Below are positions 1-57,866 of a DNA stretch of 57,866 nt, piece after piece. The notes under the pieces are model-generated. The model was not told the DNA's origin and made no database searches. It worked only from the letters and a program-made list of their open reading frames with translations. The DNA is from Thermoplasmata archaeon (GTDB taxonomy: Archaea; Thermoplasmatota; Thermoplasmata; Lutacidiplasmatales; UBA184), in assembly GCA_035632035.1 (NCBI GenBank), contig DASQHP010000037.1, positions 1 through 57,866 of the forward strand, in the 5' to 3' direction. The translations under genes and the position numbers were made by a program. Position 1 is the first letter of the stretch. Each line of letters starts with the position of its first letter.

Positions 1-230
1 ATGCGAACCCGGTCCCCTTCCTGCACGAGGTCGACCTCCGTTCCCCACAGGACGAACGCGATCTCTCCCGTGGCATCCTTGAGCCGACCGTTCCGAACCC
101 GAGTGGAACCCCCCGCCCGAGTGGACACTTCCCGGATGGGCTCGAGCGCCCCCACGGTCGCCTCCACCGTGGCCACGCGGGACGGACGGAGGTCGGCGAT
201 GAACGTCGCAGGAGGTTTGCCGTCGGACAT
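1..230 (-). CDS. OB-fold nucleic-acid-binding protein (RPA/SSB-like), N-terminal part only; the gene runs off the left edge
   Basis: Hand translation of the minus strand from ATG at 230-228 gives MSDGKPPATFIADLRPSRVATVEATVGALEPIREVSTRAGGSTRVRNGRLKDATGEIAFVLWGTEVDLVQEGDRVR... The pattern l.DatGeI.fvLWg....l..GD.V is typical of archaeal OB-fold modules. It is absent from the ORF track because there is no stop codon inside the window. Confidence 0.5.
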   Translation of the reverse strand, partial: MSDGKPPATFIADLRPSRVATVEATVGALEPIREVSTRAGGSTRVRNGRLKDATGEIAFVLWGTEVDLVQEGDRVR

Positions 231-342
231 GGATGCGGATACGGGGGGACGTCTAAGAGCCTTCCCGCCGGCTACAACGACGAGGAGCGAGGTACGGGGA
301 CCCCCATCTCCGCGGGCGTCGCCCGGTATCCGGTCTTCGGGT

Positions 343-2835
343 TCAACGCCCGCGGCGTGAATTCCGCCAGAGAACCAGGATCATGACCGATATCGCGACG
401 ATGGCGAGCGCAACTCCCGCGGTAAGGACATCCAGGACGAGCTGACTTGGCGGCGCGAACAACCCCGGTCCGGGTGAGCTGGACGACACAGTGAGCGAGA
501 AGTTGGACTCGGCACGAACGCCGGCACCATCCGTCGCGATCACCTGGACCATGAACGACCCCCCGGTGCTGGGCGTACACGTCAGGGTGGAGGAGTTGGC
601 GGACACGCAGCCCGCCGGCAGGCCCTCGTAGCTCCACGTGACCGGTGCGGTACCACCGTGAAGCGAGGCGTTCAGGGTCCAGGCCTGTCCGGTGACCGCC
701 GGGTCCGGGGCGCCCTGGATGGACACGATGGTCGGGCGCTCGACCACGCTGAGCGTGACCGACGACGAATTGGAAACGAACCCGTTGGAATCGGTGCTGG
801 ACGCGCTCACGATGTACGTTCCGACGTCGGTTGGGCTGCACGTCAGCAGGAGCGAGTTGGAGGACGCACAGCCGGCCGGTAGCCCTAGCCAGACGGTCGT
901 GAGGGGCGGAGCGCCTCCGACGACACTGAGCGTCAGGGCCACGGGTGCTCCGATGTCCGTCGCGGTGCGGGCTGCGGTGAGACCCGTAGTAACCGGAGGG
1001 ACGTACACCGCGAATCCCAGAGAGGGGCTCTGCACCTCGAGGCCGACGGCGTCGCGAGCGGTCATCTGGACGGTGAACACGCCGGCGGCGGTGGGCGTGC
1101 AGTTCAGACTGGTCGCGTTCGAGCTCGTGCAGCCGGGCGGAAGTCCGAGCCACCCGAAGGTGTAGGGAGCGGTGCCGCCCGAGGCGGACGACGTGAAGGA
1201 AACCCGTTGGCCGACATCCGCGGACGTCCGCGACGGTTCGGGCAGGGTCGCGACCAGCGGAAGCGGGCCCACCTCGATCGTGAGCGTGCCGACGTACGCG
1301 CCTCCACCGGAATCATTGACCCATTCCTTCACGATGTACGTCCCCGTCGACGCAAAGGCATGGGTCACGTTCGCGAGCGACGACCCCGCGCCGTCCCCGA
1401 ACTCCCAATGCGCCGTCGCCGGCGGGGTGCCGCCGCGCATTGAAGTGGTGAAGTTCACTACGAGCGGAGCCGGCCCCACCTGCGGACTGCCGCCCGCGCG
1501 CACCGCGAACAGGGGGTTCACCACGACGACCGTCGTGGGGGACAATCCCTCGCTCGAGTTCGAGTCCACGACGACCGTGGAGACGTTGTAGGTGCCGATC
1601 AACGCCGGGACGCAGGTCAGTGTCGAGGTGTTTTCGGAAACGCACCCGCGCGGCAGGCCCCGCCAGTAGTAGGTGTAGGGAGGCGAACCCCCGATCGGCG
1701 CGACGTGGAGGGCGAGGGTGGCGTTGACGTCGACGCTCGCGGGCGAGGCCGTGGGCGCGGGTACCTGGGGGGCATCGGAACAGGAGAACGGCGGGTCCCC
1801 CGGCGTTCCGCAGTACAACCCCGTCGGCAAGCGGCCCAGCCAGAACTGGAACATGTCCGCGGGCGCGAGGTCGTTGAGGGTGTGTTGCCCGGTCGGCTCG
1901 AAATCGAACCGCCAGAGGTACTGTCCCGGATACGCGGAACTCAGGTTGGCGAACGGGGTCTGGCAGTTGGCGGGCTGGCCCCAGGACTTGACGATCAGAC
2001 ACGTCGAGTTCAGGTACGTGTTGTTGGACTGCTGGTAGCCGAAGAGGTGCGGGTTGTTGGGGCACCGGTTGTCGTTCCCGCCCTGGACGGCGTAGAGGAG
2101 AACGTTCGAGAAGTTCTGAGGGTAGTAGCGGACGGGATCCAGGTAGTAGGTCTCGGCGAACGACTGCGCCGACTGGTTCGGCAGGAGCCCGTTGGTGGTC
2201 GTGAGGTAGGAGTCCTGGTAGCCGATGATGAAGTGGTAGTACACGGCCATGAACGTCTCCGGGCACTCGGCGACGGCGCCGATCCCGCGGAGGAGGCCGG
2301 GATGGTGGGCGGCGATCGAGTAGGAGCCGATGGTGCCCATGCTGGAGCCGAACATGTACACCTGCGTCGTGTTCACGTGCCGGAGCGTCTCCTCGTGCGA
2401 GATGGCATCCAGGACATCCTGCTCCTGGGGACCGGAGTAGGGCGAGTTCACGTAGAAGCCCGACAGCGTTCGGGTGTTGATGGAGATCAGCAGGAACTGG
2501 TAGGCGGACGCGTTCTGGATCGCCGCCACTCCCCCCGACAAGACGAGCAGCTCGTTGCCGTCATAGCCGAGCCCGTGGAGGAAGACGACGAGCGGGTAGC
2601 TCTTGGTCGAGTTGTAGCCCGCGGGGAGCCACTCGAGGTAGGAGAGGTTCGCCCCGTCGACCGAGCTGTTGTAGTCGATCACCTGGTAGCCCCGGCTCGG
2701 TGCGGCGGGCGGAACCACAGAGGCCCCGATGGCGCCCGGCAGCGCCGGTGGGTGGGCGACGCCCCCGAGGGGGAGGCCTACTAGCACGACGAGCGCGATA
2801 ACGCTCGGCAGCCCAAGCCCGCCATGATGGCCCAT
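343..2835 (-). CDS. Cell-surface alpha/beta-hydrolase (esterase-like, GSSMG nucleophile elbow) followed by a PKD-like Ig-domain array and a C-terminal TM anchor
   Basis: ORF 343..3063, trimmed to ATG at 2835 (MGHHGGLGLPSVIALVVLVGLPLGG is signal-peptide-like). The hydrolase core contains PLVVFLHGLG...MFGSSMGTIGSY. There are at least 5 repeats of about 85 aa of the type GG.PPYTY.W.GLP.GC.S.N...L.C.P...G.Y.V (PKD-like). The C-terminus LVLDVLTAGVALAIVAISVMILVLWRNSRRGR is a TM segment with a basic tail. Confidence 0.7.
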   Translation of the reverse strand: MGHHGGLGLPSVIALVVLVGLPLGGVAHPPALPGAIGASVVPPAAPSRGYQVIDYNSSVDGANLSYLEWLPAGYNSTKSYPLVVFLHGLGYDGNELLVLSGGVAAIQNASAYQFLLISINTRTLSGFYVNSPYSGPQEQDVLDAISHEETLRHVNTTQVYMFGSSMGTIGSYSIAAHHPGLLRGIGAVAECPETFMAVYYHFIIGYQDSYLTTTNGLLPNQSAQSFAETYYLDPVRYYPQNFSNVLLYAVQGGNDNRCPNNPHLFGYQQSNNTYLNSTCLIVKSWGQPANCQTPFANLSSAYPGQYLWRFDFEPTGQHTLNDLAPADMFQFWLGRLPTGLYCGTPGDPPFSCSDAPQVPAPTASPASVDVNATLALHVAPIGGSPPYTYYWRGLPRGCVSENTSTLTCVPALIGTYNVSTVVVDSNSSEGLSPTTVVVVNPLFAVRAGGSPQVGPAPLVVNFTTSMRGGTPPATAHWEFGDGAGSSLANVTHAFASTGTYIVKEWVNDSGGGAYVGTLTIEVGPLPLVATLPEPSRTSADVGQRVSFTSSASGGTAPYTFGWLGLPPGCTSSNATSLNCTPTAAGVFTVQMTARDAVGLEVQSPSLGFAVYVPPVTTGLTAARTATDIGAPVALTLSVVGGAPPLTTVWLGLPAGCASSNSLLLTCSPTDVGTYIVSASSTDSNGFVSNSSSVTLSVVERPTIVSIQGAPDPAVTGQAWTLNASLHGGTAPVTWSYEGLPAGCVSANSSTLTCTPSTGGSFMVQVIATDGAGVRAESNFSLTVSSSSPGPGLFAPPSQLVLDVLTAGVALAIVAISVMILVLWRNSRRGR

Positions 2836-3086
2836 CGTCACCCCCGCAGGTCGAAGCTGCCCGACTCGCCCCACGACCGGGAGTTGGAGTCCCACGGCCC
2901 CCCCGTCGAGTCTTCGCCTGACCCCGTTCACCGGCCGACGGGAGCTTAATGGCTTGTCCAACCCCCCCCGGGCGGTGGCGTGGCGTGTCACAGCGGCGCA
3001 GCATTCTCGGGTGACCGCTGCTTGTCGACCCGGTTGAACGAGCCTTCTATTAGGCGAGTGCATGCGTCCTGCCGGCGGCCGGTCGG

Positions 3087-3971
3087 ATGCGGCGGTTCGG
3101 GTTCGGGCAACTTACCCCCTACTCGTACCCCGGCGGGACGATTCAGGGTCAGGTGATCCTGGAGGTCGACCAGCCGGCCCGCGCCCGGGATCTTGCTCTC
3201 AATCTCACGGGACGCGAACTCTCCCAGGCAACGGTCTCGACCGGAAAGTCGACGGAGCGTATCGTCGACCAGCGGGTGGTGCTCGAGCAGAGCTACGACC
3301 TTCGACCCTCTCTCACGTTCCAGGATTCCGACCACGTGGCGCCCGGCTCGTACACCGCCCCGTTCAGCTTCACGCTGCCCACGTCGGCGGCTCCATCCTT
3401 CTCGACCAGCGACTACCACGGCCAGGGAGGACTTCTCTCCGGTCGCCCGGACGGAATGTACGTCGAGTACGAGCTCGAAGCCCGTCTCGATGTCCCTTGG
3501 TGGGTCGACGCCGTCGCCAAGACCGAGGTGCCTATCTACTCACCGCGGCGGGTGCTGGGCCAACTGGCGACGCTGCAAAGCCAGCCCAATCCGGGCCACG
3601 CCTCGATCCACGTTCAGCCGACCTCGGCCTCCCCCATGGTGCCGGGATCCCCGTTCTCGATGGATTATCAGGTATCCAATCCCGCGGGCAAGCATCTGCG
3701 CGGGCTCACGGTCTCGATCGTCCGGCAGGTCGAGTACCACGTCCGCAGCATGTCCCGGGTGGCGCACGCGCCCGCGTTCTCCGCCGAGGTGCAGTTCGAC
3801 GGTCGCGACGCTCAGTATACGGGGCAACTCCTCCTTCAGGTGCCGAACGTCCCGCAGGCCACCGGTCCCTGGCAGGGAATCCTGTTCCGGACGTACTGGC
3901 TCGCGAGCGCGGTGCTGGATGTCGAGCTCGGTTTCAACGTCCAGGTCCAGAGCCCGCTCGTACCCGCGTAA
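3087..3971 (+). CDS. Arrestin-fold / Spo0M-like protein (two tandem beta-sandwich halves)
   Basis: 294-aa ORF. The N-terminal half has YPGGTIQGQVILEVDQPARARDLALNLTGRE, then PGSYTAPFSFTLPTSAAPSF and GMYVEYELEARLDVPWWVD, which are arrestin-N-like signature strings. The second half has PGSPFSMDYQVSNPAGKHLRGLTVSIVRQVEY...LLLQVPNVPQAT...LFRTYWLASAVLDVE, which is arrestin-C-like. Confidence 0.5.
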   Translation: MRRFGFGQLTPYSYPGGTIQGQVILEVDQPARARDLALNLTGRELSQATVSTGKSTERIVDQRVVLEQSYDLRPSLTFQDSDHVAPGSYTAPFSFTLPTSAAPSFSTSDYHGQGGLLSGRPDGMYVEYELEARLDVPWWVDAVAKTEVPIYSPRRVLGQLATLQSQPNPGHASIHVQPTSASPMVPGSPFSMDYQVSNPAGKHLRGLTVSIVRQVEYHVRSMSRVAHAPAFSAEVQFDGRDAQYTGQLLLQVPNVPQATGPWQGILFRTYWLASAVLDVELGFNVQVQSPLVPA

Positions 3972-4007
3972 GACTATGAGGACGCGACTCGCTACCCGTT
4001 GCGCACG

Positions 4008-4382
4008 ATGACGTCCTCAACGACCGGCGCAGGTGTCGTCATCGCCATCCTCGGTCTCCTTCTCCTTTTGTTCGGCGGCGCCACGTACGCGAGCTGCTCG
4101 TCCGCCGTACCCTCGGGGGCGTCGGACTGCATGCCCTCCCTCTACCTGGTAGGAGGCGGCGTCCTTCTGCTCATCGTCGGCATACTCGTTGCGATCCTGG
4201 CGGCGCGGAGCTACACCTACATCCCACCGACCAGCAACCCATCGATCCCCCCGCCGCTAGTGACCCCCGTTGTGATCCAGCAAACCGTCGAGCACGACAT
4301 CGTGAAGGTGCGGTGCCGATTCTGTGGAACGCTAGGGGATCCGCGCAGCGGCCGATGCGCCGCCTGCGGTGCGCCTCTCTAG
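4008..4382 (+). CDS. Small membrane protein (2 TM) with a Pro-rich linker and a C-terminal zinc-ribbon
   Basis: ORF 3999..4382; the first ATG is at 4008. Two hydrophobic segments are present (GAGVVIAILGLLLLLFGGA and LVGGGVLLLIVGILVAILAA). These are followed by YIPPTSNPSIPPPLVTP and then CRFCGTLGDPRSGRCAACG (CxxC-x9-CxxC). Confidence 0.5.
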   Translation: MTSSTTGAGVVIAILGLLLLLFGGATYASCSSAVPSGASDCMPSLYLVGGGVLLLIVGILVAILAARSYTYIPPTSNPSIPPPLVTPVVIQQTVEHDIVKVRCRFCGTLGDPRSGRCAACGAPL

Positions 4383-4467
4383 AGAGCCGGCCCTCGCGAC
4401 CCCCTCTCGCGGTCTGCCGCCGAGCGGCGCCCAAGTAGCCGGGCTTGGTCTCACGCCGGTCGCGCTG

Positions 4468-5625
4468 CTACGCCTTGCGAGCCGAGCCCCACAAGGTCCG
4501 GCTGGCCACGAGCTGCATCACTTCCGAGGGACCATGGGCCAGTCGACCACTTCGGACGTCTCTCCAGCGACGCTCGTGTGGGAGCGAGGCCGAGTATCCC
4601 CGGCCACCGTGGAACTGAATGGCGTGATCGATCGCTTCGAGCGCGCGCTCGGTCGCCATCCACTTCGCGAGGGCGGCCGGTGCCGTTGCATCCACCCCCC
4701 CGTCCAGCTGGGCCAGTACGCGCGCCGTGTACAGCCAGACGGATTCGAGGTGGGCCCAATCCCCCACGAGCGGGAATCCTACGGCCTCGTGCCGCGCGAG
4801 GGAGGTGCCGAACGCGGCCCGGTCGCCCACGTGCAGTACCGTTTCCTCCCAGCTGGACCAGGCGACCCCCAGGTAGATTGCGGCCAGCAGGGCCCGCTCG
4901 CGGGTGAACTCCCCCTTCACGTACTCGAATCCCTTTCCCACCTCGCCCAGCACGTGGTCTGCCGGAACGTGTACGTCGTCGTACTCGACCGTGCCGCGAC
5001 GCATCCAGCGTTCCCCGAGGTCGGGGTGAACCGTTCGGCGGATGCCGGCCAGGTCCTGAGGCACCAGGAACGCGGTGATCCCTTCGGGCCGACCCTCTTC
5101 GGGCGGGACCCTCGCGTACACGATGGCGGCGTCCGCGTCGGCGGCGAAGGCGGCCTCGCTCTTCGTCCCGCGGAGAAGGTATCGGTCTCCCGACGGCCGG
5201 GCGACCGCCTGGAGGGCGGCCGCATCCGAGCCCGCGCCCGGTTCCGTGATGTGGTTCCCCACCAGATGCCGGCCCTGGACCAGCGGGCGGAAGTGGCGTT
5301 CGACCAGGAGGGGTGAACCGTGGTCCGCGAGCACGCTCGCGAACTCGGGCTGCAGCGAAAGCTTGGCAAACGCGGTTCCGCCCCGCCGGGCGAGATGGAA
5401 CAGGGCGATCCCGGTACGGACGAGGGGGAGCGCCCGCCCGCCGAGGCGCTCGGGCAGGTGGAGCCCGAGGAGGCCGGCGTCGCCCATCGCCCGAAACTCC
5501 GGCGCGGGAAACGTGGCATCCCGGTCGATCTCCACCGCGCGTTCCGCGAGTCGATGGACCCGGGCGAATTTGTCGATCTCGGCTTCGATCGGGTCCTCCG
5601 GCACAGGGGGCGGGGGCAGCGTCAC
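4468..5625 (-). CDS. Acyl-CoA dehydrogenase family protein
   Basis: ORF 4468..5862, trimmed to GTG at 5625, which forms a GTGA overlap with the stop of the upstream CoA-transferase (5622-5625 is tcac on the plus strand). The result is 385 aa, a typical ACAD length. The domain layout is ACAD-like (..TEPGAGSDAAAL.., ..QFHGGRGY..). Confidence 0.75.
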   Translation of the reverse strand: MTLPPPPVPEDPIEAEIDKFARVHRLAERAVEIDRDATFPAPEFRAMGDAGLLGLHLPERLGGRALPLVRTGIALFHLARRGGTAFAKLSLQPEFASVLADHGSPLLVERHFRPLVQGRHLVGNHITEPGAGSDAAALQAVARPSGDRYLLRGTKSEAAFAADADAAIVYARVPPEEGRPEGITAFLVPQDLAGIRRTVHPDLGERWMRRGTVEYDDVHVPADHVLGEVGKGFEYVKGEFTRERALLAAIYLGVAWSSWEETVLHVGDRAAFGTSLARHEAVGFPLVGDWAHLESVWLYTARVLAQLDGGVDATAPAALAKWMATERALEAIDHAIQFHGGRGYSASLPHERRWRDVRSGRLAHGPSEVMQLVASRTLWGSARKA

Positions 5626-6929
5626 CGGGCCGCCCTCCTCCGCCGAGGGGTCCGGGGACGCGCCCGTGGACGGGCCTCTCCGATCACGGCATCGCTTTCG
5701 AGGCGACGGCATTTCTGGGCCGAGTACCCGAGGATCCGGGTCAACACGGCCTGGTTGTCCTGACCCAGCCAGGGCGCGCCCCGCCACACTCCGCCCGGTG
5801 AAGAGTCGAATCGCGGGGCCACCCCTGCCCCCTTGACCCGGCCCACGATGGGGTCGTCCCACTCGAGGAACATTCCGCGTTCGACGTAGTGCCGGTCGCG
5901 AGCGATCGACCGGATGTCGTACACCTTCGATATGGCGACATCGTTCCGTTCGCCGAGCCGTTCGAGCTGGGCTGCGGTCCGGGTCCGGCAGAACCTCTCG
6001 ATGACCTCATCGACCTCGGGCCGATGGGCGAGGCGCCAGTCCGAGTCGAGCCAGCGGGGATCCTTGATGCCGAGGAGAGATTGGAGTCCGCGGAGCGACT
6101 CCACGGTGGGAGCGGCCACCACGACCCAGTCGTCCTTCGCTCGGTAAAGGTCGTAGGGGTGGAGCCGGGAATGGGCGGTCCCATGCCGGGCCCGGATCAC
6201 GCCGCGCATGAAGTAGTCGATGGCGAGGTTCTCGAGCATCGTGAAGAACACTTCGTACTGCGCGACGTCGACGGACTGGCCCCGGCCCGTTCGCTGGGCG
6301 TGCACGTACCCCATCAGGGCCGCGGCCGCGGCAGCGATTCCGGTCACCGTATCGTTGATGGCGGTGCCCGCCCGCATCGGTGGGTCGGGATCGGGATTGC
6401 CCTGGATCGAGAGGTAGCCGCTGTACGCCTGGCCGATGAGGTCGTACGACGGTCGACCGATCCGGCGCGGGTCTCCCGTCCGACCGAACCCGGAGATGTG
6501 GACGATGGTGAGGCGGGGGTTGGCAGCCCACACGGCGTCGTCCGACAACCCCAGTCGGTCGAACGTGCCCGGTCGGGAAGAATCGAGCCAGATGTCGGAC
6601 TTGCGGGCGAGATCGACGAACACGGCCTGCCCCTCGTTCTTCCGAAGGTCCAGTCCCACCGAGAGCTTGTTCCGCGAGTACTGGATCCATGACTCGGAGA
6701 CGCTTTCCTCCGGCGCTGCCCCCACCGGCAGGGTCGGGACGAGCCTACGGGTCGGGTCGGCGTAGGGGTAGGCAAACGGAGGCCCCTCGATGTGCACCAC
6801 CTGGGCTCCGAACTCTCCCAGGTACATGGCGGCCCAGGGGCCGGCGACGAACCGGCCAGAATCGATGACCGTGACTCCGGCCAGCGGGCCGTACACGGGA
6901 GGAATCCGGGGTCTCCGGCGCGCGGCCAT
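5622..6929 (-). CDS. Family III CoA-transferase (CaiB/BaiF-like)
   Basis: 435-aa ORF. The N-terminus GPLAGVTVIDSGRFVAGPWAAMYLGEFGAQVVHIE is the characteristic family-III opening. ATG at 6929. Confidence 0.75.
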   Translation of the reverse strand: MAARRRPRIPPVYGPLAGVTVIDSGRFVAGPWAAMYLGEFGAQVVHIEGPPFAYPYADPTRRLVPTLPVGAAPEESVSESWIQYSRNKLSVGLDLRKNEGQAVFVDLARKSDIWLDSSRPGTFDRLGLSDDAVWAANPRLTIVHISGFGRTGDPRRIGRPSYDLIGQAYSGYLSIQGNPDPDPPMRAGTAINDTVTGIAAAAAALMGYVHAQRTGRGQSVDVAQYEVFFTMLENLAIDYFMRGVIRARHGTAHSRLHPYDLYRAKDDWVVVAAPTVESLRGLQSLLGIKDPRWLDSDWRLAHRPEVDEVIERFCRTRTAAQLERLGERNDVAISKVYDIRSIARDRHYVERGMFLEWDDPIVGRVKGAGVAPRFDSSPGGVWRGAPWLGQDNQAVLTRILGYSAQKCRRLESDAVIGEARPRARPRTPRRRRAAR

Positions 6930-6988
6930 CGCCGGCGGCGCGCCCGCGGTCGCTTAAGAGGAAAGGTTCACCGCGGAACCTCGCCCCC

Positions 6989-6996
6989 CATATATC
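6989..6996 (+). promoter_or_regulatory. TATA-like box (CATATATC) about 24 nt upstream of the 7017 ATG; implies a leaderless or near-leaderless mRNA
   Basis: AT island in GC-rich DNA. The same CATATAT(A/C) element occurs at the same spacing before the 28228 and 55615 starts. Confidence 0.4.
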
Positions 6997-7016
6997 GACC
7001 GGCCCAGCTATCGACG

Positions 7017-7748
7017 ATGTCCGAGGCACCCTGGGACCGGCTGGAAGGCGCGGCGTTCCGCGACGCGCTCACGCGCTACAAGATGGCGAACCATCCGTTC
7101 CGAACCCATCCGTTCTTTGCCGATGTGGAGCGCGGCTCCGCCCCGCGGGAGCTGGTGCAGCGCTGGGTCGCCCAGTTCTATCCGTGGTTGGCCTGCGTTC
7201 CGCTGGCGATGGCGGAACGATTCTCGCGATGCTCCTGGGAGTCCCGCTTCGACCCCTACCGAAAGATGATCCTCGACCAGCTGGTGGAGGAGGCGGGGGA
7301 CCCGAAAGGGAAGGAGCCGGGACACCCCGAGCTCTGGCTACGCTTCTGCGAGGGTATTGGGGTTCCGCGGGCCGCCGTGCTCGCCACGCCTCCGCTCCCC
7401 AGCACAATGGTCGCGATCGACGACTTCCTGTACCTCAACCGAGAGGTCCCGTTCTACGTGTCCGCCGGGGGGTCCTCCGAGCCACCGAACGTTGAGCTGT
7501 GCGCTCGACTGTTGCCGTCGTTCCGCTCCCACTACGGGGTGAAGGAGGAGTTCCTCGAGTACTACCGGCTCCACGTGACCGCCGACGAGGAGCACAGTCG
7601 GTTCGTGGGGAAAATGGTCGCCGATTTTGCTTCGACCCCGGCGATTCGCAAGGAGATGTGGGATGCGATGCTCCGCGGGTTCGCGCTCCACCGCCTGCTG
7701 GTCGACGGCGTCGTCGCCGAACACTCCGCCCCCACCCGCGGCTCGTAG
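7017..7748 (+). CDS. PqqC/CADD/TenA-like heme-oxygenase-fold (putative di-iron) protein
   Basis: ORF 6792..7748, trimmed to ATG at 7017 (MSEAPWDRLEG...). Family-like strings include HPFF..V..G......VQRWVAQFYPW, GHPELWLRFCEGIGV, and YYRLHVTADEEHSRF. Confidence 0.6.
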   Translation: MSEAPWDRLEGAAFRDALTRYKMANHPFRTHPFFADVERGSAPRELVQRWVAQFYPWLACVPLAMAERFSRCSWESRFDPYRKMILDQLVEEAGDPKGKEPGHPELWLRFCEGIGVPRAAVLATPPLPSTMVAIDDFLYLNREVPFYVSAGGSSEPPNVELCARLLPSFRSHYGVKEEFLEYYRLHVTADEEHSRFVGKMVADFASTPAIRKEMWDAMLRGFALHRLLVDGVVAEHSAPTRGS

Positions 7749-7800
7749 GGAGCCGCTGGAATTCGGCGGGAGAGCGTAGGTCGGAGGTCCGTTCCGGCGG

Positions 7801-8550
7801 ATGTACGGCAAGGAGCTCCGCCTGCGTCGCCTCTTCCCCGGGGGCGGACGTCGACTCTTCTCGGTCCCGCTGGACCATTCGGTGTCGATGGGACCGATCG
7901 AAGGTCTAGAGGCGACCGCGCCCGTGGTGACGGAACTTCAGTCGGCGGGAGTGGATCTGTTCATCGTGACGAAGGGTGCGGTCCGCGAGGTCGTGCCCGT
8001 CCTGCATCCCCCCAGCCTGCTCGGGGTGCATATTTCGGCCTCCACGGGACTTGGCCCTGGAGCGGACCACAAGGTCCTGGTGGGCACCGCCATGGAAGCG
8101 GCCGCCCTGGGCGCGGATCTGCTCTCCGTCCAGGTCAACTTCGGGATCCCCCAGGAGGGACAGATGCTCTCGGACCTCGGGACCGTGGTCGACCAGGCGC
8201 GCGCCGTGGGGCTTCCGCTCCTCTGTATGGCGTACGTCAAGAAGCCGTCGCCGACCCTCGAGGAACTCCGGCATGCGAGCCGGGCCTCCGCCGACCTGGG
8301 CGCCGATATCGTCAAGACGAGCTACCCGGGCTCCGAGGACGGATTCCGGGCGATCGTACGCTCGACCCCCGTACCCGTGCTGATCGGGGGAGGCCTACGG
8401 ATGGACGATGAGGAGTCGATCGTACGAACGGTCGAGTCATCCATCCGGGCCGGGGGCGCGGGGATCTGCATCGGGCGGAACCTGTTCCAGCGGACGCCAG
8501 TGGGTCCGCTAGCCCATCGGCTGGCCACGGTCCTTCACGCCGCGAGGTGA
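7801..8550 (+). CDS. aroA': 2-amino-3,7-dideoxy-D-threo-hept-6-ulosonate (ADH) synthase, class-I aldolase (DhnA) family
   Basis: 249 aa. GKELRLRRLF...RLFSVPLDHSVSMGP at the N-terminus and KTSYPG (Schiff-base Lys context) are DhnA/ADH-synthase-like. The gene sits directly upstream of DHQ synthase II. Confidence 0.75.
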   Translation: MYGKELRLRRLFPGGGRRLFSVPLDHSVSMGPIEGLEATAPVVTELQSAGVDLFIVTKGAVREVVPVLHPPSLLGVHISASTGLGPGADHKVLVGTAMEAAALGADLLSVQVNFGIPQEGQMLSDLGTVVDQARAVGLPLLCMAYVKKPSPTLEELRHASRASADLGADIVKTSYPGSEDGFRAIVRSTPVPVLIGGGLRMDDEESIVRTVESSIRAGGAGICIGRNLFQRTPVGPLAHRLATVLHAAR

Positions 8551-9590
8551 GGCCCCTGACGCGGGCTCGCCTGGCCATCGCTCCTCGATCCGCAGCCCCG
8601 GGCGATCGACGGTCCGTCGCGGAACTCGCCCTTCGCCGCGGGTACGTCCGACTGGTCCTCAACGAGGACGACCCGATGCCGGAGGCCCCCGACCTCGCGG
8701 TCTATCGGCGCATGCCCACCGAGCTGCGACGCGTCCAGGGCGACGGTCCCGTGCGGGTCCCGCTACTCCGCGTCGTTCACCCCGCCGACATCGACCGCGC
8801 GCTCCTGGAGGGCGGGGGAGCGGGTGCCGTCGCCGTCGAATGGCCGTCGGACCGGATCATCCCGCTTGAGAACCTCATCGCTCGGTCGGCCGGCCGGTTC
8901 GAGGTTTGGGCGATCATCGAGGGCGCGCGGGACGTATCCGGAACACTGGGGGCTCTCGAACGTGGCGCCACGGTGGTGGTGGTCGGGGTAGACAGCCCGG
9001 CCGATCTCGACCGCATCGAGCCCTGGCTGGAGGGCGTGCCGGAGGTCGAACTCGCATGGGAAGCGGTGGCAGTGGTCCGTGTCGAACCGGCGGGCATCGG
9101 GGACCGGGTTCTGGTCGACACCACCTCCCTCCTTCGTCCGGAGGAAGGGATGCTGGTGGGAAGCGTGGCGGCCTTCCTCGTGCACGTGGGGAGCGAGGCG
9201 CGAGGGTCCCGGTTTTCTCGAGCCCGCCCGTTCCGGGTCAACGCTGGGGCCGCGCATTCGTACATCCTCATGGCCGACGGGACCACGCGGTACCTCTCCG
9301 AGCTAGCCGCGGGTGACCGCGTGCTCGTCACGAGCCCCCACGGCACCCCCCGCGGGGTCCGGGTCGGGCGGGTGAAGGTCGAACGTCGGCCGATGGTCCT
9401 CATCGAGGTCGAGCGGAGAGAGAAACGGTACACGGTCTTTCTCCAGGAGGCGGAGACCGTCCGCCTCTCCACCGATTCGGGGCCGGTTCCGACGACCTCC
9501 GTTGGCCCTGGCGCACGAGTACTCGGGGTTCCCCTTGCCCCGGCTCGCCACCTGGGTTGGACCGTCGACGAGACGATCGAGGAGCGGTGA
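8547..9590 (+). CDS. aroB': 3-dehydroquinate synthase II (archaeal type)
   Basis: The GTG at 8547 overlaps the aroA' stop (GTGA). Diagnostic strings are VDTTSLLRPEEGMLVGSVAAFLVHVGSE, RPFRVNAGAAHSYILMADGTTRYLSELAAGDRV and VGRVKVERRPMVLIE. Confidence 0.85.
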   Translation: MRPLTRARLAIAPRSAAPGDRRSVAELALRRGYVRLVLNEDDPMPEAPDLAVYRRMPTELRRVQGDGPVRVPLLRVVHPADIDRALLEGGGAGAVAVEWPSDRIIPLENLIARSAGRFEVWAIIEGARDVSGTLGALERGATVVVVGVDSPADLDRIEPWLEGVPEVELAWEAVAVVRVEPAGIGDRVLVDTTSLLRPEEGMLVGSVAAFLVHVGSEARGSRFSRARPFRVNAGAAHSYILMADGTTRYLSELAAGDRVLVTSPHGTPRGVRVGRVKVERRPMVLIEVERREKRYTVFLQEAETVRLSTDSGPVPTTSVGPGARVLGVPLAPARHLGWTVDETIEER

Positions 9591-11068
9591 TCGGCCCGGC
9601 TCGCACGCTGATCATCGCCACGGCCGAGGGGCGCGAGCCCGATGCCGTACGTTCCGAGATCGAGCGCGCCGCATCGCTCGGTGCCGACGTCGTCGAGGTG
9701 CGATTCGACCGGTGGGGCCGCTCCGACTGGGCCCGGATGGGCGGGCTGTTCCCTTCGCCGATCCCTCTGCTTGCCACTCTCCGTTCTCGCACGGAGGGAG
9801 GAGAAGGACCCGACGACAGCTCCGAGCGCGCCGCGTGGCGACATCTCGTCCGGGAGCAGCCCTTCGCGTACATCGACCGCGAATGGAATCGCGACCCCAG
9901 CCTGGCGGACGAAGCGAAACCTCGTCCGGACCTCGTGGAGGTGAACTCCATCCACGAATCCGCGGGTGCCGACTCGGTCCTCGCCCTGGCGCATCTCGCC
10001 GAGCTGAGCGGGATGAAGGGGATCGCAAAGGTGGTTTTCGCCGCCTCGGTCGACGAGGTGTTGGGTCGGCTGGTTCCCCATTTGCCCGCGGCGCCCAGCG
10101 GAGGATACGTCGTTCACACCACCGGTCCTTCCGGATCGTTGCTCCGGGCCTGGTCGCGGCGGCTGGGGATGGCCGCAGTCTTCTCCACGGGCTCCGGTGT
10201 AGGCGTCGAGCCCAGCCAGTTGCCCCTCGACCGCATCGTACCGTTCCTGCAGGCCCCTCCCGACGCTCCGATCTTCGCCGTCGTTGGACGACCGATCCTG
10301 CACAGCCTCTCGCCGGCGCTCCACCACCGGTGGATGCGGGCGCTGGGCCACGTGGGCCTGTACATCACTCTCGAGATCGGCGATGAGGGGGAGTTCCACC
10401 GCTCCGCCCGGATTCTCTTTGAGCGAGGGTTCCGCGGGCTCAACGTCACCCACCCGCTCAAAGCATCCGCCCTGGGAGTGGCCGACTCAATCGGAGAATC
10501 GGCCCGAGAGTGCGGATGCGCCAACATGCTCACATTCACGGGTGGACGGATCGAGGCGGAGAACACCGACCTGCTCGCGATCTCCCTCCGCTTCGAGGAA
10601 CTCGAGCGGAGCGGCGATTGGGACGGCACCGAAGTGCTTGTGGTGGGAAGCGGTGGCGCAGCCTGCGCCGCGCTCGCGGCGGCCCGGGAACGCGGGACTC
10701 GGGCGATCGTCCTCGCCCGTTCTCCAGCCCGGGCCGGAGCCGTGGCCGCCGAGTTCGGAGCGGGCCTGGCGGATGATTCGGCCCCTCGCGTCGCGGGGCT
10801 CGTTGTCCACTGTACACCCGCCGGGCACCCGGAGGCGGGCGATCTTGCCGTCCCGCTTCGGCCGTGGGTCGGCCATGAAACCTACGTCCTCGATTTCGTG
10901 TATGGGACCGCGGCGACCGGGGTCGCCGACCTGGCCCGGGCGGCGGGTGGGAGGTACGAGGACGGGATCCGGCTACTCGCCTACGGAGCGGCGGCCAGCT
11001 ACGGTCGATGGTGGAACTGCACAATCCCTCATTCCCTTGTCCGTGACGCGGCGGAGGGAGAGGCGTGA
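9587..11068 (+). CDS. aroDE: Bifunctional 3-dehydroquinate dehydratase (type I) / shikimate 5-dehydrogenase
   Basis: ORF 9557..11068. I prefer the GTG at 9587, which forms a GTGA overlap with the aroB' stop. The N-terminal half is AroD-like. The C-terminal half has FAVVGRPILHSLSPALHHRWM...GLNVTHPLK and VVGSGGAACAA (AroE Rossmann fold). Confidence 0.8.
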   Translation: MIGPARTLIIATAEGREPDAVRSEIERAASLGADVVEVRFDRWGRSDWARMGGLFPSPIPLLATLRSRTEGGEGPDDSSERAAWRHLVREQPFAYIDREWNRDPSLADEAKPRPDLVEVNSIHESAGADSVLALAHLAELSGMKGIAKVVFAASVDEVLGRLVPHLPAAPSGGYVVHTTGPSGSLLRAWSRRLGMAAVFSTGSGVGVEPSQLPLDRIVPFLQAPPDAPIFAVVGRPILHSLSPALHHRWMRALGHVGLYITLEIGDEGEFHRSARILFERGFRGLNVTHPLKASALGVADSIGESARECGCANMLTFTGGRIEAENTDLLAISLRFEELERSGDWDGTEVLVVGSGGAACAALAAARERGTRAIVLARSPARAGAVAAEFGAGLADDSAPRVAGLVVHCTPAGHPEAGDLAVPLRPWVGHETYVLDFVYGTAATGVADLARAAGGRYEDGIRLLAYGAAASYGRWWNCTIPHSLVRDAAEGEA

Positions 11069-11922
11069 AGGGCGAGGGCGTCGCGAACGGGGGCATTTCG
11101 TTCCTGAACGCCCTCTTCACCGGGGTCGGGGCGACCGCCGGGATCGAGCTTCGCGTCCGAGCCTGGGCAACGTCCGGGACGGGGCGAGGCGTTGAAATGG
11201 AAGGCTCTGCCGACACCCCCATCGCCCGTTCGATGGTGGAGCGGGCGTCCGAGCTATGGCACGCCGGAACGGAGGTACGAATTCGGGCAGGTGTCGAATC
11301 GGAGATTCCCCCTCGTCGGGGACTCAAAAGCTCCTCCGCGGTGTGCTGCGCCCTCGGACGGGCGGTCGCTCGCCTGTTCTCGTCCAGCGCGGCTCCCAGC
11401 GATATCGCCGAGGTCGCGGCGTCGGTCGCCCTTGCCACGGGCCAAAGCGCGACCGGCGCGTACGACGATTGCCGGGCGGCGCTCGAACCCGGGATCCATG
11501 TGACCGACAATTCCCTACGCCGGGAGCTCCGAGTGCTGCCGACCGACCCGGACTGGGTCGTGACGCTCCTGGTGCCCCCCGGGACGCACCCAAGCTCCCC
11601 CGAGTTCGCCCGGCGCTTATCCGCGCACCGGCGGGCCGCGCGCCGCGTCGTCGAACTGCTGGAATCGGATCGAGCCCTCGAGGCAATGGAGCGCAACTCA
11701 GAGCTTGTCGAGAGGTCCATGGGATACCCCTATGCCGGATTGCGCGAGCGGCTGCGGGAGGCCGGCGCCCTCGCTAGCGGGGTAAGTGGTTTGGGACCCG
11801 CTCTCGCCGTCATCAGCACGCAAGAGCGCTCGGAGGCGGTGCGCACAGTGCTGCGGGGGGAGACTGGCGCCCTCATCGACACGCGGTTCACGACAGGGTC
11901 GAGCGGAGCGGACTCGCGATGA
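11065..11922 (+). CDS. aroK: Shikimate kinase, archaeal GHMP-kinase type
   Basis: GTGA overlap at 11065. GHMP motif PPRRGLKSSSAVCCAL. The gene lies between aroE and the EPSP synthase. Confidence 0.75.
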   Translation: MKGEGVANGGISFLNALFTGVGATAGIELRVRAWATSGTGRGVEMEGSADTPIARSMVERASELWHAGTEVRIRAGVESEIPPRRGLKSSSAVCCALGRAVARLFSSSAAPSDIAEVAASVALATGQSATGAYDDCRAALEPGIHVTDNSLRRELRVLPTDPDWVVTLLVPPGTHPSSPEFARRLSAHRRAARRVVELLESDRALEAMERNSELVERSMGYPYAGLRERLREAGALASGVSGLGPALAVISTQERSEAVRTVLRGETGALIDTRFTTGSSGADSR

Positions 11923-13199
11923 CCGCGTCGATCGTCGAGCTCCATGTCGGGAGCGCGAGCGGGCGATTGGTTGCGCCGCCCTCCAAGAGCTACACGCATC
12001 GGGCCTTGATGCTCGCTCACCAGGCGCGTCGCCCCTACGTGATCGACCACCCGCTCCGGGCGGACGACACCGTCGCGACGCGGAATGGAATCGCCAAACT
12101 GGGTCACCTCGTCCGGGCCGGGCCGGACCGGTGGCTCGTCACCCCGCGTCTCCTGCGCCGGGGCCGACGGGGTCTCGTGATCGACTGCCGCGGGTCCGGT
12201 ACGACCCTGCGCTTCCTTCTCGCCGCCGCTGCGGCGCTCCCGAGTGCGACGCGGTTCCGCGGAGACGAGTCACTGGCTCGGCGCCCTCTCGCCGGCCTCG
12301 AAGACTCCCTCCGCGAGAATGGCGCGCGGATCATCCATGCTGATCGGCGAACGCTTCCCTTGACCATATCCGGGCCGATCCGGGCCGGCGCGTTCCACGT
12401 TGATGGGACCCGGAGCTCGCAATTCTCCTCCTCCCTGCTGTTGACCCTCCCGTTCCTCACCGGAGACTCCTCCCTCGAGATCGAGGGGCCGCTGGTCTCG
12501 GGCATCTATCTCGAAGCCACCGCCGCGATCCTCGCGCACCACGGCATCCGGCTGCGTCGAGAAGGCGGGAGCTGGAAGGTACCCGGCGATCAGTCGGTCC
12601 GCCGACGGGGATTCACCATTCCCGGAGACTGGTCATCCGCGGCGTACTGGGCCGTGGCCGCGGCGGTGACCGGCGGGAAGGTCCGCATTGATGGGGTGTC
12701 TCGCCGGTGGCCGCAAGCGGACAGTCGGATCCTCGACATCCTCAGCGGTGCCGGTGTGCACGTGTTGCAGCGGAGCACCTGGGTCGAGGTCGAGGGCAGG
12801 CCGGCGACTGGCTTCGACGTCGATCTCACTTCGAGCCCTGACCTCTATCCACTCCTCGCCGCGGCCGCCTGCACGATTCCCGAGGAGTCGCGGCTGCGGG
12901 GAGCGCCACAACTCGTCCACAAGGAATCGGACCGGATCGCCGAGACCCGGCGCATGCTCACGGCCGCCGGCGCGTCGTTCCGAATGGGGAGACGAGGGCT
13001 TCTCATACGGGGGCAGCGTCGGATCCGGCCGTTCGGTCGGATCCAGTTCTTCGACCATCGCATGGTGATGGCCGCGGCTGTGGCTTCGCTCGCCGCCGGC
13101 GGCCCCAGCCGCATCGGAGACTTCGAGGCGGTCCGCAAGTCCTTCCCGGGATTCTGGAGTGGCCTGAGGCACCTTGGTGTGGAGGTCCGCTTACGATGA
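11919..13199 (+). CDS. aroA: 3-phosphoshikimate 1-carboxyvinyltransferase (EPSP synthase)
   Basis: ATGA overlap at 11919. 426 aa, with PPSKSYTHRALMLA, GSGTTLRFL and KESDRIAE motifs. Confidence 0.85.
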   Translation: MTASIVELHVGSASGRLVAPPSKSYTHRALMLAHQARRPYVIDHPLRADDTVATRNGIAKLGHLVRAGPDRWLVTPRLLRRGRRGLVIDCRGSGTTLRFLLAAAAALPSATRFRGDESLARRPLAGLEDSLRENGARIIHADRRTLPLTISGPIRAGAFHVDGTRSSQFSSSLLLTLPFLTGDSSLEIEGPLVSGIYLEATAAILAHHGIRLRREGGSWKVPGDQSVRRRGFTIPGDWSSAAYWAVAAAVTGGKVRIDGVSRRWPQADSRILDILSGAGVHVLQRSTWVEVEGRPATGFDVDLTSSPDLYPLLAAAACTIPEESRLRGAPQLVHKESDRIAETRRMLTAAGASFRMGRRGLLIRGQRRIRPFGRIQFFDHRMVMAAAVASLAAGGPSRIGDFEAVRKSFPGFWSGLRHLGVEVRLR

Positions 13200-14281
13200 T
13201 GAGGTGGGGAAGCCGGTTCCGGATCACGCTGTTCGGGTCGAGCCACGGCCCTGAGGTCGGGGTCGAGATCGACGGCATCCCACGGGGGACGCCCATCGAT
13301 ACCGACCGAATCCAACGGGAACTGGACCGCCGGCGGCCGGTCGGACACCGCCTGGCCACCCGTCGACAGGAGCCGGACCACCTCGTTGTCGATGGCGGGG
13401 TGGAGCGAGGAGCCGCGAGCGGGGACTTGTTCCGCGCCCATGTCGCGAATGAGGATGTGCAGCGGGCGCCGTACACCCGGATCGCGACCATCCCGAGACC
13501 GGGTCATGCCGACTTCCCGGCGCGGACCCGGTACGGAGCCTCCGCCGACCTCTCCGGCGGAGGGATCTTCTCCGGTCGAATGACCGTGGGGCTCGTCATC
13601 GCGGGCACGATCGCCCGCTCTCTCTGGGAATCCCGGGGCGCCGCGTTCATCGCGTTTACCCGGTCCATCGGGGACGTCGATGCGACGGTGCCCGACTCGC
13701 AGGGCATGCCCGAACTCCGTGCCGCCGTGGAAGGCTCCGAGATAGCCTGCCCGGACCCGGCGGCATCGTCGCGGATGGTGGAGCGGATCGAGTCCGCGCG
13801 CCGGGAAGGGGATAGCCTGGGCGGCGTAGTCGAATGTCGGGTGACCGGCCTGCCCGTGGGAGTGGGCGAACCGTTCTTCGGGTCCGTGGAGTCCACGATC
13901 TCCGACCTCGCATTTTCGGTGCCCGCCGTGAAGGCGATCGAGTTCGGGGCGGGGTTTGGGGTCGCGCGCCTGCGCGGGAGCGAGAACAACGACCCGTTCG
14001 TGGTCGTCGACCGCCGAATTTCGACCTCCACGAATCGGGCGGGCGGAGTGCTCGGGGGTCTCACGGTCGGCACGCCGCTGGTGTTCCGCGTCGCCGTGAA
14101 ACCGACGTCGTCCATCGCTCGAGAGCAGAGGTCCGTTGACCTCACCACGCTCGAACCGACCACGCTCGTCGTGACCGGCCGTCACGATCCCTGCATCGTT
14201 CCGCGCGCGGTTCCCGTCATCGAGGCCGTGTCGGCGATCGCCCTCACCGAGCTGGGACTTGTTGGAGGGTTCCTTCCATGA
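13196..14281 (+). CDS. aroC: Chorismate synthase
   Basis: ATGA overlap at 13196. Contains FGSSHGPEVGVEIDGIPRG, RPGHADF, GGGIFSGRMT and GRHDPCIVPRAVPV. Confidence 0.9.
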   Translation: MMRWGSRFRITLFGSSHGPEVGVEIDGIPRGTPIDTDRIQRELDRRRPVGHRLATRRQEPDHLVVDGGVERGAASGDLFRAHVANEDVQRAPYTRIATIPRPGHADFPARTRYGASADLSGGGIFSGRMTVGLVIAGTIARSLWESRGAAFIAFTRSIGDVDATVPDSQGMPELRAAVEGSEIACPDPAASSRMVERIESARREGDSLGGVVECRVTGLPVGVGEPFFGSVESTISDLAFSVPAVKAIEFGAGFGVARLRGSENNDPFVVVDRRISTSTNRAGGVLGGLTVGTPLVFRVAVKPTSSIAREQRSVDLTTLEPTTLVVTGRHDPCIVPRAVPVIEAVSAIALTELGLVGGFLP

Positions 14282-15360
14282 CCGAGCGGATCCCGTGCGC
14301 CGTGCTCGGCGCGACCGGGTACATCGGCCAGCATTTCGTCCGCATGCTGAGCGAGCATCCGTGGTTCGATCTCATCGCCGTCACCTCCTCCGGCCGGACC
14401 TCGGGAGCCCGGTTGAACGACGTATGGAACCTCCCGGGGGCGTCGCCCGGGAGCGCGGCCCGACTTCGTTTATCCCCCACGTCTCCCGCCGCGCTCGCCC
14501 GAGCCGGCGTCCAGGTCGCGTTCAGCGCGCTCCCTCGGGAGATCGCCGCCCCCGCGGAGCCGGAGTGCCGACGTCGCAGGGTCTCGGTGTTCACGAACGC
14601 GTCGGCTCATCGCCGGGACCCGGACGTTCCGTTGATCGTTCCCGAGGTGAATCCCGGCCACCTCGCCGTTCTCGGCCGCCAACCCCGGGCCGGCGGGATC
14701 CTCGTCGCGAATCCGAACTGTACGGCGACCGGCCTTGTGGTCGCCCTCAAACCGGTCATCGATCTGCTGGCCCCCCGCTCCATCCACGTGACGACGTACC
14801 AGGCGCTCTCGGGCGCGGGGTTCCCCGGACTCGCCTCGTTGTCGGCGCTGGACAATGTCGTTCCCTACATTTTCGGGGAGGAGGAGAAGGTAGAGAGTGA
14901 ATCGCAGATCATACTCGGCGGACGGGGTGCGCGGACCCACCGACCCCGGAAGATTCCCATCCTCGCCAATTGCGCCCGCGTGCCGGTTCGCGACGGGCAC
15001 CTCGAGGCGGTGACCGTGGAAGCCGGCCGACGGCCACTCCTCCGACAGATACGGGATGCCTGGTCCGGGTTCGATCCCCTCCGGCCGCTCGGACTCCCGA
15101 CGGCCCCCCACCCTCCGGTCGTGGTCCGGCCGGAAGCGGACCGACCCCAGCCGCTGATGGATCGATGGGAGGGGAGCTCGGAGCGCAGCCGCGGCATGAC
15201 CATCGTCGTGGGCCGCATCCGCTGGGAGCCGCCGTTCCTCCGGTTCTTCCTCCTTTCCCACAACGCGGTCCGGGGGGGAGCCGGTGGATCGATCCTGAAC
15301 GCGGAACTCGCACGAGAGCGTGGGCTGCTAACGGGAACCCGGGGAGGTCGAGACTCCTGA
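14278..15360 (+). CDS. asd: Aspartate-semialdehyde dehydrogenase
   Basis: ATGA overlap at 14278. Contains VLGATGYIGQ (NAD(P) binding) and NPNCTATGLV (active-site Cys). 360 aa. Confidence 0.85.
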   Translation: MTERIPCAVLGATGYIGQHFVRMLSEHPWFDLIAVTSSGRTSGARLNDVWNLPGASPGSAARLRLSPTSPAALARAGVQVAFSALPREIAAPAEPECRRRRVSVFTNASAHRRDPDVPLIVPEVNPGHLAVLGRQPRAGGILVANPNCTATGLVVALKPVIDLLAPRSIHVTTYQALSGAGFPGLASLSALDNVVPYIFGEEEKVESESQIILGGRGARTHRPRKIPILANCARVPVRDGHLEAVTVEAGRRPLLRQIRDAWSGFDPLRPLGLPTAPHPPVVVRPEADRPQPLMDRWEGSSERSRGMTIVVGRIRWEPPFLRFFLLSHNAVRGGAGGSILNAELARERGLLTGTRGGRDS

Positions 15361-16733
15361 CACGGGCGCCGGTCGTCGTCAAGTTCGGGGGAGGCGCCCT
15401 CGACGAACCGCGGCGCGTCGAACGATACGTTCGACGACTTCAGGCCCAGGGTGCTCCCGTCGTGGTCGTGGTATCGGCCCGCGCGGGGGTCACCGATCGT
15501 CTTCAATCGGAAGCCGAAGCCCGCCGCCCTCGATCCACTGCCCGGTTGGACCGATGGCTGCGCGACCGGCACACTGGACTCGGGGACCAGGGGACGGTCG
15601 AACGCCGAATCGTTCGTGATCTTCTCGACGGGACGCGCGGGCCCCTGACCGGCGAAGACCGAGAACTTCTCCTGAGCCAGGGAGAGCGGCTCGCCGCGCG
15701 TTGGCTCGCCGAGCGACTGGACCGCGCCGGCATCCCCGCCACGGCCCTAGAATCCGACCGGATCGGGCTGCGCGCGGAGTCAGGCCGCGGAGGGGCTCGC
15801 GTGCTGCTTTCGGAATCGCGGACGGACGTGGGCACCGCGCTCCGCCGCGCCATCTCCGCGGGAATCGCTCCCGTGGTAACGGGCTACATTGGACGGTCCC
15901 GTTCGGGGAAGGTGACCACGCTCGGTCGTGGGGGTTCGGATTACTCGGCGGTCGCGATCGGGGTGATCTTGGGAGCGAATCGGGTGGAGCTCGTCAAGCG
16001 CCGATGGGCCGTCTCGACGGCCGACCCGCGGATCGTCGGAAACGCCCAGCGGATCTCTCGCCTCTCGTACGCCGACGCGCGCACCCTCGCCGAGTCCGGT
16101 GCCTCCGTGCTCCACCCGAGGTCCATCGCTCCCGCGCAACGGGCTGGGTTGACCATCCGGGTGGTCGCGTTGCGGCACCCACGGACGATCACGGAGATCG
16201 GCGCAGGGAACCGAACGGCCGGACGAACCTGCATCGCCCGCTCCGGCCCGATGGCGGAGTTCAGGGTCCGGTCGGACCGGCGGGTCCGCAAGGGCGATCG
16301 CCGGTGGATCCGGGTCGCGTTGGGCCGGGCCGGCATTCGAGCGAATCTGTGGCCGGATGAGAGGGAGGTCATTCCGGTCCTGGTCGAGTGGGAGGTGCGC
16401 CAGAGCGCCCGCGTCGCACTTCAAGTCGCGGATCGGAAGATCGGACGACCTAGTCGCCGGTGCGTCGTGACGGCGCTCGGCGAGCCTCCCGGCAGCGTCG
16501 GTCTCCGACGTCACGTCGCGGTCGTGAGCCGATACCCATGGTGGAGCCCCCGGCCGGGTCTTCTACGTATTCGGGTCCCCGACGCCGTCGCCGTGGCCAC
16601 GGTCCGGGGGGTTCACCGACACCTGACCGCACGATTGGCCCCTCGATTGCCGGGACCGACGACTTCAAGCCCCGAGCGCCTGCTCCCTCGACCGTCCTCG
16701 GGCGTGGGTGGCCCCGGACGGGATCCCGTATGA
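15357..16733 (+). CDS. lysC: Aspartate kinase (start codon uncertain; see finding)
   Basis: The frame of ORF 14970..16733 is used. The kinase signature VVVKFGGGAL begins only a few codons after the asd stop. ACT-like regions lie at the C-terminus. The only start-like codon adjacent to the asd stop is CTG at 15357 (CTGA overlap). The nearest canonical in-frame ATG is about 190 nt upstream, inside asd. Confidence 0.7.
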   Translation: MTRAPVVVKFGGGALDEPRRVERYVRRLQAQGAPVVVVVSARAGVTDRLQSEAEARRPRSTARLDRWLRDRHTGLGDQGTVERRIVRDLLDGTRGPLTGEDRELLLSQGERLAARWLAERLDRAGIPATALESDRIGLRAESGRGGARVLLSESRTDVGTALRRAISAGIAPVVTGYIGRSRSGKVTTLGRGGSDYSAVAIGVILGANRVELVKRRWAVSTADPRIVGNAQRISRLSYADARTLAESGASVLHPRSIAPAQRAGLTIRVVALRHPRTITEIGAGNRTAGRTCIARSGPMAEFRVRSDRRVRKGDRRWIRVALGRAGIRANLWPDEREVIPVLVEWEVRQSARVALQVADRKIGRPSRRCVVTALGEPPGSVGLRRHVAVVSRYPWWSPRPGLLRIRVPDAVAVATVRGVHRHLTARLAPRLPGPTTSSPERLLPRPSSGVGGPGRDPV

Positions 16734-17377
16734 AGACGTTCGTCAAGTTCACCGGCCTTACCTCCGTCGAGGCCGTCGCGGCCGTGCCGGGGGGCGGAGC
16801 GGCGGGGTTCGTGGTGCAGGTCCCGGGCTCGGCCCGGAACCTTCCCCTCGACGCCGTGCCACCGCTGATCGACGGTCTCACAAAGGACGCGGAAGCCTGG
16901 GCTGTCACGGTGGACCCTTCGGCGGAACTGATCCACCGGCTCTTCGACGAGACCGGAGTGGATCGCATCCAGGTCTACGGGAAGATCCCGGCCGACCTGG
17001 AGTTTCTGGAGATCCATCACATCGTGCCGTCCCTGACTCTTCCCCCGGCCGGTACCACGGGACCGGAGCCTGCCATCCCTCCGGCCGAGGACTATTCGCG
17101 GCTCCACCTGGACGCCGCGGGCGACCCGCTCGCCTCCGGCAGTTCGACCCGGGGCGACTGGGAGATGGCTTCGCGGATCGTGGAGGGCCAACCGGGGAGA
17201 AAGGTGATCCTGGCCGGCGGGATCGGACCCGACACCCTCGCGGAAGTCCTCTCATCGGTCCGTCCCTGGGGTCTCGACGTGGCCCTCGGGCCGGGGGCCG
17301 GCAATTCGGCCGAGGACGCCCGTCGGATCCGCGAGTTCTTGGCGGCGGTCGAGCAGTTCGAGAAGGACCATCCCTAG
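16730..17377 (+). CDS. Phosphoribosylanthranilate isomerase (TrpF)-like TIM-barrel protein, divergent
   Basis: ORF 16460..17377, trimmed to ATG at 16730 (ATGA overlap with the aspartokinase stop). MKTFVKFTGLTSVEAV resembles the TrpF opening (KiCGit), and HLDA...ILAGGIGPDTL...GLDVA are TrpF-like. No other trp genes are in the window. Confidence 0.55.
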   Translation: MKTFVKFTGLTSVEAVAAVPGGGAAGFVVQVPGSARNLPLDAVPPLIDGLTKDAEAWAVTVDPSAELIHRLFDETGVDRIQVYGKIPADLEFLEIHHIVPSLTLPPAGTTGPEPAIPPAEDYSRLHLDAAGDPLASGSSTRGDWEMASRIVEGQPGRKVILAGGIGPDTLAEVLSSVRPWGLDVALGPGAGNSAEDARRIREFLAAVEQFEKDHP

Positions 17378-17386
17378 CGGGTAGCG

Positions 17387-18190
17387 ATGCTGACGTGGAC
17401 GATTCTGGGGCTGGGACTGTTCGCCGGCCTCACCATCTTCCTGAGCCTCCCCGTCGCCCGGATGCGGGAGATACCGTCCGTCGTTCGCATCTTCCTCGGG
17501 TCGCTCACTGCCGGAATCCTGCTGTTCCTGTTCTGGGACGTCATGGACCAGGCGATCGCCCCGCTGAGCGCGGCGGCCTACGCGAACGACGTCGGGACCG
17601 TCGGGCTCGATGCCGTCCTCGTGCTGGGGGCGTTCGGATTGTCGTTCCTCGGACTGACATCGTTCGAGCTGTGGTACCGAGCCCGAGTCGCCACGGGACC
17701 GGCCCAGCCCGATGGGCGGCCCGCCCCGCTCTCGCCACTGCGGGCCATGGAATTCATCGCCGTCGGTATCGGGTTCCACAATTTTGCGGAGGGGCTCGCC
17801 ATCGGTACGGCCGCGGCCGTCACCGGCGGCCTCACCACCGCGACGGTCCTCGTGGTCGGTTTCGCGCTCCACAACGCGACGGAAGGGTTCGGGGTGGCGG
17901 GGCCGGCGGTCGCGGCGGGCGTGGTTCCCTCCTGGCGCCGGCTCGCCGCCCTCGGCCTCGTCGCCGGCGGCCCGACGTTCCTCGGGACGATCGTGGGATC
18001 GGTGGTCGTTCTGCCGGACGTGTCGCTCGCGTTCTTGGGCGTAGCCGCTGGGGCGATCATCTACGTGGTCATCGAGCTGGTCCAGGGAGGGCGGGGCGTC
18101 GTCTCCCCGAGGGTCCGGACGATGGGGATCTTCGTCGGGTTCGCCGTCGGGCTCTTGACCGACCTCGTCGTGACCGCCGGCCACGTGTAG
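17387..18190 (+). CDS. ZIP-family divalent metal transporter
   Basis: 267 aa, multi-TM. Paired motifs GFHNFAEGLAIG and ALHNATEGFGVAG are typical of ZupT/ZIP permeases. Confidence 0.75.
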   Translation: MLTWTILGLGLFAGLTIFLSLPVARMREIPSVVRIFLGSLTAGILLFLFWDVMDQAIAPLSAAAYANDVGTVGLDAVLVLGAFGLSFLGLTSFELWYRARVATGPAQPDGRPAPLSPLRAMEFIAVGIGFHNFAEGLAIGTAAAVTGGLTTATVLVVGFALHNATEGFGVAGPAVAAGVVPSWRRLAALGLVAGGPTFLGTIVGSVVVLPDVSLAFLGVAAGAIIYVVIELVQGGRGVVSPRVRTMGIFVGFAVGLLTDLVVTAGHV

Positions 18191-18197
18191 GCCCGGC

Positions 18198-19259
18198 TCA
18201 GGGCCGAACGCGCTCGAGCGACAAGAATCGCACCGGGCGCTCCGCGTCCACCGACGCGACCACGAACTCCTTGCGGACCCCCTGGGCGACGCGGACGCCG
18301 CCGGCGACGTCCGGCCAGCTCGCGACGTGGGAGGACGGGAGCGCCTGGACGAGGTAGCGCGCGTGCGCGTGTTCCGGATTGCGGGGGTAGGCGCGGAAGT
18401 GGGCTCCGTACTTGAATCCCGTCTTCACGACCAGGCGCCGCTCGCGCAGGGAACGGAAGGCGGCCAATCGCTCGGGGAACCGGGGGTCGAGCCGCCGGGC
18501 GAGCTTGCGCAGCCGGTCGAGGGTCACGATGCGCCGGCTGACCGCGCTGCGGAGCACGAGCTGGCCGCTCTCGAGCAGGTACGCGGCCTCCAGTAGGCTC
18601 ACCTCGAGGCGGTCGCCGATCCGGCTCCCGAACGCGAGGTTGCGCCCGAGCGCGTCGACCGCGGCCGCGTCGAAGATGGTGACGCGGTCGTGGGCGAGCC
18701 AGCCGGCGGCGGGCGTTGCGAGCGGCGTCGGGGCAAGCGCACCCACCGGGCTCGGCCGCCGCAGGCGGTAGTAGGTGAGGTCCGATTCCTCGTCCACGAG
18801 GGCCAGCAGGAGCGACTTCTTCGCCCCCTGGGCGCGGTCGGCCAGGTCAAAGAGCCCGCCCAGGTCCACCGGCACGCGCTCGGAGTAGACCGCGACCCAG
18901 AACCGGGCCGGGGTCTTGTGCAGAGTCCCCCCCCGCGGGAGGACCGCGAACTGAGTCGGAGGCGGGCTCGCCCGGACCACGTAGCCGCGCTGTCGCAGGT
19001 CCCGGTAGACGATGTAGCGCACCGCGAATCCGTGCTCGACCCGGGCCGCGCGGCGGAAGAGGTCGGACCAGTCGACGGGCCGACCGGCCGACGAGCGCAC
19101 TTCGAGCCGTTTCATCTCGGCGAGGTACACCGATTCGTACCGGTCGAGCGTGAGACCCCCGTCCACCGGGGTCCCGAAGAACCCCCTCGCGTAGACCGTG
19201 GAGGCCTCGCCCGGCTCCGTCACCTCGACCGTGGCGTCCGGTCGGACGCGTCCGCTCAC
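18198..19259 (-). CDS. endA: tRNA-splicing endonuclease, tandem-repeat (alpha2-type) architecture
   Basis: ORF 18198..19670, trimmed to GTG at 19259 (GTGA overlap with the pyrE stop), giving 353 aa. The C-terminal catalytic half has VVKTGFKYGAHFRAYPRNPEHAHARYLV...VAQGVRKEFV. The N-terminal half is a degenerate duplicate (YIVYRDLRQRGYVV..). Confidence 0.8.
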   Translation of the reverse strand: MSGRVRPDATVEVTEPGEASTVYARGFFGTPVDGGLTLDRYESVYLAEMKRLEVRSSAGRPVDWSDLFRRAARVEHGFAVRYIVYRDLRQRGYVVRASPPPTQFAVLPRGGTLHKTPARFWVAVYSERVPVDLGGLFDLADRAQGAKKSLLLALVDEESDLTYYRLRRPSPVGALAPTPLATPAAGWLAHDRVTIFDAAAVDALGRNLAFGSRIGDRLEVSLLEAAYLLESGQLVLRSAVSRRIVTLDRLRKLARRLDPRFPERLAAFRSLRERRLVVKTGFKYGAHFRAYPRNPEHAHARYLVQALPSSHVASWPDVAGGVRVAQGVRKEFVVASVDAERPVRFLSLERVRP

Positions 19260-19810
19260 CGGTGGGCCCCTCGCAGCTCGGCGAGCGTGACGAGGGATTC
19301 CAGCGCGACGCCGGCCGCCCCCAGGGCCGGAGCGGCTCCGGATTCTCGGTCGACCACGGTCAGCACGCGAGCGACCCGGCCGCCGGCGGCCCGGACCACC
19401 TCGACGGTCTCCAGGACCGACCCTCCCGTAGTAGTGACGTCCTCGATGATGAGGACCCGGCACCCCGAGGGGATCTCCCCCTCGTACCGCTGCTGCGTTC
19501 CATGGGCCTTCGCGGCCTTGCGGACGACCACGTAGGGGAGGCCCGTGGACAAGGCGACCGCCACGACGAGCGGCACCGCGCCCAGTTCCATGCCGGCGAG
19601 ACGCTCCGCGTCGCCGACCCGGGCGCTCAGGGCGGCGGCCAGCGGTCGGAGACGACCGGGGTCCGTCCACGCCTTCTTGATGTCGACGTACACGTCCGAG
19701 GTCTTCCCCGAGGCGAGGGTGAACTGGCCGAATCGGACGGCGCCGGACCGGAGCAAGAGGTCGACGACCTCGGCGCGGGCGGGGACCGGGGCGGGAGACG
19801 GATCGCTCAC
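19256..19810 (-). CDS. pyrE: Orotate phosphoribosyltransferase
   Basis: Trimmed to GTG at 19810 (GTGA overlap with the carS stop), giving 184 aa. Contains FGQFTLASGKTSDVYVD and the PRPP loop VLIIEDVTTTGGS. Confidence 0.85.
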   Translation of the reverse strand: MSDPSPAPVPARAEVVDLLLRSGAVRFGQFTLASGKTSDVYVDIKKAWTDPGRLRPLAAALSARVGDAERLAGMELGAVPLVVAVALSTGLPYVVVRKAAKAHGTQQRYEGEIPSGCRVLIIEDVTTTGGSVLETVEVVRAAGGRVARVLTVVDRESGAAPALGAAGVALESLVTLAELRGAHR

Positions 19811-20385
19811 CAGGGCACCTTCTTCAGTCCGGCCTTGAACCCGATCCAGTTGAAGAGGGTGTGGAGCCCAAGAGTGAAGATGAGGAGCCACGCGAGAGGC
19901 TCCAGGCCGAAGAACGTCGGGAGGAAGAGCGACGGCGCGAGGACGGCCCCCACCAGGATGGGGACCGCGATCATGGGAAGCTGGTCGAGGAACGGCACCC
20001 GGGCCCCGCTCCCGATAGCGAGGCGACGCTTGATGAATGAACCGAGCGCGTCGCCGGTCATGGCTCCGACCGAGAGCAGGAGGACGATCGGCGTCGCGGC
20101 CACCAGGGTCGGTCCGTACTGGGGTACGAGCTGGAGCGACGGCGGCGCGATGAGGATGAGCCATGCCTCGAACCAGGCGACCAGAGCGGCGATCAGCGAC
20201 CCGAACAGGAAGCCGGACCACGTCTTGGACGGCCCGAGGAGACGGCGGCCGTCTCCGGGCCAGTTCCGCCCGAAATCCATCGGCGGCCCCCTTCCCCGTG
20301 GGATCGTGGCGGTCGCGCTCGCGACGTACGGGGGGATCAGGACCCACAGGACATCGGTCGGGACCAGGAGGTGCGGATCGACCAC
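19807..20385 (-). CDS. carS: CDP-archaeol synthase (CarS, DUF46 family)
   Basis: ORF 19807..21255, trimmed to GTG at 20385, giving 192 aa. The protein is multi-TM, with PPYVASATATIPRG..PMDFG....DGRRLLGPSKTWSGF and GDALGSFIKRR, which are CarS hallmarks. Confidence 0.75.
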   Translation of the reverse strand: MVDPHLLVPTDVLWVLIPPYVASATATIPRGRGPPMDFGRNWPGDGRRLLGPSKTWSGFLFGSLIAALVAWFEAWLILIAPPSLQLVPQYGPTLVAATPIVLLLSVGAMTGDALGSFIKRRLAIGSGARVPFLDQLPMIAVPILVGAVLAPSLFLPTFFGLEPLAWLLIFTLGLHTLFNWIGFKAGLKKVPW

Positions 20386-20396
20386 GGTGGGCCGCC

Positions 20397-22034
20397 TCAG
20401 GGTTCCCGGACGAACCGCTCGATCGCACGCGCCACGCCGCCCAGGAGCCGGGGATCCACGCTCTCCTCCGCCTGATGGATGTTCGCCTCCCGGTCCATGC
20501 TTCCGAACACGATGGCGGGGAGCGGTTCGCCCGACGGTGTGGTGAGCCCGCTCAGGGAGCTGGCATCCGTTCCCCCGTACTCGCCGAACACACCGTCCGA
20601 GCCGACGGTCTCGCGCAGCAGCCGGTCGAGCCGAAGCACAGCCGGATGATCCGGCGCGAGACAGTAACCGCCCCGGCACCGGCTTGGCGGCGCGTCGATC
20701 TGGGCGGGCAACCCCGAGGAGCGGATCCAGGACTCGACCTGGGTCAGAACGCCCGGGAGCCCATCGTCCAGCGACATCTCGGGCGTGAGGCGCAGATCCA
20801 CGCTGAACGTGGCCTCCACCGGCCCCCCGCTCGGGATCCATCCCGCGGCGAGCCCGTGCCGCAGCGCGGCGAACGCCGCGGGGACCGGATTGTGCCCGCG
20901 ATGCGGGTATCCCCCATGCGCGCCGGTACCCTGGATCGTCAGGAGCTGGGTACCCGGAGGAACTTCCCCGGAGGTCGTCGCCCCCTCGTGGACCCGGTAC
21001 GGCGCGGCGACGACGGAGCGGATCCGTTCCAGGATCGACGGGGCCCCGGGGGCGGGAGAGGAGAATCCGAGCGTGACGGATTCCGCGATCTGGTTCGCGG
21101 CGTCGGTCTCCGCCCTCGCGAGAACGAGCTCCCCGGGACCGGGCGATCCGCCGGCCGCCCTCAGGTCGAACTTCGTGACCGTGGCGCGACCGGTAAGCAC
21201 CGGCTCGGGCGCCCCGTGGTCCGGCCAATCCGGCGAGGGATACCGGGACATCCACCGGCGGACGGTGTCGTGCAGCGCCACCAGGAACTCACCGTAATCC
21301 AGCACGGCCGAGAGCGGCACCGGCCGATCGAACTCGGCGTCCAGGAACGCGAGGCCGCAGGAGCCCGCCGTCGTATGCGGGCTTCCGTCGGGGATCAACG
21401 CCACATCGCCCACGAGGACCCGACCGGGATCGCCGGGCGGGAGGCGTTCATCGTGCTCCTTGAGCGACTCGATCCCGCCCGCGCCACCGGTCTCTTCGTC
21501 GCAGCAAACGAGCAGACGGACGTTGCGACGTGGTGGCTCGCCCGCGGTGAGTCGCTTGAGGGCCAGGTAGGACGCGACCACGCCGCTCCCCAGATCGTCG
21601 TTCGCCCCGCGGCCGTAGAGTCGGCCGTCCGACCGGCGGGTGAGCACGTGAGGCGGGGTCTTCCAGCGCTCCCGCTGTTCGACCGGCACCGGCACCACGT
21701 CGTAATGCGCCAGGATGAGCACGCGTTCTCGGGCCCCGACGTCCAGATCGACGATCAGGTTGGGACGCGGTCCCCCCTCCAGCACGCTCGAGTGGGCGGG
21801 GTCCCCCATCGGGTCGATGATGCGGGTGGGGAGCCCCAGGTCCCGGGCGTACCGCGCGAGGCGGTCGACGGTGGCCGTGTACCGGGGCTTCTCGTAGCGG
21901 TGGCGGGGGGGATCCTCGAGGTTGGTGGGCGCGAGGGCGACCAGGTTGGTCAGTAGACGAAGAGCGTCGCGGGCGCCCAACTGGCTCGCGGCCTCGTCCG
22001 AAATGGGAGGCTCGGGGGATTCGTCGGACATCAT
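20397..22034 (-). CDS. M20-family metallohydrolase (ArgE/DapE/CPG2-like), long form
   Basis: 545 aa. Contains VLILAHYDVVPV, GRGANDDLGSGV, CCDEETGGAGG and a dimerisation/lid-like insert. Confidence 0.65.
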   Translation of the reverse strand: MMSDESPEPPISDEAASQLGARDALRLLTNLVALAPTNLEDPPRHRYEKPRYTATVDRLARYARDLGLPTRIIDPMGDPAHSSVLEGGPRPNLIVDLDVGARERVLILAHYDVVPVPVEQRERWKTPPHVLTRRSDGRLYGRGANDDLGSGVVASYLALKRLTAGEPPRRNVRLLVCCDEETGGAGGIESLKEHDERLPPGDPGRVLVGDVALIPDGSPHTTAGSCGLAFLDAEFDRPVPLSAVLDYGEFLVALHDTVRRWMSRYPSPDWPDHGAPEPVLTGRATVTKFDLRAAGGSPGPGELVLARAETDAANQIAESVTLGFSSPAPGAPSILERIRSVVAAPYRVHEGATTSGEVPPGTQLLTIQGTGAHGGYPHRGHNPVPAAFAALRHGLAAGWIPSGGPVEATFSVDLRLTPEMSLDDGLPGVLTQVESWIRSSGLPAQIDAPPSRCRGGYCLAPDHPAVLRLDRLLRETVGSDGVFGEYGGTDASSLSGLTTPSGEPLPAIVFGSMDREANIHQAEESVDPRLLGGVARAIERFVREP

Positions 22035-22039
22035 TGACC

Positions 22040-23869
22040 TCAGCGGATTGCCAGCAAGACGATGACGGACCCGGCGAGGAGGAGGAGGAAGGTCGTCAGG
22101 AGGGCGTTCGCGAACATCGAGACGGTGTCGCCCAGGCTCGTCAGCAGCCGGGCGGTCCAGCCCGGTCCGAGGACGGGCACTGACGGGACGGGGGCCGTTC
22201 CGGCACGGACCTCGACGGGCGCAAGGCGAGCTTTCGCCTCCGCGACCAGGGAGCGTATGTCGGCCGCCAGTGACTCGACGGGATAGCGCTCGCCGACCGG
22301 ATTGATCCCGCCGTCCACCTCGTGGACGACGTGGTTGTCGGTCGTCATCACCTCGGCGACGTCCACCAACGGGGTGAGCGCCTCCAGGATCCGCGCGCGC
22401 ATGCCCTTCAGGAGATTGTTCCCGTCGATGAGCACGTACGCGGTCGTGGTCCCGGCCGCCCGCAGCACCAGCGCGCGGATCCCCGTCGGACCGATTCCGT
22501 GCGCGCCGATCGAGTACCCTTCGCGGACGGCCACACCCGCCTCGACCGGCCCTGGGACCCGGAGGCGGCGCGCCTCCGCGATGGAACCTCGGGCATCCGC
22601 CAGCATCTGGGCGGCGCTCGGAGTCCCATAGATGAGGTCGCCCTGGCCCTCGACATAGGAGTTGTGGGCGTCGACGATGGCGAGGTGGACGCTGGGGGAG
22701 AACTCTCGATAGAGCTGGTCGGCGACCGAGAAATCAATGTCGTCCGTCGGCGCGGGCGCTTGAGTCACGACCACGAGAACGGTGTCGCCCAGGGCTTGGG
22801 CCTTCGCGATCGCGCCCGGGCGGCCCCCGACGAGCGGGCTCGACCCGGAGGCGGCGGGAGCCCCGAGCTCGCGGAGAAGCGCCCGGGCGGCGTCGGCGAC
22901 CTGGCGAACCTCGGCTCCACTCGGAAGGTCGAGGTCGTGGTTGCAGGGCGTGTGCGGCACCAGCACCGTGCCCGCCGCGGGGCCGAGCGCCTCGGCAAGC
23001 TTCCGGGGGAGGTCGCTCGCCCCGAGGGCGGCGAACGGTCCAGGATGAACGGTGGGCAGCGCGATCGTGGCCACGGGTTCGGAACCTCGTCGAAAACTGA
23101 GCAAGGTGACCCGGAGGTCCGCGGGAAACGCGAACCGCTTGAAGAACGACTCGATCGCCTCCGTCGCCGCCGGGTCACGTCGATTGACATGGTCGAGCAG
23201 CGGTCGGATGAGCGACACGCCCGAGATCGAGAACTCGCGTCGCAGCGGGCGGTCGGCGGCGCGCAGCAGGAGGGCGGCGCATCCGAACCCGAGCAACAGA
23301 TCGAGGAGCGCGGCGACGACGAGCGGGCCGCTCCACGGGTAGACGACGAACGTCATGACGACCGCTACGGCGGGCGGCAAGGCCGATACTGGTAGGGAGC
23401 GGGCATGGCTGGAGCGAGAGACCCCGAAGATGGTCATGTGCCGGAACCAGAGCATCGGCCCCTGCAGGAGCAGCAGGATCGCTGCCTCGGGGATGGACGC
23501 GACCGCCGGCAGGGTGTCGACCGCTCGCCACACGATCAGGAGCGGCACGGCGAGCATCGCGCTCATCAACGCGAGGAGCACGCTCCGTCGCCAGACGAAC
23601 TCGCCGCCGAGGCTGGCGGCGAGGGGGGTGGACAGCGCAACGGCGACCATCGCGGGGAACAGGAACACGAGGACGAGCCCCGTGAGGAATGGCTGGGGAT
23701 ACCCCGCGGGATACCAGGCGAGGGTGGCTAGCACGAGCAGGACGACGAGAAGAAGGCCCGAGGTCACCCTCGGCGACGGCGCCCGGAAGATCAGTCGGAC
23801 GTAGCGACGGGTTGGGCTGTTCGGCGGCTGGGGCGCCACCGGCAAGGGATCAGCCGCCACGGGCGGCAC
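22040..23869 (-). CDS. Polytopic membrane protein with a large soluble C-terminal domain (DUF2070-like)
   Basis: 609 aa. About 6-7 N-terminal TM helices are followed by a soluble region (..VVTQAPAPTDDIDFS..IVDAHNSYVEG..MTTDNHVVHEVDGGINPVG..) and a final TM helix. The family call comes from remembered architecture only. Confidence 0.4.
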   Translation of the reverse strand: MPPVAADPLPVAPQPPNSPTRRYVRLIFRAPSPRVTSGLLLVVLLVLATLAWYPAGYPQPFLTGLVLVFLFPAMVAVALSTPLAASLGGEFVWRRSVLLALMSAMLAVPLLIVWRAVDTLPAVASIPEAAILLLLQGPMLWFRHMTIFGVSRSSHARSLPVSALPPAVAVVMTFVVYPWSGPLVVAALLDLLLGFGCAALLLRAADRPLRREFSISGVSLIRPLLDHVNRRDPAATEAIESFFKRFAFPADLRVTLLSFRRGSEPVATIALPTVHPGPFAALGASDLPRKLAEALGPAAGTVLVPHTPCNHDLDLPSGAEVRQVADAARALLRELGAPAASGSSPLVGGRPGAIAKAQALGDTVLVVVTQAPAPTDDIDFSVADQLYREFSPSVHLAIVDAHNSYVEGQGDLIYGTPSAAQMLADARGSIAEARRLRVPGPVEAGVAVREGYSIGAHGIGPTGIRALVLRAAGTTTAYVLIDGNNLLKGMRARILEALTPLVDVAEVMTTDNHVVHEVDGGINPVGERYPVESLAADIRSLVAEAKARLAPVEVRAGTAPVPSVPVLGPGWTARLLTSLGDTVSMFANALLTTFLLLLAGSVIVLLAIR

Positions 23870-24599
23870 GCACCTCCTTCAGGATCTCCTGGAATCCCTC
23901 TCCCAGACCCTCCTCCTCCGTGACGGTCCCGGTCACCAGGATCTGGGCACCGGCGTCCAGGAGACGTCGGGCGTCCGGTCCGGACCGGATCCCTCCACCG
24001 ACGATCACCGGGATCTCGACCGTCTTTCGCACCGTCCGAACCATATCGGCCGGAACGGGGCTCGGGGCCCCCGAACCCGCTTCGAGGTAGATGAGCTGCA
24101 TTCCGAGGAACTGGGCGGCGAGGGCGTATCCTGCCGCCAGCGCCGCGTCGTCGCGGGCGACCGCGTCGACCTGTCCCACCTCGCCCACTCGCATCCCCGG
24201 CGCGATCACGAGGTACCCCATCGGGATCGGCTCCAACCCCATCGCCCGGATCGCCGGAGCGGCGCGAGCGTGGGTGCGGATCACGAGGTCGAGGTTCCGC
24301 GAGTTGAGGAGGCTCATGAACAGCACCGCGTCGGCGGCGGGCGTAAGCGAGCTCGCCCCCTCGGGGAATATCACGACCGGTGCCCCGACGCGCCGCTTGA
24401 TCGCCTGGGCCGCCTCGCCCATCTTCCCTGGTGAGATCCCCGTCGAGCCGCCCAACAGGATCACGTCGCTGCCGGCCTCGACCGCCCCCGCGGCAATCCG
24501 GGCCGCTGCATCGCCCGGCGACTTGTCGGGGTCGATGAGGGTGAAGTGGACCGGGCCCCGGTGGAGTCGCTCGCCGAGGTAGTCAAGAACCCGCCCCAC
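23850..24599 (-). CDS. Geranylgeranylglyceryl phosphate synthase (PcrB family)
   Basis: ORF 23850..25517, trimmed to GTG at 24599, giving 249 aa. Contains HFTLIDPDK, LLGGSTG, IYLEAGSGA and VIVGGGIRS. Confidence 0.85.
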   Translation of the reverse strand: MGRVLDYLGERLHRGPVHFTLIDPDKSPGDAAARIAAGAVEAGSDVILLGGSTGISPGKMGEAAQAIKRRVGAPVVIFPEGASSLTPAADAVLFMSLLNSRNLDLVIRTHARAAPAIRAMGLEPIPMGYLVIAPGMRVGEVGQVDAVARDDAALAAGYALAAQFLGMQLIYLEAGSGAPSPVPADMVRTVRKTVEIPVIVGGGIRSGPDARRLLDAGAQILVTGTVTEEEGLGEGFQEILKEVRAARGG

Positions 24600-24613
24600 C
24601 CGACCTCTCTCCC

Positions 24614-25495
24614 TCAGCGGAACGCGACGGCCAGGAACGCGAGGAGCGCGACCGTCATCGCCGCCTTGCTCAGCGATTGCTCCCCGTGGAGTCGGTTCGG
24701 AAGCCAGGCGACCGACACCACGAAGAGGGCATCCGTCGCGAGCACCAGCCCCAGATACATAATCCCCGCGGCGGAGAACGGGGCGAGCGTGAGGATCGCT
24801 GGAAGCGGGCTGAGGGCGATCGCGCCGGCCACAGCGGCGCGGGCGACCTGCGTGCCCGTGCGCATCCCGTACACCCGCGGGAGCGTCCGACGACCCACGT
24901 CGCCTCCCGCGTCCTCCATGTCCTTGATGACCTCCCGGCTCAACGTGGCCCCGAACGCCATCGCGGCGAGCGGGAGGACGACCGCCTCGTGAGAGGTGAC
25001 CGCGGCTCCATAGAGAAAGACGGCCGCCGTCAGGAACGCCACGAGGGCGTTCCCCGAGAGGCCCCGCGCCTTGAACCGGAACTCGTAGGCCAGCAGGCTT
25101 CCGACGGCGAGCGCCCAGATCACCGGAATGAAAAGATGGTCGAGGGCCAGGGGGATCATGAGCGCCGCCGAAACGACCAGCAGGCCCACGGCGAGCCGAG
25201 TGGCCCCGGATACCGAGACCGCCCCGGTCACGATCGGGCGATCTGGATGGTTCACCCGGTCGGAGTCGCGGTCGAGGAGGTCGTTGATCACGTTCCCGCC
25301 GGCGGTGACGCACGCCGTGGATGCCGCGGCGACGAGGACCGCCAGGAAGAACTCCGTGTCCCAGTCGAGACCGGTTCCGCGAGCGGCCAACGCCCCGACC
25401 ACCGTTCCCGCGAAGGAAACGAGCGTGTTCGCCGGCCGGATCAGGCGGAGACCGGCGTGCACTCCGGCCGATGGCCGGCCGGCCGCCATAACCAT
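24614..25495 (-). CDS. Digeranylgeranylglyceryl phosphate synthase (UbiA prenyltransferase family)
   Basis: 293 aa, multi-TM. Contains NVINDLLDRDSDRVNHPDRPI (UbiA Asp-rich motif). The gene is adjacent to the GGGP synthase. Confidence 0.8.
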   Translation of the reverse strand: MVMAAGRPSAGVHAGLRLIRPANTLVSFAGTVVGALAARGTGLDWDTEFFLAVLVAAASTACVTAGGNVINDLLDRDSDRVNHPDRPIVTGAVSVSGATRLAVGLLVVSAALMIPLALDHLFIPVIWALAVGSLLAYEFRFKARGLSGNALVAFLTAAVFLYGAAVTSHEAVVLPLAAMAFGATLSREVIKDMEDAGGDVGRRTLPRVYGMRTGTQVARAAVAGAIALSPLPAILTLAPFSAAGIMYLGLVLATDALFVVSVAWLPNRLHGEQSLSKAAMTVALLAFLAVAFR

Positions 25496-25514
25496 TTCGC
25501 GGCGGAAAGCCGGT

Positions 25515-25523
25515 CATTATAAG
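25515..25523. promoter_or_regulatory. Shared palindromic TATA element (TTATAA, 25517-25522) centred exactly between two divergent start codons
   Basis: The centre is at 25519.5, which is 24.5 nt from the ATG at 25495 (minus strand) and 24.5 nt from the GTG at 25544 (plus strand). Confidence 0.4.
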
Positions 25524-25543
25524 CCAGGGGGACTCCCCGGCCC

Positions 25544-26863
25544 GTGGCCCGACGTCCCGGACCGCCCTCCACCGTTCAGCGGTTCACGCTCGACAACGGG
25601 CTGAGCGTCGTCCTGGCGCCCGTTCCGGGGTGCCCGACCGCCAGCGTCTGGGTCTGGTACCGCGTCGGTTCGAAGAACGAGACCCCCGGGATCACCGGCG
25701 CCTCCCACTGGGTCGAGCACATGCTGTTCCAAGGGTCGCCCAGGTATGGCAAAGGGGCGATGGACCGCGCCGTCGTGGAGGTCGGCGGAGAACTCAACGC
25801 GTTCACCGACACGGATTTCACCGCCTACTTCACCACCGTCCCGAGCGAGCACCTCGCCGTCCCGCTCGACATCGAATCCGACCGGATGACCCGCGCCCTG
25901 TTCGACCCGCCCGAGGTCGAGCGGGAGAGGACGGTGATCCGCTCCGAACGAGAGGGGAACGAGAACTGGCCGGAGTTCCTCGCCGAGGAGGAACTGTATC
26001 ACCTGGCTTTCCGGACGCACCCCTACCGATGGGACCCCCTGGGGCTCCCCGGCGACATCCTCGCCCTGACCCCCCGGGGCCTCAAGGAGTACTACCAGAA
26101 GTACTACGGAACCCGGAACGCGGTTCTCGTGGTCGCCGGCGGCTTCGATGCCTCCGACCTCCGTCGGGAGGTCCATCGGCGATTCGCCCGGCTCCCTCGA
26201 ACCGGCGCGGACCCGACGGTCCATACAGTCGAGCCACCTCCCAACGCCGAGCGCCGGGCGGAGCTCACCGGTCCGGGCACGACCCCCTACCTCGAGGTGG
26301 GATTCCGCGCTCCCGGCATCCAGGATCCCGACCTGCCCGCCACCATCCTCCTTGATGTCATCCTGGGCGGAGAGAACCGCCTCTACGCGGTCGGCAACAC
26401 CTGGGGCCGCTCGCGCGAACACCCCTCTGCCCGGCTCTATCGCCGGCTCGTGGACCGCGGGCTCGCTGTCCGGGCCGTGAGCGAGTTCCGACCCCGAGTG
26501 CACCCCGGATTGTTCACACTCCACGTGCAAGCCGCGCGCGGAGTGGCCCCGACACGGGTCGAAGCGGCGCTCGACGCCGAGCTCGACCGGTTCATCCGTT
26601 CCGGACCCACGAGCGCCGAGATCGCCGAGGCGAAACGGAAGCTCGCCCGGGCCGCGACGCTCGCCTACGAGGGGGCAACTCGAACCGGATTCCGATTGGG
26701 GTACTTCGCCATGATGGGCGGGCCTCGGATGGAGGTGGAGCTCCTGCGTCGGGTCCTCGCGACTCGGGCGAACGAGGTCCACCGCGTGGCGCGTTCCCTA
26801 CTGGAGCGGATCGGACGTACGAACGTCTGGTACATTCCGACACAGGGAGGCCATGGCGCGTGA
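25544..26863 (+). CDS. M16 (pitrilysin) family zinc peptidase, active-type subunit
   Basis: 439 aa. An inverted zinc motif HWVEHMLFQGS (HxxEH) is present. Confidence 0.8.
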   Translation: MARRPGPPSTVQRFTLDNGLSVVLAPVPGCPTASVWVWYRVGSKNETPGITGASHWVEHMLFQGSPRYGKGAMDRAVVEVGGELNAFTDTDFTAYFTTVPSEHLAVPLDIESDRMTRALFDPPEVERERTVIRSEREGNENWPEFLAEEELYHLAFRTHPYRWDPLGLPGDILALTPRGLKEYYQKYYGTRNAVLVVAGGFDASDLRREVHRRFARLPRTGADPTVHTVEPPPNAERRAELTGPGTTPYLEVGFRAPGIQDPDLPATILLDVILGGENRLYAVGNTWGRSREHPSARLYRRLVDRGLAVRAVSEFRPRVHPGLFTLHVQAARGVAPTRVEAALDAELDRFIRSGPTSAEIAEAKRKLARAATLAYEGATRTGFRLGYFAMMGGPRMEVELLRRVLATRANEVHRVARSLLERIGRTNVWYIPTQGGHGA

Positions 26864-28142
26864 CAGCGCGGACCCCCGGCGGGTCCATCAGGAGACGCTG
26901 GACGGCGGGCTCGTGCTCGCGACGCAGGCCGCCCCGCCGGGGTCAGCGAGCTTCTCGGCCACCTACGTCGGTCCCGCGGGCTGGGCGTACGACCCGGTCG
27001 GTCGCGAGGGGTCGGCGCTCGCAGTCTCCCAGCTCCTCACGAGCGGCGCCGGGAAGTGGGACCGGCGGGCTCTCGACCGGCACCTCGACCGGCTGGGAGC
27101 GACGCTCACACGGGCCTGCGACCCCGAGTCCTCCGAGGTCACGGTCTGGGGGCCCCGCGAGCTCGCGGATTCCCTGTTGGAACTCCTCGAGGCCGTCGTC
27201 CTGCGTCCGCACCTCAACGGGTCCGACCTGGACCGGGTCCGTCGTCAGCTCCTGGAACGCCAGTTGAGGGAGGAGACCCAACCCGACAGCCGAGCGGACC
27301 GAGAAGTGGCGCGTGCCATCTTCCCGTCGGGGCATCCGTACCGGCTCACCGGGCTCGGTACGCCGGCGAGCATCCGGGCCATCACGGCGGAGGGGGTCCG
27401 TCGCTTTCATCGAGCCCATTTCAGCGAAGGGGGCGGTCTCGTGACGGTGACCGGCGCGCCGTCCGGGCTTGACGTTCGAACGGCGGTACGTCGCCGGTTC
27501 CGGGAGTTCGCCGCTCAACGCGCCCCCGCGCCACCTCGACGGCCCGCGGTGCCCCGTCCCGCGGACCGTGAGATTCGGGTCACGCTGCCCGGTCGAAGCC
27601 AGGTCGAGATCCGGGTCGGCGGTGAGTCGATCGCGCGGGAATCCGACCTGTTCCCGGGGGTATTCCTCGCGAACGAGGTGCTGGGCGGCCGACCGCTCCT
27701 TTCCCGGCTGTTCCAGACCGTGCGGGAGAGCCGCGGGCTCGCCTACCACGCCTCCTCGGAGGTTCAGGCGATGCGCTGGGGAGGGTACTGGGTCGCGGGG
27801 GCTGGTACGGGACCCGAGCGGGTCGCGGAAACTCAGCGGGTCGTCCAGCGCGAGATCCGGCGGATCTCCGAGGAACTGGTCCGCCCGGCCGAACTCGACC
27901 GCATCCGCGAGAGCGCTATCGGAGAACTCCCCCTCAGCCTGGAGACGACCTCCGGCGCCCATGACCTGGCCGTCGACATCGCGTACTACTCCCTTCCCGA
28001 GCGATTCCTGCTCGATTGGCCCGCGACGCTGCGCGCGGTCCGCCCGGCCGCGCTGCGCCGGGCCGCGGAAGAGGGGATGGACGGCCGGCGCTCGGTGACC
28101 GTGGTCGCGGGACCGCCGGCCGGTGTCTCCCGCCACCGCTGA
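26853..28142 (+). CDS. M16 family peptidase-like partner, HxxEH motif lost
   Basis: 429 aa. It overlaps the previous gene by 11 nt, with GGAGG upstream of the ATG at 26853. The equivalent position reads GSALAVSQLLTSGAG, with no His-x-x-Glu-His. Confidence 0.7.
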   Translation: MARDSADPRRVHQETLDGGLVLATQAAPPGSASFSATYVGPAGWAYDPVGREGSALAVSQLLTSGAGKWDRRALDRHLDRLGATLTRACDPESSEVTVWGPRELADSLLELLEAVVLRPHLNGSDLDRVRRQLLERQLREETQPDSRADREVARAIFPSGHPYRLTGLGTPASIRAITAEGVRRFHRAHFSEGGGLVTVTGAPSGLDVRTAVRRRFREFAAQRAPAPPRRPAVPRPADREIRVTLPGRSQVEIRVGGESIARESDLFPGVFLANEVLGGRPLLSRLFQTVRESRGLAYHASSEVQAMRWGGYWVAGAGTGPERVAETQRVVQREIRRISEELVRPAELDRIRESAIGELPLSLETTSGAHDLAVDIAYYSLPERFLLDWPATLRAVRPAALRRAAEEGMDGRRSVTVVAGPPAGVSRHR

Positions 28143-28196
28143 TTCGATGTCCCGAGCGTCCCTCGCCCCGGGGAGAAACACCGGCGTTTGAATACG

Positions 28197-28205
28197 CATA
28201 TATAG
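28197..28205 (+). promoter_or_regulatory. TATA box CATATATAG about 27 nt upstream of the ATG at 28228 (leaderless mRNA predicted)
   Basis: AT island; the same 9-mer occurs at 55638 in front of the L44e gene. Confidence 0.4.
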
Positions 28206-28227
28206 GGGTTGGAATGTAGGCCGCGGC

Positions 28228-28491
28228 ATGCCGGGAAATCGCCGCGAAGTCCGTGAGCAGGCCGGGATGCTTCGGAAGAACATCACGATCACACACGAGG
28301 AGCACGCGTTCCTTCAGCGCCACCCGGAGATCAATCAGAGCGCCCTGTTCCGCCAGATCGTGGAGAGCATGATGCTCGCCGAACGAGCGCCCCACGTGGC
28401 CTCGGTGCAGAACGTTCGTCTCGGGAAGGCGGTCTACCGCAGCGGCGCCATCATGTTCCAGAAGACCGAGAAGCGGCGGTCGGTCGACTAG
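28228..28491 (+). CDS. Small ribbon-helix-helix (CopG/Arc-like) protein
   Basis: 87 aa. KNITITHEEHAFLQRHPEINQSALFRQIVESMM fits a beta-strand/helix/helix RHH pattern. Confidence 0.4.
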   Translation: MPGNRREVREQAGMLRKNITITHEEHAFLQRHPEINQSALFRQIVESMMLAERAPHVASVQNVRLGKAVYRSGAIMFQKTEKRRSVD

Positions 28492-28497
28492 ACCGAC

Positions 28498-29328
28498 TCA
28501 CACTGTCCCGGGTCGGTCCCGTCGGCCCGCGAGCCCCTCGGAAAGTCGGGGCTGCAGGCCCGCCGTCGACGGAAGACCCAGGTCGGCCCGCCGGGCGTAG
28601 AGCGCACCCTCCGCGCCGGGAGTCGCCTCCATCGCGAGCTGGGCGGTCGCTCCGTCCACCCCGAGGAGGGCGTGACGGGAGATGATGTGGCCGAACGCCC
28701 AGTGACGGTGGAGAGCGAGGTCCGTGAAGTGCGGGGCGTAGTGGCCTCCGCCGACCCCGACCACGACGCGGTCCTGAGGGTCCGGGCGAATCTCAGGTAG
28801 GACCCGGGCGAGCACGCGGGTGGCGGCTACGGGCGGCGATGGGTCCGCCCCGAACCCGATCTCTGCGAAGAACGACGGAACATGCGAGAGCGGGCCATGG
28901 TGGGTTGCTTCGAACGTGGCCGGTATCCCCGCGTCCTCCCCGCCCTCGTCGAGCCGGCGGAGGGCGTCGGTCATCAGCCGCGGCGCGGCGGGGACAAGAA
29001 AGTGGGCGGCGCCGCCAACCTCGGCGGACGAACCAAAGTTACCCAGGGGGTGGACCGTAAAGCACCGGGTGCCACTCTCGCTTCGATGGATCGACGCATA
29101 GACGACCGCGTTGATCTGATCTGCGACGACCGCCGGCAGCCGTCGCTCAACCCAGTCGTCGTGGATGTGGAGCCGGTCGCGGACCAGGATGAATGGACCG
29201 CCCGCCCACTGCCGCAGCGGTGCGCCGTCCACGGAGTCGCCCGTGGCGGGCACGGACCCCCACTCCTCGAGGACGGCCCGGGCCACGGGGTCGGATCGCG
29301 ACAGCACGATGAGATGGGTCGCGTCCAT
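28498..29328 (-). CDS. dtdA: D-aminoacyl-tRNA deacylase, archaeal DTD2 type
   Basis: 276 aa. Contains FEATHHGP..VPSFFAEIG and GGGHYAP, hallmarks of the DTD2 family. Confidence 0.75.
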   Translation of the reverse strand: MDATHLIVLSRSDPVARAVLEEWGSVPATGDSVDGAPLRQWAGGPFILVRDRLHIHDDWVERRLPAVVADQINAVVYASIHRSESGTRCFTVHPLGNFGSSAEVGGAAHFLVPAAPRLMTDALRRLDEGGEDAGIPATFEATHHGPLSHVPSFFAEIGFGADPSPPVAATRVLARVLPEIRPDPQDRVVVGVGGGHYAPHFTDLALHRHWAFGHIISRHALLGVDGATAQLAMEATPGAEGALYARRADLGLPSTAGLQPRLSEGLAGRRDRPGTV

Positions 29329-29483
29329 GTACTCCCAGCACCAGGACGGCTTATCGCCTCTTCTCGGAGGCCGACGTCGAGTTGAGTCGGCCCTAGAGCG
29401 GCCGCTCAGGCTGAGGGGGTCGAACGCGCCGCACCCCGCGGCGAGAAACCCTTAACGCAGCGTGGGACTACTCACCCGTCGCC

Positions 29484-30128
29484 ATGTCCGGCAGCGGGGC
29501 GTGGGTGCACCAACGGCGGCCTTCGGGTCTTCGTTCCGAGCTCTTCGTCCTCGGCCTCGTCGTGGGCGTGGTCGTGGCCCTCGGCGCCGCGGGAGCGTTC
29601 GTCCTGTTGACCCTGCCTCCGCGTTGCGCGGGCTGCCCGTCTTCCAGCCCCCTCGCGCTCGCTCTGGTGGTGGGAGGCGCGTCCGCGTCGTGCATCGCTC
29701 CTTCCGTGGGGGCCATCCTCTGCACCTACACCTTCTCGGTGAACGTGACCCCCCTCTACGCTCCCACCCCGAGCGGGTCGGGTCCGTCCGCTGGGTCCGC
29801 TCCCACACCCCTCGACCTCACGTTCGAGCTCGAGGACTCGAGCGACTTCTCAATCGTCCAGAATCTCTCCAGCGTGTCCCTGGTAACTCCCAGCGGGTGC
29901 GCGATCGGGAGCTGGTCACCGGATCCGTCGACCGGAACCGGCGGGTCGTGGTCCCCCTCCGGCGGCTGCGGAGCTCAGACCCTCTCCTCTCCCCTCACGA
30001 CCGGAGATCGACTGATCCTGACGCCGGACCCCCCCTACGCTCTCTCCCTCTCCCATCGCGGGGTCCACCTGCTTGCGATCGCCACGGGCGGCGGGTTCGC
30101 GGGACAGGTCGGCGGCTGGATCCCCTAG
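29484..30128 (+). CDS. Membrane-anchored or secreted hypothetical protein
   Basis: 214 aa. The N-terminus has a basic stretch followed by hydrophobic LFVLGLVVGVVVALGAAGAFVLL, then a Ser/Pro/Gly-rich beta-type sequence with 6 Cys. No family was recognised. Confidence 0.4.
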   Translation: MSGSGAWVHQRRPSGLRSELFVLGLVVGVVVALGAAGAFVLLTLPPRCAGCPSSSPLALALVVGGASASCIAPSVGAILCTYTFSVNVTPLYAPTPSGSGPSAGSAPTPLDLTFELEDSSDFSIVQNLSSVSLVTPSGCAIGSWSPDPSTGTGGSWSPSGGCGAQTLSSPLTTGDRLILTPDPPYALSLSHRGVHLLAIATGGGFAGQVGGWIP

Positions 30129-30135
30129 GCGCGGT

Positions 30136-32541
30136 TCACCCGTTCCGCTCGATGGAGCGCTCGTATCGCTCCAACATCTCCAATCCGAACTGGATTCCGC
30201 GGCCGCTCTCGGCGAACGAGTTTGCCGTCAACCACCGTTCCATCTCGGCCCGGCGCCCGATGCCGAGCGATGGGATCGCCGCCTGAAGGAACCGGCCGGC
30301 CGAGCCAGTGCCCGCGGTGAGTCGGGCGATGTCGCCCATCCGGTCCTGGAGGAACTGCCAGGTCGTGCCCGCCCGCTCGGGGTTGTGATAGATCGCGGCA
30401 CCGAACACCGCGCTCCAGACCCCGATGGGAATGGAGCCGGTGAACGCGAGGTCGAGACACTCCCGGAGCCGGTCGGGGCGATCCGTGCAGCCGAGGGCGA
30501 CCGCGACCTGGCGGCCCGCCTCCACCCCGGTGGCGGTCGACAGCCGCGCCCGAAGGGCCTCGTAGCCCGCCTCCCCCCCAGTGATCGCGGTCGCGATCAG
30601 GACCGCGCCGGCCACTTCGGCGGGCAACTGGTCGACCTCGAAGAATCGGTCCGCGAGGCTCCGCGCGAAGGCCGGGTCGAGATGCGCACGGGCCTCGATG
30701 AGCCCCTCCCGCATCCCCCGGACGCGATCCCCTTCGGGCGCGGCGGAGGAAAGACCGATCCGCTCGAGCTGCGCCTGGACCACGCGCCCGAGATCGCTCT
30801 TCCACCGCGGGATCCGATGGATCAGGGGGTGGTGGATGTAGAACGTGTGGGACACCTCGTCCACGACGAACGGCTCGGGGTCATCCCGCGCAGCGGCGAG
30901 CACTTCGAGGTACTCCTCCAGCTCGGACTCCCCGGCGAGGTACAGGGCGAGCGCGTCGTTGAGGAGCCCCCACCGGTCGATCGCTGGCAATGTTCGGGCC
31001 GACGCCCGGACCTCCCGAGCCAGTTCCCCCTCGTACCGGACGCGATAGAATCCGGTTCGGCCGGGGTTGGCCACGACCCGGCTCCCCGACACCCCTTTCC
31101 ACTCGACCGACCCGACGTCCACGAGCCGACGCTCGAGCCGCCCGTCCACCATGAGGGTGAACGGGATCGGCCAGGGCGGGTCCGAGTTCCCCGGGTTCGA
31201 CCCGAACCGGCGCTGGGCGAGGCGCAGCCCGTCGGAGGACCTGGAGACGATGACGAGCGGGAAGCCGGGACGGTCGATCCACGACCCCAGGATCCGCTGC
31301 ACGTCCTCCTTCGACTCGGCCGCCAGCGCCTGCCAAAGGTCAGCGCCGTCCGCGTTGCTCCCCTGGTGGAGTCTCAGGTATCGCTGGACCCCGGAGCGGA
31401 ATGACGTCTCCCCGAGGAATCCTTCCGCCATCCGCAGGAGGCTCGCGCCTTTCCCGTAGCTGATCTGGTCGAAGATCTGTTGGATCTGGTCCGGATTGCT
31501 GACCTCGGCCCGGACCGGGTGGGTGCTGGGCAACGCGTCCCACATCATCGCCCCGGCGGTCTGGTCGCGGAGGAAATGCTCCCAGGCCCGCCATTCGGGG
31601 AAGAGCGCGTTGACGGCGCGGAACCCGACAAACGTGGCGAAGCTCTCGTTGAGCCACAGGTCTTCCCACCAGCGCATGGTGACGAGATTCCCAAACCACT
31701 GGTGGGCGATCTCATGCGCGAGCACGTCCGCGAGCATCATGCGCGTCGACGGAGGGGACCGCTCTCCCAGCAGCAGGTAGTACTCCTGGAACGTGATCGC
31801 GCCCCAGTTCTCCATCGCCCCGGAGCCGTAGTGAGGGATCGCGATGAGGTGCAGTTTCGGCAACGGGAAGGGGATCCCGTAGTAGTCGCCGAAGTACTGC
31901 AGGATCCGGCTCGCGTGTTCCACCGCGAACTGCCCGTCCTTCGACCTTCCCTCGGCGGCCGCGACGATCACTTGGGGAGCAGGCGATGGCCCTTCCAGGA
32001 CCTCGAACGGCCCGACTCCGATGTAGAGGAGGTACGTGGCCATCGGGGGAGTCGGGGCGAAGCGGGTACGGACGCGGCCGTCCGGGAGGGTGGTCTGCTC
32101 GACCGGGGGTGTGTTCGAGATCGCGAGGTGGGCGGACGGATGCGTCAGCTCGATCGCGAAGACGGCCTTCCGGTCGGGGCGGTCGAGGCACGGGAGCACT
32201 TGCCGGGCGACGGTTGGCTCCAAGTCGGTCGTGTAGACGCGGCCACGGCCGAGTGGCGAGACGTAGAACCCCGCGAGCCCCCCGTCATCGATCCGGCCCG
32301 AGTAGTGGACCGTCACGGGTCCGCCGGGGTCGGGAATGGGGCCGATCCGCAGCTCCCCCGCGTCCTTCCGGATCTCGAAGGGGACCGGGCCCGCCGGCGT
32401 CTCGACGGACGCTACGGCGAGGCCGACCGAGTCGAGGGTCAGGTGATCGGGCAGCTCGGGAGAACCTATCCGGACGACGCCCTGAAAGTCGAGGGAGTCC
32501 GCCGCCACCTCGATGGCGAGGTCGTATCGCAGGTCCTTCAT
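30136..32541 (-). CDS. M1-family aminopeptidase (tricorn-interacting-factor F2/F3-like)
   Basis: ORF 30136..32739, trimmed to ATG at 32541 (MKDLRYDLAIEV...), giving 801 aa. Contains GAMENWG and HEIAHQWFGNLVTMRWWEDLWLNESFA. Confidence 0.85.
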   Translation of the reverse strand: MKDLRYDLAIEVAADSLDFQGVVRIGSPELPDHLTLDSVGLAVASVETPAGPVPFEIRKDAGELRIGPIPDPGGPVTVHYSGRIDDGGLAGFYVSPLGRGRVYTTDLEPTVARQVLPCLDRPDRKAVFAIELTHPSAHLAISNTPPVEQTTLPDGRVRTRFAPTPPMATYLLYIGVGPFEVLEGPSPAPQVIVAAAEGRSKDGQFAVEHASRILQYFGDYYGIPFPLPKLHLIAIPHYGSGAMENWGAITFQEYYLLLGERSPPSTRMMLADVLAHEIAHQWFGNLVTMRWWEDLWLNESFATFVGFRAVNALFPEWRAWEHFLRDQTAGAMMWDALPSTHPVRAEVSNPDQIQQIFDQISYGKGASLLRMAEGFLGETSFRSGVQRYLRLHQGSNADGADLWQALAAESKEDVQRILGSWIDRPGFPLVIVSRSSDGLRLAQRRFGSNPGNSDPPWPIPFTLMVDGRLERRLVDVGSVEWKGVSGSRVVANPGRTGFYRVRYEGELAREVRASARTLPAIDRWGLLNDALALYLAGESELEEYLEVLAAARDDPEPFVVDEVSHTFYIHHPLIHRIPRWKSDLGRVVQAQLERIGLSSAAPEGDRVRGMREGLIEARAHLDPAFARSLADRFFEVDQLPAEVAGAVLIATAITGGEAGYEALRARLSTATGVEAGRQVAVALGCTDRPDRLRECLDLAFTGSIPIGVWSAVFGAAIYHNPERAGTTWQFLQDRMGDIARLTAGTGSAGRFLQAAIPSLGIGRRAEMERWLTANSFAESGRGIQFGLEMLERYERSIERNG

Positions 32542-32751
32542 CCGCCCGGCTACCCGGGAATCCTCGCCGGGTATAGAAGTGACGGGCGGGCCGGGCGCTC
32601 GCCCGTCGTCGGCATCCGGTGGCGGGTCGTGGAGCCCGGCTGACGGAGGAACCCCGTGGGGGTGTGGGCGGATGCGCACGCACCGTATTGTGGAGGATGA
32701 GACGGCGCGAAAACCGCTTAAGCCCGAGCCATCCTCCATCTCCGAGCAGGC

Positions 32752-33432
32752 ATGGGTGGGGCGGACAGCCTGCCGCCGACCGGGGCGGCGCCATCAGAGG
32801 GCATACTGGGCCGGGGTCTCGACGACCGGCGGCTCGAGCTGCTCATGCGCATCCACGAGAACGGCATGCGCGCCATGCTCGGGGTGACGAAGCACGAGAA
32901 CTGGCGCTCGCGGCCCCATAACACGAGCTACTTCGATTGCATCATCGGGGCGAGACTGGCCCGGATGGCCTACGACAGGTTCCGGACGGCGCCGGAGCCG
33001 GTCCGGGACTTTCTGCGACTCCATCACGTGCACGAGCTCTGCCACTGCACGATGGAGCGGCACCCCGTGCCCCAGCCGTTGGCGGACCGCATCTCCTCCC
33101 TGCTGGAGAAGGTGATGACCGATCACGGCCTGGTCGCCTACCTCGCCTGCGCGCAGCTGACCGCCGAGCGCTCGGCGTTCGGGGTCGCGATGTTCGGCCG
33201 GTTCGACGACGACCCCCACACGACCACGAAGGGCGGTCTCGACGAGTTCTACCACACGACGACCCCGCTCCTCCTCCTGGCCTACCTCGCGCCGAGCGAG
33301 GAGGAACTGGAGCAGGCGATCCGCGACCAGGAGGAGCTCCTCGCCCTGATGAAGGTCCCCACGGCCGGCCTCTACGCCCCGTCGCTCGAGGTCCGCTGCA
33401 CGCTCGCCGGCCGGGACGCCCACAACGTCTGA
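32752..33432 (+). CDS. Hypothetical protein with an HExxH motif (possible small metallopeptidase-like)
   Basis: 226-aa ORF; the true start may be an internal Met (MRIHENG / MRAMLG). Contains LHHVHELCHCTMERH. No family was recognised. Confidence 0.35.
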   Translation: MGGADSLPPTGAAPSEGILGRGLDDRRLELLMRIHENGMRAMLGVTKHENWRSRPHNTSYFDCIIGARLARMAYDRFRTAPEPVRDFLRLHHVHELCHCTMERHPVPQPLADRISSLLEKVMTDHGLVAYLACAQLTAERSAFGVAMFGRFDDDPHTTTKGGLDEFYHTTTPLLLLAYLAPSEEELEQAIRDQEELLALMKVPTAGLYAPSLEVRCTLAGRDAHNV

Positions 33433-33450
33433 CCTCCCCGAGGGAAGAGG

Positions 33451-33551
33451 TGCTCCCGGCGGGAGTTTCCCCGGCGGGGGTACCCCGTCGGTTTTGAACC
33501 CGCGTCAGAGGCTCGAGAGGCCTCTATCCTTGACCACTAGACTACGGGAGC
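33451..33551 (-). tRNA. tRNA-Glu (anticodon CUC) interrupted by a 28-nt intron in the T-loop (position 59/60)
   Basis: Minus strand reads GCTCCCG TA GTCT AGTGGTCAA GGAT A GAGGC CTCTCGA GCCTC TGAC GCGGG TTCAAA [28 nt] T CCCGC CGGGAGC A. After removing the insert, this is a 73-nt cloverleaf with a perfect 7-bp acceptor stem, 5-bp anticodon and T stems, U33, and a T-loop of TTCAAAT. CC follows the discriminator. Confidence 0.8.
33465..33492 (-). other. Predicted tRNA intron (ACCGACGGGGTACCCCCGCCGGGGAAAC) with a bulge-helix-bulge context
   Basis: See the tRNA finding: the hBHBh' structure can be drawn by hand with both predicted cut sites between the 2nd and 3rd nucleotides of 3-nt bulges. Confidence 0.65.
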
Positions 33552-33655
33552 GCCGCGTGCGGCTAGCGGACCGCTGTTTTGAGGCTTTCGACGTCCGGGT
33601 ACCGGACCCGGCCGGGGCCGACAAGGGCTAAGTCTCCGGTCGCGCTGCGCGGAGC

Positions 33656-34099
33656 GTGACTCCGCCCGTGAAGGCCCGCAGTGGCCACATCCTCCTCGAC
33701 GCCAAGCGATCCTACAAGGACCTGGTCCGGGTCTACCCCGAGATCCACAAGCGCGTCGTCGAGGCGAATCGCCCGTTCTTCAAGGAGACGGAGCCGATGA
33801 TGCCAGATGTCCTTCTGGAGGAGAACCTCCGGGACATCCGCGCGAACCGTAAGCCGGCCGGCTACAACCGGCCCGACGCGTTCGGCATGCGGCTCGTCTT
33901 TCCGATCGTCGACCCGAAACGGGCCGAGTTCTACTTCTCGAAGCCGTCCCGGTGCCAGGAGATCGTCCAGATGACGGAGCTCGTCTCCCAGATGCTCCGT
34001 CGACGCGGACTCCGACACTCCGTCGAGTACGACCGGCTGCAGCTCGGAGCCCCCCGGAATCCGCCCGGGTACCCGGCACCCGCGCCCTCCGGCGCGTAA
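33656..34099 (+). CDS. Hypothetical protein
   Basis: 147 aa with a GTG start. The composition is protein-like (KRSYKDLVRVYPEIHKRVVEANRPFFKETEPMMPDVLLEENLRDIR...). The overlapping minus-strand ORF has shadow-frame composition. Confidence 0.4.
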   Translation: MTPPVKARSGHILLDAKRSYKDLVRVYPEIHKRVVEANRPFFKETEPMMPDVLLEENLRDIRANRKPAGYNRPDAFGMRLVFPIVDPKRAEFYFSKPSRCQEIVQMTELVSQMLRRRGLRHSVEYDRLQLGAPRNPPGYPAPAPSGA

Positions 34100-34113
34100 C
34101 GGGCCCGCCCGAG

Positions 34114-37100
34114 TTACGGAGCCGCGGGCGGGCGCCGAAGGGCCCAGAACCCCGTGGCCGTTTCCGTGGTCCGGAGCTGGCTCTGCAGGAGCTGCAGCGC
34201 CTCACGGGCCTTCGCGAGGGCGGTGCCGTAGTCGCTGGCCCGCAGCTGGATCGACTCCTCCAGCAGCGCGCGCGCCGGCGTCGTATCGACCTTGCGCTCC
34301 GTGGCCCGCGCGAGGGCGGCGTCGATGAGGTAGTGGAGATTCATGAGCTCCCGATGAAGGGCCTTTCGGCGGTTGAGCTCCTCCGAGGCGTCCAGAAGCG
34401 CGTGGGCCGCCGGGAGGACCTGGCCCTCGCGGACCAGCTTTGAGACGTTCTCGAGACTGTGGGCGACCGGCTCGACCGAGACGTGGAGCCCCTCCCGCGC
34501 GAAATTCAGCTCGGTGGTGACCTCATCCAGCTTCTCGTCGAGCCGCCCCCGAACGAGGTGGCGCAGCCGCTCGTCCGCCTGCGCGAGCAGGGCATCGACC
34601 GGCTCGAACCGGCTCGCCTGGACAGCGAGACCGGCCTCGCTGAACAGCTCCATCACCGGTGTGGTGTCCAGGCCCAGCTTCTCCCCGACCCACAGTCGGT
34701 CCTTCAGCTCGGCGAGCCGGCTCTGGTACTTTCGTTGCCGGAGTTCCTTGAGACGAGCCTCCTCGGCATCGATGAGGTCGAGCGCGCCCCCGAACTCTCC
34801 CGCTTGGCTCGCCGCGCTCACCCGGGCCGTGAACTGGGTGCGGGCCTCGGCCTCGATCGAAGAGGTCTCTGCGCCCTCCGCGGGCGCGGGCAGGATGGCC
34901 CGCTCGCGGGATTCGATGAAGGCGAGCAGGGCGTCGCGGATCGCCCCGCGCGACTTGGCAAGCGCGTCCTGAGCGCGCGACCAATCGCGAGCCCCGGAGG
35001 CCTCCTCGGCATCGCCGAGGCTGGCTTCCGCGCTCTCGAGTCCCGTCGGAACCCCCCGGGCCTGCGCCAACTCGTAGAGCCGCCGGACGTCGGCGAGAGC
35101 CTCGGAGTACTGCCGTTCGAGCGCCCACCGGGCGGCCTCCGACGACTCCCGGGCGAGTCGAGTGGAATCGCCGTAAGTGCCGGATTGATGGGCGGCGCGA
35201 GCCGCCTCGAGCGCCGGCAGCGCCCGGCTGGTGTCCGCGCCCATCTCCATCGCCTCCTTGACCTGGCGGTCGGCGGCATCCAGCGCCTCCCGGGAGCGTC
35301 GGAACCCGTCGCGCGCCGAGTCGAGCGCCTCCGACAGGTCGATCGCGTGGGAGAGAACGTCACTGTAGGCATGGCTGGATAGGGCGCGGCGAGCTTGCTC
35401 GATCTCCCGGTCGGCCTCGACCGAGCGGACACCTTCTTCCTGGGCGGAGGTGAGCTTGCGTTCCATCGCCTGGATCGACCCTTCGGCGATCCGCAGCTGG
35501 AGCTCCACCCGCTCGAGCTCCCCGCCCGCGAGCGCGGCCTTCTGGAGGGAGTCGAGCGGTCGGCCTTCTTCGAGCGCCGCGCGGGCCTGTCGGAGCAGGT
35601 TCTCCGCGACGGTCGTGTCGCTCCCCTCGTGCCGGGCGCGGGCGATCGTGGCCTGGATCCCGGCCAGCGTCCGTCCGACCTGCTGGGCCGTGGCCTGGAT
35701 CATCTCGCGCTCCAGAGTGGACGCGAGCTCGATCACCTTCGCATACTCCTTCCGCGAGAGGGCTGCCTCGACCACGCTCAGGCGGTCAAGCGGTTCCCGG
35801 ACGTTCACGCGGGCGAGCTCGGCCCCGCTGAGCGCATCCCTCGCCCGGCGGAGCCCGCGCTCGGCGTGCTCGAGGAACCCTCGGGACTCCACGAGCTTAG
35901 AACGGGCCCGCTCAAGGACCTCGGCCACACCGCTCGGGACGGGAAGACCCAGTCGGCGGCGGGCGTCACCCAGGAGCTCGGCCACATCCGGCGCGTCGAC
36001 CCCGGTCGACCTTGCCACTTCGAAGTCCTGCTCGATCGTCCGGAGGTGGTCGGATAGAACGGGACGGAGCAGCTGGATGAGGCCCCCGTGGGCCGAGCGC
36101 GCGAGCGCCTCCGCCTCGGCGAATTTTCCCGCGGCGACGAGGCCGTCCAGCTCGGTGAGCTGCGAACGCACGGTTCCCGTGTCCAGGCCCAGGCGCTCGG
36201 CGTCCTCAGAGAGCAGCTGCGCCTCCGCGGACAGCCGACGGGCCTCCGCCTCCGCTCGGGCCGCGGCGAGCGCCGTCGATAGCGACTCGAGCTGCGCCAG
36301 GGCCCCGTCAAAGTCGAGCGCCTGGTAGGCGATCCGGGTCAGTCGGAGCTGCTCCCGATAGGCGTCCACGGAGATCCCCGACTCCTTGAGCGACTGGAAC
36401 AGGTCGGCGGTCTCGGACATGCCATCGAGGATCCGCTGCGCCGTCGCCTTGGTCCGACCCGCCGCGTCCAGGACCTCCTTGGCGGCCTGGAACGCGTCGG
36501 CGTAGCGACGCTCCCGGGCGGCGGCCTGGGCGGTCTCGAGCCGGGAGCGTAGCGGTCCGGGCTCTAGCCCCATCTTGCCGAGCTCGACCAGCGCGAGCTT
36601 CGCATGGGAGACCGCGTCCTCGCTGCGGACGAGCTGCTGCTGCTGGGCCCGCGTCCGGATCTCCTGGGAGGTACGCGAGGCCTTGACGAAGTCCCCCATG
36701 TTGAAGATCTGCTGGACCTCGTCGATCTGCCGTTGGATCTCGTCACCGGTCCCGCCCATCTCCTCGAGGACCTTGCGCTCCTCCTCGAGCATCTCCACGA
36801 GCGTCGAGGCGTGTGCGGCGAAGACCGCGGAGAACTCCCGCTCCGCGCGGCGGAGGCTATCGATGGAGCCCGGAAGATCCTCCTTCACCCGGAGGTTCAC
36901 ATCCGCGTCGGCGAGGAGCCGGCGGACGGGCGCCACCAGGGATTCGTCCGGGATCTCCTTGAACCCGCTCTCGAGCTCCTCCACCCGGCGCGCGACATAG
37001 GGCCCGGCGGCCGTCCGGAGCGCCACCTCCACCGAGGCAGCCTGCTCGGCGGCCTCGGCGAGCTGGCCGTTCTCGAGGAGCTGGCGAGCCCGGGCAAGCT

Positions 37101-38568
37101 GTGCCTCGGTGTCCGGGGGCAGGAAGCTTCGCTCGCGGGCCATGAGTATGACCCGCTCGAGGGCGGCGAACCGGTCGGAGAAGTAGGCGACGGTCTCCGC
37201 GCCCAGTCGTCGAATCGTCTCCGCGAGGAGCTGGCGGGCCGGCTCGAGCTCGACCCGGTCGAGCATGGAGGCGATCCGGTCCAGCGTCTCGGCGTGGATG
37301 GCGGTGGGGAACCGCGAGGTCGCGAGTCGGCCGAGGAGATCCCGCAGGGAATCTGCTTCGGACCGGGCGCTGTCCAGCTCGGCCGTGAGCTGGGCGACCC
37401 GGTCGGCTGCCTCCTGGCTCGCCGCGAGCGCCTCGCTGTAGATCTTGAGGCGGAGCGCTTCTCGGGCCCGGTTCATCGCGGAGAACACTTCCGTCGCGTC
37501 CCGACCCAGGCGCCGGGCCTCCACGAGCTTCGGCCGGACACTGTCGAGCAGGCTCGCGACGATCCCGACGACCGGCTCCTCCGTCGCCGCTCGGGCGGTC
37601 TGGAGAAGCCTCGGGAGGTCGGCCGGGCCCGCCGTCGGCACCTTGCCCCCGACGTCCTCGACGATCACGAGGCTGGGCGTCGGGTCAACGTCGTACTCCC
37701 GGACCGACTCGAGCGTCCGCCCGAGCGCCTGCACGACCTGGGCGACCTTCTCCCGCAGCGCGTCGGCCAGCTGGCCCGCCTCGCCCTCAATGCCGACCAC
37801 GGTGCGCGGCCAGTCGATGGGGGGGGATTCGGCATCGGCCTGGAGCGCGGTCCCGAGCTGGGTGGTGGGGACTCCCAGGTCCCGGCCTGCGGCGAGGATC
37901 TCGGCCCCCATGCTGCGGGCCGCTTCGCGCCGTTTCGCGCCCTCGGGGACCTCGTCGACCAGCAGGCGATTGATCCGGTCCTGGCCCTCCGCGAGCTTCC
38001 CTTCCGTCACCGGCTCGACGGCGGTCCGGAATAGGCCCTCGAGTTCCGCGAGCCGGCCCGGTGTCTCGCCGGCCCACTCCGCGTAGCCGCGGGCTCGGGT
38101 CCGAAGCTGAGCGGAGAACTCCGCCTGGGCGGAGTGGATCCATTTGTCGAGCTCGGTCAGCCGACCAACCGTCCGGGACCAGTCCTCATCCGTCCCACCG
38201 GGGGCCACGCCCGCGAGGGCCTCGGAAAAGCCGTCGGGAAGCGGAAGGCCGAACTGGACGAGCCGGTCGCCCCGTTCGGCGATCTGCTTACGCTTTCCCT
38301 CGAACGCCGAGCCGGCGTCGGTGACGATCTGCTCGTGGAGCGCCTTCGACTGGGCCTCGACGGCGGGCCAGTCGGAATGCCGGACGAGCTCGAGGATCTG
38401 CGCTTCCTTCTCCCGGGCGCCGGGAAGGACGATCTCGATGGCTTCGAGCTGGCCGATCCGCTCCTGGACTTCGTGGAGCGCGGTCTCCGCGGACTCGCGC
38501 TGCTTCTTCAGCAGCGCGGCCTTCTCCTGGAGGATCTTGGTAAGGCGGGAGGAGGGAACGGTCCCCAA
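34114..38568 (-). CDS. Giant (1484 aa) cytoplasmic all-alpha repeat / coiled-coil protein
   Basis: One uninterrupted ORF with a TTG start at 38568. There is no signal peptide or TM segment. The composition is Ala/Glu/Leu/Arg-rich, with at least 15 copies of a helical-hairpin module (see finding). Confidence 0.7.
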   Translation of the reverse strand: MGTVPSSRLTKILQEKAALLKKQRESAETALHEVQERIGQLEAIEIVLPGAREKEAQILELVRHSDWPAVEAQSKALHEQIVTDAGSAFEGKRKQIAERGDRLVQFGLPLPDGFSEALAGVAPGGTDEDWSRTVGRLTELDKWIHSAQAEFSAQLRTRARGYAEWAGETPGRLAELEGLFRTAVEPVTEGKLAEGQDRINRLLVDEVPEGAKRREAARSMGAEILAAGRDLGVPTTQLGTALQADAESPPIDWPRTVVGIEGEAGQLADALREKVAQVVQALGRTLESVREYDVDPTPSLVIVEDVGGKVPTAGPADLPRLLQTARAATEEPVVGIVASLLDSVRPKLVEARRLGRDATEVFSAMNRAREALRLKIYSEALAASQEAADRVAQLTAELDSARSEADSLRDLLGRLATSRFPTAIHAETLDRIASMLDRVELEPARQLLAETIRRLGAETVAYFSDRFAALERVILMARERSFLPPDTEAQLARARQLLENGQLAEAAEQAASVEVALRTAAGPYVARRVEELESGFKEIPDESLVAPVRRLLADADVNLRVKEDLPGSIDSLRRAEREFSAVFAAHASTLVEMLEEERKVLEEMGGTGDEIQRQIDEVQQIFNMGDFVKASRTSQEIRTRAQQQQLVRSEDAVSHAKLALVELGKMGLEPGPLRSRLETAQAAARERRYADAFQAAKEVLDAAGRTKATAQRILDGMSETADLFQSLKESGISVDAYREQLRLTRIAYQALDFDGALAQLESLSTALAAARAEAEARRLSAEAQLLSEDAERLGLDTGTVRSQLTELDGLVAAGKFAEAEALARSAHGGLIQLLRPVLSDHLRTIEQDFEVARSTGVDAPDVAELLGDARRRLGLPVPSGVAEVLERARSKLVESRGFLEHAERGLRRARDALSGAELARVNVREPLDRLSVVEAALSRKEYAKVIELASTLEREMIQATAQQVGRTLAGIQATIARARHEGSDTTVAENLLRQARAALEEGRPLDSLQKAALAGGELERVELQLRIAEGSIQAMERKLTSAQEEGVRSVEADREIEQARRALSSHAYSDVLSHAIDLSEALDSARDGFRRSREALDAADRQVKEAMEMGADTSRALPALEAARAAHQSGTYGDSTRLARESSEAARWALERQYSEALADVRRLYELAQARGVPTGLESAEASLGDAEEASGARDWSRAQDALAKSRGAIRDALLAFIESRERAILPAPAEGAETSSIEAEARTQFTARVSAASQAGEFGGALDLIDAEEARLKELRQRKYQSRLAELKDRLWVGEKLGLDTTPVMELFSEAGLAVQASRFEPVDALLAQADERLRHLVRGRLDEKLDEVTTELNFAREGLHVSVEPVAHSLENVSKLVREGQVLPAAHALLDASEELNRRKALHRELMNLHYLIDAALARATERKVDTTPARALLEESIQLRASDYGTALAKAREALQLLQSQLRTTETATGFWALRRPPAAP

Positions 38569-38723
38569 TCCGCCTGGTCCGGCCGTGGGTCTTGCCTCCT
38601 CCCTTTAGGGAACTGGCCCCAGCAACCGAATGGAGGGGGCTCCAAGGCGATTCATGCGAGCCCATCGATATAAAGCGTCGGCCCCGAGGACGGGCTGCCG
38701 CCGCCGGTCCGTGGGTCGCCCGC

Positions 38724-39110
38724 TTATGGCCGGGTGATGCGACGCTTGCCCATCGCATCGATGTACTGGATCTCGGTGCCCGGCTGGAGCTGCCCCTTCA
38801 GGTCCGCGTCGAGGGGGAGGCTGAAGGTTTCGTAGCTTTCCATGTCCATGAGCTGGACCTCCGCGTCCGAGAGCGACAGGACCTGCGCCTGCTTCTTCCC
38901 GATCATCGGGATCTGGACCTTGTGCTTCACGGGGAAGACCACCGACCGCTTGGACCCGTCGAACACGCCCACCGCGTCGATGCGGGCCTTCGCCTCGCCG
39001 TGCTTCCCGGGTTTGGAAGTCTGGATGCTGATGATCCGGCAGGGCTCGTCGTCGATGATCATGTACCGGCCCTCCTTGAGCTCCCGGACCTCCGCCTGCG
39101 TCCACGCCAT
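38724..39110 (-). CDS. eif5a: Translation initiation factor 5A (aIF5A)
   Basis: 128 aa. Contains the hypusination loop [14 protein letters not shown] and OB-fold C-terminal domain strings. Confidence 0.9.
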
Positions 39111-39248
39111 TCTCGCGACCTTCGCTGAGGGCGGGGGACGCGGCCCGTGACTTAACCGTTACCCCGGACGGCGACCGTCGGGCGGCGGCCCTGCGGGCCG
39201 CCAACGTCCGATCAGGGACCGGGGTCGACTGAGTCCGACGCGGGACCA

Positions 39249-39285
39249 TATGTGTATTAATACGTATTGACACGTAAATCAAATG
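39249..39285. promoter_or_regulatory. AT-rich promoter/operator island: palindromic TATTAATA (39255-39262) overlapping a perfect 10-bp palindrome AATACGTATT (39259-39268)
   Basis: This is the strongest AT island in the window. GGAGG at 39291-39295 lies 13 nt before the ATG at 39309. Confidence 0.45.
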
Positions 39286-39308
39286 CCCCCGGAGGGGCAC
39301 GCGGTGAC

Positions 39309-39938
39309 ATGGCGCGAAACGGACGTCAACGGACGGTCTACCTGGTGACAGCTGCGGCGATGTTGGCGATGATCGGCGGGTATGCTCTCGCCGCGACGAC
39401 GGTCACCACCCTGAGCCCGCAGCAAGCGTCCAACGTCACGCAGACGCCCAGCCCCGGAGGGTTCGCGGGGATCGCCGCGGTCACCTCCGAGCAGCTCGTC
39501 GTGCTGTCGGGCGGGATGGCCGGGTCGACCGCGGCGGGGACGGAGACCGCCGGGGCCGTCGGACTCTCGGGAGCCCCGTCGGCGCTCGCGGCGTGCGCGA
39601 CGCCGCCGTGTGCGGCCGTGAACCGCATCACCGCGCTTCCGGCTACCGAGACAAGCGGCGACTTCGGAGAGCAGATCTTCCTCTCCGTGACCCAACCGTC
39701 CGGCGCCGCGACCAACAGCGTCGGGTTCGATATGGCCGTGACCGTCTCGATCACCGTGGGCGCCGTGACCTCCTCCGTGAACGCTCTTGCCTACCTCGCG
39801 ACCGGCTCGACGGGGGGCGGATCGAGCTCGTCGGTTCCCGTGTTCCTCTTTGTCGACTTGGGAACGACGAGCGCCCCGGTCATCAACTCGGTCTCGGTGG
39901 TCTTCAACCAGTGCTCGAGCGCGACAACCTGCCCCTAG
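39309..39938 (+). CDS. Secreted or membrane-anchored protein, paralog A (C-x4-C and C-x5-C-P motifs)
   Basis: ORF 39267..39938, trimmed to ATG at 39309. The N-terminus is MARNGRQRTVYLVTAAAMLAMIGGYALAA. It ends ...LFVDLGTTSAPVINSVSVVFNQCSSATTCP. Confidence 0.55.
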   Translation: MARNGRQRTVYLVTAAAMLAMIGGYALAATTVTTLSPQQASNVTQTPSPGGFAGIAAVTSEQLVVLSGGMAGSTAAGTETAGAVGLSGAPSALAACATPPCAAVNRITALPATETSGDFGEQIFLSVTQPSGAATNSVGFDMAVTVSITVGAVTSSVNALAYLATGSTGGGSSSSVPVFLFVDLGTTSAPVINSVSVVFNQCSSATTCP

Positions 39939-40034
39939 ACCGCGAGCCGCCGGTCGCCTGCCGCCCAGCCGAGCCCCGCCCGGCCGGCGAACCCCTTCCC
40001 CACCCTTCCCCTGCCGTGTAGCGGACCCACGGTG

Positions 40035-40664
40035 ATGAGTCGAAACCACGCCCCCCCGGTGCCCATTCGCCTGGTGGGGTGGGCCGTAGTTTCCGGTCTC
40101 CTCGCGCTCCTCACCCAGGTCCCGCTCACCGCGGCCAGCACCACCGTGACGCCGTTCAGCTCGAGCGCCGAGGGCGCGCGGGTGGTCGTCCCGGCGACAC
40201 CTCCGAAGGGAGTCGCGGTCGTGAATATCTCTCTCGTGCTCTTGACCGCGACCGTGCCCGGTCCTACGGCCGTATCGGGCCGTCAGACGGCCGGGACGGT
40301 CGGCCTCGCGGGGAGCACGGCCCGATTGGGGTCCTGCAACCTTGGGCCGTGCACTCGCCAGTACCGGCCCGCCGGGGCTGCAGGCCTCAAGGCTGGCCAC
40401 TGGGCGGTGGAGGTCCGATTGACCGTGGTCCAACCCTCGTTCCGGCTCGCGAAGCCGTCCGGCTTCGGGGTGGAGGTCGCCGTCCGTGCAGGGGCGGGTT
40501 GGGTGGCGGCGTGGGCGTACTACTCGACCGGACTTAGCCGAGCCGTAGCCAATCAGACCATCGACCTCAACCTCTGGGTCGACCTGGGCACGACGATCCG
40601 ACCGTCGTCACTCCCCGTCGTGGTCGCCATCGGGCCCTGTGCGTCGACGGCGGTCTGCCCGTGA
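40035..40664 (+). CDS. Secreted or membrane-anchored protein, paralog B
   Basis: ORF 40032..40664 (GTG-ATG start). The N-terminal hydrophobic segment is LVGWAVVSGLLALLTQVPL. It shares TAG.VGL.G....L..C...PC, QPS, and L(F/W)VDLGTT ... C.S...CP-end with the 39309 gene. Confidence 0.55.
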   Translation: MSRNHAPPVPIRLVGWAVVSGLLALLTQVPLTAASTTVTPFSSSAEGARVVVPATPPKGVAVVNISLVLLTATVPGPTAVSGRQTAGTVGLAGSTARLGSCNLGPCTRQYRPAGAAGLKAGHWAVEVRLTVVQPSFRLAKPSGFGVEVAVRAGAGWVAAWAYYSTGLSRAVANQTIDLNLWVDLGTTIRPSSLPVVVAIGPCASTAVCP

Positions 40665-41281
40665 CGAGACCGGATGACGGAAGGTCCTCGAAGGAGCGCG
40701 GCTCCAGCGCGGAGCTCCCTCGCGACGACACAGCCTCACCGGCCCGCGATCGCCCCTTACTCGAACGTTCTCGGGACGCCGGTCCGCTACTGTTCGTAGC
40801 GGGGGCGTGCTTTCTCCTGGGGCTCTTCCTGCGCGCGATGGACACGAATGGTCCGGTGACCGCCCTCCCCGTCTGGTCGTTGTTTCTCGCCCTGGGTCTT
40901 GTGGCATCGCTGGGGGCGGGCTATCTACTGACGGTCAGGGGGGACCCGACCGATGACCTGCGCCCAGAACCCGCCGCCTCCCGCGGGGTCGTCCCCCGCG
41001 AATCGCGAGAGGAGGCCGATCCGGAAAGGTCCACCATCCCGAACCGGCCCCGTCCCGAGGTCGTTTCGAGACACGCCTTCCCCGAACCGCTTCCCGAGGA
41101 CATGAGCGAGAAAGTTCGACCTCCTGCGGTGAAACGACGTCCGCGTCCGAACACGACCCCGGCTCCGGCGGAGGTGCCGCCAGACCGTTCCCCCACCGAC
41201 CCGGCTGAGCAGGTGATCGCGGAGATCGACCGGATGTTGGCCGACCTTCGGCCCGTCCGACCGCGGCCAGCCACCCGCTGA
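40661..41281 (+). CDS. Two-TM membrane protein with disordered Pro/Arg-rich tails
   Basis: The GTG at 40661 forms a GTGA overlap with the paralog B stop. The TM segments are LLFVAGACFLLGLFL and LPVWSLFLALGLVASLGAGYLL. Confidence 0.45.
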   Translation: MTRPDDGRSSKERGSSAELPRDDTASPARDRPLLERSRDAGPLLFVAGACFLLGLFLRAMDTNGPVTALPVWSLFLALGLVASLGAGYLLTVRGDPTDDLRPEPAASRGVVPRESREEADPERSTIPNRPRPEVVSRHAFPEPLPEDMSEKVRPPAVKRRPRPNTTPAPAEVPPDRSPTDPAEQVIAEIDRMLADLRPVRPRPATR

Positions 41282-41353
41282 GTTCGCAAGGGTTTATGCC
41301 GTCGCATCGCTCTAAACGACTCCCGAAACGCGGGTCAGAGAGGGGACCCCTTC

Positions 41354-44300
41354 ATGCTACGATCGATCGGCCCGTTTGACGCCCGGTCGATCGAAGAGTC
41401 GACGCGCCGTTACTGGTCCTCCCGATCCCTTCCCGCCCCTTCGGGGGGCCTGGGGCCACCGTCGGGGGGCCGGACCCACCAATTGTTCGGGACGGTGACG
41501 AGCGAGGAGACCTTCCTCGCCCTCGTCCATCGTGCTGTACTGGCCGACGCCGACGCTCGATACCTGGCCCAGGCCGGCCGCCGGACCTCAGGCCGCATCC
41601 TGGTCCGGGCGCACGGACCCTCTGGGGAGGTCGAGTCCGCGGCGGAAGTGCTCCGTCGCCTCGGCGTCTGGCTCGGAGGGGGCCAGCCCGAGAAGTTGGC
41701 GCCGGATCCCCACGTCGACCGAATCCAGGCAATGGTGGACCGGCTGGCCGCGGCCAATCTTCTCGTGAGCCGGGAAGCGCCGATCCGAAGCTGCCCCGTG
41801 TGCCGAACGCCTCGCACTCCAGCGGGGATCGTCTACGAGGAAGCGCGCGCCCCGGCGTACCTCGTGCGCTTTCCCCTGCGAGAGACCACCCCACGCGTGA
41901 GCCTTCTCGTCTGGGTGGATTCTCTTTGGAAGCTCCTCGGAACCACCGCCCTCGTCGTGAACCCGACACTGTCCTACGTGACGGCCCGGTTCCGCCGTCA
42001 CGGCGAGGAGGAGCTCATCCTCCTCTCCCGCTCCGCGATGGCGCGACTGGCCGAATGGATCCCCGGCGCCGAGCTCGAGGTACTCTCGGAGAGCCCGGGC
42101 GCTTCCCTCGAAGGACGGCGGTACGACCATCCGCTCTCGCACGAGGCGCCGGGCCTCGGCGCCATCGAGGGGGCGGCGGGGGCCATCCACGCTTCGGCCG
42201 AGGTGACGGACAGTGGCACGGGGATCGTGACGCTCGTACCCAGCCACGGCGCCGGCGACGCCGCCGTGGGAATCGCCCTGGGCGTCGCGGGATGGCCCGT
42301 CCTCGATTCCGACCTCACGCTCTCGACGGGTTTCTCGCACAAGTACCAGGGGCTCGCCATCGATGCCGGCGAGGCGTTCATCCAGCGAGATGTCTCCGAC
42401 AGCGGCTACCTGTTCGCGCAGTTGACCGTGCGCCGCGGCGTTCCCCACTGCGCGGTCTGCGGCGAGGGGCTCGTCTGGGAGACGGGTCGGACCTGGTGCC
42501 TGGAGCCCGGACGGCTGTCCGCGGACCGGCTCGACCTGCTCGGACGCCTGCTTCCACAGGAATCACTCCCACCGGCCGAAGAGACCGTACCCTGGCCCGT
42601 GACCGAGCGCGACACCACCGAGGATGACTCGGCGCCCCTCCTGTTGGATTGCCCATCGTGCGGACGACTCTCTCCGGCCTCGGCGCGCGCGGCCTGCCCG
42701 TGCGGGGGGACCCGTCAACCCGTGCGTCGTCACCTGCTGCCGGTCTTCCTGGAGACGCTGGTCGCCTGGGCCCGTGAGACCCCGTTCCCGGCGGGTGAAG
42801 CCCTCCGGCTCTATGTCGCGGACCGCCGGCGGATCCCGGCGGTGATCCACCACCTGGTGGCGATGGAAGGGGCGGATGCCCACCCGGGCGAGGTTCGCTT
42901 GGCGATCTTTCCGACGCTGCCGACGGGCAACCCACGCGGCTTCGAGATCGGGGCCGACGAGCCGGTCGACGCCGTCCGCGCAACGCTCGTGGGTCTGCGG
43001 GGCGCGCCACGGGCTGGACTCGTCTCCCTCGCCGACCGGCGCGTCGCCGAGGACCGTCGACTCCGGAAGCTCTGGGCCACCGTCCAGGACGCGATTCTCG
43101 CGATGTCCCGGGATGGCTACTCCATCGGAGCCACGCCCATCGGGGCGAGACTGAGCGAGCTCCGGGAGGAGGACCGGGCGTTCCTGTCGACGTTCGAGCG
43201 GATGCGCCTCGAGGTCCTCCGCGAGTACGAACTCGGTCACCTGGCCATCGTACAGGCCCGGCTCGCGCGGTTCCTCGAGGACGACCTGCGGGACGGGTTC
43301 CTACCGCTCATCCGCAGGCGGCTGGATTCCGCGGGCCTCCCGCCGGAAAAGTCCGCGGCCTACGCCGTGCTCGCCCACGTGCTTCCGCTCTGGGCGGAGC
43401 TCTACGCGCCCATCGCGCCCTTCACGTGCGAGGCGATCGGCCGGCTGTTCCGCGGCGAGGGAGAGAGTCTCTTCGAACGGCCCTTTACACCCATCCTGCA
43501 AACCGTGCTGGACCCCAACGCCGAGCGGGCGTACCGTCGGTGGCGCTCGGTCAGCCAGAGCCTGGTCCGAGCGCGTCGGCACCTTCGCCTCCCCGCCGCC
43601 ACCCCCCTGGAGCGGGTGGTCCTCTTCGTTCGCGAAGAGGAAGCCGCGGACGAGCTGCGGGCGGCCTCCGAGATCCTCGCCCGGATCACGAACGTCCAAT
43701 CCCTCGAGGTCGCATCTCCCAACCTTCCGTGGGAAGGAAAGCGCGTCCAGGCAGTCCCTGTGCTTTCGGCGATCCAGAAAGTGTTCGCGACGGGTACGCC
43801 TCGAGTGGTGCGCCTTCTGAGCGGTCTCCCCGGGCGCCGCGTCCAGGAAGGGATCCGGTCCCACTCCCTCCAGGTGGCGGTGGAGGGGCGCCCGGTCGAG
43901 ATCATCAGTTCGATGGTGGAGTTCGTCGAGACCCTCCCCGAGGGGGTCGTCCCGATCCCGTGGGAGCTCGGCGAGCTCTACATCCAGGTCCCGCTCGGGG
44001 CCCGTGCGGGCGGGGAGGGCGACGCACCCCCGCTCACTCCGGATGGGTTCCGCCTCCTGCGGCGAGTGCGTCGTCGGCTTCGGACGGCCCTCGCGATCCA
44101 GTCGATTCCCGGCATCGTCGTGTTCGCCCAAGGTCGGCTGGCGGAGGAGGTCGACCGCCAGCAAACGGCCCTGACGCGGTACCTGGGGGTCCCGCGTCTC
44201 AAGATCGTCGCTTCCTCGGAAGGCTTTCCTCGGGACGAGGTGGTGGTGGGCCGCAGCGGCCGGGGCGACCGCTGGTCCGTCTGGGTACCCGGTGTGAAGG

Positions 44301-46102
44301 TGGTCGCCACCCGCCGCAAGGAGCGCGCCGCCCTGCCGGAGAGCCGGGTCCCGCGGAGGTTGGGAGACGAGCGCGCCTCCGTCGACCTCCTCGCCGGACC
44401 CGCCGTGGAGCGCGAGAACCAGCTCCAGGATTGGGTCAACCGTCTCGACATCCAGCTCGGGCGCCCGATCATGGGGGTTTCGAAGCTCCGCTACGCGTGG
44501 GAGATGGGGATCCACTCGTACGACGACCTGGTCCACGCCCCGTTCGAGCAGCTGAGTCAGATACCGGGGTTCGGTCCGATCGTCGCCGCCGAGATCGTTC
44601 GGACGTCGGGCGGGGTCGTTCCCACCCTCCGCGTCGCGCGCCCAGAGTTCCGGTACGCCTCCCTGCCTCGCCCGGCCGTGCCGGACCTGGTCGTGCCCTC
44701 CCCCGCGGCCCCCGAGTCGACGGCAGCGGCCCCGCCTTCGGCCCTTCTGCGAGTTCCGTCCGCCGAGCCCGAGGAGGTTCTTCCGGCGATCCCCACCCCG
44801 GTTCCTCCATCCCTCGGCCCGGCTCCGCCGACCCCCGAAGTGCCCTCTTCCGCATCGCTCGGAGAAGCCACGCCCTCGACGACCGAAGTCGTTCCGCCCG
44901 TGGAATCCGATTCTGAAATCAGCATGAGTCCGCTGGCACCCGAGCTGGCTACGGCGGAGACCCCGGTCGCCGAGGAACCGGTCTCTGGAGATTCGACCCC
45001 CGTATCAACCGAATCACTTACTCCCTCGGAGCTCCCCATCGAACCCCTGGCGGAGCCGCCACCGGCGAACTCCGCACCGCCGCCGGAACCCGGCCCGGTC
45101 GCTGATGCCGGGGCGCCGCCGGTTCTCGAGGAATCCGGCCCGTCGGCGTCCCCGGAGGTCCCGCAGCCTGACAACGAGCCGCTCCGAGGCGATTCCGCAC
45201 CTCCCGAACCGGTCTTTCGCGCGGAAGAACCTCTCGTCGGATCGGTCGACCTCGAACCCCAACCCAGCCCGTCTGCCGGGGCCGTCGCGAGGGAATCGGC
45301 GCCGCCGCCCGCCGAGGCATTCCCGCTTCCCGGTGCGAACGAGCCATCCGAACCGTCGGGGACGGTGGGGTCGCCCGAGCCAACGACGGAGGACATTCAA
45401 TCTGTTGCGGCCGCGATGGTGACATCGGGCGCTCCGGAAGTCGGCGCGAGCGCTCCTTCCCAACCCGAGCCTAGCCCGGTCGAGCCCGCCCTGGACGTGG
45501 CCGGCTCCACTTCCCCCAGCGACTCGATCTCCCCGGACGGCGCCGGACTCGCCGACCTCGCCGCCTCGAGCATCGGCGAGCGAGCAAAAAGCGGAGTCGC
45601 GCCTACGTCCCCAGAACCCGTCGCGCCAGCGGCCATCGTGCCACCTCCGCCCCCGGAGCCGCGGCGAACGGGGACGTTCATCTCGTCCGAGACGGTCTCG
45701 GGTCCGACGTGGGCGACATTCCTGGATGCCACCGCCGCGGGGCATCGGGGACTCTGCCTAAGCCGCGAGTTCCCCGATCGGCTTCGAGCACTGATCGGCC
45801 CCCGGGACGTCACGATCATCTGGCTCTCCAACGCGGGCCGTCCCGGATCGGCGCGTCCGGGGGACCTCGATGCTCTCGGGGCCCTAGTCGAAAAAATGGT
45901 CACCCAAGAGGGCGTGACGGCGGTCTACATCGACAGCGTGGAGTTCCTGATCCGGGTCAACTCACTCGACCGTGTGCTCGAGCTTCTGCAGCGCCTCCAT
46001 CAGCAGGCGCTCGCCCACAACGCGCGGGTCTGGGTGCCGGTGAACCCGCTCCTCGCGAGCTCGGCCGACGCGGAAAAGCTGGTCACCGCGTTCGCCGATT
46101 GA
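41354..46102 (+). CDS. Isoleucyl-tRNA-synthetase-like scaffold with degenerate catalytic and editing motifs, fused to HhH, a long disordered linker and a C-terminal DUF835-like domain
   Basis: 1582-aa ORF. The first ~1000 aa appear colinear with class-Ia IleRS by eye. Matching landmarks include the zinc knuckle SCPVCRTP..IVYEE, the CP1 strings LLVWVDSLWKLLGTTALVVNPTLSY and GTGIVTLVPSHGAGDAAVG, and the anticodon-domain strings DRAFLSTFERMRLEV...LAHVLPLWAELYAPIAPFTCEAIGRLF. An HhH motif QLSQIPGFGPIVAAEIV lies at about 44560-44610. The C-terminus is HRGLCLSREFPDRLR...VTIIWLSN...VYIDSVEFLIRVNSLDRVLELLQRLHQQALAHNARVWVPVNP. Confidence 0.7.
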   Translation: MLRSIGPFDARSIEESTRRYWSSRSLPAPSGGLGPPSGGRTHQLFGTVTSEETFLALVHRAVLADADARYLAQAGRRTSGRILVRAHGPSGEVESAAEVLRRLGVWLGGGQPEKLAPDPHVDRIQAMVDRLAAANLLVSREAPIRSCPVCRTPRTPAGIVYEEARAPAYLVRFPLRETTPRVSLLVWVDSLWKLLGTTALVVNPTLSYVTARFRRHGEEELILLSRSAMARLAEWIPGAELEVLSESPGASLEGRRYDHPLSHEAPGLGAIEGAAGAIHASAEVTDSGTGIVTLVPSHGAGDAAVGIALGVAGWPVLDSDLTLSTGFSHKYQGLAIDAGEAFIQRDVSDSGYLFAQLTVRRGVPHCAVCGEGLVWETGRTWCLEPGRLSADRLDLLGRLLPQESLPPAEETVPWPVTERDTTEDDSAPLLLDCPSCGRLSPASARAACPCGGTRQPVRRHLLPVFLETLVAWARETPFPAGEALRLYVADRRRIPAVIHHLVAMEGADAHPGEVRLAIFPTLPTGNPRGFEIGADEPVDAVRATLVGLRGAPRAGLVSLADRRVAEDRRLRKLWATVQDAILAMSRDGYSIGATPIGARLSELREEDRAFLSTFERMRLEVLREYELGHLAIVQARLARFLEDDLRDGFLPLIRRRLDSAGLPPEKSAAYAVLAHVLPLWAELYAPIAPFTCEAIGRLFRGEGESLFERPFTPILQTVLDPNAERAYRRWRSVSQSLVRARRHLRLPAATPLERVVLFVREEEAADELRAASEILARITNVQSLEVASPNLPWEGKRVQAVPVLSAIQKVFATGTPRVVRLLSGLPGRRVQEGIRSHSLQVAVEGRPVEIISSMVEFVETLPEGVVPIPWELGELYIQVPLGARAGGEGDAPPLTPDGFRLLRRVRRRLRTALAIQSIPGIVVFAQGRLAEEVDRQQTALTRYLGVPRLKIVASSEGFPRDEVVVGRSGRGDRWSVWVPGVKVVATRRKERAALPESRVPRRLGDERASVDLLAGPAVERENQLQDWVNRLDIQLGRPIMGVSKLRYAWEMGIHSYDDLVHAPFEQLSQIPGFGPIVAAEIVRTSGGVVPTLRVARPEFRYASLPRPAVPDLVVPSPAAPESTAAAPPSALLRVPSAEPEEVLPAIPTPVPPSLGPAPPTPEVPSSASLGEATPSTTEVVPPVESDSEISMSPLAPELATAETPVAEEPVSGDSTPVSTESLTPSELPIEPLAEPPPANSAPPPEPGPVADAGAPPVLEESGPSASPEVPQPDNEPLRGDSAPPEPVFRAEEPLVGSVDLEPQPSPSAGAVARESAPPPAEAFPLPGANEPSEPSGTVGSPEPTTEDIQSVAAAMVTSGAPEVGASAPSQPEPSPVEPALDVAGSTSPSDSISPDGAGLADLAASSIGERAKSGVAPTSPEPVAPAAIVPPPPPEPRRTGTFISSETVSGPTWATFLDATAAGHRGLCLSREFPDRLRALIGPRDVTIIWLSNAGRPGSARPGDLDALGALVEKMVTQEGVTAVYIDSVEFLIRVNSLDRVLELLQRLHQQALAHNARVWVPVNPLLASSADAEKLVTAFAD

Positions 46103-46192
46103 CGGGCAGATCCGGTCCGCGGGCGGCGGACGATCCCCGTTGGAGTTGGATGCCCGGCGCCGGCCGGGTCCCCGGCCTGCTCCAGCCCCCGA

Positions 46193-49100
46193 TCAACGGG
46201 TCCGGCGCGTCGGGATCGAAGGCTCCGTTCCACGCGAGTCGTCTCTCCGCCCCCGGCGGGCCACGAGGAGGCCCGCGGCCGCGATCGCGACGGCGGCACC
46301 GCCGGCCAGCAGCCATTCCCAATCCGGTGTCGAAGCGGAGGGGCTCGCAGAGGTGATCTGGACGACCACGGAGGAGTTCGAGCCCAGACCGTCGGTGTCG
46401 ACCACCGTGATCGAGAGTCGGTAAGATCCCGGTTGGCTGGGCAGGCATTCGAAGCTAAGATTCCCGTTCGTCGGTGCCTGACAACCCGGGGGCAGTCCGG
46501 CGAATTGGGAACGGTACGGGGCGACCCCCCCGGCGACCGAGGCGCTGAGCGAAATCGGAGTGCCGAGCACCGCGGACGTGGGAGTTGAACTGAGAGTCAC
46601 GATGGGGTCGCTCACAACCTCCACCGACCCGGACCACGTCGCGGAGATCCCCAGCGTGTCGGTCGCCGACACCGAGAGCAAATTGGCTCCGACCGTCACC
46701 CCGCGGCAGTAGGCTGCCCCGGGAGCGACCACGGCGCATCCGAGCGGCATCTGCACGAAGTCGACGGAGAGGGTGCCGTCCCCGCCCGACCCGCTCGCAT
46801 TGACCCAGAAGGGGAGGCCGACGTCGCGCGGTCCTGCGGGAGCTACCTGGACCATCACCGAGGGAAACGGGAAGGCGCGGAGAGTCAGGCTCGTGTTCGC
46901 CCGACCCTGGAACTGGTCTATGACCGTGACGGAAACCGAAGTGTTCCCCGCCGTCGGCACGGCTACCGAGACGTTCGCCCCCGGGGCCGCCCCAGTCGGG
47001 AGGTCCCACTGGAAGGTGTACGGGGGCGTCCCCGGGGCCGTCAGCATCGCGTCCAGCGAAACCGTTTCGGGTGCGTCCACGACGGGAGTGGTTGTCCGTA
47101 TCTGCACCGCGAGTGGGGGGCCTACGGTGAGGGAAACCGCCGTCGTTCCGGCCTGGCCGCTCGAGTCGGTCACGTTCGCGACGATGCGGTAGGACCCCTG
47201 GGCTCCGGGGGAGCACGTGAGGACTGTGGAGTTCACAGACGGGCAGCCGGGCGGGAGGCCGGAGTACACAACGGAGTACGGGAGTCGGCCGCCCGTGACG
47301 TTCAATCGAAGAACGGTCGATGTCCCGAGGTCGAGTTCGCCCGGCGATGCCGTGATCCCACCCACGTCGAGCGAGGGGACAGGCGGCGTCGTGGTGACGT
47401 TCACGGGAGCGCAGGCGTTGTGCCAGTGCAGGTTCCATGCCTCCAGGCAGAACGAGTACGCCGTCTGGGGAAGTAGGCCACCCACGGTCTCGGAGCGATT
47501 CTGGCCCCACAGGTCGACGACGTTGGTGAAGGGTCCTCCGGCGACCCCCCAGAAGAGCGTGTAGTTGACTACCCGGTTCGCGTCCGAGGCCGGCACGATC
47601 CAAGAGAGAGCCACGGTGGTGTCGTTCGGGCGCACGGTGAGAATGACCGGGCTAGGGGGAAGGGTCTCCGCACCGGCGAGACCGGTCGGGAACGGGAACT
47701 CCGGCAGGCCCGACTTCCAGGACCACCAGATGGTTCCCGCTACCGTACCCCCGGCGGTCCCCCGGATCGGACACGTCGTCCCATTGTGTCGACAGTTCAC
47801 CGACTCGGAAATGATCGAGTAACTGGTGTTCGAGAAGAGCCCCTCGACGGCCGCGGGGTTCTGGGACGACTCTCGCAATGTGCTTCCATACCCCGGGAGG
47901 TCGTAAGTGAGGTTCGACTCGAGAAACCGGCCCGAGCTCGGCTCAAAGAGCCAGGAGTTGTTGTCGAAGAGTCCGTTCCAGATCCCATTGAACATCGGCC
48001 CATCGGACACGACCGTGGGGCGGTGCTCGGACGACCAGGTGTTCGGCGGGACCGAGTCGTCCGGCCAGTGCCCGAACGTTTGGTCTGCGTAGGTGAGGTA
48101 GGAGCCGGTCAATTGCCCCGAGCGGTCGAGATTGAACCGCTGCGTCAGCACCGGCCCGCCGCCCATCAGCTCGGAGACTACGAGGGTGTGGGCGGTCACG
48201 TTCGTGTACATTCCGTTCACGCCGTTCACCGTGAACTGACTCGCGAAGGTGGTGGTGTACACGGGAACGAGGCGGGTCCCCGGAGCGGGTCCCTCGAGAC
48301 GGAGCTGCTGGATGTGGTCCCCGGAACTTCCGTCGGCCTCGATGTTGAAGAACGAGTTGTACTGCGGGATCCAGTAGTTGTTGTTCGCCTCGAAGTAGGA
48401 GAGCGTTCCTAGGTTCCACTCCGTGTTGTTCCAGAGATTGTAGCCGACGAGGCTGGAGCCGTCCCCCATGAGAACGGCGACGGAGGAGTTCCCGTCCTCG
48501 CCGATGAGATTGAGCTGCGTGTTGGACGTCAGCGCGCTGATCGGGACCGAGAGAAACGTGTGGTTGAACGTCCGCCCCGTCGTCGTGTTGATCGCGAACA
48601 GGCTCGGGTGAGTCGCCGAGGAGCAATCCGACGAGCACCCGAACTCGTAGACGTACGACCCGTCCTCCGTGATCCAGTCGGTGTTCTCGATCCCCTGGTA
48701 GTCCATCAGATCGTCGTAGAGGTACCGCCAGTAGCCCACGTCTTGGACGGTCTGGTTGGAGAACCAAAAGTGGACCAGGCGCCCGGTCGCGTTCACGTAG
48801 TAGACCCCATCGTCCGTCCACGACAGCAGGGGACACTGCGTCCCGTAGACACCGCTCCCGCACGGACCCTGGGCGTTGCAGTTCGACGCGTATCGGGAGA
48901 GATTGTTCCAGTCCGGAAGGACGAACGTCGCGTTACCGAACGTGATCCACGGGTAGCCGAGGAGGTTCACCGTGAGATCCGACGACGTGACGGTCACCGC
49001 GGACCAGTCGCCGCCCCACGAGGTGGTGTTGTTGGCGTAGACGAAGTAGTACCCCGGGGGAACGAGCACGGAGTAGAACCCGCTCGAATTGGTCGTGTTC

Positions 49101-49462
49101 GCGGCGACGTAGGGGCACGTGGCGACCGAAGCGATCCCGCTGCAAGGTCGTCCCACCACGGTGACGGCGACGCCCGCAACCGGCCCGCGGGCCGCCGAGG
49201 CGGCCGTCACCGTCCCGTTGATCCAGTACGAGCTCCCGCTGTAGGGTACCTCTCGCGTCGACGGTCCGTGGCCCGTCGGGCCGAACAGGAGAGGGACGGG
49301 ACGAGGGGACGTCGCGAAAGGGTTTCCGGCAACGAGCGAGCCCGTCGCCAGAGGACAACCGCTCAGGAAGAGCCCGACGCCCACCGCGACGAGGATCGAT
49401 ACCCTCGTCCCCCGGAAGATCCGCGGCCTCGCTCGCGTCACAGCAGGAAAACGCGAGACCAT
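46193..49462 (-). CDS. Large cell-surface (S-layer/adhesin-like) glycoprotein candidate: unknown N-terminal domain, FN3, PKD array, C-terminal TM anchor
   Basis: ORF 46193..49705, trimmed to ATG at 49462 (MVSRFPAVTRARPRIFRGTRVSILVAVGVGLFLSGC, signal/lipobox-like). There are dozens of N-x-S/T sequons. An FN3-like string is VALSWIVPASDANRVVNYTLFWG...TAYSFCLEAWN. At least 4 PKD-like repeats (GG.LPY...Y.GLPPGC.S.N...L.C.P...G.Y.I) are present. The C-terminus has TM segment WLLAGGAAVAIAAAGLLVA followed by RRGRRDD. Confidence 0.65.
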   Translation of the reverse strand: MVSRFPAVTRARPRIFRGTRVSILVAVGVGLFLSGCPLATGSLVAGNPFATSPRPVPLLFGPTGHGPSTREVPYSGSSYWINGTVTAASAARGPVAGVAVTVVGRPCSGIASVATCPYVAANTTNSSGFYSVLVPPGYYFVYANNTTSWGGDWSAVTVTSSDLTVNLLGYPWITFGNATFVLPDWNNLSRYASNCNAQGPCGSGVYGTQCPLLSWTDDGVYYVNATGRLVHFWFSNQTVQDVGYWRYLYDDLMDYQGIENTDWITEDGSYVYEFGCSSDCSSATHPSLFAINTTTGRTFNHTFLSVPISALTSNTQLNLIGEDGNSSVAVLMGDGSSLVGYNLWNNTEWNLGTLSYFEANNNYWIPQYNSFFNIEADGSSGDHIQQLRLEGPAPGTRLVPVYTTTFASQFTVNGVNGMYTNVTAHTLVVSELMGGGPVLTQRFNLDRSGQLTGSYLTYADQTFGHWPDDSVPPNTWSSEHRPTVVSDGPMFNGIWNGLFDNNSWLFEPSSGRFLESNLTYDLPGYGSTLRESSQNPAAVEGLFSNTSYSIISESVNCRHNGTTCPIRGTAGGTVAGTIWWSWKSGLPEFPFPTGLAGAETLPPSPVILTVRPNDTTVALSWIVPASDANRVVNYTLFWGVAGGPFTNVVDLWGQNRSETVGGLLPQTAYSFCLEAWNLHWHNACAPVNVTTTPPVPSLDVGGITASPGELDLGTSTVLRLNVTGGRLPYSVVYSGLPPGCPSVNSTVLTCSPGAQGSYRIVANVTDSSGQAGTTAVSLTVGPPLAVQIRTTTPVVDAPETVSLDAMLTAPGTPPYTFQWDLPTGAAPGANVSVAVPTAGNTSVSVTVIDQFQGRANTSLTLRAFPFPSVMVQVAPAGPRDVGLPFWVNASGSGGDGTLSVDFVQMPLGCAVVAPGAAYCRGVTVGANLLSVSATDTLGISATWSGSVEVVSDPIVTLSSTPTSAVLGTPISLSASVAGGVAPYRSQFAGLPPGCQAPTNGNLSFECLPSQPGSYRLSITVVDTDGLGSNSSVVVQITSASPSASTPDWEWLLAGGAAVAIAAAGLLVARRGRRDDSRGTEPSIPTRRTR

Positions 49463-49770
49463 CCAAGAGCGGCACTTCAACGTTCGGTTTCGGATTATCC
49501 GGCTCGCGCGGCCTCCGAGGGTCCGTCGAGTCTTCTCCCAGCGGGAACGCACCCGCTCTCGTCTGGACGAGACCCACGGGCACGCGGAATCTCTCCCCCC
49601 TGGCGGGGCCGATGATCGCTCAGGCTGTCCGATACCCCCCCGTTTGGCGCTAGAACGTTTAACATTTGGTCGGTGAAAGGGATGGATGAACCTCGTCCGA
49701 TTCATCTATCGGCCACCTGAGCGTGAGCATGTGTCCGCCGGACGCCACCAAAACGAAACTCTCACACAAT

Positions 49771-49781
49771 ATCTAAATAAT
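49771..49781 (+). promoter_or_regulatory. TATA-like AT island (ATCTAAATAAT) upstream of the RHH gene
   Basis: It lies about 25 nt upstream of the GTG at 49803. It is too close to the GTG at 49791 to serve that start. Confidence 0.35.
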
Positions 49782-49802
49782 CGTTGATTCGTGTTAAACG
49801 GC

Positions 49803-50201
49803 GTGAGACCTGCCCGCTCGACAGTTCCCGCGGACCGGTTCCTCGGAGTTCGGTTGACCTTCGAGGAACTCGAACAGCTCGATCAGTTCCGGGAACGGTC
49901 GGGGGCCCCGACCCGGTCCGATGCGATTCGCGCGCTCGTGCGCGCGGCCGAACGGATCGCCTCCGAGACGCCCGAGCTTCCCCCTACGGTGCAGGGGGAA
50001 CTCGAGCAGCTCGTGGAGGATGGACTGGCGCGCGACCTTCCGACGGCGCTCGGAACGGTTGTCACGCTGGGGCTACAGGAGTTCGCCCGGGTCTACGCCG
50101 AACGGCTGCCCGCCCTGCGGCGAGCGGCTCGCGAAGGCGCGGACCGCCGGGCCTCTCGTCGGCGGGCCGATCGCGAGGGACGGAGGCTCCTCGACCCCTA
50201 G
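49803..50201 (+). CDS. Ribbon-helix-helix (CopG-family) DNA-binding protein
   Basis: ORF 49791..50201. The GTG at 49803 is preferred from the TATA spacing. FLGVRLTFEELEQLDQFRERSGAPTRSDAIRALVRAA is a textbook RHH pattern, followed by a basic Arg-rich tail. Confidence 0.5.
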   Translation: MRPARSTVPADRFLGVRLTFEELEQLDQFRERSGAPTRSDAIRALVRAAERIASETPELPPTVQGELEQLVEDGLARDLPTALGTVVTLGLQEFARVYAERLPALRRAAREGADRRASRRRADREGRRLLDP

Positions 50202-50368
50202 GCCTCCCGCGGTGGAGTGGTTGCAAAAATGCAGACGTTGGGGATTGCGTGGAGCGAGAGGAGCGGATTCATTTGCCGACTGTGCCGTCAGGACGCCAAG
50301 CATAATGAGGTGCTGCACATCTCGTTCTGTCCCGTCCACGGATTGTCGTCCCCGTTGGATGCGCTGCC

Positions 50369-50944
50369 GTGGCGTCCGGAGGCTCGAGTTCCACGCGGCT
50401 CTACACCCGTACCGGTGACCGCGGAGAGACCGGTCTCGCCGGCGGTGTCCGCCTAGCGAAGGACGCCCCACGGATCCGCGCGTTCGGGTCGTTCGACGAG
50501 GTCGGGGCCCAGCTGGGCCTCGTCCTGGCCACGCTCGACCCGGGCGCGCAACCCTATCGGGCCGTGCTCGAACGGCTCCAGCATGAGCTGTTCATCGTTC
50601 AGGCGGAGCTCGCCGCCGCGCCCGGGGGCCCCCCGCCGGCACATTCGATCTCCCAGCGACACGTGAACCGACTCGAGTCGGAGATCGACCAGTTCACCGC
50701 GATGGTGGACCCGATGCGCTCGTTCGTCCTTCCCCGCGGCCACCCCGCCGGCGCGCAGCTTCACGTGGCGCGCACGCTGGCCCGGCGCGCCGAACGCGAA
50801 CTGGTCGCCCTCCACCGCGAGGAACCCGTGCCGCCACCCGTCCTCGAATGGGCGAACCGGCTGGGGGACCTCCTCTACGCAATGGCCCTTGCACTGAATC
50901 GGTTCCAGGGGTTCGTCGAGACGCCGCCCGACTACACGGTCTGA
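50369..50944 (+). CDS. ATP:cob(I)alamin adenosyltransferase, PduO type
   Basis: 191 aa. Contains LYTRTGDRGETGL, then FGSFDEVGAQLG and LPRGHPAGAQLHVARTLARRAER. Confidence 0.8.
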   Translation: MASGGSSSTRLYTRTGDRGETGLAGGVRLAKDAPRIRAFGSFDEVGAQLGLVLATLDPGAQPYRAVLERLQHELFIVQAELAAAPGGPPPAHSISQRHVNRLESEIDQFTAMVDPMRSFVLPRGHPAGAQLHVARTLARRAERELVALHREEPVPPPVLEWANRLGDLLYAMALALNRFQGFVETPPDYTV

Positions 50945-50956
50945 ACGGTCGCGCCG

Positions 50957-52153
50957 ATGGAGGTCGGAGTCGTCGGCAAGCCCAACGTCGGTAAGTCGAC
51001 CTTCTTCAACGCGCTCACGCTCCTTGACGTCCCGATCGCGCCGTATCCGTTCACCACGGTCACTCCCAACCGCGGTGTCGCGGCGGTCCGGGTCCCGTGC
51101 CCTCACACCGAACGCGGGCGACCGTGCGTTCCCGGAAACGCGAAGTGCGTCAACGGGACGCGCTGGGTCGGGGTCAACCTTGTGGACGTCCCCGGACTGG
51201 TTCCCGGCGCTTCCACCGGCCGAGGCCTCGGCCACCAGTTCCTCGATGACCTCCGTGCGTCCAACGGGTTCCTGCAGGTCGTGGACGCCTCGGGGGCCAC
51301 GACGGCGGAGGGTGTCATCGCCTCAGCGGGGTCGGTCGACCCGGCGGACGAGGTGATCTGGCTCCACGACGAGCTCATCGAGTGGGTCACCGAGATCCTC
51401 GGGAGGGACTTTGAGCGGCACGCCCGTTCGGTCGAGCTCGAGGGTACCAAGGTCGAGGAGTTCCTCCAGGCGCGGCTCACCGGCCTCGCGATCACGCCCG
51501 CCCAGGTGGCGCTAGCTCTGCGGACCGTCCCGGTCGACCGGGCCCGTCCCTCCACCTGGACCGCGTCGGACCGACGCCAGATCGCCGCCGGGCTCCTCGA
51601 GCATTCGAAACCCAGGCTCGTCGTGGCCAACAAGTGCGACCGCTCGACGCCGGAAAGCGTGCGGGCTCTCGGGGAACGAGTGCAACCTCTTCCAACCGTT
51701 CCTACCTCGGCGGAGGCGGAGCTGACCTTGCGACGGGCCGCCCGGGCGGGATTGGTGGAGTATGTGCCGGGGGCTCCAGCGTTCCAGGTCCCAGACACCG
51801 CGAGGCTCTCGCCGGCACAACGTCACGCGCTGGACGAGATCCAGCAGATCCTCGGCCGATGGGGCTCGACCGGCGTCCAGGCGGCCCTCGAAGCCATGGT
51901 GTATGAGCGGCTTCGATACATCGTCGTGTTCCCGGTGGAGGATGAGACCCACTGGACCGATTCGAAGGGACGGCTCTTGCCGGACGCATTCTTGGTTCCG
52001 GCCGACACGCCCGTCCGGGATGTCGCCTACCGGGTCCACACCGAACTCGGGGAGAATTTCATCCGGGCGATCGACGGGCGGACCCACCGCGCGCTCTCCG
52101 CCGACCACCCGCTCACGGCGGGGGCGGTGGTGCGGATCGTAGCCCGGCGCTAG
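50957..52153 (+). CDS. OBG-family P-loop GTPase/ATPase (YchF-like) with a C-terminal TGS domain
   Basis: 398 aa. Contains G1 motif GKPNVGKSTFFNALT, PYPFTTV, DVPGLV and NKCD. The C-terminal TGS-like region is ...AYRVHTELGENFIRAID. Confidence 0.75.
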   Translation: MEVGVVGKPNVGKSTFFNALTLLDVPIAPYPFTTVTPNRGVAAVRVPCPHTERGRPCVPGNAKCVNGTRWVGVNLVDVPGLVPGASTGRGLGHQFLDDLRASNGFLQVVDASGATTAEGVIASAGSVDPADEVIWLHDELIEWVTEILGRDFERHARSVELEGTKVEEFLQARLTGLAITPAQVALALRTVPVDRARPSTWTASDRRQIAAGLLEHSKPRLVVANKCDRSTPESVRALGERVQPLPTVPTSAEAELTLRRAARAGLVEYVPGAPAFQVPDTARLSPAQRHALDEIQQILGRWGSTGVQAALEAMVYERLRYIVVFPVEDETHWTDSKGRLLPDAFLVPADTPVRDVAYRVHTELGENFIRAIDGRTHRALSADHPLTAGAVVRIVARR

Positions 52154-53126
52154 GAGCCCCCTTCGGCACGACGAGGTCGGTGCCGGCCGGGTCCGCGCGC
52201 ACGACGTACGCCGCGCCTCCGGCCCGCTGCACGCGTCGCGTCGCCTCCGCCTCGCGTCCACTCCGGACGAGGGCGACGATCGATCCCCCCGCGCCGGCCC
52301 CGGTGAGCTTCGCCCCCTCCGACACGGGCCGCACCGCGTCCAGGAGGGCCTCCAGCCGGGGGTGGGAGACTCCGACCTCCCGCAGGAGGGCGTGGTTCCG
52401 GTCGAGGAGGGGACCGATGGCGGCGCGGTCCTCCCGCGCGACCGCCTCCACGCCGAGCGTGGCCACCTCTCGGAACTGCTCCAGCAGGCGGGAACCATCG
52501 GGCTCCGAGAGCCGGCGCTCGACAGCGCGTACGGCGTCGGCGGTGCTCCGGGGCACTCCCGAGTAGGCGACGAGCCAGACCCACCCGGGGTCGGTGACCC
52601 GTCGCGCGGTCCACCGGTTCGACCCGTCGCTCAGCTCCCAGAGGAGCGCCCCGCTCCCGGCATTGACCGCCACATACCCGCCGCCGACGACCGCGGAGGT
52701 GTCCCCGGGGCTCCCGACGCCCTGGGCAGCGCGTTCGATGGCGAAGCTGTGCTCGGCGAGCAGGGAACGCTCGACCCCGCCCCGAACCGCCGATAGGCCC
52801 GCGGCAAGGGCCGACGTGAACGCCGCCGACGACCCGAGCCCCGCGGCCCGGGGGATCCGGGAGACGACCTCCACGTTGAACGCTCCGTACGCGTCATCCC
52901 AGAGCCGCTCGCGAGCCGCCTTGAGATACGGGTGGGCGCTCGCCGCCTCGGTCGATCCGTTGAGGCGATAGTCGGGAGACGGAGTGATCCCGAGCTGCAG
53001 GGGAAGGTCGATCGCGAGCAGGAGCTCCGGTTCTCCCCGGACGACGGCGTGCTCCCCGAAGAGGATGCACTTGCCGGGAGAGCGGCTCGAGACCGGCAAT
53101 CCGCTGGCGGCGATGGCGTCGTTCAT
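52113..53126 (-). CDS. mvk: Mevalonate kinase (GHMP family)
   Basis: 337 aa. Contains PGKCILFGEHAVV, PRAAGLGSSAAFTSALA and KLTGAGAGGS. An ATGA overlap with the trm56 stop lies at 53123-53126. Confidence 0.8.
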   Translation of the reverse strand: MNDAIAASGLPVSSRSPGKCILFGEHAVVRGEPELLLAIDLPLQLGITPSPDYRLNGSTEAASAHPYLKAARERLWDDAYGAFNVEVVSRIPRAAGLGSSAAFTSALAAGLSAVRGGVERSLLAEHSFAIERAAQGVGSPGDTSAVVGGGYVAVNAGSGALLWELSDGSNRWTARRVTDPGWVWLVAYSGVPRSTADAVRAVERRLSEPDGSRLLEQFREVATLGVEAVAREDRAAIGPLLDRNHALLREVGVSHPRLEALLDAVRPVSEGAKLTGAGAGGSIVALVRSGREAEATRRVQRAGGAAYVVRADPAGTDLVVPKGAPSAGLRSAPPPPP

Positions 53127-53680
53127 GAAGGGCCTGGCTCCCGACGCGCTCGACGCACTTCCTTCCCTCGGGCGCGGGGGACGATCTCGTGGGTCGCCCC
53201 CTCCCAGGCTCCGGCGGGTGGGAGTCCTCCCAGCCGGTCGAGGACGATCGCGAGCGCGGCTACCTCGCTGTGCGGCTGATGCCCGACCGCGACGTTGAAC
53301 GTGGCCAGTCGGTACAGATCCGCCGGCACCTTCGCCCCTCCGACCACGACGAGCAGCGGGCGCTGCCGGTCGATCCGGGGGATCACGGCATCGAGCGGCT
53401 CTCCGTACATCGTCAGATGGAGCACCGTCCCCTCGAACTTCCGGAGGAGGCCTCGCCAGTCTCGGACCCCATCGACCTGGAACTTTCCCCCCCAGCGTTC
53501 AGTCACGCGGCGCAGACGGTCGGCGAGGGCGGGGTCGGGGGGCTCGAGGAACAATCCCGCCGCGCCCAGCGCGCGGGCGGCCAGGGCCACGTGCGTCGTG
53601 AGCCGCGGATCCCGGCCGGCGCGATGCCCGAGCCGGAGGACGCGGATCTCCGGGGCGCTAGGTCTCCGCGGGCGGGGCAT
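53123..53680 (-). CDS. trm56: tRNA (cytidine56-2'-O)-methyltransferase aTrm56 (SPOUT)
   Basis: 185 aa. Contains VLRLGHRAGRDPRLTTHVALAARALGA...HLTMYGE...LLVVVGGAKVP..LY..A.FNVAVGHQPHSEVAALAIVLDRL. Confidence 0.75.
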   Translation of the reverse strand: MPRPRRPSAPEIRVLRLGHRAGRDPRLTTHVALAARALGAAGLFLEPPDPALADRLRRVTERWGGKFQVDGVRDWRGLLRKFEGTVLHLTMYGEPLDAVIPRIDRQRPLLVVVGGAKVPADLYRLATFNVAVGHQPHSEVAALAIVLDRLGGLPPAGAWEGATHEIVPRARGKEVRRARREPGPS

Positions 53681-54173
53681 GGAATCGCTCGATCCGGTGG
53701 CCCCGATACTCGAGCTTGTCGGACCGCTTCACGAGCCCCTTGAGGCGGGTCGCCGTCATCCCCAGCTCTTCGGCCACGTCGGAGAAGAATCGGCCGGCAT
53801 CCCCCACGGCATCGTAGATCCGCTTCTCGAGCTTCTCGTACTCCTTCGGGCTCATGCTGGCGATCGCCAGGATCTCGCTGACCTCCTGGAGCGGGGCGGT
53901 CGTGTTGATGTTGATGGTCGAGTAGTAGAAGTGGTAGCTCTTGTCCGGGGTGCGACGCCCCTCCCGCGCCACCCAGCGGGTGTCGATGAGCTTCAGCTTC
54001 TCGAAGAAGTTGAGCGCCTTCGTCCCCTCGCTGCCGAACTCCCGCAGAACATCGTCCTCGGTGAGCCAGCTGTCGGCGAGCCGCTGGACGAGCTTCAGCT
54101 TGAGCGGGGTATCGACGGCCCGCAGGATCGGAACGAGCTCGCTGACGTCGTTGACCACCTTGATCCGATGCAT
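53658..54173 (-). CDS. Conserved hypothetical protein (possible winged-helix)
   Basis: 171 aa with good protein-like composition. It lies between nop10 and trm56. No family was recognised. Confidence 0.45.
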   Translation of the reverse strand: MHRIKVVNDVSELVPILRAVDTPLKLKLVQRLADSWLTEDDVLREFGSEGTKALNFFEKLKLIDTRWVAREGRRTPDKSYHFYYSTININTTAPLQEVSEILAIASMSPKEYEKLEKRIYDAVGDAGRFFSDVAEELGMTATRLKGLVKRSDKLEYRGHRIERFHAPPAET

Positions 54174-54185
54174 CGCGACCCGTCC

Positions 54186-54359
54186 CTACCTGGATGACCC
54201 TGCCGCATCGAAGAGCGCCCGACGATACCGACCCCACCGGTCCTGCGGCGAGAAGCGCGCGGGATGCGGGGTCCGCGTCGCCCCACGGCACGAGGGGCAG
54301 ACCTCGGACAACGTGTACTTCTGACAGCTCCGGCAAACGTGGAGGATCGATTCGGTCAT
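54186..54359 (-). CDS. nop10: H/ACA RNP protein Nop10
   Basis: 57 aa from the ATG at 54359 (ATGA overlap with the aIF2-alpha stop). The sequence is MTESILHVCRSCQKYTLSEVCPSCRGATRTPHPARFSPQDRWGRYRR, a zinc ribbon plus PxRFSP.D. Confidence 0.85.
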   Translation of the reverse strand: MTESILHVCRSCQKYTLSEVCPSCRGATRTPHPARFSPQDRWGRYRRALFDAAGSSR

Positions 54360-55132
54360 GCGCGAACGAAGTTCCCCTGGCCCCCGGCCTGCTTGATGGC
54401 GGCCAGCGCAGCCTCGGTCGCGTGCTTGAGGAGCTCCTCCGCATGCTTGTACTGAGTGCCCGAGACCACGACGCGGTACCGCGGCGCGCCCACGTACTGC
54501 ACCAGGATCGCGTCGGGGTCGACCGCCTCCGCCGCGGCCAACGCGGCCCGGACGTGTTCGACCCCATCGGGGGCCGAGTCGGAGATCTCGAGCGTCCCGT
54601 GGACGGTCACGTGCGGCGGGACCAGGTTCTCCTGGGCGATCTTGCCGAAGGCGCTCACCCACGAGGCGCGCCCATGGTCCTTCTGGAACTTCTTCGGGTC
54701 CGCGCTCGCCGCTTCGAACGCCGCGAACAGCGACCCGTACTTCTCCACGAGGGAGTCGGCGAACTGCGTTTCCGCGTCCTCGACGCTGAGCTTGAGCTGA
54801 GGCGCGACCAGACCCAGGAGCCGAAGGGCCCGCTGCTCGTTCTTCCAGCTCTGGACCTTCTCGCGACGCTGATGGTCGTTGATCCGCTTCAGGGACAGGT
54901 CGACCTGCGACTTCGCCGGATCGACGCGCAGGACCCGCGCCACGATCTTCTGGCCTTCGCGGATGTGGTCCCGAATGTACTTGACCCACCCGGTCGCGAC
55001 CTCGGAGAGGTGGATGAACGCCTCCCGGTTGGCGTACTCGTCGAGCGTGACGAACGCGCCGAAGTTCCGGATGGAGGTCACGGTGCCGACGACCAGTTCT
55101 CCCTCTTCGGGGAGCTCTCCCCGGAGCGGCAT
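54356..55132 (-). CDS. eif2a: Translation initiation factor 2 subunit alpha (aIF2-alpha)
   Basis: 258 aa. The N-terminal S1 domain is GELVVGTVTSIRNFGAFVTLDEYANREAFIHLSEV..GWVKYIRD. Confidence 0.9.
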   Translation of the reverse strand: MPLRGELPEEGELVVGTVTSIRNFGAFVTLDEYANREAFIHLSEVATGWVKYIRDHIREGQKIVARVLRVDPAKSQVDLSLKRINDHQRREKVQSWKNEQRALRLLGLVAPQLKLSVEDAETQFADSLVEKYGSLFAAFEAASADPKKFQKDHGRASWVSAFGKIAQENLVPPHVTVHGTLEISDSAPDGVEHVRAALAAAEAVDPDAILVQYVGAPRYRVVVSGTQYKHAEELLKHATEAALAAIKQAGGQGNFVRA

Positions 55133-55148
55133 CGACGATGGCCCCCGG

Positions 55149-55325
55149 TCAGCCCGTCACGACGCGGACGAACTCTCCTCGAAGGTGGGCCTTCCCCCCG
55201 GTGGGGGTGGCGAGCGTCGCTCCGCAGACCGCGCAGTTCACGGTCGTCGCCGGTCGGCTGAACACGGTCTGCTCACCCGAGCAGTCCGGACACTTCACGA
55301 CCCAGAATGGAGCGGGCGTGGACAT
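55149..55325 (-). CDS. rps27e: Ribosomal protein eS27 (S27e)
   Basis: 58 aa from the ATG at 55325. Contains FWVVKCPDCSGEQTVFSRPATTVNCAVCGATLATPTGGKA (C4 zinc ribbon). Confidence 0.85.
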   Translation of the reverse strand: MSTPAPFWVVKCPDCSGEQTVFSRPATTVNCAVCGATLATPTGGKAHLRGEFVRVVTG

Positions 55326-55330
55326 GGTAT

Positions 55331-55615
55331 CTAGCGGTGCTCCACGAGCTCGAGCTGGCTCGCACGCCAGCTCGGGGGCTGGACCGTGTACTTGCACTTC
55401 TTGCATCGGTACTTGAGGTAGACCCGGCGGACCGCCTTCGCCCGCCCCTCGGGCTTCGGCCGCGGGAATCCCCCGTAGCCGGACGTGGCCCGCCGGAACC
55501 GGCGCTGCCCCCACGCGAGCTCGGAGGCGGGGCGCTTCTTGCCCTTCTCGACTTCATGCTCCGTGTGCACCTTGCACTTCGGGCAGTACGTCGAGACGAC
55601 CTTGGGGTAATGCAT
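55331..55615 (-). CDS. rpl44e: Ribosomal protein eL42 (L44e)
   Basis: 94 aa. The sequence is MHYPKVVSTYCPKCKVHTEHEV...YGGFPRPKPEG..K.......LKYRCKKCKY. Confidence 0.9.
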   Translation of the reverse strand: MHYPKVVSTYCPKCKVHTEHEVEKGKKRPASELAWGQRRFRRATSGYGGFPRPKPEGRAKAVRRVYLKYRCKKCKYTVQPPSWRASQLELVEHR

Positions 55616-55637
55616 CGGGCGCTCGCGAGACGCGATT

Positions 55638-55647
55638 CATATATAGG
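55638..55647 (-). promoter_or_regulatory. TATA box (minus strand CCTATATATG) 25-30 nt upstream of the L44e ATG at 55615; leaderless operon transcript predicted
   Basis: AT island with spacing identical to the other CATATAT elements in the window. Confidence 0.45.
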
Positions 55648-55774
55648 CTTAGGGGAGATTTGCGGCGCGTCGAGGAGATCTCTCTCGCCGCGGGTCGCGG
55701 ATGGCCACAGATTTCTCGCGTCGTCGGCGTCGAGCGCCGGGAGCGCGGCTCCCGGCGGCGCGCGAGCCTGAACC

Positions 55775-55782
55775 TTTATGTA
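55775..55782 (+). promoter_or_regulatory. TATA-like TTTATGTA upstream of the L1-P0-P1 operon
   Basis: It lies 41-48 nt before the ATG at 55823. GAGGGG at 55810-55815 is a candidate SD sequence. Confidence 0.3.
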
Positions 55783-55822
55783 GGCATGCCTTCTCGGCGG
55801 CCCCGCTCCGAGGGGAATTCCG

Positions 55823-56461
55823 ATGGCGGACCGCACCTCAATCGAGGTCGTGAACGAGGCGCTCGAGAAGGCACCTCCCCGTAAGCTCACGGAGTCCGTG
55901 GAGCTCGCGATCAATCTCAAGGACCTCGACCTGTCGGTGCCCAAGAACCGGATCGAGGACGAGGTCACCCTGCCGAACGGCCGGGGCCGACCCGTGCGCG
56001 TCGCGGTGTTCGCGTCGCCCGAGATGTGCCAGAAGATCCGTAGCGTGGCCGACCAGGCGATCGATCCCTCCGGGCTCGACGAATTGCTGAAGGACAAGAA
56101 GCGCGCGAAGAAGCTCGTCGAGGAGACCGACTTCTTCCTCGCGGAGGCCCCGCTCATGCCGACGATCGGTAAGCGGCTGGGAGTCGTACTGGGTCCTCGC
56201 GGAAAGATGCCCCGCCCGGTGCCGCCCGGCGGAGACCCGACGAACCTCATCTCGGCGCTCAAGCGCTCGGTCCGTGTGCGCTCGAAGGGAAACCGCACGT
56301 TCCACACCGCCGTCGGCACCCGCACGATGCCGGCCGAACAGATCGCCCAGAACGTCGACGCCGTGCTGACCCGCATCGTGGGAAAGCTCGAGCGGGGGCG
56401 AACGAACATCGAGTCCGTCTACCTCAAGACCTCCATGGGTCCGTCCATCCGGCTGTGGTGA
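55823..56461 (+). CDS. rpl1: Ribosomal protein uL1
   Basis: 212 aa. Contains ESVELAINLKDLDL..PKNRIEDEVTLP.G and GPRGKMP. Confidence 0.9.
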   Translation: MADRTSIEVVNEALEKAPPRKLTESVELAINLKDLDLSVPKNRIEDEVTLPNGRGRPVRVAVFASPEMCQKIRSVADQAIDPSGLDELLKDKKRAKKLVEETDFFLAEAPLMPTIGKRLGVVLGPRGKMPRPVPPGGDPTNLISALKRSVRVRSKGNRTFHTAVGTRTMPAEQIAQNVDAVLTRIVGKLERGRTNIESVYLKTSMGPSIRLW

Positions 56462-56472
56462 CAGGAGGGTCG

Positions 56473-57339
56473 ATGCCAGGTCGAGGAACCGTCCGCCCCG
56501 AGAAGCTGGCGCGCGTCGGGACGCTGAAGGATGAGCTCCTGGGGCACCCGATGGCCGCCCTTGTGGGGATCCGGGGCGTACCCGCCGCCGCCCTGCAGTC
56601 GATGCGGCGGGAGCTGCGCGACCGCGGGCACCCAATCCTGGTGGCGCCCAACAGCGCGCTCCGCCACGCCATCCAGTCCGCGTCCGAGGAGCGCCCCGCC
56701 CTGAAGCCCCTCCTCGAGCACCTCAGCGACCAGACCGCCATTCTCACGGCCGAGGGAAACCCGTTCTCGCTCTTCCTGGAGCTCGCCCGGACGCGCTCTC
56801 CGACCCCGGCCCGCGGCGGGGAGCTCGCGCCGAACGACATACTCGTCCCCGCGGGGACCACGAGCTTCAAACCCGGCCCCATTGTCGGGGAACTTCAGCA
56901 CGCCGGGTTCCCCGCGGCCATCGAGAAGGGCAAGGTCGTCCTGAAGAAGGACACGCTCATCGTGAAGGCCGGCGACCCGATCTCCCGCGAGGTCGCGGGG
57001 ATGCTGACTCGGCTCGACATCTTCCCGCTCCAGGTCGGCCTCCAGCTGCGCGCTGTCGTCGACGGGGACGTGTTCTACCCGCCGTCCATCCTCAGCGTAG
57101 ACCTGGACGCTCGCCGGGCCGAGTTCGCCCAAGCGCATCGTCGCGCGCTCGGACTCGCGGTCGAGCTCGCCTATCCGACGCGCGAGTCGACGCCGATCCT
57201 GCTCACCCGCGCGCACCGCCGGGCCCTGCTCGTCGCGGTGGCGGCGGGCTACACCACGCCCGAGACGATCACCCCGATTCTGGCCCGCGCCATGCGGGAG
57301 GCGAGAGCCGTCCAGGCGCTTGCCGAGAAGACGAACTAG
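56473..57339 (+). CDS. rplP0: Ribosomal stalk protein uL10 (aP0), short form without the canonical acidic/hydrophobic tail
   Basis: ORF 56455..57339. The ATG at 56473 is preceded by GGAGGG (56464-56469). The uL10 N-domain strings are present (..[21 protein letters not shown]..). The protein ends ...[18 protein letters not shown]. Confidence 0.8.
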
Positions 57340-57377
57340 GAAGGTCCACTGAAACGGTCCCGAGAGGAGTGAACGAA

Positions 57378-57680
57378 ATGGAGTACGTGTACGGAGCCCT
57401 GCTGCTCAATGCCGCCGGAAAGCCGATCGATGAGAAGGGCCTCAGCCAGGTCCTTACCGCCGCGGGCGTCGCCCCGGACACCGCCCGGGTGAAGGCGCTC
57501 CTGGCGTCCCTTGAGGGCGTCAATCTGACCGAGGTCCTCGCGAAGGCCGAGACGTTCGCCGCACCCGCGGCGGCGCCCGCGCCGGCCGCCGAGAAGGACG
57601 GCGACGCGATCGACGACCTGAAGCGCAAGCTCGATGAGCTGCAGGGCCAGCTCGCGGAACTCAGCAAGAAGAGCAGCTAG
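57378..57680 (+). CDS. rpl12: Ribosomal stalk protein aP1 (L12e) with a non-canonical C-terminus
   Basis: The ATG at 57378 gives [31 protein letters not shown]..., the standard aP1 opening. There is an Ala/Pro hinge, and the protein ends [25 protein letters not shown]. Confidence 0.8.
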
Positions 57681-57683
57681 AGC

Positions 57684-57866
57684 ATGGCCGATCCGGCTCC
57701 TCCGCCCTATGCGGCGCGGCGCGTCATGTCGCCGTGCAAGAGCATCTGCATCATGGATGCCAAGAGCGACATGTGCATCGGCTGCAAGCGCACGATCGCC
57801 GAGATCGCTCGCTGGCCGATGATGGACGACGACGAGCGCCGCACGGTCGTCGATTCGCTGAAGGCC
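57684..57866 (+). CDS. DUF1289-like small Cys-rich protein; incomplete at the right edge
   Basis: Hand translation from the ATG at 57684 gives MADPAPPPYAARRVMSPCKSICIMDAKSDMCIGCKRTIAEIARWPMMDDDERRTVVDSLKA... The SPC..iC......CiGC.RT..EI..W pattern is present. Confidence 0.5.
   Translation, partial: MADPAPPPYAARRVMSPCKSICIMDAKSDMCIGCKRTIAEIARWPMMDDDERRTVVDSLKA

Follow-up and report, generated by a model that had tools for sequence, protein, structure and literature searches.

The window analysed here, by which we mean the whole stretch of 57,866 nucleotides, encodes on its minus strand a precursor of tRNA-Glu(CUC) that occupies 101 nt at positions 33451-33551, with G1 at 33551 and the discriminator A73 at 33451; the strand had been left unstated in the earlier note on this DNA. 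The sequence can be parsed into a 5' exon that covers tRNA positions 1-59 (33493-33551, minus strand) and includes the anticodon CTC at 33517-33515, which ARAGORN also reports as ctc, a 28-nt T-loop intron at 59/60 (33465-33492, minus strand), and a 3' exon (33451-33464, minus strand) that comprises U60, the 3' strand of the T stem (CCCGC), the 3' strand of the acceptor stem (CGGGAGC) and A73. The assignment of the intron follows both from this parse and from the presence of homologous inserts of 26-32 nt at the same site in other genomes. In the order of the minus strand, the 5' part reads GCTCCCG TA GTCT AGTGGTCAA GGAT A GAGGC CTCTCGA GCCTC TGAC GCGGG TTCAAA and is followed by the intron, ACCGACGGGGTACCCCCGCCGGGGAAAC, and by T CCCGC CGGGAGC A, after which come CC and T; that is, C74 and C75 (33449-33450, minus strand) are encoded in the genome and A76 is not. 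The arms of a tRNA-Glu are all recognizable, namely the acceptor stem GCTCCCG, the D arm GTCT/GGAT, the anticodon arm GAGGC-CTCTCGA-GCCTC, the variable region TGAC and the T stem GCGGG.

In its unspliced form, this gene yields only a distorted, truncated 75-nt model of tRNA-Glu(ctc) at 33477-33551 when the window is searched with ARAGORN, and the Rfam tRNA model matches 33481-33551 with a score of 29.4 bits against a gathering score of 29. Upon deletion of the 28 nt between 33492 and 33465, ARAGORN recovers a flawless 73-nt cloverleaf, and this predicted splice product is 100% identical, base for base, to the intronless genes of three other genomes (L015, L027 and L095). The spliced sequence is accepted as a tRNA by the Rfam covariance model with 68.2 bits (scored as the intronless L015 gene). 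The central claim of the earlier note, that the locus is a tRNA-Glu(CUC) gene with a 28-nt T-loop intron at 59/60, is thus borne out by the perfect spliced cloverleaf, by the covariance-model check that the note had proposed and by the identical intronless orthologues.

The position of the intron between T-loop nucleotides 59 and 60 can be fixed precisely. Because the first nucleotide of the window intron is A, only the 59/60 cut restores the TTCAAAT loop of the intronless genes (UUCAAAU in the RNA), with a predicted exon junction of ...GGGUUCAAA|UCCCGC... in the spliced molecule. Cuts moved by one nucleotide give the loops UUCAACU or UUCAAAA, unlike the intronless orthologues, and an alternative bulge-helix-bulge (BHB) register, with the 5' bulge formed by A57-A58-A59 and the cut at 58/59, likewise results in a T-loop that differs from theirs. 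When the cuts are placed after the second nucleotide of each bulge and the exons are joined, as had been proposed, the computed product is a standard tRNA.

The splicing motif

The exon-intron junctions can be drawn as those of a canonical 37/38 intron, with the T arm in place of the anticodon arm. All elements of this structure lie on the minus strand. The 5-bp T stem serves as helix h. The 5' strand of the central helix H consists of U54 U55 C56 A57 (33495-33498), which lie opposite intron nucleotides 26-23, and the 3' strand is the GGAA at intron nucleotides 23-26 (33467-33470), an assignment that is backed by the pair counts across orthologues. The 5' bulge is A58-A59-a1 (33492-33494), with the predicted cut between 33493 and 33492, as indicated by the BHB geometry and by the T-loop of the intronless genes; the 3' bulge is a27-c28-U60 (33464-33466), with the predicted cut between 33465 and 33464, as indicated by the same geometry and by the composition of the bulge among orthologues. 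Intron nucleotides 2-22 (33471-33491) form the hairpin h', with nine positions per strand and a 3-nt loop, which is supported by covariation and by RNAalifold. In the window, the central helix contains the standard pairs U54-A26, U55-A25 and C56-G24 and the non-standard A57.G23, and h' contains eight Watson-Crick pairs and one A.C.

This arrangement has the two 3-nt bulges and the 4-bp central helix of the strict hBHBh' motif, with one position that is usually non-Watson-Crick, and flanking helices h and h' of at least 2 bp that adjoin the bulges. It does not fall among the relaxed forms of the motif (hBH, HBh' or BHL), given that neither a bulge nor a flanking helix is missing from the window or from any of the 103 distinct sequences compared below; the sole departure from the strict motif in the window is the A.G inside the central helix. 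The drawing of the junctions in the earlier note, with the same bulges, three pairs plus A.G in the central helix, and eight Watson-Crick pairs plus A.C in h', is corroborated by covariation in the orthologues. The T stem and h' are recovered by RNAalifold alone. Under nearest-neighbour folding of the single sequence, a check that the note had suggested, the central helix does not form, and a T arm with the BHB motif is 2.9 kcal/mol less stable than the minimum-energy structure. We would expect this behaviour of a short helix between two bulges.

Distribution and origin of the intron

A scan of one genome per prokaryotic species, with a pattern that preset only the D arm and the anticodon loop and left the acceptor stem, the T arm and the variable region free, returned at least 119 loci. 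The intron, as a 26-32-nt insert at exactly the same T-loop site, is present in at least 106 Thermoplasmata genomes, a number that consists of 103 loci with complete inserts, two more loci (L012 and L100) and one gene split between L045 and L061. In every orthologue listed, the insert is directly followed by a perfect 7-bp acceptor partner and a 5-bp T-stem partner. The same type of tRNA is encoded by an intronless 73-nt gene in at least eight genomes (L015, L022, L027, L042, L053, L071, L073 and L095); seven of these are labelled as Thermoplasmata, and one is mislabelled as 'bacterium'. In at least four low-GC Nanoarchaeota/Pacearchaeota genomes, the gene contains an intron of about 108-121 nt at the ordinary anticodon-loop position.

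Among the carriers of the T-loop intron are Candidatus Lutacidiplasma silvani AcS3-62 (L082), the type genome of Lutacidiplasmatales, and another genome labelled Ca. Lutacidiplasmatales (L017). The mean GC content of the intron-bearing loci is 69%, and that of the window is about 69-70%, both close to the approximately 69% GC reported for Lutacidiplasmatales, inhabitants of acidic soil, in a paper that makes no mention of introns (PMC9287336). The DNA of the window is therefore most probably that of a Lutacidiplasmatales member or of a near relative.

The earlier note had named a second, intact tRNA-Glu(CUC) gene, together with signs that the locus under study is not transcribed, as potential evidence against it. 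Among the matches listed, no genome has a second locus with the D-arm/anticodon-loop pattern, the only double being the single gene whose two parts lie at the ends of two contigs.

The 147-aa protein encoded next to the tRNA gene (see below) was placed in a neighbour-joining tree, where five intronless loci form one clade and 98 intron-bearing loci form the other; the window copy of this protein shares 55-62% identity with its counterparts in the intronless loci and 68-89% with those in the intron-bearing loci. As far as a distance tree of one short protein goes, this topology fits a scenario in which the five placeable intronless genomes would be an outgroup, with one gain of the intron, or else one loss in the sister group, after which the intron would have been kept in each sampled species. 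Among the matches listed, no loss was detected in the at least 106 species of the intron-bearing clade. On this view, the intron would have been gained once, in an ancestor shared by a large group of Thermoplasmata with high GC content from soil and peat, Lutacidiplasmatales among them, and would have been kept ever since.

As for possible spread of the intron to other tRNA genes, a metagenome scan for the same intron design flanked by a different T stem (TTCAAANCCG..CGGGGAAACTCCD) produced nine matches, which lack T-stem complementarity or tRNA context. Given that the pattern demands Glu-like intron ends, this is a weak negative, and there is, to that extent, no sign of intron transposition to other tRNAs. 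In the intron mode of ARAGORN, no other credible tRNA was found within the 8-kb loci; the other calls made in this mode in Thermoplasmata loci lie inside protein genes or involve 'introns' of kilobase size, and we judged them to be spurious.

Pairing and covariation among the orthologues

The matches listed yield an alignment of 103 distinct sequences of the T arm plus the intron, the window included. The T stem is invariant in all 103. In the central helix, U54 lies opposite A in 90 sequences and opposite G in 13, U55 opposite A in 94 and opposite G in nine, and C56 pairs with G in every one. The fourth position behaves differently: A57 faces U in 23 of the 103 sequences and a non-standard partner in the other 80, mostly as A.G and occasionally as A.A or A.C (by our own tally, in which one false row is still counted, G faces A57 in about 80 sequences). 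The central helix is fully Watson-Crick, accordingly, in only 23 of the 103 distinct sequences, which share the same overall design with the rest.

All nine pairs of h' show changes on both sides, with 149 cells in which both partners have changed, compared to 47 +/- 5.5 in shuffled data, and none of the 500 shuffles equalled the observed value. Overall, 88.8% of the cells are paired, a fraction that drops to 34-59% once the partners are slid by one to three columns. The closing pair of h' is C-G in 97 of the 103 sequences. Both bulges consist of exactly 3 nt in every distinct sequence; the 3' bulge starts with A in 102 of 104 sequences, and its next nucleotide is free to vary. The 104 intron-bearing genes listed encode only four variants of the spliced sequence, which differ at one or two anticodon-stem pairs, whereas the sequence of the intron differs in nearly every species. 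Since the D arm and the anticodon loop were preset in the scan pattern, their conservation partly reflects ascertainment. The recurrence of the same architecture at the same site in at least 103 further loci with complete introns, in conjunction with the strong covariation, is far beyond chance, and these comparisons of sequences visibly point to selection on the splicing motif rather than on the sequence of the intron.

Promoter-like signals and gene neighbourhood

Upstream of the tRNA gene, at about -39 to -23 from tRNA position 1, there is a promoter-like box, CGAAAGCCTCAAAACAG (33574-33590, minus strand), which emerged from upstream conservation: the consensus cGAAAGgCTCAAAGAG is conserved at -38 to -24 in 102 of the loci listed. 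By its sequence, this box resembles an archaeal BRE/TATA-type promoter element. Additional upstream conservation is seen for TA at -14/-13 and GGC at -3 to -1, and, on the other side of the gene, the discriminator is followed by CC, with a variable third base, in about 84 of 103 loci listed.

An ORF of 147 aa (33656-34099) adjoins the tRNA gene in the divergent orientation and is followed by an ORF of 1484 aa (34114-38568). Among the loci listed, the former is kept beside the tRNA gene in 105 and the latter in 91, and the window genes located 3' of the tRNA, a 226-aa ORF and an M1 aminopeptidase, are beside it in none. The identity of the neighbour proteins has fallen to 40-89% across loci while the tRNA exons are nearly invariant. 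No family in Pfam or NCBIfam matched the 147-aa, 1484-aa or 226-aa ORFs, and an exact-protein look-up of a neighbour ORF returned a single 4.6-kb Logan contig. The 3' exon segment of the tRNA occurs once in the window, and no att-like repeat of the tRNA 3' end was found there, so the window provides no evidence of an integrated element.

The splicing endonuclease and the tRNA methyltransferase

The window also encodes, on the minus strand at 18198-19259, a tandem-unit tRNA splicing endonuclease, EndA, that belongs to the alpha'2 type, as shown by Pfam searches and by alignments to EndA enzymes of known structure. The ORF contains two copies each of the Pfam domains tRNA_int_endo and tRNA_int_endo_N, and its residues 36-335 align to the alpha'2 EndA of A. 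fulgidus (1R0V/2GJW). The earlier note's identification of a tandem-repeat EndA was therefore correct, being matched by the doubled domains and by the full-length similarity to the A. fulgidus enzyme. The C-terminal catalytic unit (169 aa) is colinear with residues 4-171 of the alpha4 subunit of M. jannaschii (1A79), with only a 2-residue gap, and retains the motifs FRAY...HARYLV...VRKE aligned to the region of the M. jannaschii Tyr/His/Lys triad. Thus, both the tandem EndA units and the C-terminal catalytic Tyr/His/Lys of the alpha'2 enzymes are present in the sequence. The broad specificity of certain archaeal endonucleases is associated with inserted loops, of which L1 and L2 are close to the catalytic His and L3 belongs to the C-terminal region (PMC5829648). 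In the alignment of the window EndA to 1A79, no such insert (L1 or CSL, L2 or ASL, L3) is found at either of these places, so that, judging from its sequence, this is most simply seen as an ordinary 'narrow' alpha'2 enzyme. It is the sole EndA of the clade that we examined, in a genome of which 58 kb were seen.

Could such an enzyme process an intron at 59/60? Archaeal endonucleases recognize the BHB motif independently of its position and of the mature tRNA domain (PMC8707768, PMC6379350), and the homodimeric EndA of Ferroplasma, also a member of Thermoplasmata, cuts minimal BHB substrates irrespective of the tRNA context, even in unrelated hairpins (PMC8707768). Hence a plain alpha'2 EndA is compatible with a 59/60 intron. 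On the other side, alpha'2 enzymes are assigned to the narrow-specificity class, and the EndA of A. fulgidus did not succeed on a relaxed 59/60 substrate of the hBH type (PMC5829648).

The ORF at 53123-53680 encodes aTrm56, in accord with the earlier assignment, as indicated by a family match. EndA and aTrm56 are housekeeping genes that lie 14 and 20 kb away, neither of them beside the tRNA gene, and their co-occurrence with it in the window accordingly implies no functional link. Given that C56 is paired in the precursor, the Cm56 modification should follow splicing, and coupling between methylation and splicing, which had been suggested in view of the place of C56 in the central helix, is speculative.

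The preferred scenario and its rivals

Taken together, these observations seem to be accommodated in the simplest fashion by a functional tRNA-Glu(CUC) gene with a genuine archaeal BHB intron in the T-loop at 59/60, a conclusion that we regard as very probable; the sequences indicate that the intron is almost certainly spliced. Under this scenario, the T arm of the precursor would mimic an intron-containing anticodon arm, with the T stem playing the role of helix h. The U54-U55-C56(-A57) segment would pair with the GGAA of the intron (its last-but-two nucleotides) to form the central helix, A58-A59-a1 and a27-c28-U60 would be the two 3-nt bulges, and the GC-rich intron hairpin would be h'. The homodimeric alpha'2 EndA encoded at 18198-19259 would then cut after the second nucleotide of each bulge, and a ligase of the RtcB type would join A59 to U60, restoring the UUCAAAU T-loop. 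Modifications of the T-loop, including the formation of Cm56 by aTrm56, would become possible only once the exons are joined. Here, we infer cleavage and ligation, the identity of the responsible enzyme and the order of modification. Several considerations count against this scenario. The fourth position of the central helix is non-standard in 80 of the 103 distinct sequences, and in the window as well. In the energy model, the BHB conformer costs the T arm 2.9 kcal/mol relative to the minimum. By analogy, the assignment of alpha'2 enzymes to the narrow-specificity class, along with the failure of the A. fulgidus EndA (PMC5829648), would argue against cleavage by the window enzyme. The genome may, moreover, encode another subunit of the EndA type or another copy of tRNA-Glu(CUC) outside the 58 kb seen.

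So which other scenarios could account for the data? Decay into a pseudogene, after a random insertion that broke a tRNA-Glu gene and put it out of use, appears vanishingly improbable for this locus: standard detectors do return only a poor, truncated tRNA, but the exons are nearly invariant in 104 genes next to proteins that have diverged to 40-89% identity, the insert has held its exact site, bulge sizes and pairing through many compensatory changes, the promoter-like box is conserved, and no second locus with the D-arm/anticodon-loop pattern is found per genome among the matches listed. Very improbable, too, is the idea that the insert is never removed, so that the tRNA would work with an extra hairpin in an enlarged T-loop, or that the 75-nt ARAGORN model represents the real tRNA. 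Structurally odd archaeal tRNAs do exist (PMC3239211), and a tRNA can be forced onto 33477/33481-33551 by ARAGORN as well as by Rfam. The acceptor stem and the T stem of the short model, however, are mismatched, and its Rfam score of 29.4 only just exceeds the threshold of 29, whereas perfect partners for the acceptor and T stems are located just past the insert in every orthologue listed. A hairpin that stays in place would have no need for two exact 3-nt bulges or for the pairing of U54-C56 with the intron, and its retention would entail the loss of the elbow between the T-loop and the D-loop, a universally conserved feature of tRNAs.

Two other alternatives accept that the intron is spliced and differ from the preferred scenario with respect to the enzyme or to the reason for the intron's persistence. 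Splicing might depend on a second, broad-specificity endonuclease subunit encoded elsewhere, owing to the imperfect, A.G-containing helix, rather than on the alpha'2 EndA of the window. In favour of this possibility, reviews associate introns at non-canonical sites with endonucleases of the (alpha-beta)2 or epsilon2 type or with the loop inserts L1-L3 (PMC5829648, PMC4033280), the window EndA lacks a loop insert, and only 58 kb of the genome were seen. Nevertheless, the bulges and the flanking helices are intact, so the substrate is not one of the relaxed forms (hBH, HBh' or BHL) that call for broad specificity, archaeal enzymes recognize the BHB independently of its position (PMC8707768, PMC6379350), and the same design is shared by the 23 of the 103 distinct sequences in which the central helix is Watson-Crick throughout; the chances of this explanation appear slim. 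Alternatively, the intron could have been kept because it is useful, either as a shield of the T arm and the 3' end against integrase-mediated insertion or as a delay of T-loop modification and maturation that would serve quality control or regulation. In support of this view, no loss is seen among the at least 106 species of the intron-bearing clade, gene order breaks exactly 3' of the tRNA with the 5' side conserved, C56, the target of aTrm56, is paired in the precursor, and the idea of an integration shield exists in the literature (cited in PMC3241643). However, the intron sequence varies freely beyond the needs of splicing, 26-32 nt is too short for a guide RNA, the window contains no att-like repeat of the tRNA 3' end, and retention is accounted for just as well if precise deletions are rare in a gene that is essential and apparently present in one copy. 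We consider a useful intron unlikely. In a stronger form, which is likewise an unlikely proposition, the T-loop intron would be selected and not just tolerated, having passed without any loss through the radiation of a clade of order rank whose members have alpha'2 EndA, either as a maturation checkpoint (splicing ahead of Cm56, m1A58 and the modifications at 54/55) for what would be the major Glu tRNA where the genome has 70% GC, or as a means to disrupt an integration target; 'narrow' alpha'2 enzymes would then process an A.G-containing BHB at a non-canonical site. If this were the case, the processing of an imperfect BHB by alpha'2 enzymes would contradict the textbook rule of co-evolution between EndA and introns.

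Relationship to known systems and implications

The preferred scenario, a functional gene with a spliced 59/60 intron, involves a mechanism and a position that are already known; it is the lineage, the enzyme context and the unusually deep conservation that are new. The closest parallel is found in ARMAN-2, where 59/60 introns are of the hBH type in tRNA-Cys and tRNA-Pro has strict hBHBh' motifs at 53/54 and 59/60 (PMC3239211). Both cases have the site in common, as well as a T arm that takes on the shape of an anticodon arm with an intron, and tRNA-Pro shares the strict motif. Unlike the present case, which involves Thermoplasmata, an ordinary alpha'2 EndA and tRNA-Glu(CUC), with an intron conserved across more than 100 species, ARMAN-2 belongs to DPANN, possesses a three-unit epsilon2 EndA with a specificity loop, and has more than half of its tRNA genes disrupted. 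Crenarchaeota, and Thermoproteales in particular, also have protein-spliced BHB introns away from 37/38, in the D-loop, the T-loop, the acceptor stem and elsewhere (Marck & Grosjean 2003, cited in PMC6379350 and PMC3241643). The differences are that these organisms have an (alpha-beta)2 EndA with the crenarchaeal specific loop, often relaxed motifs, multiple introns per gene and evidence of intron transposition, whereas the present gene has one intron, neither bulge of which is lost, and, by the weak test described above, no sign of spread to other tRNAs. The canonical 37/38 hBHBh' introns of Euryarchaeota, known from the EndA enzymes of A. fulgidus (2GJW), T. acidophilum (2OHC) and Ferroplasma (PMC6379350, PMC8707768), share the geometry of the motif and the alpha4/alpha'2 class of the enzyme; in the present case, the motif is in the T arm instead of the anticodon arm, and the fourth position of the helix is usually A.G. 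Outside archaea, the red alga Cyanidioschyzon merolae has ectopic BHB-type introns, one of them in the T arm, for which the same issue arises of whether a T-loop modification (pseudouridine-55 there) precedes or follows splicing (PMC3728597, PMC9602550), although in this case the genes are eukaryotic and nuclear, the endonuclease complex is a different one, there are several introns per gene, and some genes are permuted.

Non-canonical introns are considered to occur mostly in TACK and DPANN archaea and to be tied to broad-specificity enzymes (PMC4090602, PMC4033280, PMC3241643), a background that the earlier note had rendered in agreement with these reviews. For euryarchaea with alpha4 or alpha'2 enzymes, introns are reported only at the canonical 37/38 position (PMC4090602, PMC3241643), and Korarchaeum is described as the only alpha2-bearing archaeon with non-canonical introns (PMC4033280). 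We found no description of a 59/60 tRNA-Glu intron in Thermoplasmata in the open-access literature, which is not proof that it is unreported. The fixation of a 59/60 intron in more than 100 Thermoplasmata species departs from the limitation of such euryarchaea to 37/38 in the reviews, and its co-occurrence with a plain alpha'2 EndA in the window suggests that geometry, rather than the position of the intron or the subunit type of the enzyme, limits the persistence of introns.

In practical terms, tools that lack a model of non-canonical introns, such as ARAGORN or the plain Rfam tRNA family, mis-call this gene as truncated and barely significant, and such mis-calls can skew tRNA counts and completeness checks for archaea that are abundant in acid soil and peat. 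The archaeal mode of tRNAscan-SE 2 is built to detect non-canonical introns. The 103 naturally varied BHB motifs, furthermore, constitute a data set on the tolerance of alpha'2 enzymes, for instance, with respect to A.G as opposed to A-U at the fourth position of the central helix.

Gene order around the tRNA-Glu gene

The gene order around the tRNA-Glu(CUC) gene is conserved on its 5' side and breaks exactly at the 3' end of the tRNA, as seen when window positions 30136-33432 are compared with the other loci listed from the scan of species-representative genomes (L002-L120). The divergent neighbour of the tRNA-Glu gene on the conserved side is a 147-aa ORF (33656-34099, plus strand), and the two genes share an intergenic region of 104 bp. 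Orthologues of this ORF, with 55-89% identity, occupy the same position in at least 105 loci from about 105 genomes of Thermoplasmata (for example, 4907-5296 in locus L009), and searches of Pfam and NCBIfam yielded no family match for it. Adjoining the 147-aa ORF is a 1484-aa ORF (34114-38568, minus strand) that stays beside it in at least 91 loci, at 32-65% identity. Its strongly repetitive sequence, rich in Ala, Glu, Arg and Leu, looks like a coiled coil, and no match was found in NCBIfam. On the 3' side of the tRNA, the window carries a 226-aa ORF (32752-33432) and an M1 aminopeptidase gene (30136-32541), neither of which has a counterpart among the other loci listed. A search across the window found no att-like sequence repeating the 3' end of the tRNA.

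Sequences flanking the tRNA

Upstream of the tRNA-Glu gene, the motif cGAAAGgCTCAAAGAG at -38 to -24, counted from tRNA position 1 (window region 33574-33590, minus strand), is strongly conserved, being found at the same offset in at least 102 loci; TA at -14/-13 and GGC at -3 to -1 are conserved as well. Together, these elements may represent a promoter consensus that would be useful for the high-GC Thermoplasmata clade. At the other end of the gene, the window (33449-33450, minus strand) and most loci encode the first two bases of the CCA end, C74 and C75, and A76 is usually absent from the gene: of the 103 loci listed, 52 have T as the third base, 32 have C and 19 have A.

Additional observations

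In several short-read assemblies a contig stops within the tRNA-Glu gene or within the GC-rich hairpin of its intron, which leaves the two parts of the gene at the ends of separate contigs; this is seen in L045 and L061 (JASHVP01, isolate JOPF208) and in L012 and L100. An intronless archaeal tRNA-Glu(CUC) lies on a 2.9-kb contig (L095, JAKBKR010000348.1) from a MAG that bears the label 'bacterium isolate DX1.bin10'; faulty binning or a wrong label is the probable cause. A tRNA-Glu(CUC) with identical D arm and anticodon loop is also present in low-GC (29-32%) genomes of Nanoarchaeota/Pacearchaeota, in L041 (6890-7071, plus strand), L099 (153-335, minus strand), and L063 and L114 (1218-1411, minus strand), with an unusually long intron of about 108-121 nt at the ordinary anticodon-loop position.

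Follow-up and report, generated by a model that had tools for sequence, protein, structure and literature searches.

A selectively maintained and probably non-aminoacylating IleRS paralogue carrying a helix-hairpin-helix domain and an iKaiC (DUF835) tail in Lutacidiplasmatales

Described systems closest to the locus

Aminoacyl-tRNA synthetase (aaRS) paralogues that have abandoned tRNA charging and been reused include HisZ and the HisRS-like domain of GCN2 in regulation, and PoxA/EpmA in connection with the EF-P/IF5A family. These proteins are class II derivatives with other partners, and none of them is derived from isoleucyl-tRNA synthetase (IleRS) or carries a KaiC-like domain. Within class Ia, the Sulfolobaceae have LeuRS-I, an archaeal full-length duplicate unable to aminoacylate, in which the CP1 editing domain is altered and the acidic C-terminal region divergent; its importance for growth accounts for its retention (PMC9437257). 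For IleRS itself, a 2022 review of aaRS duplications gives only IleRS2 and SbzA (PMC9437257). In the searchable literature DUF835 appears in a single paper, PMC5847659, under the name "iKaiC", and is found in REC-DUF835 and PAS-DUF835 signalling proteins.

The protein compared with these systems is encoded in a window of 57.9 kb, which is the whole stretch of DNA analysed:

41354..46102, + strand: complete gene, 1582 aa, putative non-aminoacylating IleRS paralogue with HhH (helix-hairpin-helix), linker and DUF835 (ORF check, about 110 full-length relatives)

It resembles LeuRS-I as a full-length class Ia duplicate of archaeal origin that is probably unable to aminoacylate. However, LeuRS-I still forms leucyl-adenylate and binds tRNA-Leu, whereas the window protein, an IleRS derivative with HhH and iKaiC domains, has no adenylation motifs. 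With type-2 IleRS (Priestia megaterium IleRS2, 8c8v/8c9d; yeast, 8wnd/8z1p) it shares a fold of about 1100 residues that takes in CP1, the two Zn knuckles and the helical anticodon-binding and C-terminal tRNA-binding domains, but identity is only 14-17%, the motifs are gone, the editing residues are replaced and about 550 residues have been appended. The tail belongs to the same Pfam family as that of the REC-DUF835 and PAS-DUF835 proteins, with a KaiC/FlaH-like fold lacking a P-loop and the same C-terminal position; unlike in those proteins, the N-terminal partner is an IleRS-derived scaffold, and no two-component genes lie nearby. By analogy, the window protein may be a functional parallel of HisZ, GCN2 and PoxA. 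Non-catalytic paralogues derived from aaRS being familiar already, no established concept is overturned.

Gene architecture, lost motifs and selection

The 1582-aa open reading frame predicted at 41354-46102 is present as described and starts with ATG. Among its relatives, all 51 usable closed ORFs reach at least 1250 aa, and dN/dS is 0.09 in CP1, 0.09 in DUF835, 0.17-0.25 in the remaining folded domains and 0.39 in the linker. The gene is intact, and purifying selection acts on all its domains. An assembly chimera, which the original prediction had kept in view, is ruled out by about 110 full-length relatives of the same architecture from independent assemblies and by the presence of the gene in at least 118 GTDB species genomes.

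41288..41300, + strand: promoter-like element AAGGGTTTATGCC, 54-66 nt 5' of the ATG

This element combines a BRE-like purine-rich stretch with a TATA-like TTTAT. In an alignment of 75 upstream regions, that of the window included, nearly all have the motif (A/G)GGGTTTAT[TG]C about 50-65 nt before the start codon, and on this position and conservation the element may function as a promoter.

The first ~1000 residues had been described as colinear with a class Ia IleRS, and structure prediction bears this out. The AF2 model of residues 1-1099 has a mean pLDDT of 89.3 and a pTM of 0.79, and its best PDB folds in Foldseek are those of type-2 IleRS 8c8v/8c9d (E 2e-50, about 1110 aligned columns, 16-17% identity), in an alignment that takes in the C-terminal tRNA-binding domain. 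Next come yeast IleRS-tRNA complexes, 1ile, ValRS and LeuRS; the profile of the family also finds IleRS, at E 1e-49. According to AF2 and Foldseek, residues 1-1030 form a complete type-2 IleRS fold; together with Pfam, these tools recover a class Ia IleRS with Rossmann core, CP1 insertion, Zn knuckles, helical anticodon-binding domain and IleRS2 C-terminal domain. The parts are arranged as follows:

41354..41713, + strand: Rossmann-fold N-terminal half, aa 1-120, without HIGH and WDCHG (alignment; AF2 fold confident)
41714..42553, + strand: CP1 editing-like domain, aa 121-400, with rewired pocket and first Zn knuckle (phmmer, alignment)
42554..43033, + strand: CP2/second Zn knuckle and Rossmann C-terminal half, aa 401-560, without GxDQxRGWF and KMSKS
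43034..43723, + strand: helical anticodon-binding domain, aa 561-790 (Pfam Anticodon_1)
43724..44443, + strand: C-terminal IleRS2-type domain, DUF5915-like, aa 791-1030 (Foldseek to 8c8v, family profile)
44444..44638, + strand: HhH domain, aa 1031-1095, with PGFG hairpin at 1071-1074 (family profile, AF2 helices)
44639..45688, + strand: disordered acidic Pro/Ser/Ala/Glu linker, aa 1096-1445 (composition)
45689..46099, + strand: DUF835, an inactivated KaiC-like (iKaiC) domain, aa 1446-1582 (Pfam, AF2, Foldseek)

Of the Pfam domains expected from the original prediction, DUF835 and Anticodon_1 (aa 607-754, E 8e-12) are matched, whereas HHH_5 stays below its cut-off and a scan of the window protein gives no tRNA-synt_1 match at E ≤ 1. 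The NCBIfam model for ileS, TIGR00392, yields 115.9 bits, below its cut-off of 621.4. The register of the motifs was taken from a MAFFT alignment of the window protein with nine genuine IleRS, which places HIGH at T47-V58 and KMSKS at R528-E531. The claimed losses of catalytic signatures proved correct in this alignment, and WDCHG and GxDQxRGWF are lost as well. Neither the window protein nor any of 103 relatives retains HIGH, WDCHG, GxDQxRGWF or KMSKS, each being substituted or deleted, while HIGH, WDxHG, DQxRGWF and KMSKS are intact in the nine control IleRS and in the active fusions described below. The GxDQxRGWF segment is deleted outright in every one of the 103 members, the KMSKS loop is absent and variable, and the HIGH and WDCHG positions vary. 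Only 4 of the 120 positions of the N-terminal Rossmann half are family-invariant (dN/dS 0.20). The C-terminal half with CP2 has a dN/dS of 0.22, and the cysteines of its second Zn knuckle (C433, C436, C448, C450) are conserved in the family. Together these observations support a full-length IleRS scaffold that is probably unable to aminoacylate.

The CP1 domain matches residues 120-384 of 1ile in phmmer (E 5e-21) and has its first Zn knuckle at C147, C150, C366 and C369, likewise a conserved quartet. The editing peptide WTTTPWT is aligned to W187-V188-D189-S190-L191-W192-K193, and GTG.VH.AP.HG..D to G288...D302. In E. coli-type numbering of the editing residues (T242, T246, N250, H333, D342, W245, H338), T242 has become Asp189 and T246 Lys/Arg193, each in 103 of 103 members; T241-T243 now read V/T-D-x, N250 is T or A, and H333 is P, A or T (Thr293 in the window protein). 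The hydrolytic editing residues, namely the Thr-rich peptide, Asn250 and His333, are gone, but Asp342 is kept. D342 (D302), W245 (W192), H338 (H298) and both glycines of GTG (G288-T289-G290) are retained in 103/103, the threonine of GTG in 100/103, and G299 is a further retained residue. The pocket therefore keeps an amine-anchoring Asp302 and an aromatic platform, Trp192, beside a new Asp and a new Lys/Arg. Family-invariant positions number 62 of 280, of which 31 are new when compared with active IleRS, and include D189, K/R193, H298, D302 and H329-K330-Y331.

The anticodon-binding domain has kept 21% of the residues invariant in active IleRS, and 18 of its 230 positions are family-invariant (dN/dS 0.17). 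Constraint is now centred on the rewired CP1 and the DUF835 tail, away from the anticodon-binding domain. In the IleRS2-type domain, for which the family profile matches residues 601-929 of 8c9d, a basic insertion GRSGRGDRW (aa 966-974) is family-specific, and its G966, R967 and G971 are absent from active enzymes.

The predicted HhH is weak in the single sequence (HHH_5, aa 1051-1082, E 0.007, 17.2 bits against a cut-off of 27) and significant by family profile, which matches the HhH part of archaeal eL32 (E 3e-9 and 1.5e-7), Pol X (1e-4), Hel308 (3e-4) and the Rad51 NTD. Its helices at 1042-1084 are modelled with a pLDDT of about 90, and many relatives carry a precomputed HHH_5 annotation. 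The low-complexity linker was likewise correctly called; it is 23% Pro with a net charge of -40 and a pI of 4.05, and within the family it varies from 95 to 639 aa without column conservation.

The C-terminal DUF835 assignment holds above the gathering cut-off (PF05763, aa 1460-1570, E 1e-15, 58.1 bits against 33.1). The AF2 model of this domain (pLDDT 90) has a RecA/KaiC-like alpha/beta fold, for which the best Foldseek matches are FlaH 4yds (E 4e-5) and KaiC CI/CII (E 2e-4 to 1e-3), with a query-normalised TM-score of about 0.5. No Walker A GxxxxGK[ST] is found in the domain, where the window segment reads GHRGLCLSREFPDR and the family consensus is G..G.C..R..P.

Active relatives, origin and neighbourhood

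Active-looking enzymes share the architecture of the window protein. At least 118 protein clusters (P0256-P0373) combine IleRS, DUF5915, HHH_5 and DUF835 with intact-looking catalytic motifs, and those with a name are called isoleucine--tRNA ligase and come from Thermoplasmata, Methanomassiliicoccales or Methanobacteriota MAGs. The original prediction knew of no described aaRS-DUF835 fusion; the IleRS-HhH-DUF835 combination is indeed missing from the searchable literature, but the protein is far from singular in its architecture. These fusions have the same domain order and the same DUF835 consensus, with G..G.C..R..P, WL[ST]N.GR..RP.DL and [DE]G.EYL common to them and the degenerate family. 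A neighbour-joining tree places every DUF835-bearing IleRS-like protein in one clade, apart from plain IleRS; as a distance method it is open to long-branch attraction, which leaves the timing of the duplication uncertain. Unlike the window protein, the active fusions keep SIH[LMI]GT (HIGH-type), WTTTPWT, DQTRGWF, [APR]MSKS or QMHKS, and STG.VH.APGHG..D, give strong tRNA-synt_1 matches and in many cases carry Zn ribbons in the linker. Their gene order at the three loci examined is FEN1, ileS, NUDIX/AcnX, so that they adjoin FEN1, whereas the window family adjoins aIF5A.

Intermediate paralogues show a graded loss of motifs between the active fusions and the window family; in one of them, P0244, the synthetic site is dead and WTTTPWT is still there. 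The window protein is probably a degenerate paralogue of the fused enzyme, at the most degenerate end of the series. Since the active enzymes carry the same tail, the tail would predate the loss of catalysis, and the earlier view, in which a DUF835 protein took up a pseudo-synthetase to sense with, is not supported; the sequences point to an enzyme copy put to new use and not to a new fusion. No second ileS lies within the window, none was found for Lutacidiplasmatales in the sequences searched, and none of the best 118 active fusions is of the high-GC type. High-GC active fusions do occur in metagenomes but were not assignable to the order by tetranucleotide r, which is 0.89-0.963 against at least 0.965 for controls. 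The essentiality of IleRS and the different synteny would speak for paralogy with a putative co-resident active enzyme.

Two neighbouring genes accompany the family:

38724..39110, - strand: aIF5A, conserved divergent neighbour (Pfam IF5A-like_N, E 7e-16, and eIF-5a)
34114..38568, - strand: 1484-aa all-helical orphan downstream of aIF5A, third member of the triad (present in 77/86 loci)

Divergent aIF5A stands immediately upstream at 78 of 86 loci, or 78 of the 79 testable ones; of the eight others, seven have less than 600 nt of upstream sequence and one is L007. The orphan has no Pfam match and no PDB sequence match, and it shares 47% identity over 1467 aa, with 3 gap positions, with its orthologue in the most distant locus. 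Other flanking genes vary between loci. Low-GC degenerate paralogues in unrelated genomes also lie 1-4.5 kb from aIF5A. As for the upstream context, the 72-nt gap reported originally is real, but the secreted-protein operon before it is incidental: this block is a lineage-specific insertion seen in just 2-3 other loci, the ancestral neighbour is divergent aIF5A, and a promoter-like motif of its own precedes the gene. An ORF at 38592-39128 (+ strand) was rejected as a real gene, being the antisense of aIF5A.

Possible functions of the degenerate paralogue

We consider it probable that the gene is a selectively maintained, non-aminoacylating paralogue of the Thermoplasmatota IleRS-HhH-iKaiC enzyme. 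The protein would have stopped charging tRNA, and its remodelled CP1 pocket would bind a ligand or the 3' end of an RNA/tRNA, possibly catalysing a new reaction on one of them. The HhH-linker-iKaiC module, whose consensus is that of the active enzymes, would tether the protein to a partner or oligomer also contacted by the tail of the housekeeping IleRS. The protein might then be expressed together with aIF5A and serve translation as a regulatory or quality-control subunit.

Two other readings seem unlikely, to a similar degree. Following the functional idea of the original prediction, the protein might be a sensor of tRNA-Ile, charged or uncharged, that signals through DUF835 to a KaiC-type hub, as an archaeal counterpart of the GCN2 HisRS-like domain. 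The full tRNA-binding architecture is kept with a confident fold (anticodon-binding and IleRS2 C-terminal tRNA-binding domains), DUF835 is the output domain of archaeal response regulators, in transmitter position (PMC5847659), and elsewhere it is joined to TPR and beta-helix/fn3 sensor-like modules; furthermore, uncharged tRNA activates Gcn2 by binding to its HisRS-related domain (PMC4335047). Yet the active enzyme also bears the tail, which was thus not gained to build a sensor, the anticodon domain retains only that 21% of invariants and has few family-specific ones, and a KaiC-like ATPase is not a conserved neighbour, with one near L004, one near L087 and none among the window ORFs scanned. 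Alternatively, CP1 might be a new enzyme that either deacylates in trans or acts as an aminoacyl-tRNA-dependent transferase with altered specificity, while the dead core would be just a scaffold for docking tRNA. CP1 is the most constrained folded domain, its 62 invariants, His, Lys and Asp among them, would also fit a new activity, and the amine-anchoring Asp and aromatic platform persist; P0244, with its dead synthetic site and surviving WTTTPWT, agrees with this, as does the IleRS homologue SbzA, which moves Ile from Ile-tRNA-Ile to a metabolite (PMC9437257). If so, "non-catalytic" would be the wrong label for CP1. Replacement of the Thr-rich peptide, His333 and Asn250 argues against such an enzyme, nearby window ORFs offer no candidate substrate pathway, and the weakly conserved anticodon-binding domain speaks against specific tRNA docking.

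A dedicated partnership with aIF5A, perhaps joined by the 1484-aa helical protein, is less likely still; the old tRNA-binding and editing surfaces would read the tRNA-shaped factor or its (deoxy)hypusine. The head-to-head arrangement amid varying flanks suggests it, as do the fully degenerate low-GC paralogues close to aIF5A, the placement of the active ileS fusion away from aIF5A and the two invariant acidic pocket residues, D189 and D302; as a precedent, EF-P, a bacterial protein homologous to e/aIF5A, is modified by the LysRS paralogue PoxA/EpmA (PMC9437257). However, divergent adjacency counts less than a shared operon and could reflect merely a shared promoter region or inherited synteny, and PoxA has an active adenylation site, which the window protein lacks. 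By the same analogy, and with as little probability, degenerate IleRS, aIF5A and the orphan might form a lineage-specific translation-control module in which scaffold and D189/D302 pocket recognise aIF5A or (deoxy)hypusine. If true, the PoxA/EpmA-EF-P relationship would have a class I analogue in archaea, and the iKaiC tail would couple this recognition to an oligomer that the housekeeping IleRS contacts. That the gene is a plain housekeeping IleRS whose motifs have diverged and whose C-terminus is extended, a decaying pseudogene or a chimera is contradicted by the data and hardly credible. The lack of a second ileS in the window and among the sequences searched for the order favours the housekeeping version, against which stand the TIGR00392 score, the unmatched tRNA-synt_1 and the absence of four independent catalytic signatures, GxDQxRGWF by deletion in all 103 relatives; intact ORFs and folded-domain dN/dS of 0.09-0.25 oppose a pseudogene, and recurrence of the architecture in about 110 independent clusters opposes a chimera.

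In many Thermoplasmatota lineages the apparently housekeeping IleRS carries, on one polypeptide, an HhH domain that binds nucleic acid and a KaiC-like domain that is inactivated, a fusion linking a core translation enzyme with the KaiC-like family, a proposed archaeal signalling hub. On the reading as a maintained, non-charging paralogue, a whole order would long have retained beside aIF5A a full-length, catalytically dead copy of this fusion, with selection on the redesigned editing domain and tail. The window protein would thereby be a natural separation-of-function variant, in which the roles of tail and CP1 can be studied apart from aminoacylation. The gene is kept throughout Lutacidiplasmatales, an order of acid-soil archaea; all 80 listed of the at least 118 GTDB species-level genomes are Thermoplasmata archaeon MAGs, and the carriers include Ca. 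Lutacidiplasma silvani, UBA184 and UBA61 (PMC9287336).

Domain architecture and predicted fold

The gene at 41354-46102 on the forward strand starts with ATG and encodes a protein of 1582 aa in a window of ~70% G+C. Pfam searches with the single sequence returned three domains, and no match to tRNA-synt_1 was obtained in the same search:

aa 607-754: Anticodon_1, E 8e-12
aa 1051-1082: HHH_5, sub-threshold
aa 1460-1570: DUF835, E 1e-15, 58.1 bits vs a cut-off of 33.1

The ileS equivalog model TIGR00392 scored 115.9 bits against a cut-off of 621.4. In PDB sequence searches, Thermus IleRS matched aa 120-384, corresponding to the CP1 region, with an E value of 5e-21, and the matches of the anticodon-binding domain were weaker than those of CP1. 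The linker that precedes DUF835 contains 23% Pro and carries a net charge of -40; its length ranges from 95 to 639 aa across the relatives described below.

An AF2 model of aa 1-1099, built from a 50-sequence alignment, reached a mean pLDDT of 89.3 and a pTM of 0.79. Its nearest folds are type-2 IleRS, headed by Priestia megaterium 8c8v/8c9d (E 2e-50, ~1110 aligned columns, 16-17% identity), a pair of which one entry resolves the C-terminal tRNA-binding domain in full; next come yeast IleRS-tRNA complexes, 1ile, ValRS and LeuRS. The original prediction that the protein is colinear with a whole class Ia IleRS therefore holds. For the last 180 aa, the model has a pLDDT of 90; among solved structures, the KaiC-like ATPase FlaH (4yds, E 4e-5) and the KaiC CI/CII domains come closest. 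The target DUF835 sequence contains no Walker A motif. This predicted fold and the above-threshold Pfam match bear out the proposed DUF835-like C-terminus. DUF835 has been described as 'iKaiC', an inactivated KaiC-like ATPase domain acting as the output domain of archaeal response regulators (PMC5847659), in the sole paper of the searchable literature that mentions it.

Two smaller features lie ahead of the linker. For the HhH region (44444-44638, aa 1031-1095), the family profile ranks the HhH-bearing N-terminal part of archaeal ribosomal protein eL32 (9l94_Q, E 3e-9; Haloarcula 1s72_Y, E 1.5e-7) above the HhH proteins of DNA repair. A basic insertion, GR[ST]RRG.RW (44249-44275, aa 966-974), is family-specific and has no counterpart in active IleRS; it is predicted by AF2 as a beta-hairpin, followed by a low-confidence stretch of ~35 aa and then the HhH domain.

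Loss of catalytic motifs and redesign of the editing domain

Homology searches retrieved ~110 clusters of 1300-1880 aa with Anticodon_1 and DUF835 at E < 1e-150, followed by a gap, after which real IleRS appeared only at E ~1e-18. These relatives, referred to here as the window family, are encoded in at least 118 genomes in a scan in which each GTDB species was represented by a single genome. The best 80 of the 118 are all 'Thermoplasmata archaeon' MAGs, including Candidatus Lutacidiplasma silvani AcS3-62, UBA184 and UBA61. They belong to the order Lutacidiplasmatales (TMEG), whose members inhabit acidic soils and have genomes of ~2.1 Mb and ~69% G+C; synthetases are not discussed in the paper describing them (PMC9287336). 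Wherever the contig permits, the ORF is closed and long, as all 51 usable closed ORFs measure at least 1250 aa (median 1620).

When 103 full-length relatives were aligned with nine genuine IleRS (MAFFT), the HIGH, WDCHG, GxDQxRGWF and KMSKS motifs were missing from every family member (103/103), which extends to all these relatives the claim that all catalytic signatures were mutated. The GxDQxRGWF segment is physically deleted, and the former HIGH, WDCHG and KMSKS positions vary within the family. The editing site presents a different picture (E. coli-type numbering). T242 is replaced by Asp and T246 by Lys or Arg in 103/103 members, and H333 and N250 are lost; W240 (102/103) and T329 (100/103) are kept, as are W245, G328/G330, P336, H338, G339 and D342 in 103/103 each. 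D342 is known in IleRS as the residue that holds a misactivated amino acid by its amino group. The editing site has not simply decayed. The target protein combines a complete fold with the absence of an aminoacylation site and of canonical editing residues.

Selection and conservation by domain (dN/dS: Nei-Gojobori, median of six independent pairs; invariant positions: 60 window-family members vs 60 active fused IleRS)
Domain; dN/dS; family-invariant positions; active-IleRS invariants retained
Rossmann-N; 0.20; 4/120; 19%
CP1; 0.09; 62/280; 37%
CP2/Rossmann-C; 0.22; 22/160; 22%
Anticodon-binding; 0.17; 18/230; 21%
C-terminal domain; 0.18; 15/240; 27%
HhH; 0.25; 11/65; not meaningful (3 positions)
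Linker; 0.39
DUF835; 0.09

The rewired CP1 and DUF835 are the domains under the strongest selection. Half of the invariant CP1 positions (31/62) depart from the active-enzyme consensus, with D189, R140, R145, R154, R231, H329, K330 and R379 as examples of the new invariants. With dN/dS lowest in CP1 and DUF835 and invariant positions concentrated in CP1, the functional centre of gravity is therefore the redesigned CP1 together with the tail, not the anticodon-binding domain.

Relationship to active fused synthetases

When the DUF835 domain was searched exhaustively on its own, 854 hits came back, among them the window family and long proteins that combine a strong tRNA-synt_1 match with Anticodon_1, DUF5915, HHH_5, Zn ribbons and DUF835. 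With one of these long proteins (P0223) as query, at least 118 clusters (P0256-P0373) of 1320-1500 aa with the IleRS, HHH_5 and DUF835 architecture were recovered, whose named sources are 'isoleucine--tRNA ligase' of Thermoplasmata, Methanomassiliicoccales or Methanobacteriota MAGs. Their HIGH motif is of the SIH[LMI]GT type, as in the bacterial controls, and their KMSKS loop reads [APR]MSKS or QMHKS; WTTTPWT occurs in 111/118, DQTRGWF in 114/118 and the STG.VH.APGHG..D pattern in 51/118. From these signatures, the catalytic motifs of the fused IleRS look functional. Zn ribbons are frequent in these proteins beside HHH_5 and the C-terminal DUF835.

Degenerate and active proteins have the same tail, with a common DUF835 consensus (G..G.C..R..P, WL[ST]N.GR..RP.DL, [DE]G.EYL), from which it likely does the same thing in both. 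In a neighbour-joining tree, a distance method open to long-branch attraction, the IleRS-like proteins with DUF835 all group in a single clade apart from plain IleRS, with the window family on the longest branches. Between the extremes, loss is graded: four clusters (P0193, P0222, P0242 and P0244) score 296-359 bits with tRNA-synt_1, and in these four as well as in P0243 HIGH and/or KMSKS are mutated; P0181, P0226 and P0228 fall to 61-84 bits; and nothing of the signal is left in the window family. The IleRS-HhH-DUF835 fusion is ancestral. The picture of a pseudo-synthetase recruited to a DUF835 protein is not supported, as at least 118 active-looking clusters carry the same tail. P0244 (2329 aa), P0242, P0243, P0193 and P0222 additionally have TPR and Zn-ribbon modules, and their charged linkers are very long. 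P0244 keeps WTTTPWT and has lost HIGH and KMSKS, which suggests that the synthetic site was lost before CP1 during degeneration.

A housekeeping ileS of Lutacidiplasmatales was not found among the window ORFs, in a composition screen, on the contig of P0114 or in a metagenome scan. The window ORFs scanned contain neither an ileS nor a KaiC-family ATPase, and no fusion of high-GC composition is among the best 118 active ones. P0114 is a high-GC plain IleRS on an 8-kb contig, next to GlgC-like and ADP-ribosylglycohydrolase genes. The metagenome scan, which used a high-GC back-translation of DMHGLPIEV, picked as a clade-specific peptide, yielded 120 loci (L093-L212) in two groups. Group A comprises plain IleRS (PPYTSGQMHLGT...RKMSKS) without the tail, which looks haloarchaeal, so that the peptide also occurs outside the fused clade. 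Group B comprises fused, active-looking IleRS-DUF835 proteins (PPYTTGSIHLGQ...RQMHKS) at 65-70% G+C, such as that on a 323-kb contig (L126). These loci have no flanking genes in common with known Lutacidiplasmatales DNA, and their tetranucleotide correlation (0.89-0.963) lies just below that of held-out controls (at least 0.965), a comparison biased by the shared gene content of the controls, which all come from one genomic region. Because IleRS is an essential enzyme, an active one is expected in these genomes, on that ground rather than from a direct result.

Conserved neighbourhood and candidate roles

On five long contigs, the target gene stands head-to-head with a 128-aa aIF5A gene, followed by a protein of 1450-1500 aa without a Pfam domain; the remaining flanking genes all differ between contigs. 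The association is conserved: in a survey of 86 loci, aIF5A was present in 78 and the large helical protein in 77, and the loci lacking them have <600 nt of upstream sequence, with the exception of L007. The corresponding features of the window are:

34114-38568, reverse strand: helical orphan, 1484 aa
38592-39128, forward strand: 178-aa ORF overlapping aIF5A
38724-39110, reverse strand: aIF5A, 128 aa (IF5A-like_N, E 7e-16)
39267-41281, forward strand: lineage-specific insertion, ~2-2.2 kb
41288-41300: conserved upstream motif

The all-helical orphan matched neither Pfam nor PDB sequences; it displays recurring 'AR.AL..G.Y..A' helical repeats and, across 1467 aa with 3 gap positions, shares 47% identity with the orthologue from the most distant locus. 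It was not found at the loci of other Thermoplasmatota lineages examined.

The usual spacing of the head-to-head genes is 150-180 nt, and in the window the insertion parts them. It contains two paralogous secreted-looking ORFs, whose products carry a hydrophobic anchor at the N-terminus, Cys motifs in common and C.S...CP at the C-terminus, and one membrane ORF; none of the insertion proteins has a Pfam match. The insertion occurs in only 2-3 other loci among the 86, and ORF 38592-39128 does not belong to the secreted-protein operon originally proposed upstream, being an antisense shadow of aIF5A. Nearly every locus has the motif (A/G)GGGTTTAT[TG]C 50-65 nt ahead of the start codon, so the target gene keeps its own promoter-like element.

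Active fused ileS genes have another conserved context in Methanomassiliicoccales-type genomes (FEN1 -> ileS -> NUDIX/AcnX ... S27e/S24e/Spt4/RpoE), lying directly downstream of FEN1 in the three loci examined (L087-L089); thus the target gene was rejected as their positional orthologue. Two low-GC, fully degenerate paralogues, P0226 and P0375 (38-39% G+C; L090 10001-15328 and L091 5062-14023), have aIF5A at a distance of 1 kb and 4.5 kb, and the large helical protein is absent at both loci. An M3 peptidase flanks aIF5A in both L090 and L091; in the latter, aIF5A and the start of an arginase-family (agmatinase-type) gene overlap.

As a description, a degenerate, selected paralogue of the fused IleRS is close to certain. 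We consider rather probable the composite reading in which this paralogue uses CP1 on a ligand or RNA 3' end, is tethered to iKaiC and serves a translation-linked role, its biochemical part being much less certain. The CP1 pocket, with its retained amine-anchoring Asp and Trp platform and its new invariant Asp and Lys/Arg, would bind a ligand or the 3' end of an RNA, or possibly act on one. The acidic, flexible linker would tether the scaffold to the iKaiC domain, which may mediate oligomerisation or docking, as RecA/KaiC-fold domains usually do. The likely role would be regulation or quality control linked to translation.

The same pocket could instead make CP1 a new enzyme, an SbzA-like transferase or a trans-deacylase, which we regard as improbable. 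A GCN2-like tRNA sensor feeding a KaiC hub is an equally doubtful proposition; the scaffold is complete, the functional centre lies away from the anticodon-binding domain, and tRNA sensing by the target protein is not supported. By analogy with PoxA and EF-P, the protein might be a dedicated partner of aIF5A, its conserved neighbour, to which we attach a slim chance. It is barely conceivable that the gene is a housekeeping enzyme, a pseudogene or a chimera: a housekeeping IleRS with a mis-registered alignment was ruled out by alignment with nine control IleRS and 114 active fusions, and an assembly chimera at ~44.5 kb by the same architecture in ~110 clusters and at least 118 genomes.

No IleRS linked with DUF835 or KaiC-like domains was found in the searchable literature, whose reach does not extend to the primary description of iKaiC, reportedly Makarova et al. 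2017 (mBio). A 2022 review of aaRS duplications gives IleRS2 and SbzA as the only IleRS duplicates or homologues, and describes LeuRS-I of Sulfolobaceae, an archaeal duplicate of a class Ia enzyme that does not aminoacylate, its CP1 being disrupted and its C-terminus acidic (PMC9437257). LeuRS-I is the nearest described analogue of the window family, which joins the non-catalytic aaRS-derived paralogues already known as a kind and is notable for its conservation depth, rewired editing domain and aIF5A linkage. With a fusion that is not unique and tRNA sensing unsupported, the case is weaker than originally made. The HhH-iKaiC tail, apparently borne by the working IleRS of many Thermoplasmatota, is arguably a more general observation than the dead paralogue.

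The remainder of the window is ordinary chromosome, with a shikimate-pathway operon, a tRNA-splicing endonuclease, M16 and M1 peptidases, DTD2, an Obg-like GTPase, Trm56 and one tRNA-Glu. This tRNA-Glu(CUC) (33477-33551, reverse strand) is the sole RNA gene detected and lies just past the 3' end of the helical orphan. DTD2 (PF04414; 28498-29328, reverse strand) recurs a few kb beyond the orphan in several loci (L002, L004 and L005), and synteny therefore extends further in some lineages; in L002 and L005, as in the window, it is preceded by two M16 peptidase genes. A PKD/fn3 surface-type protein of 1170 aa (46193-49705, reverse strand) converges on the target gene across a 90-nt gap, a second PKD protein is encoded at 343-3063 (reverse strand), and a PKD protein also flanks the L004 locus.
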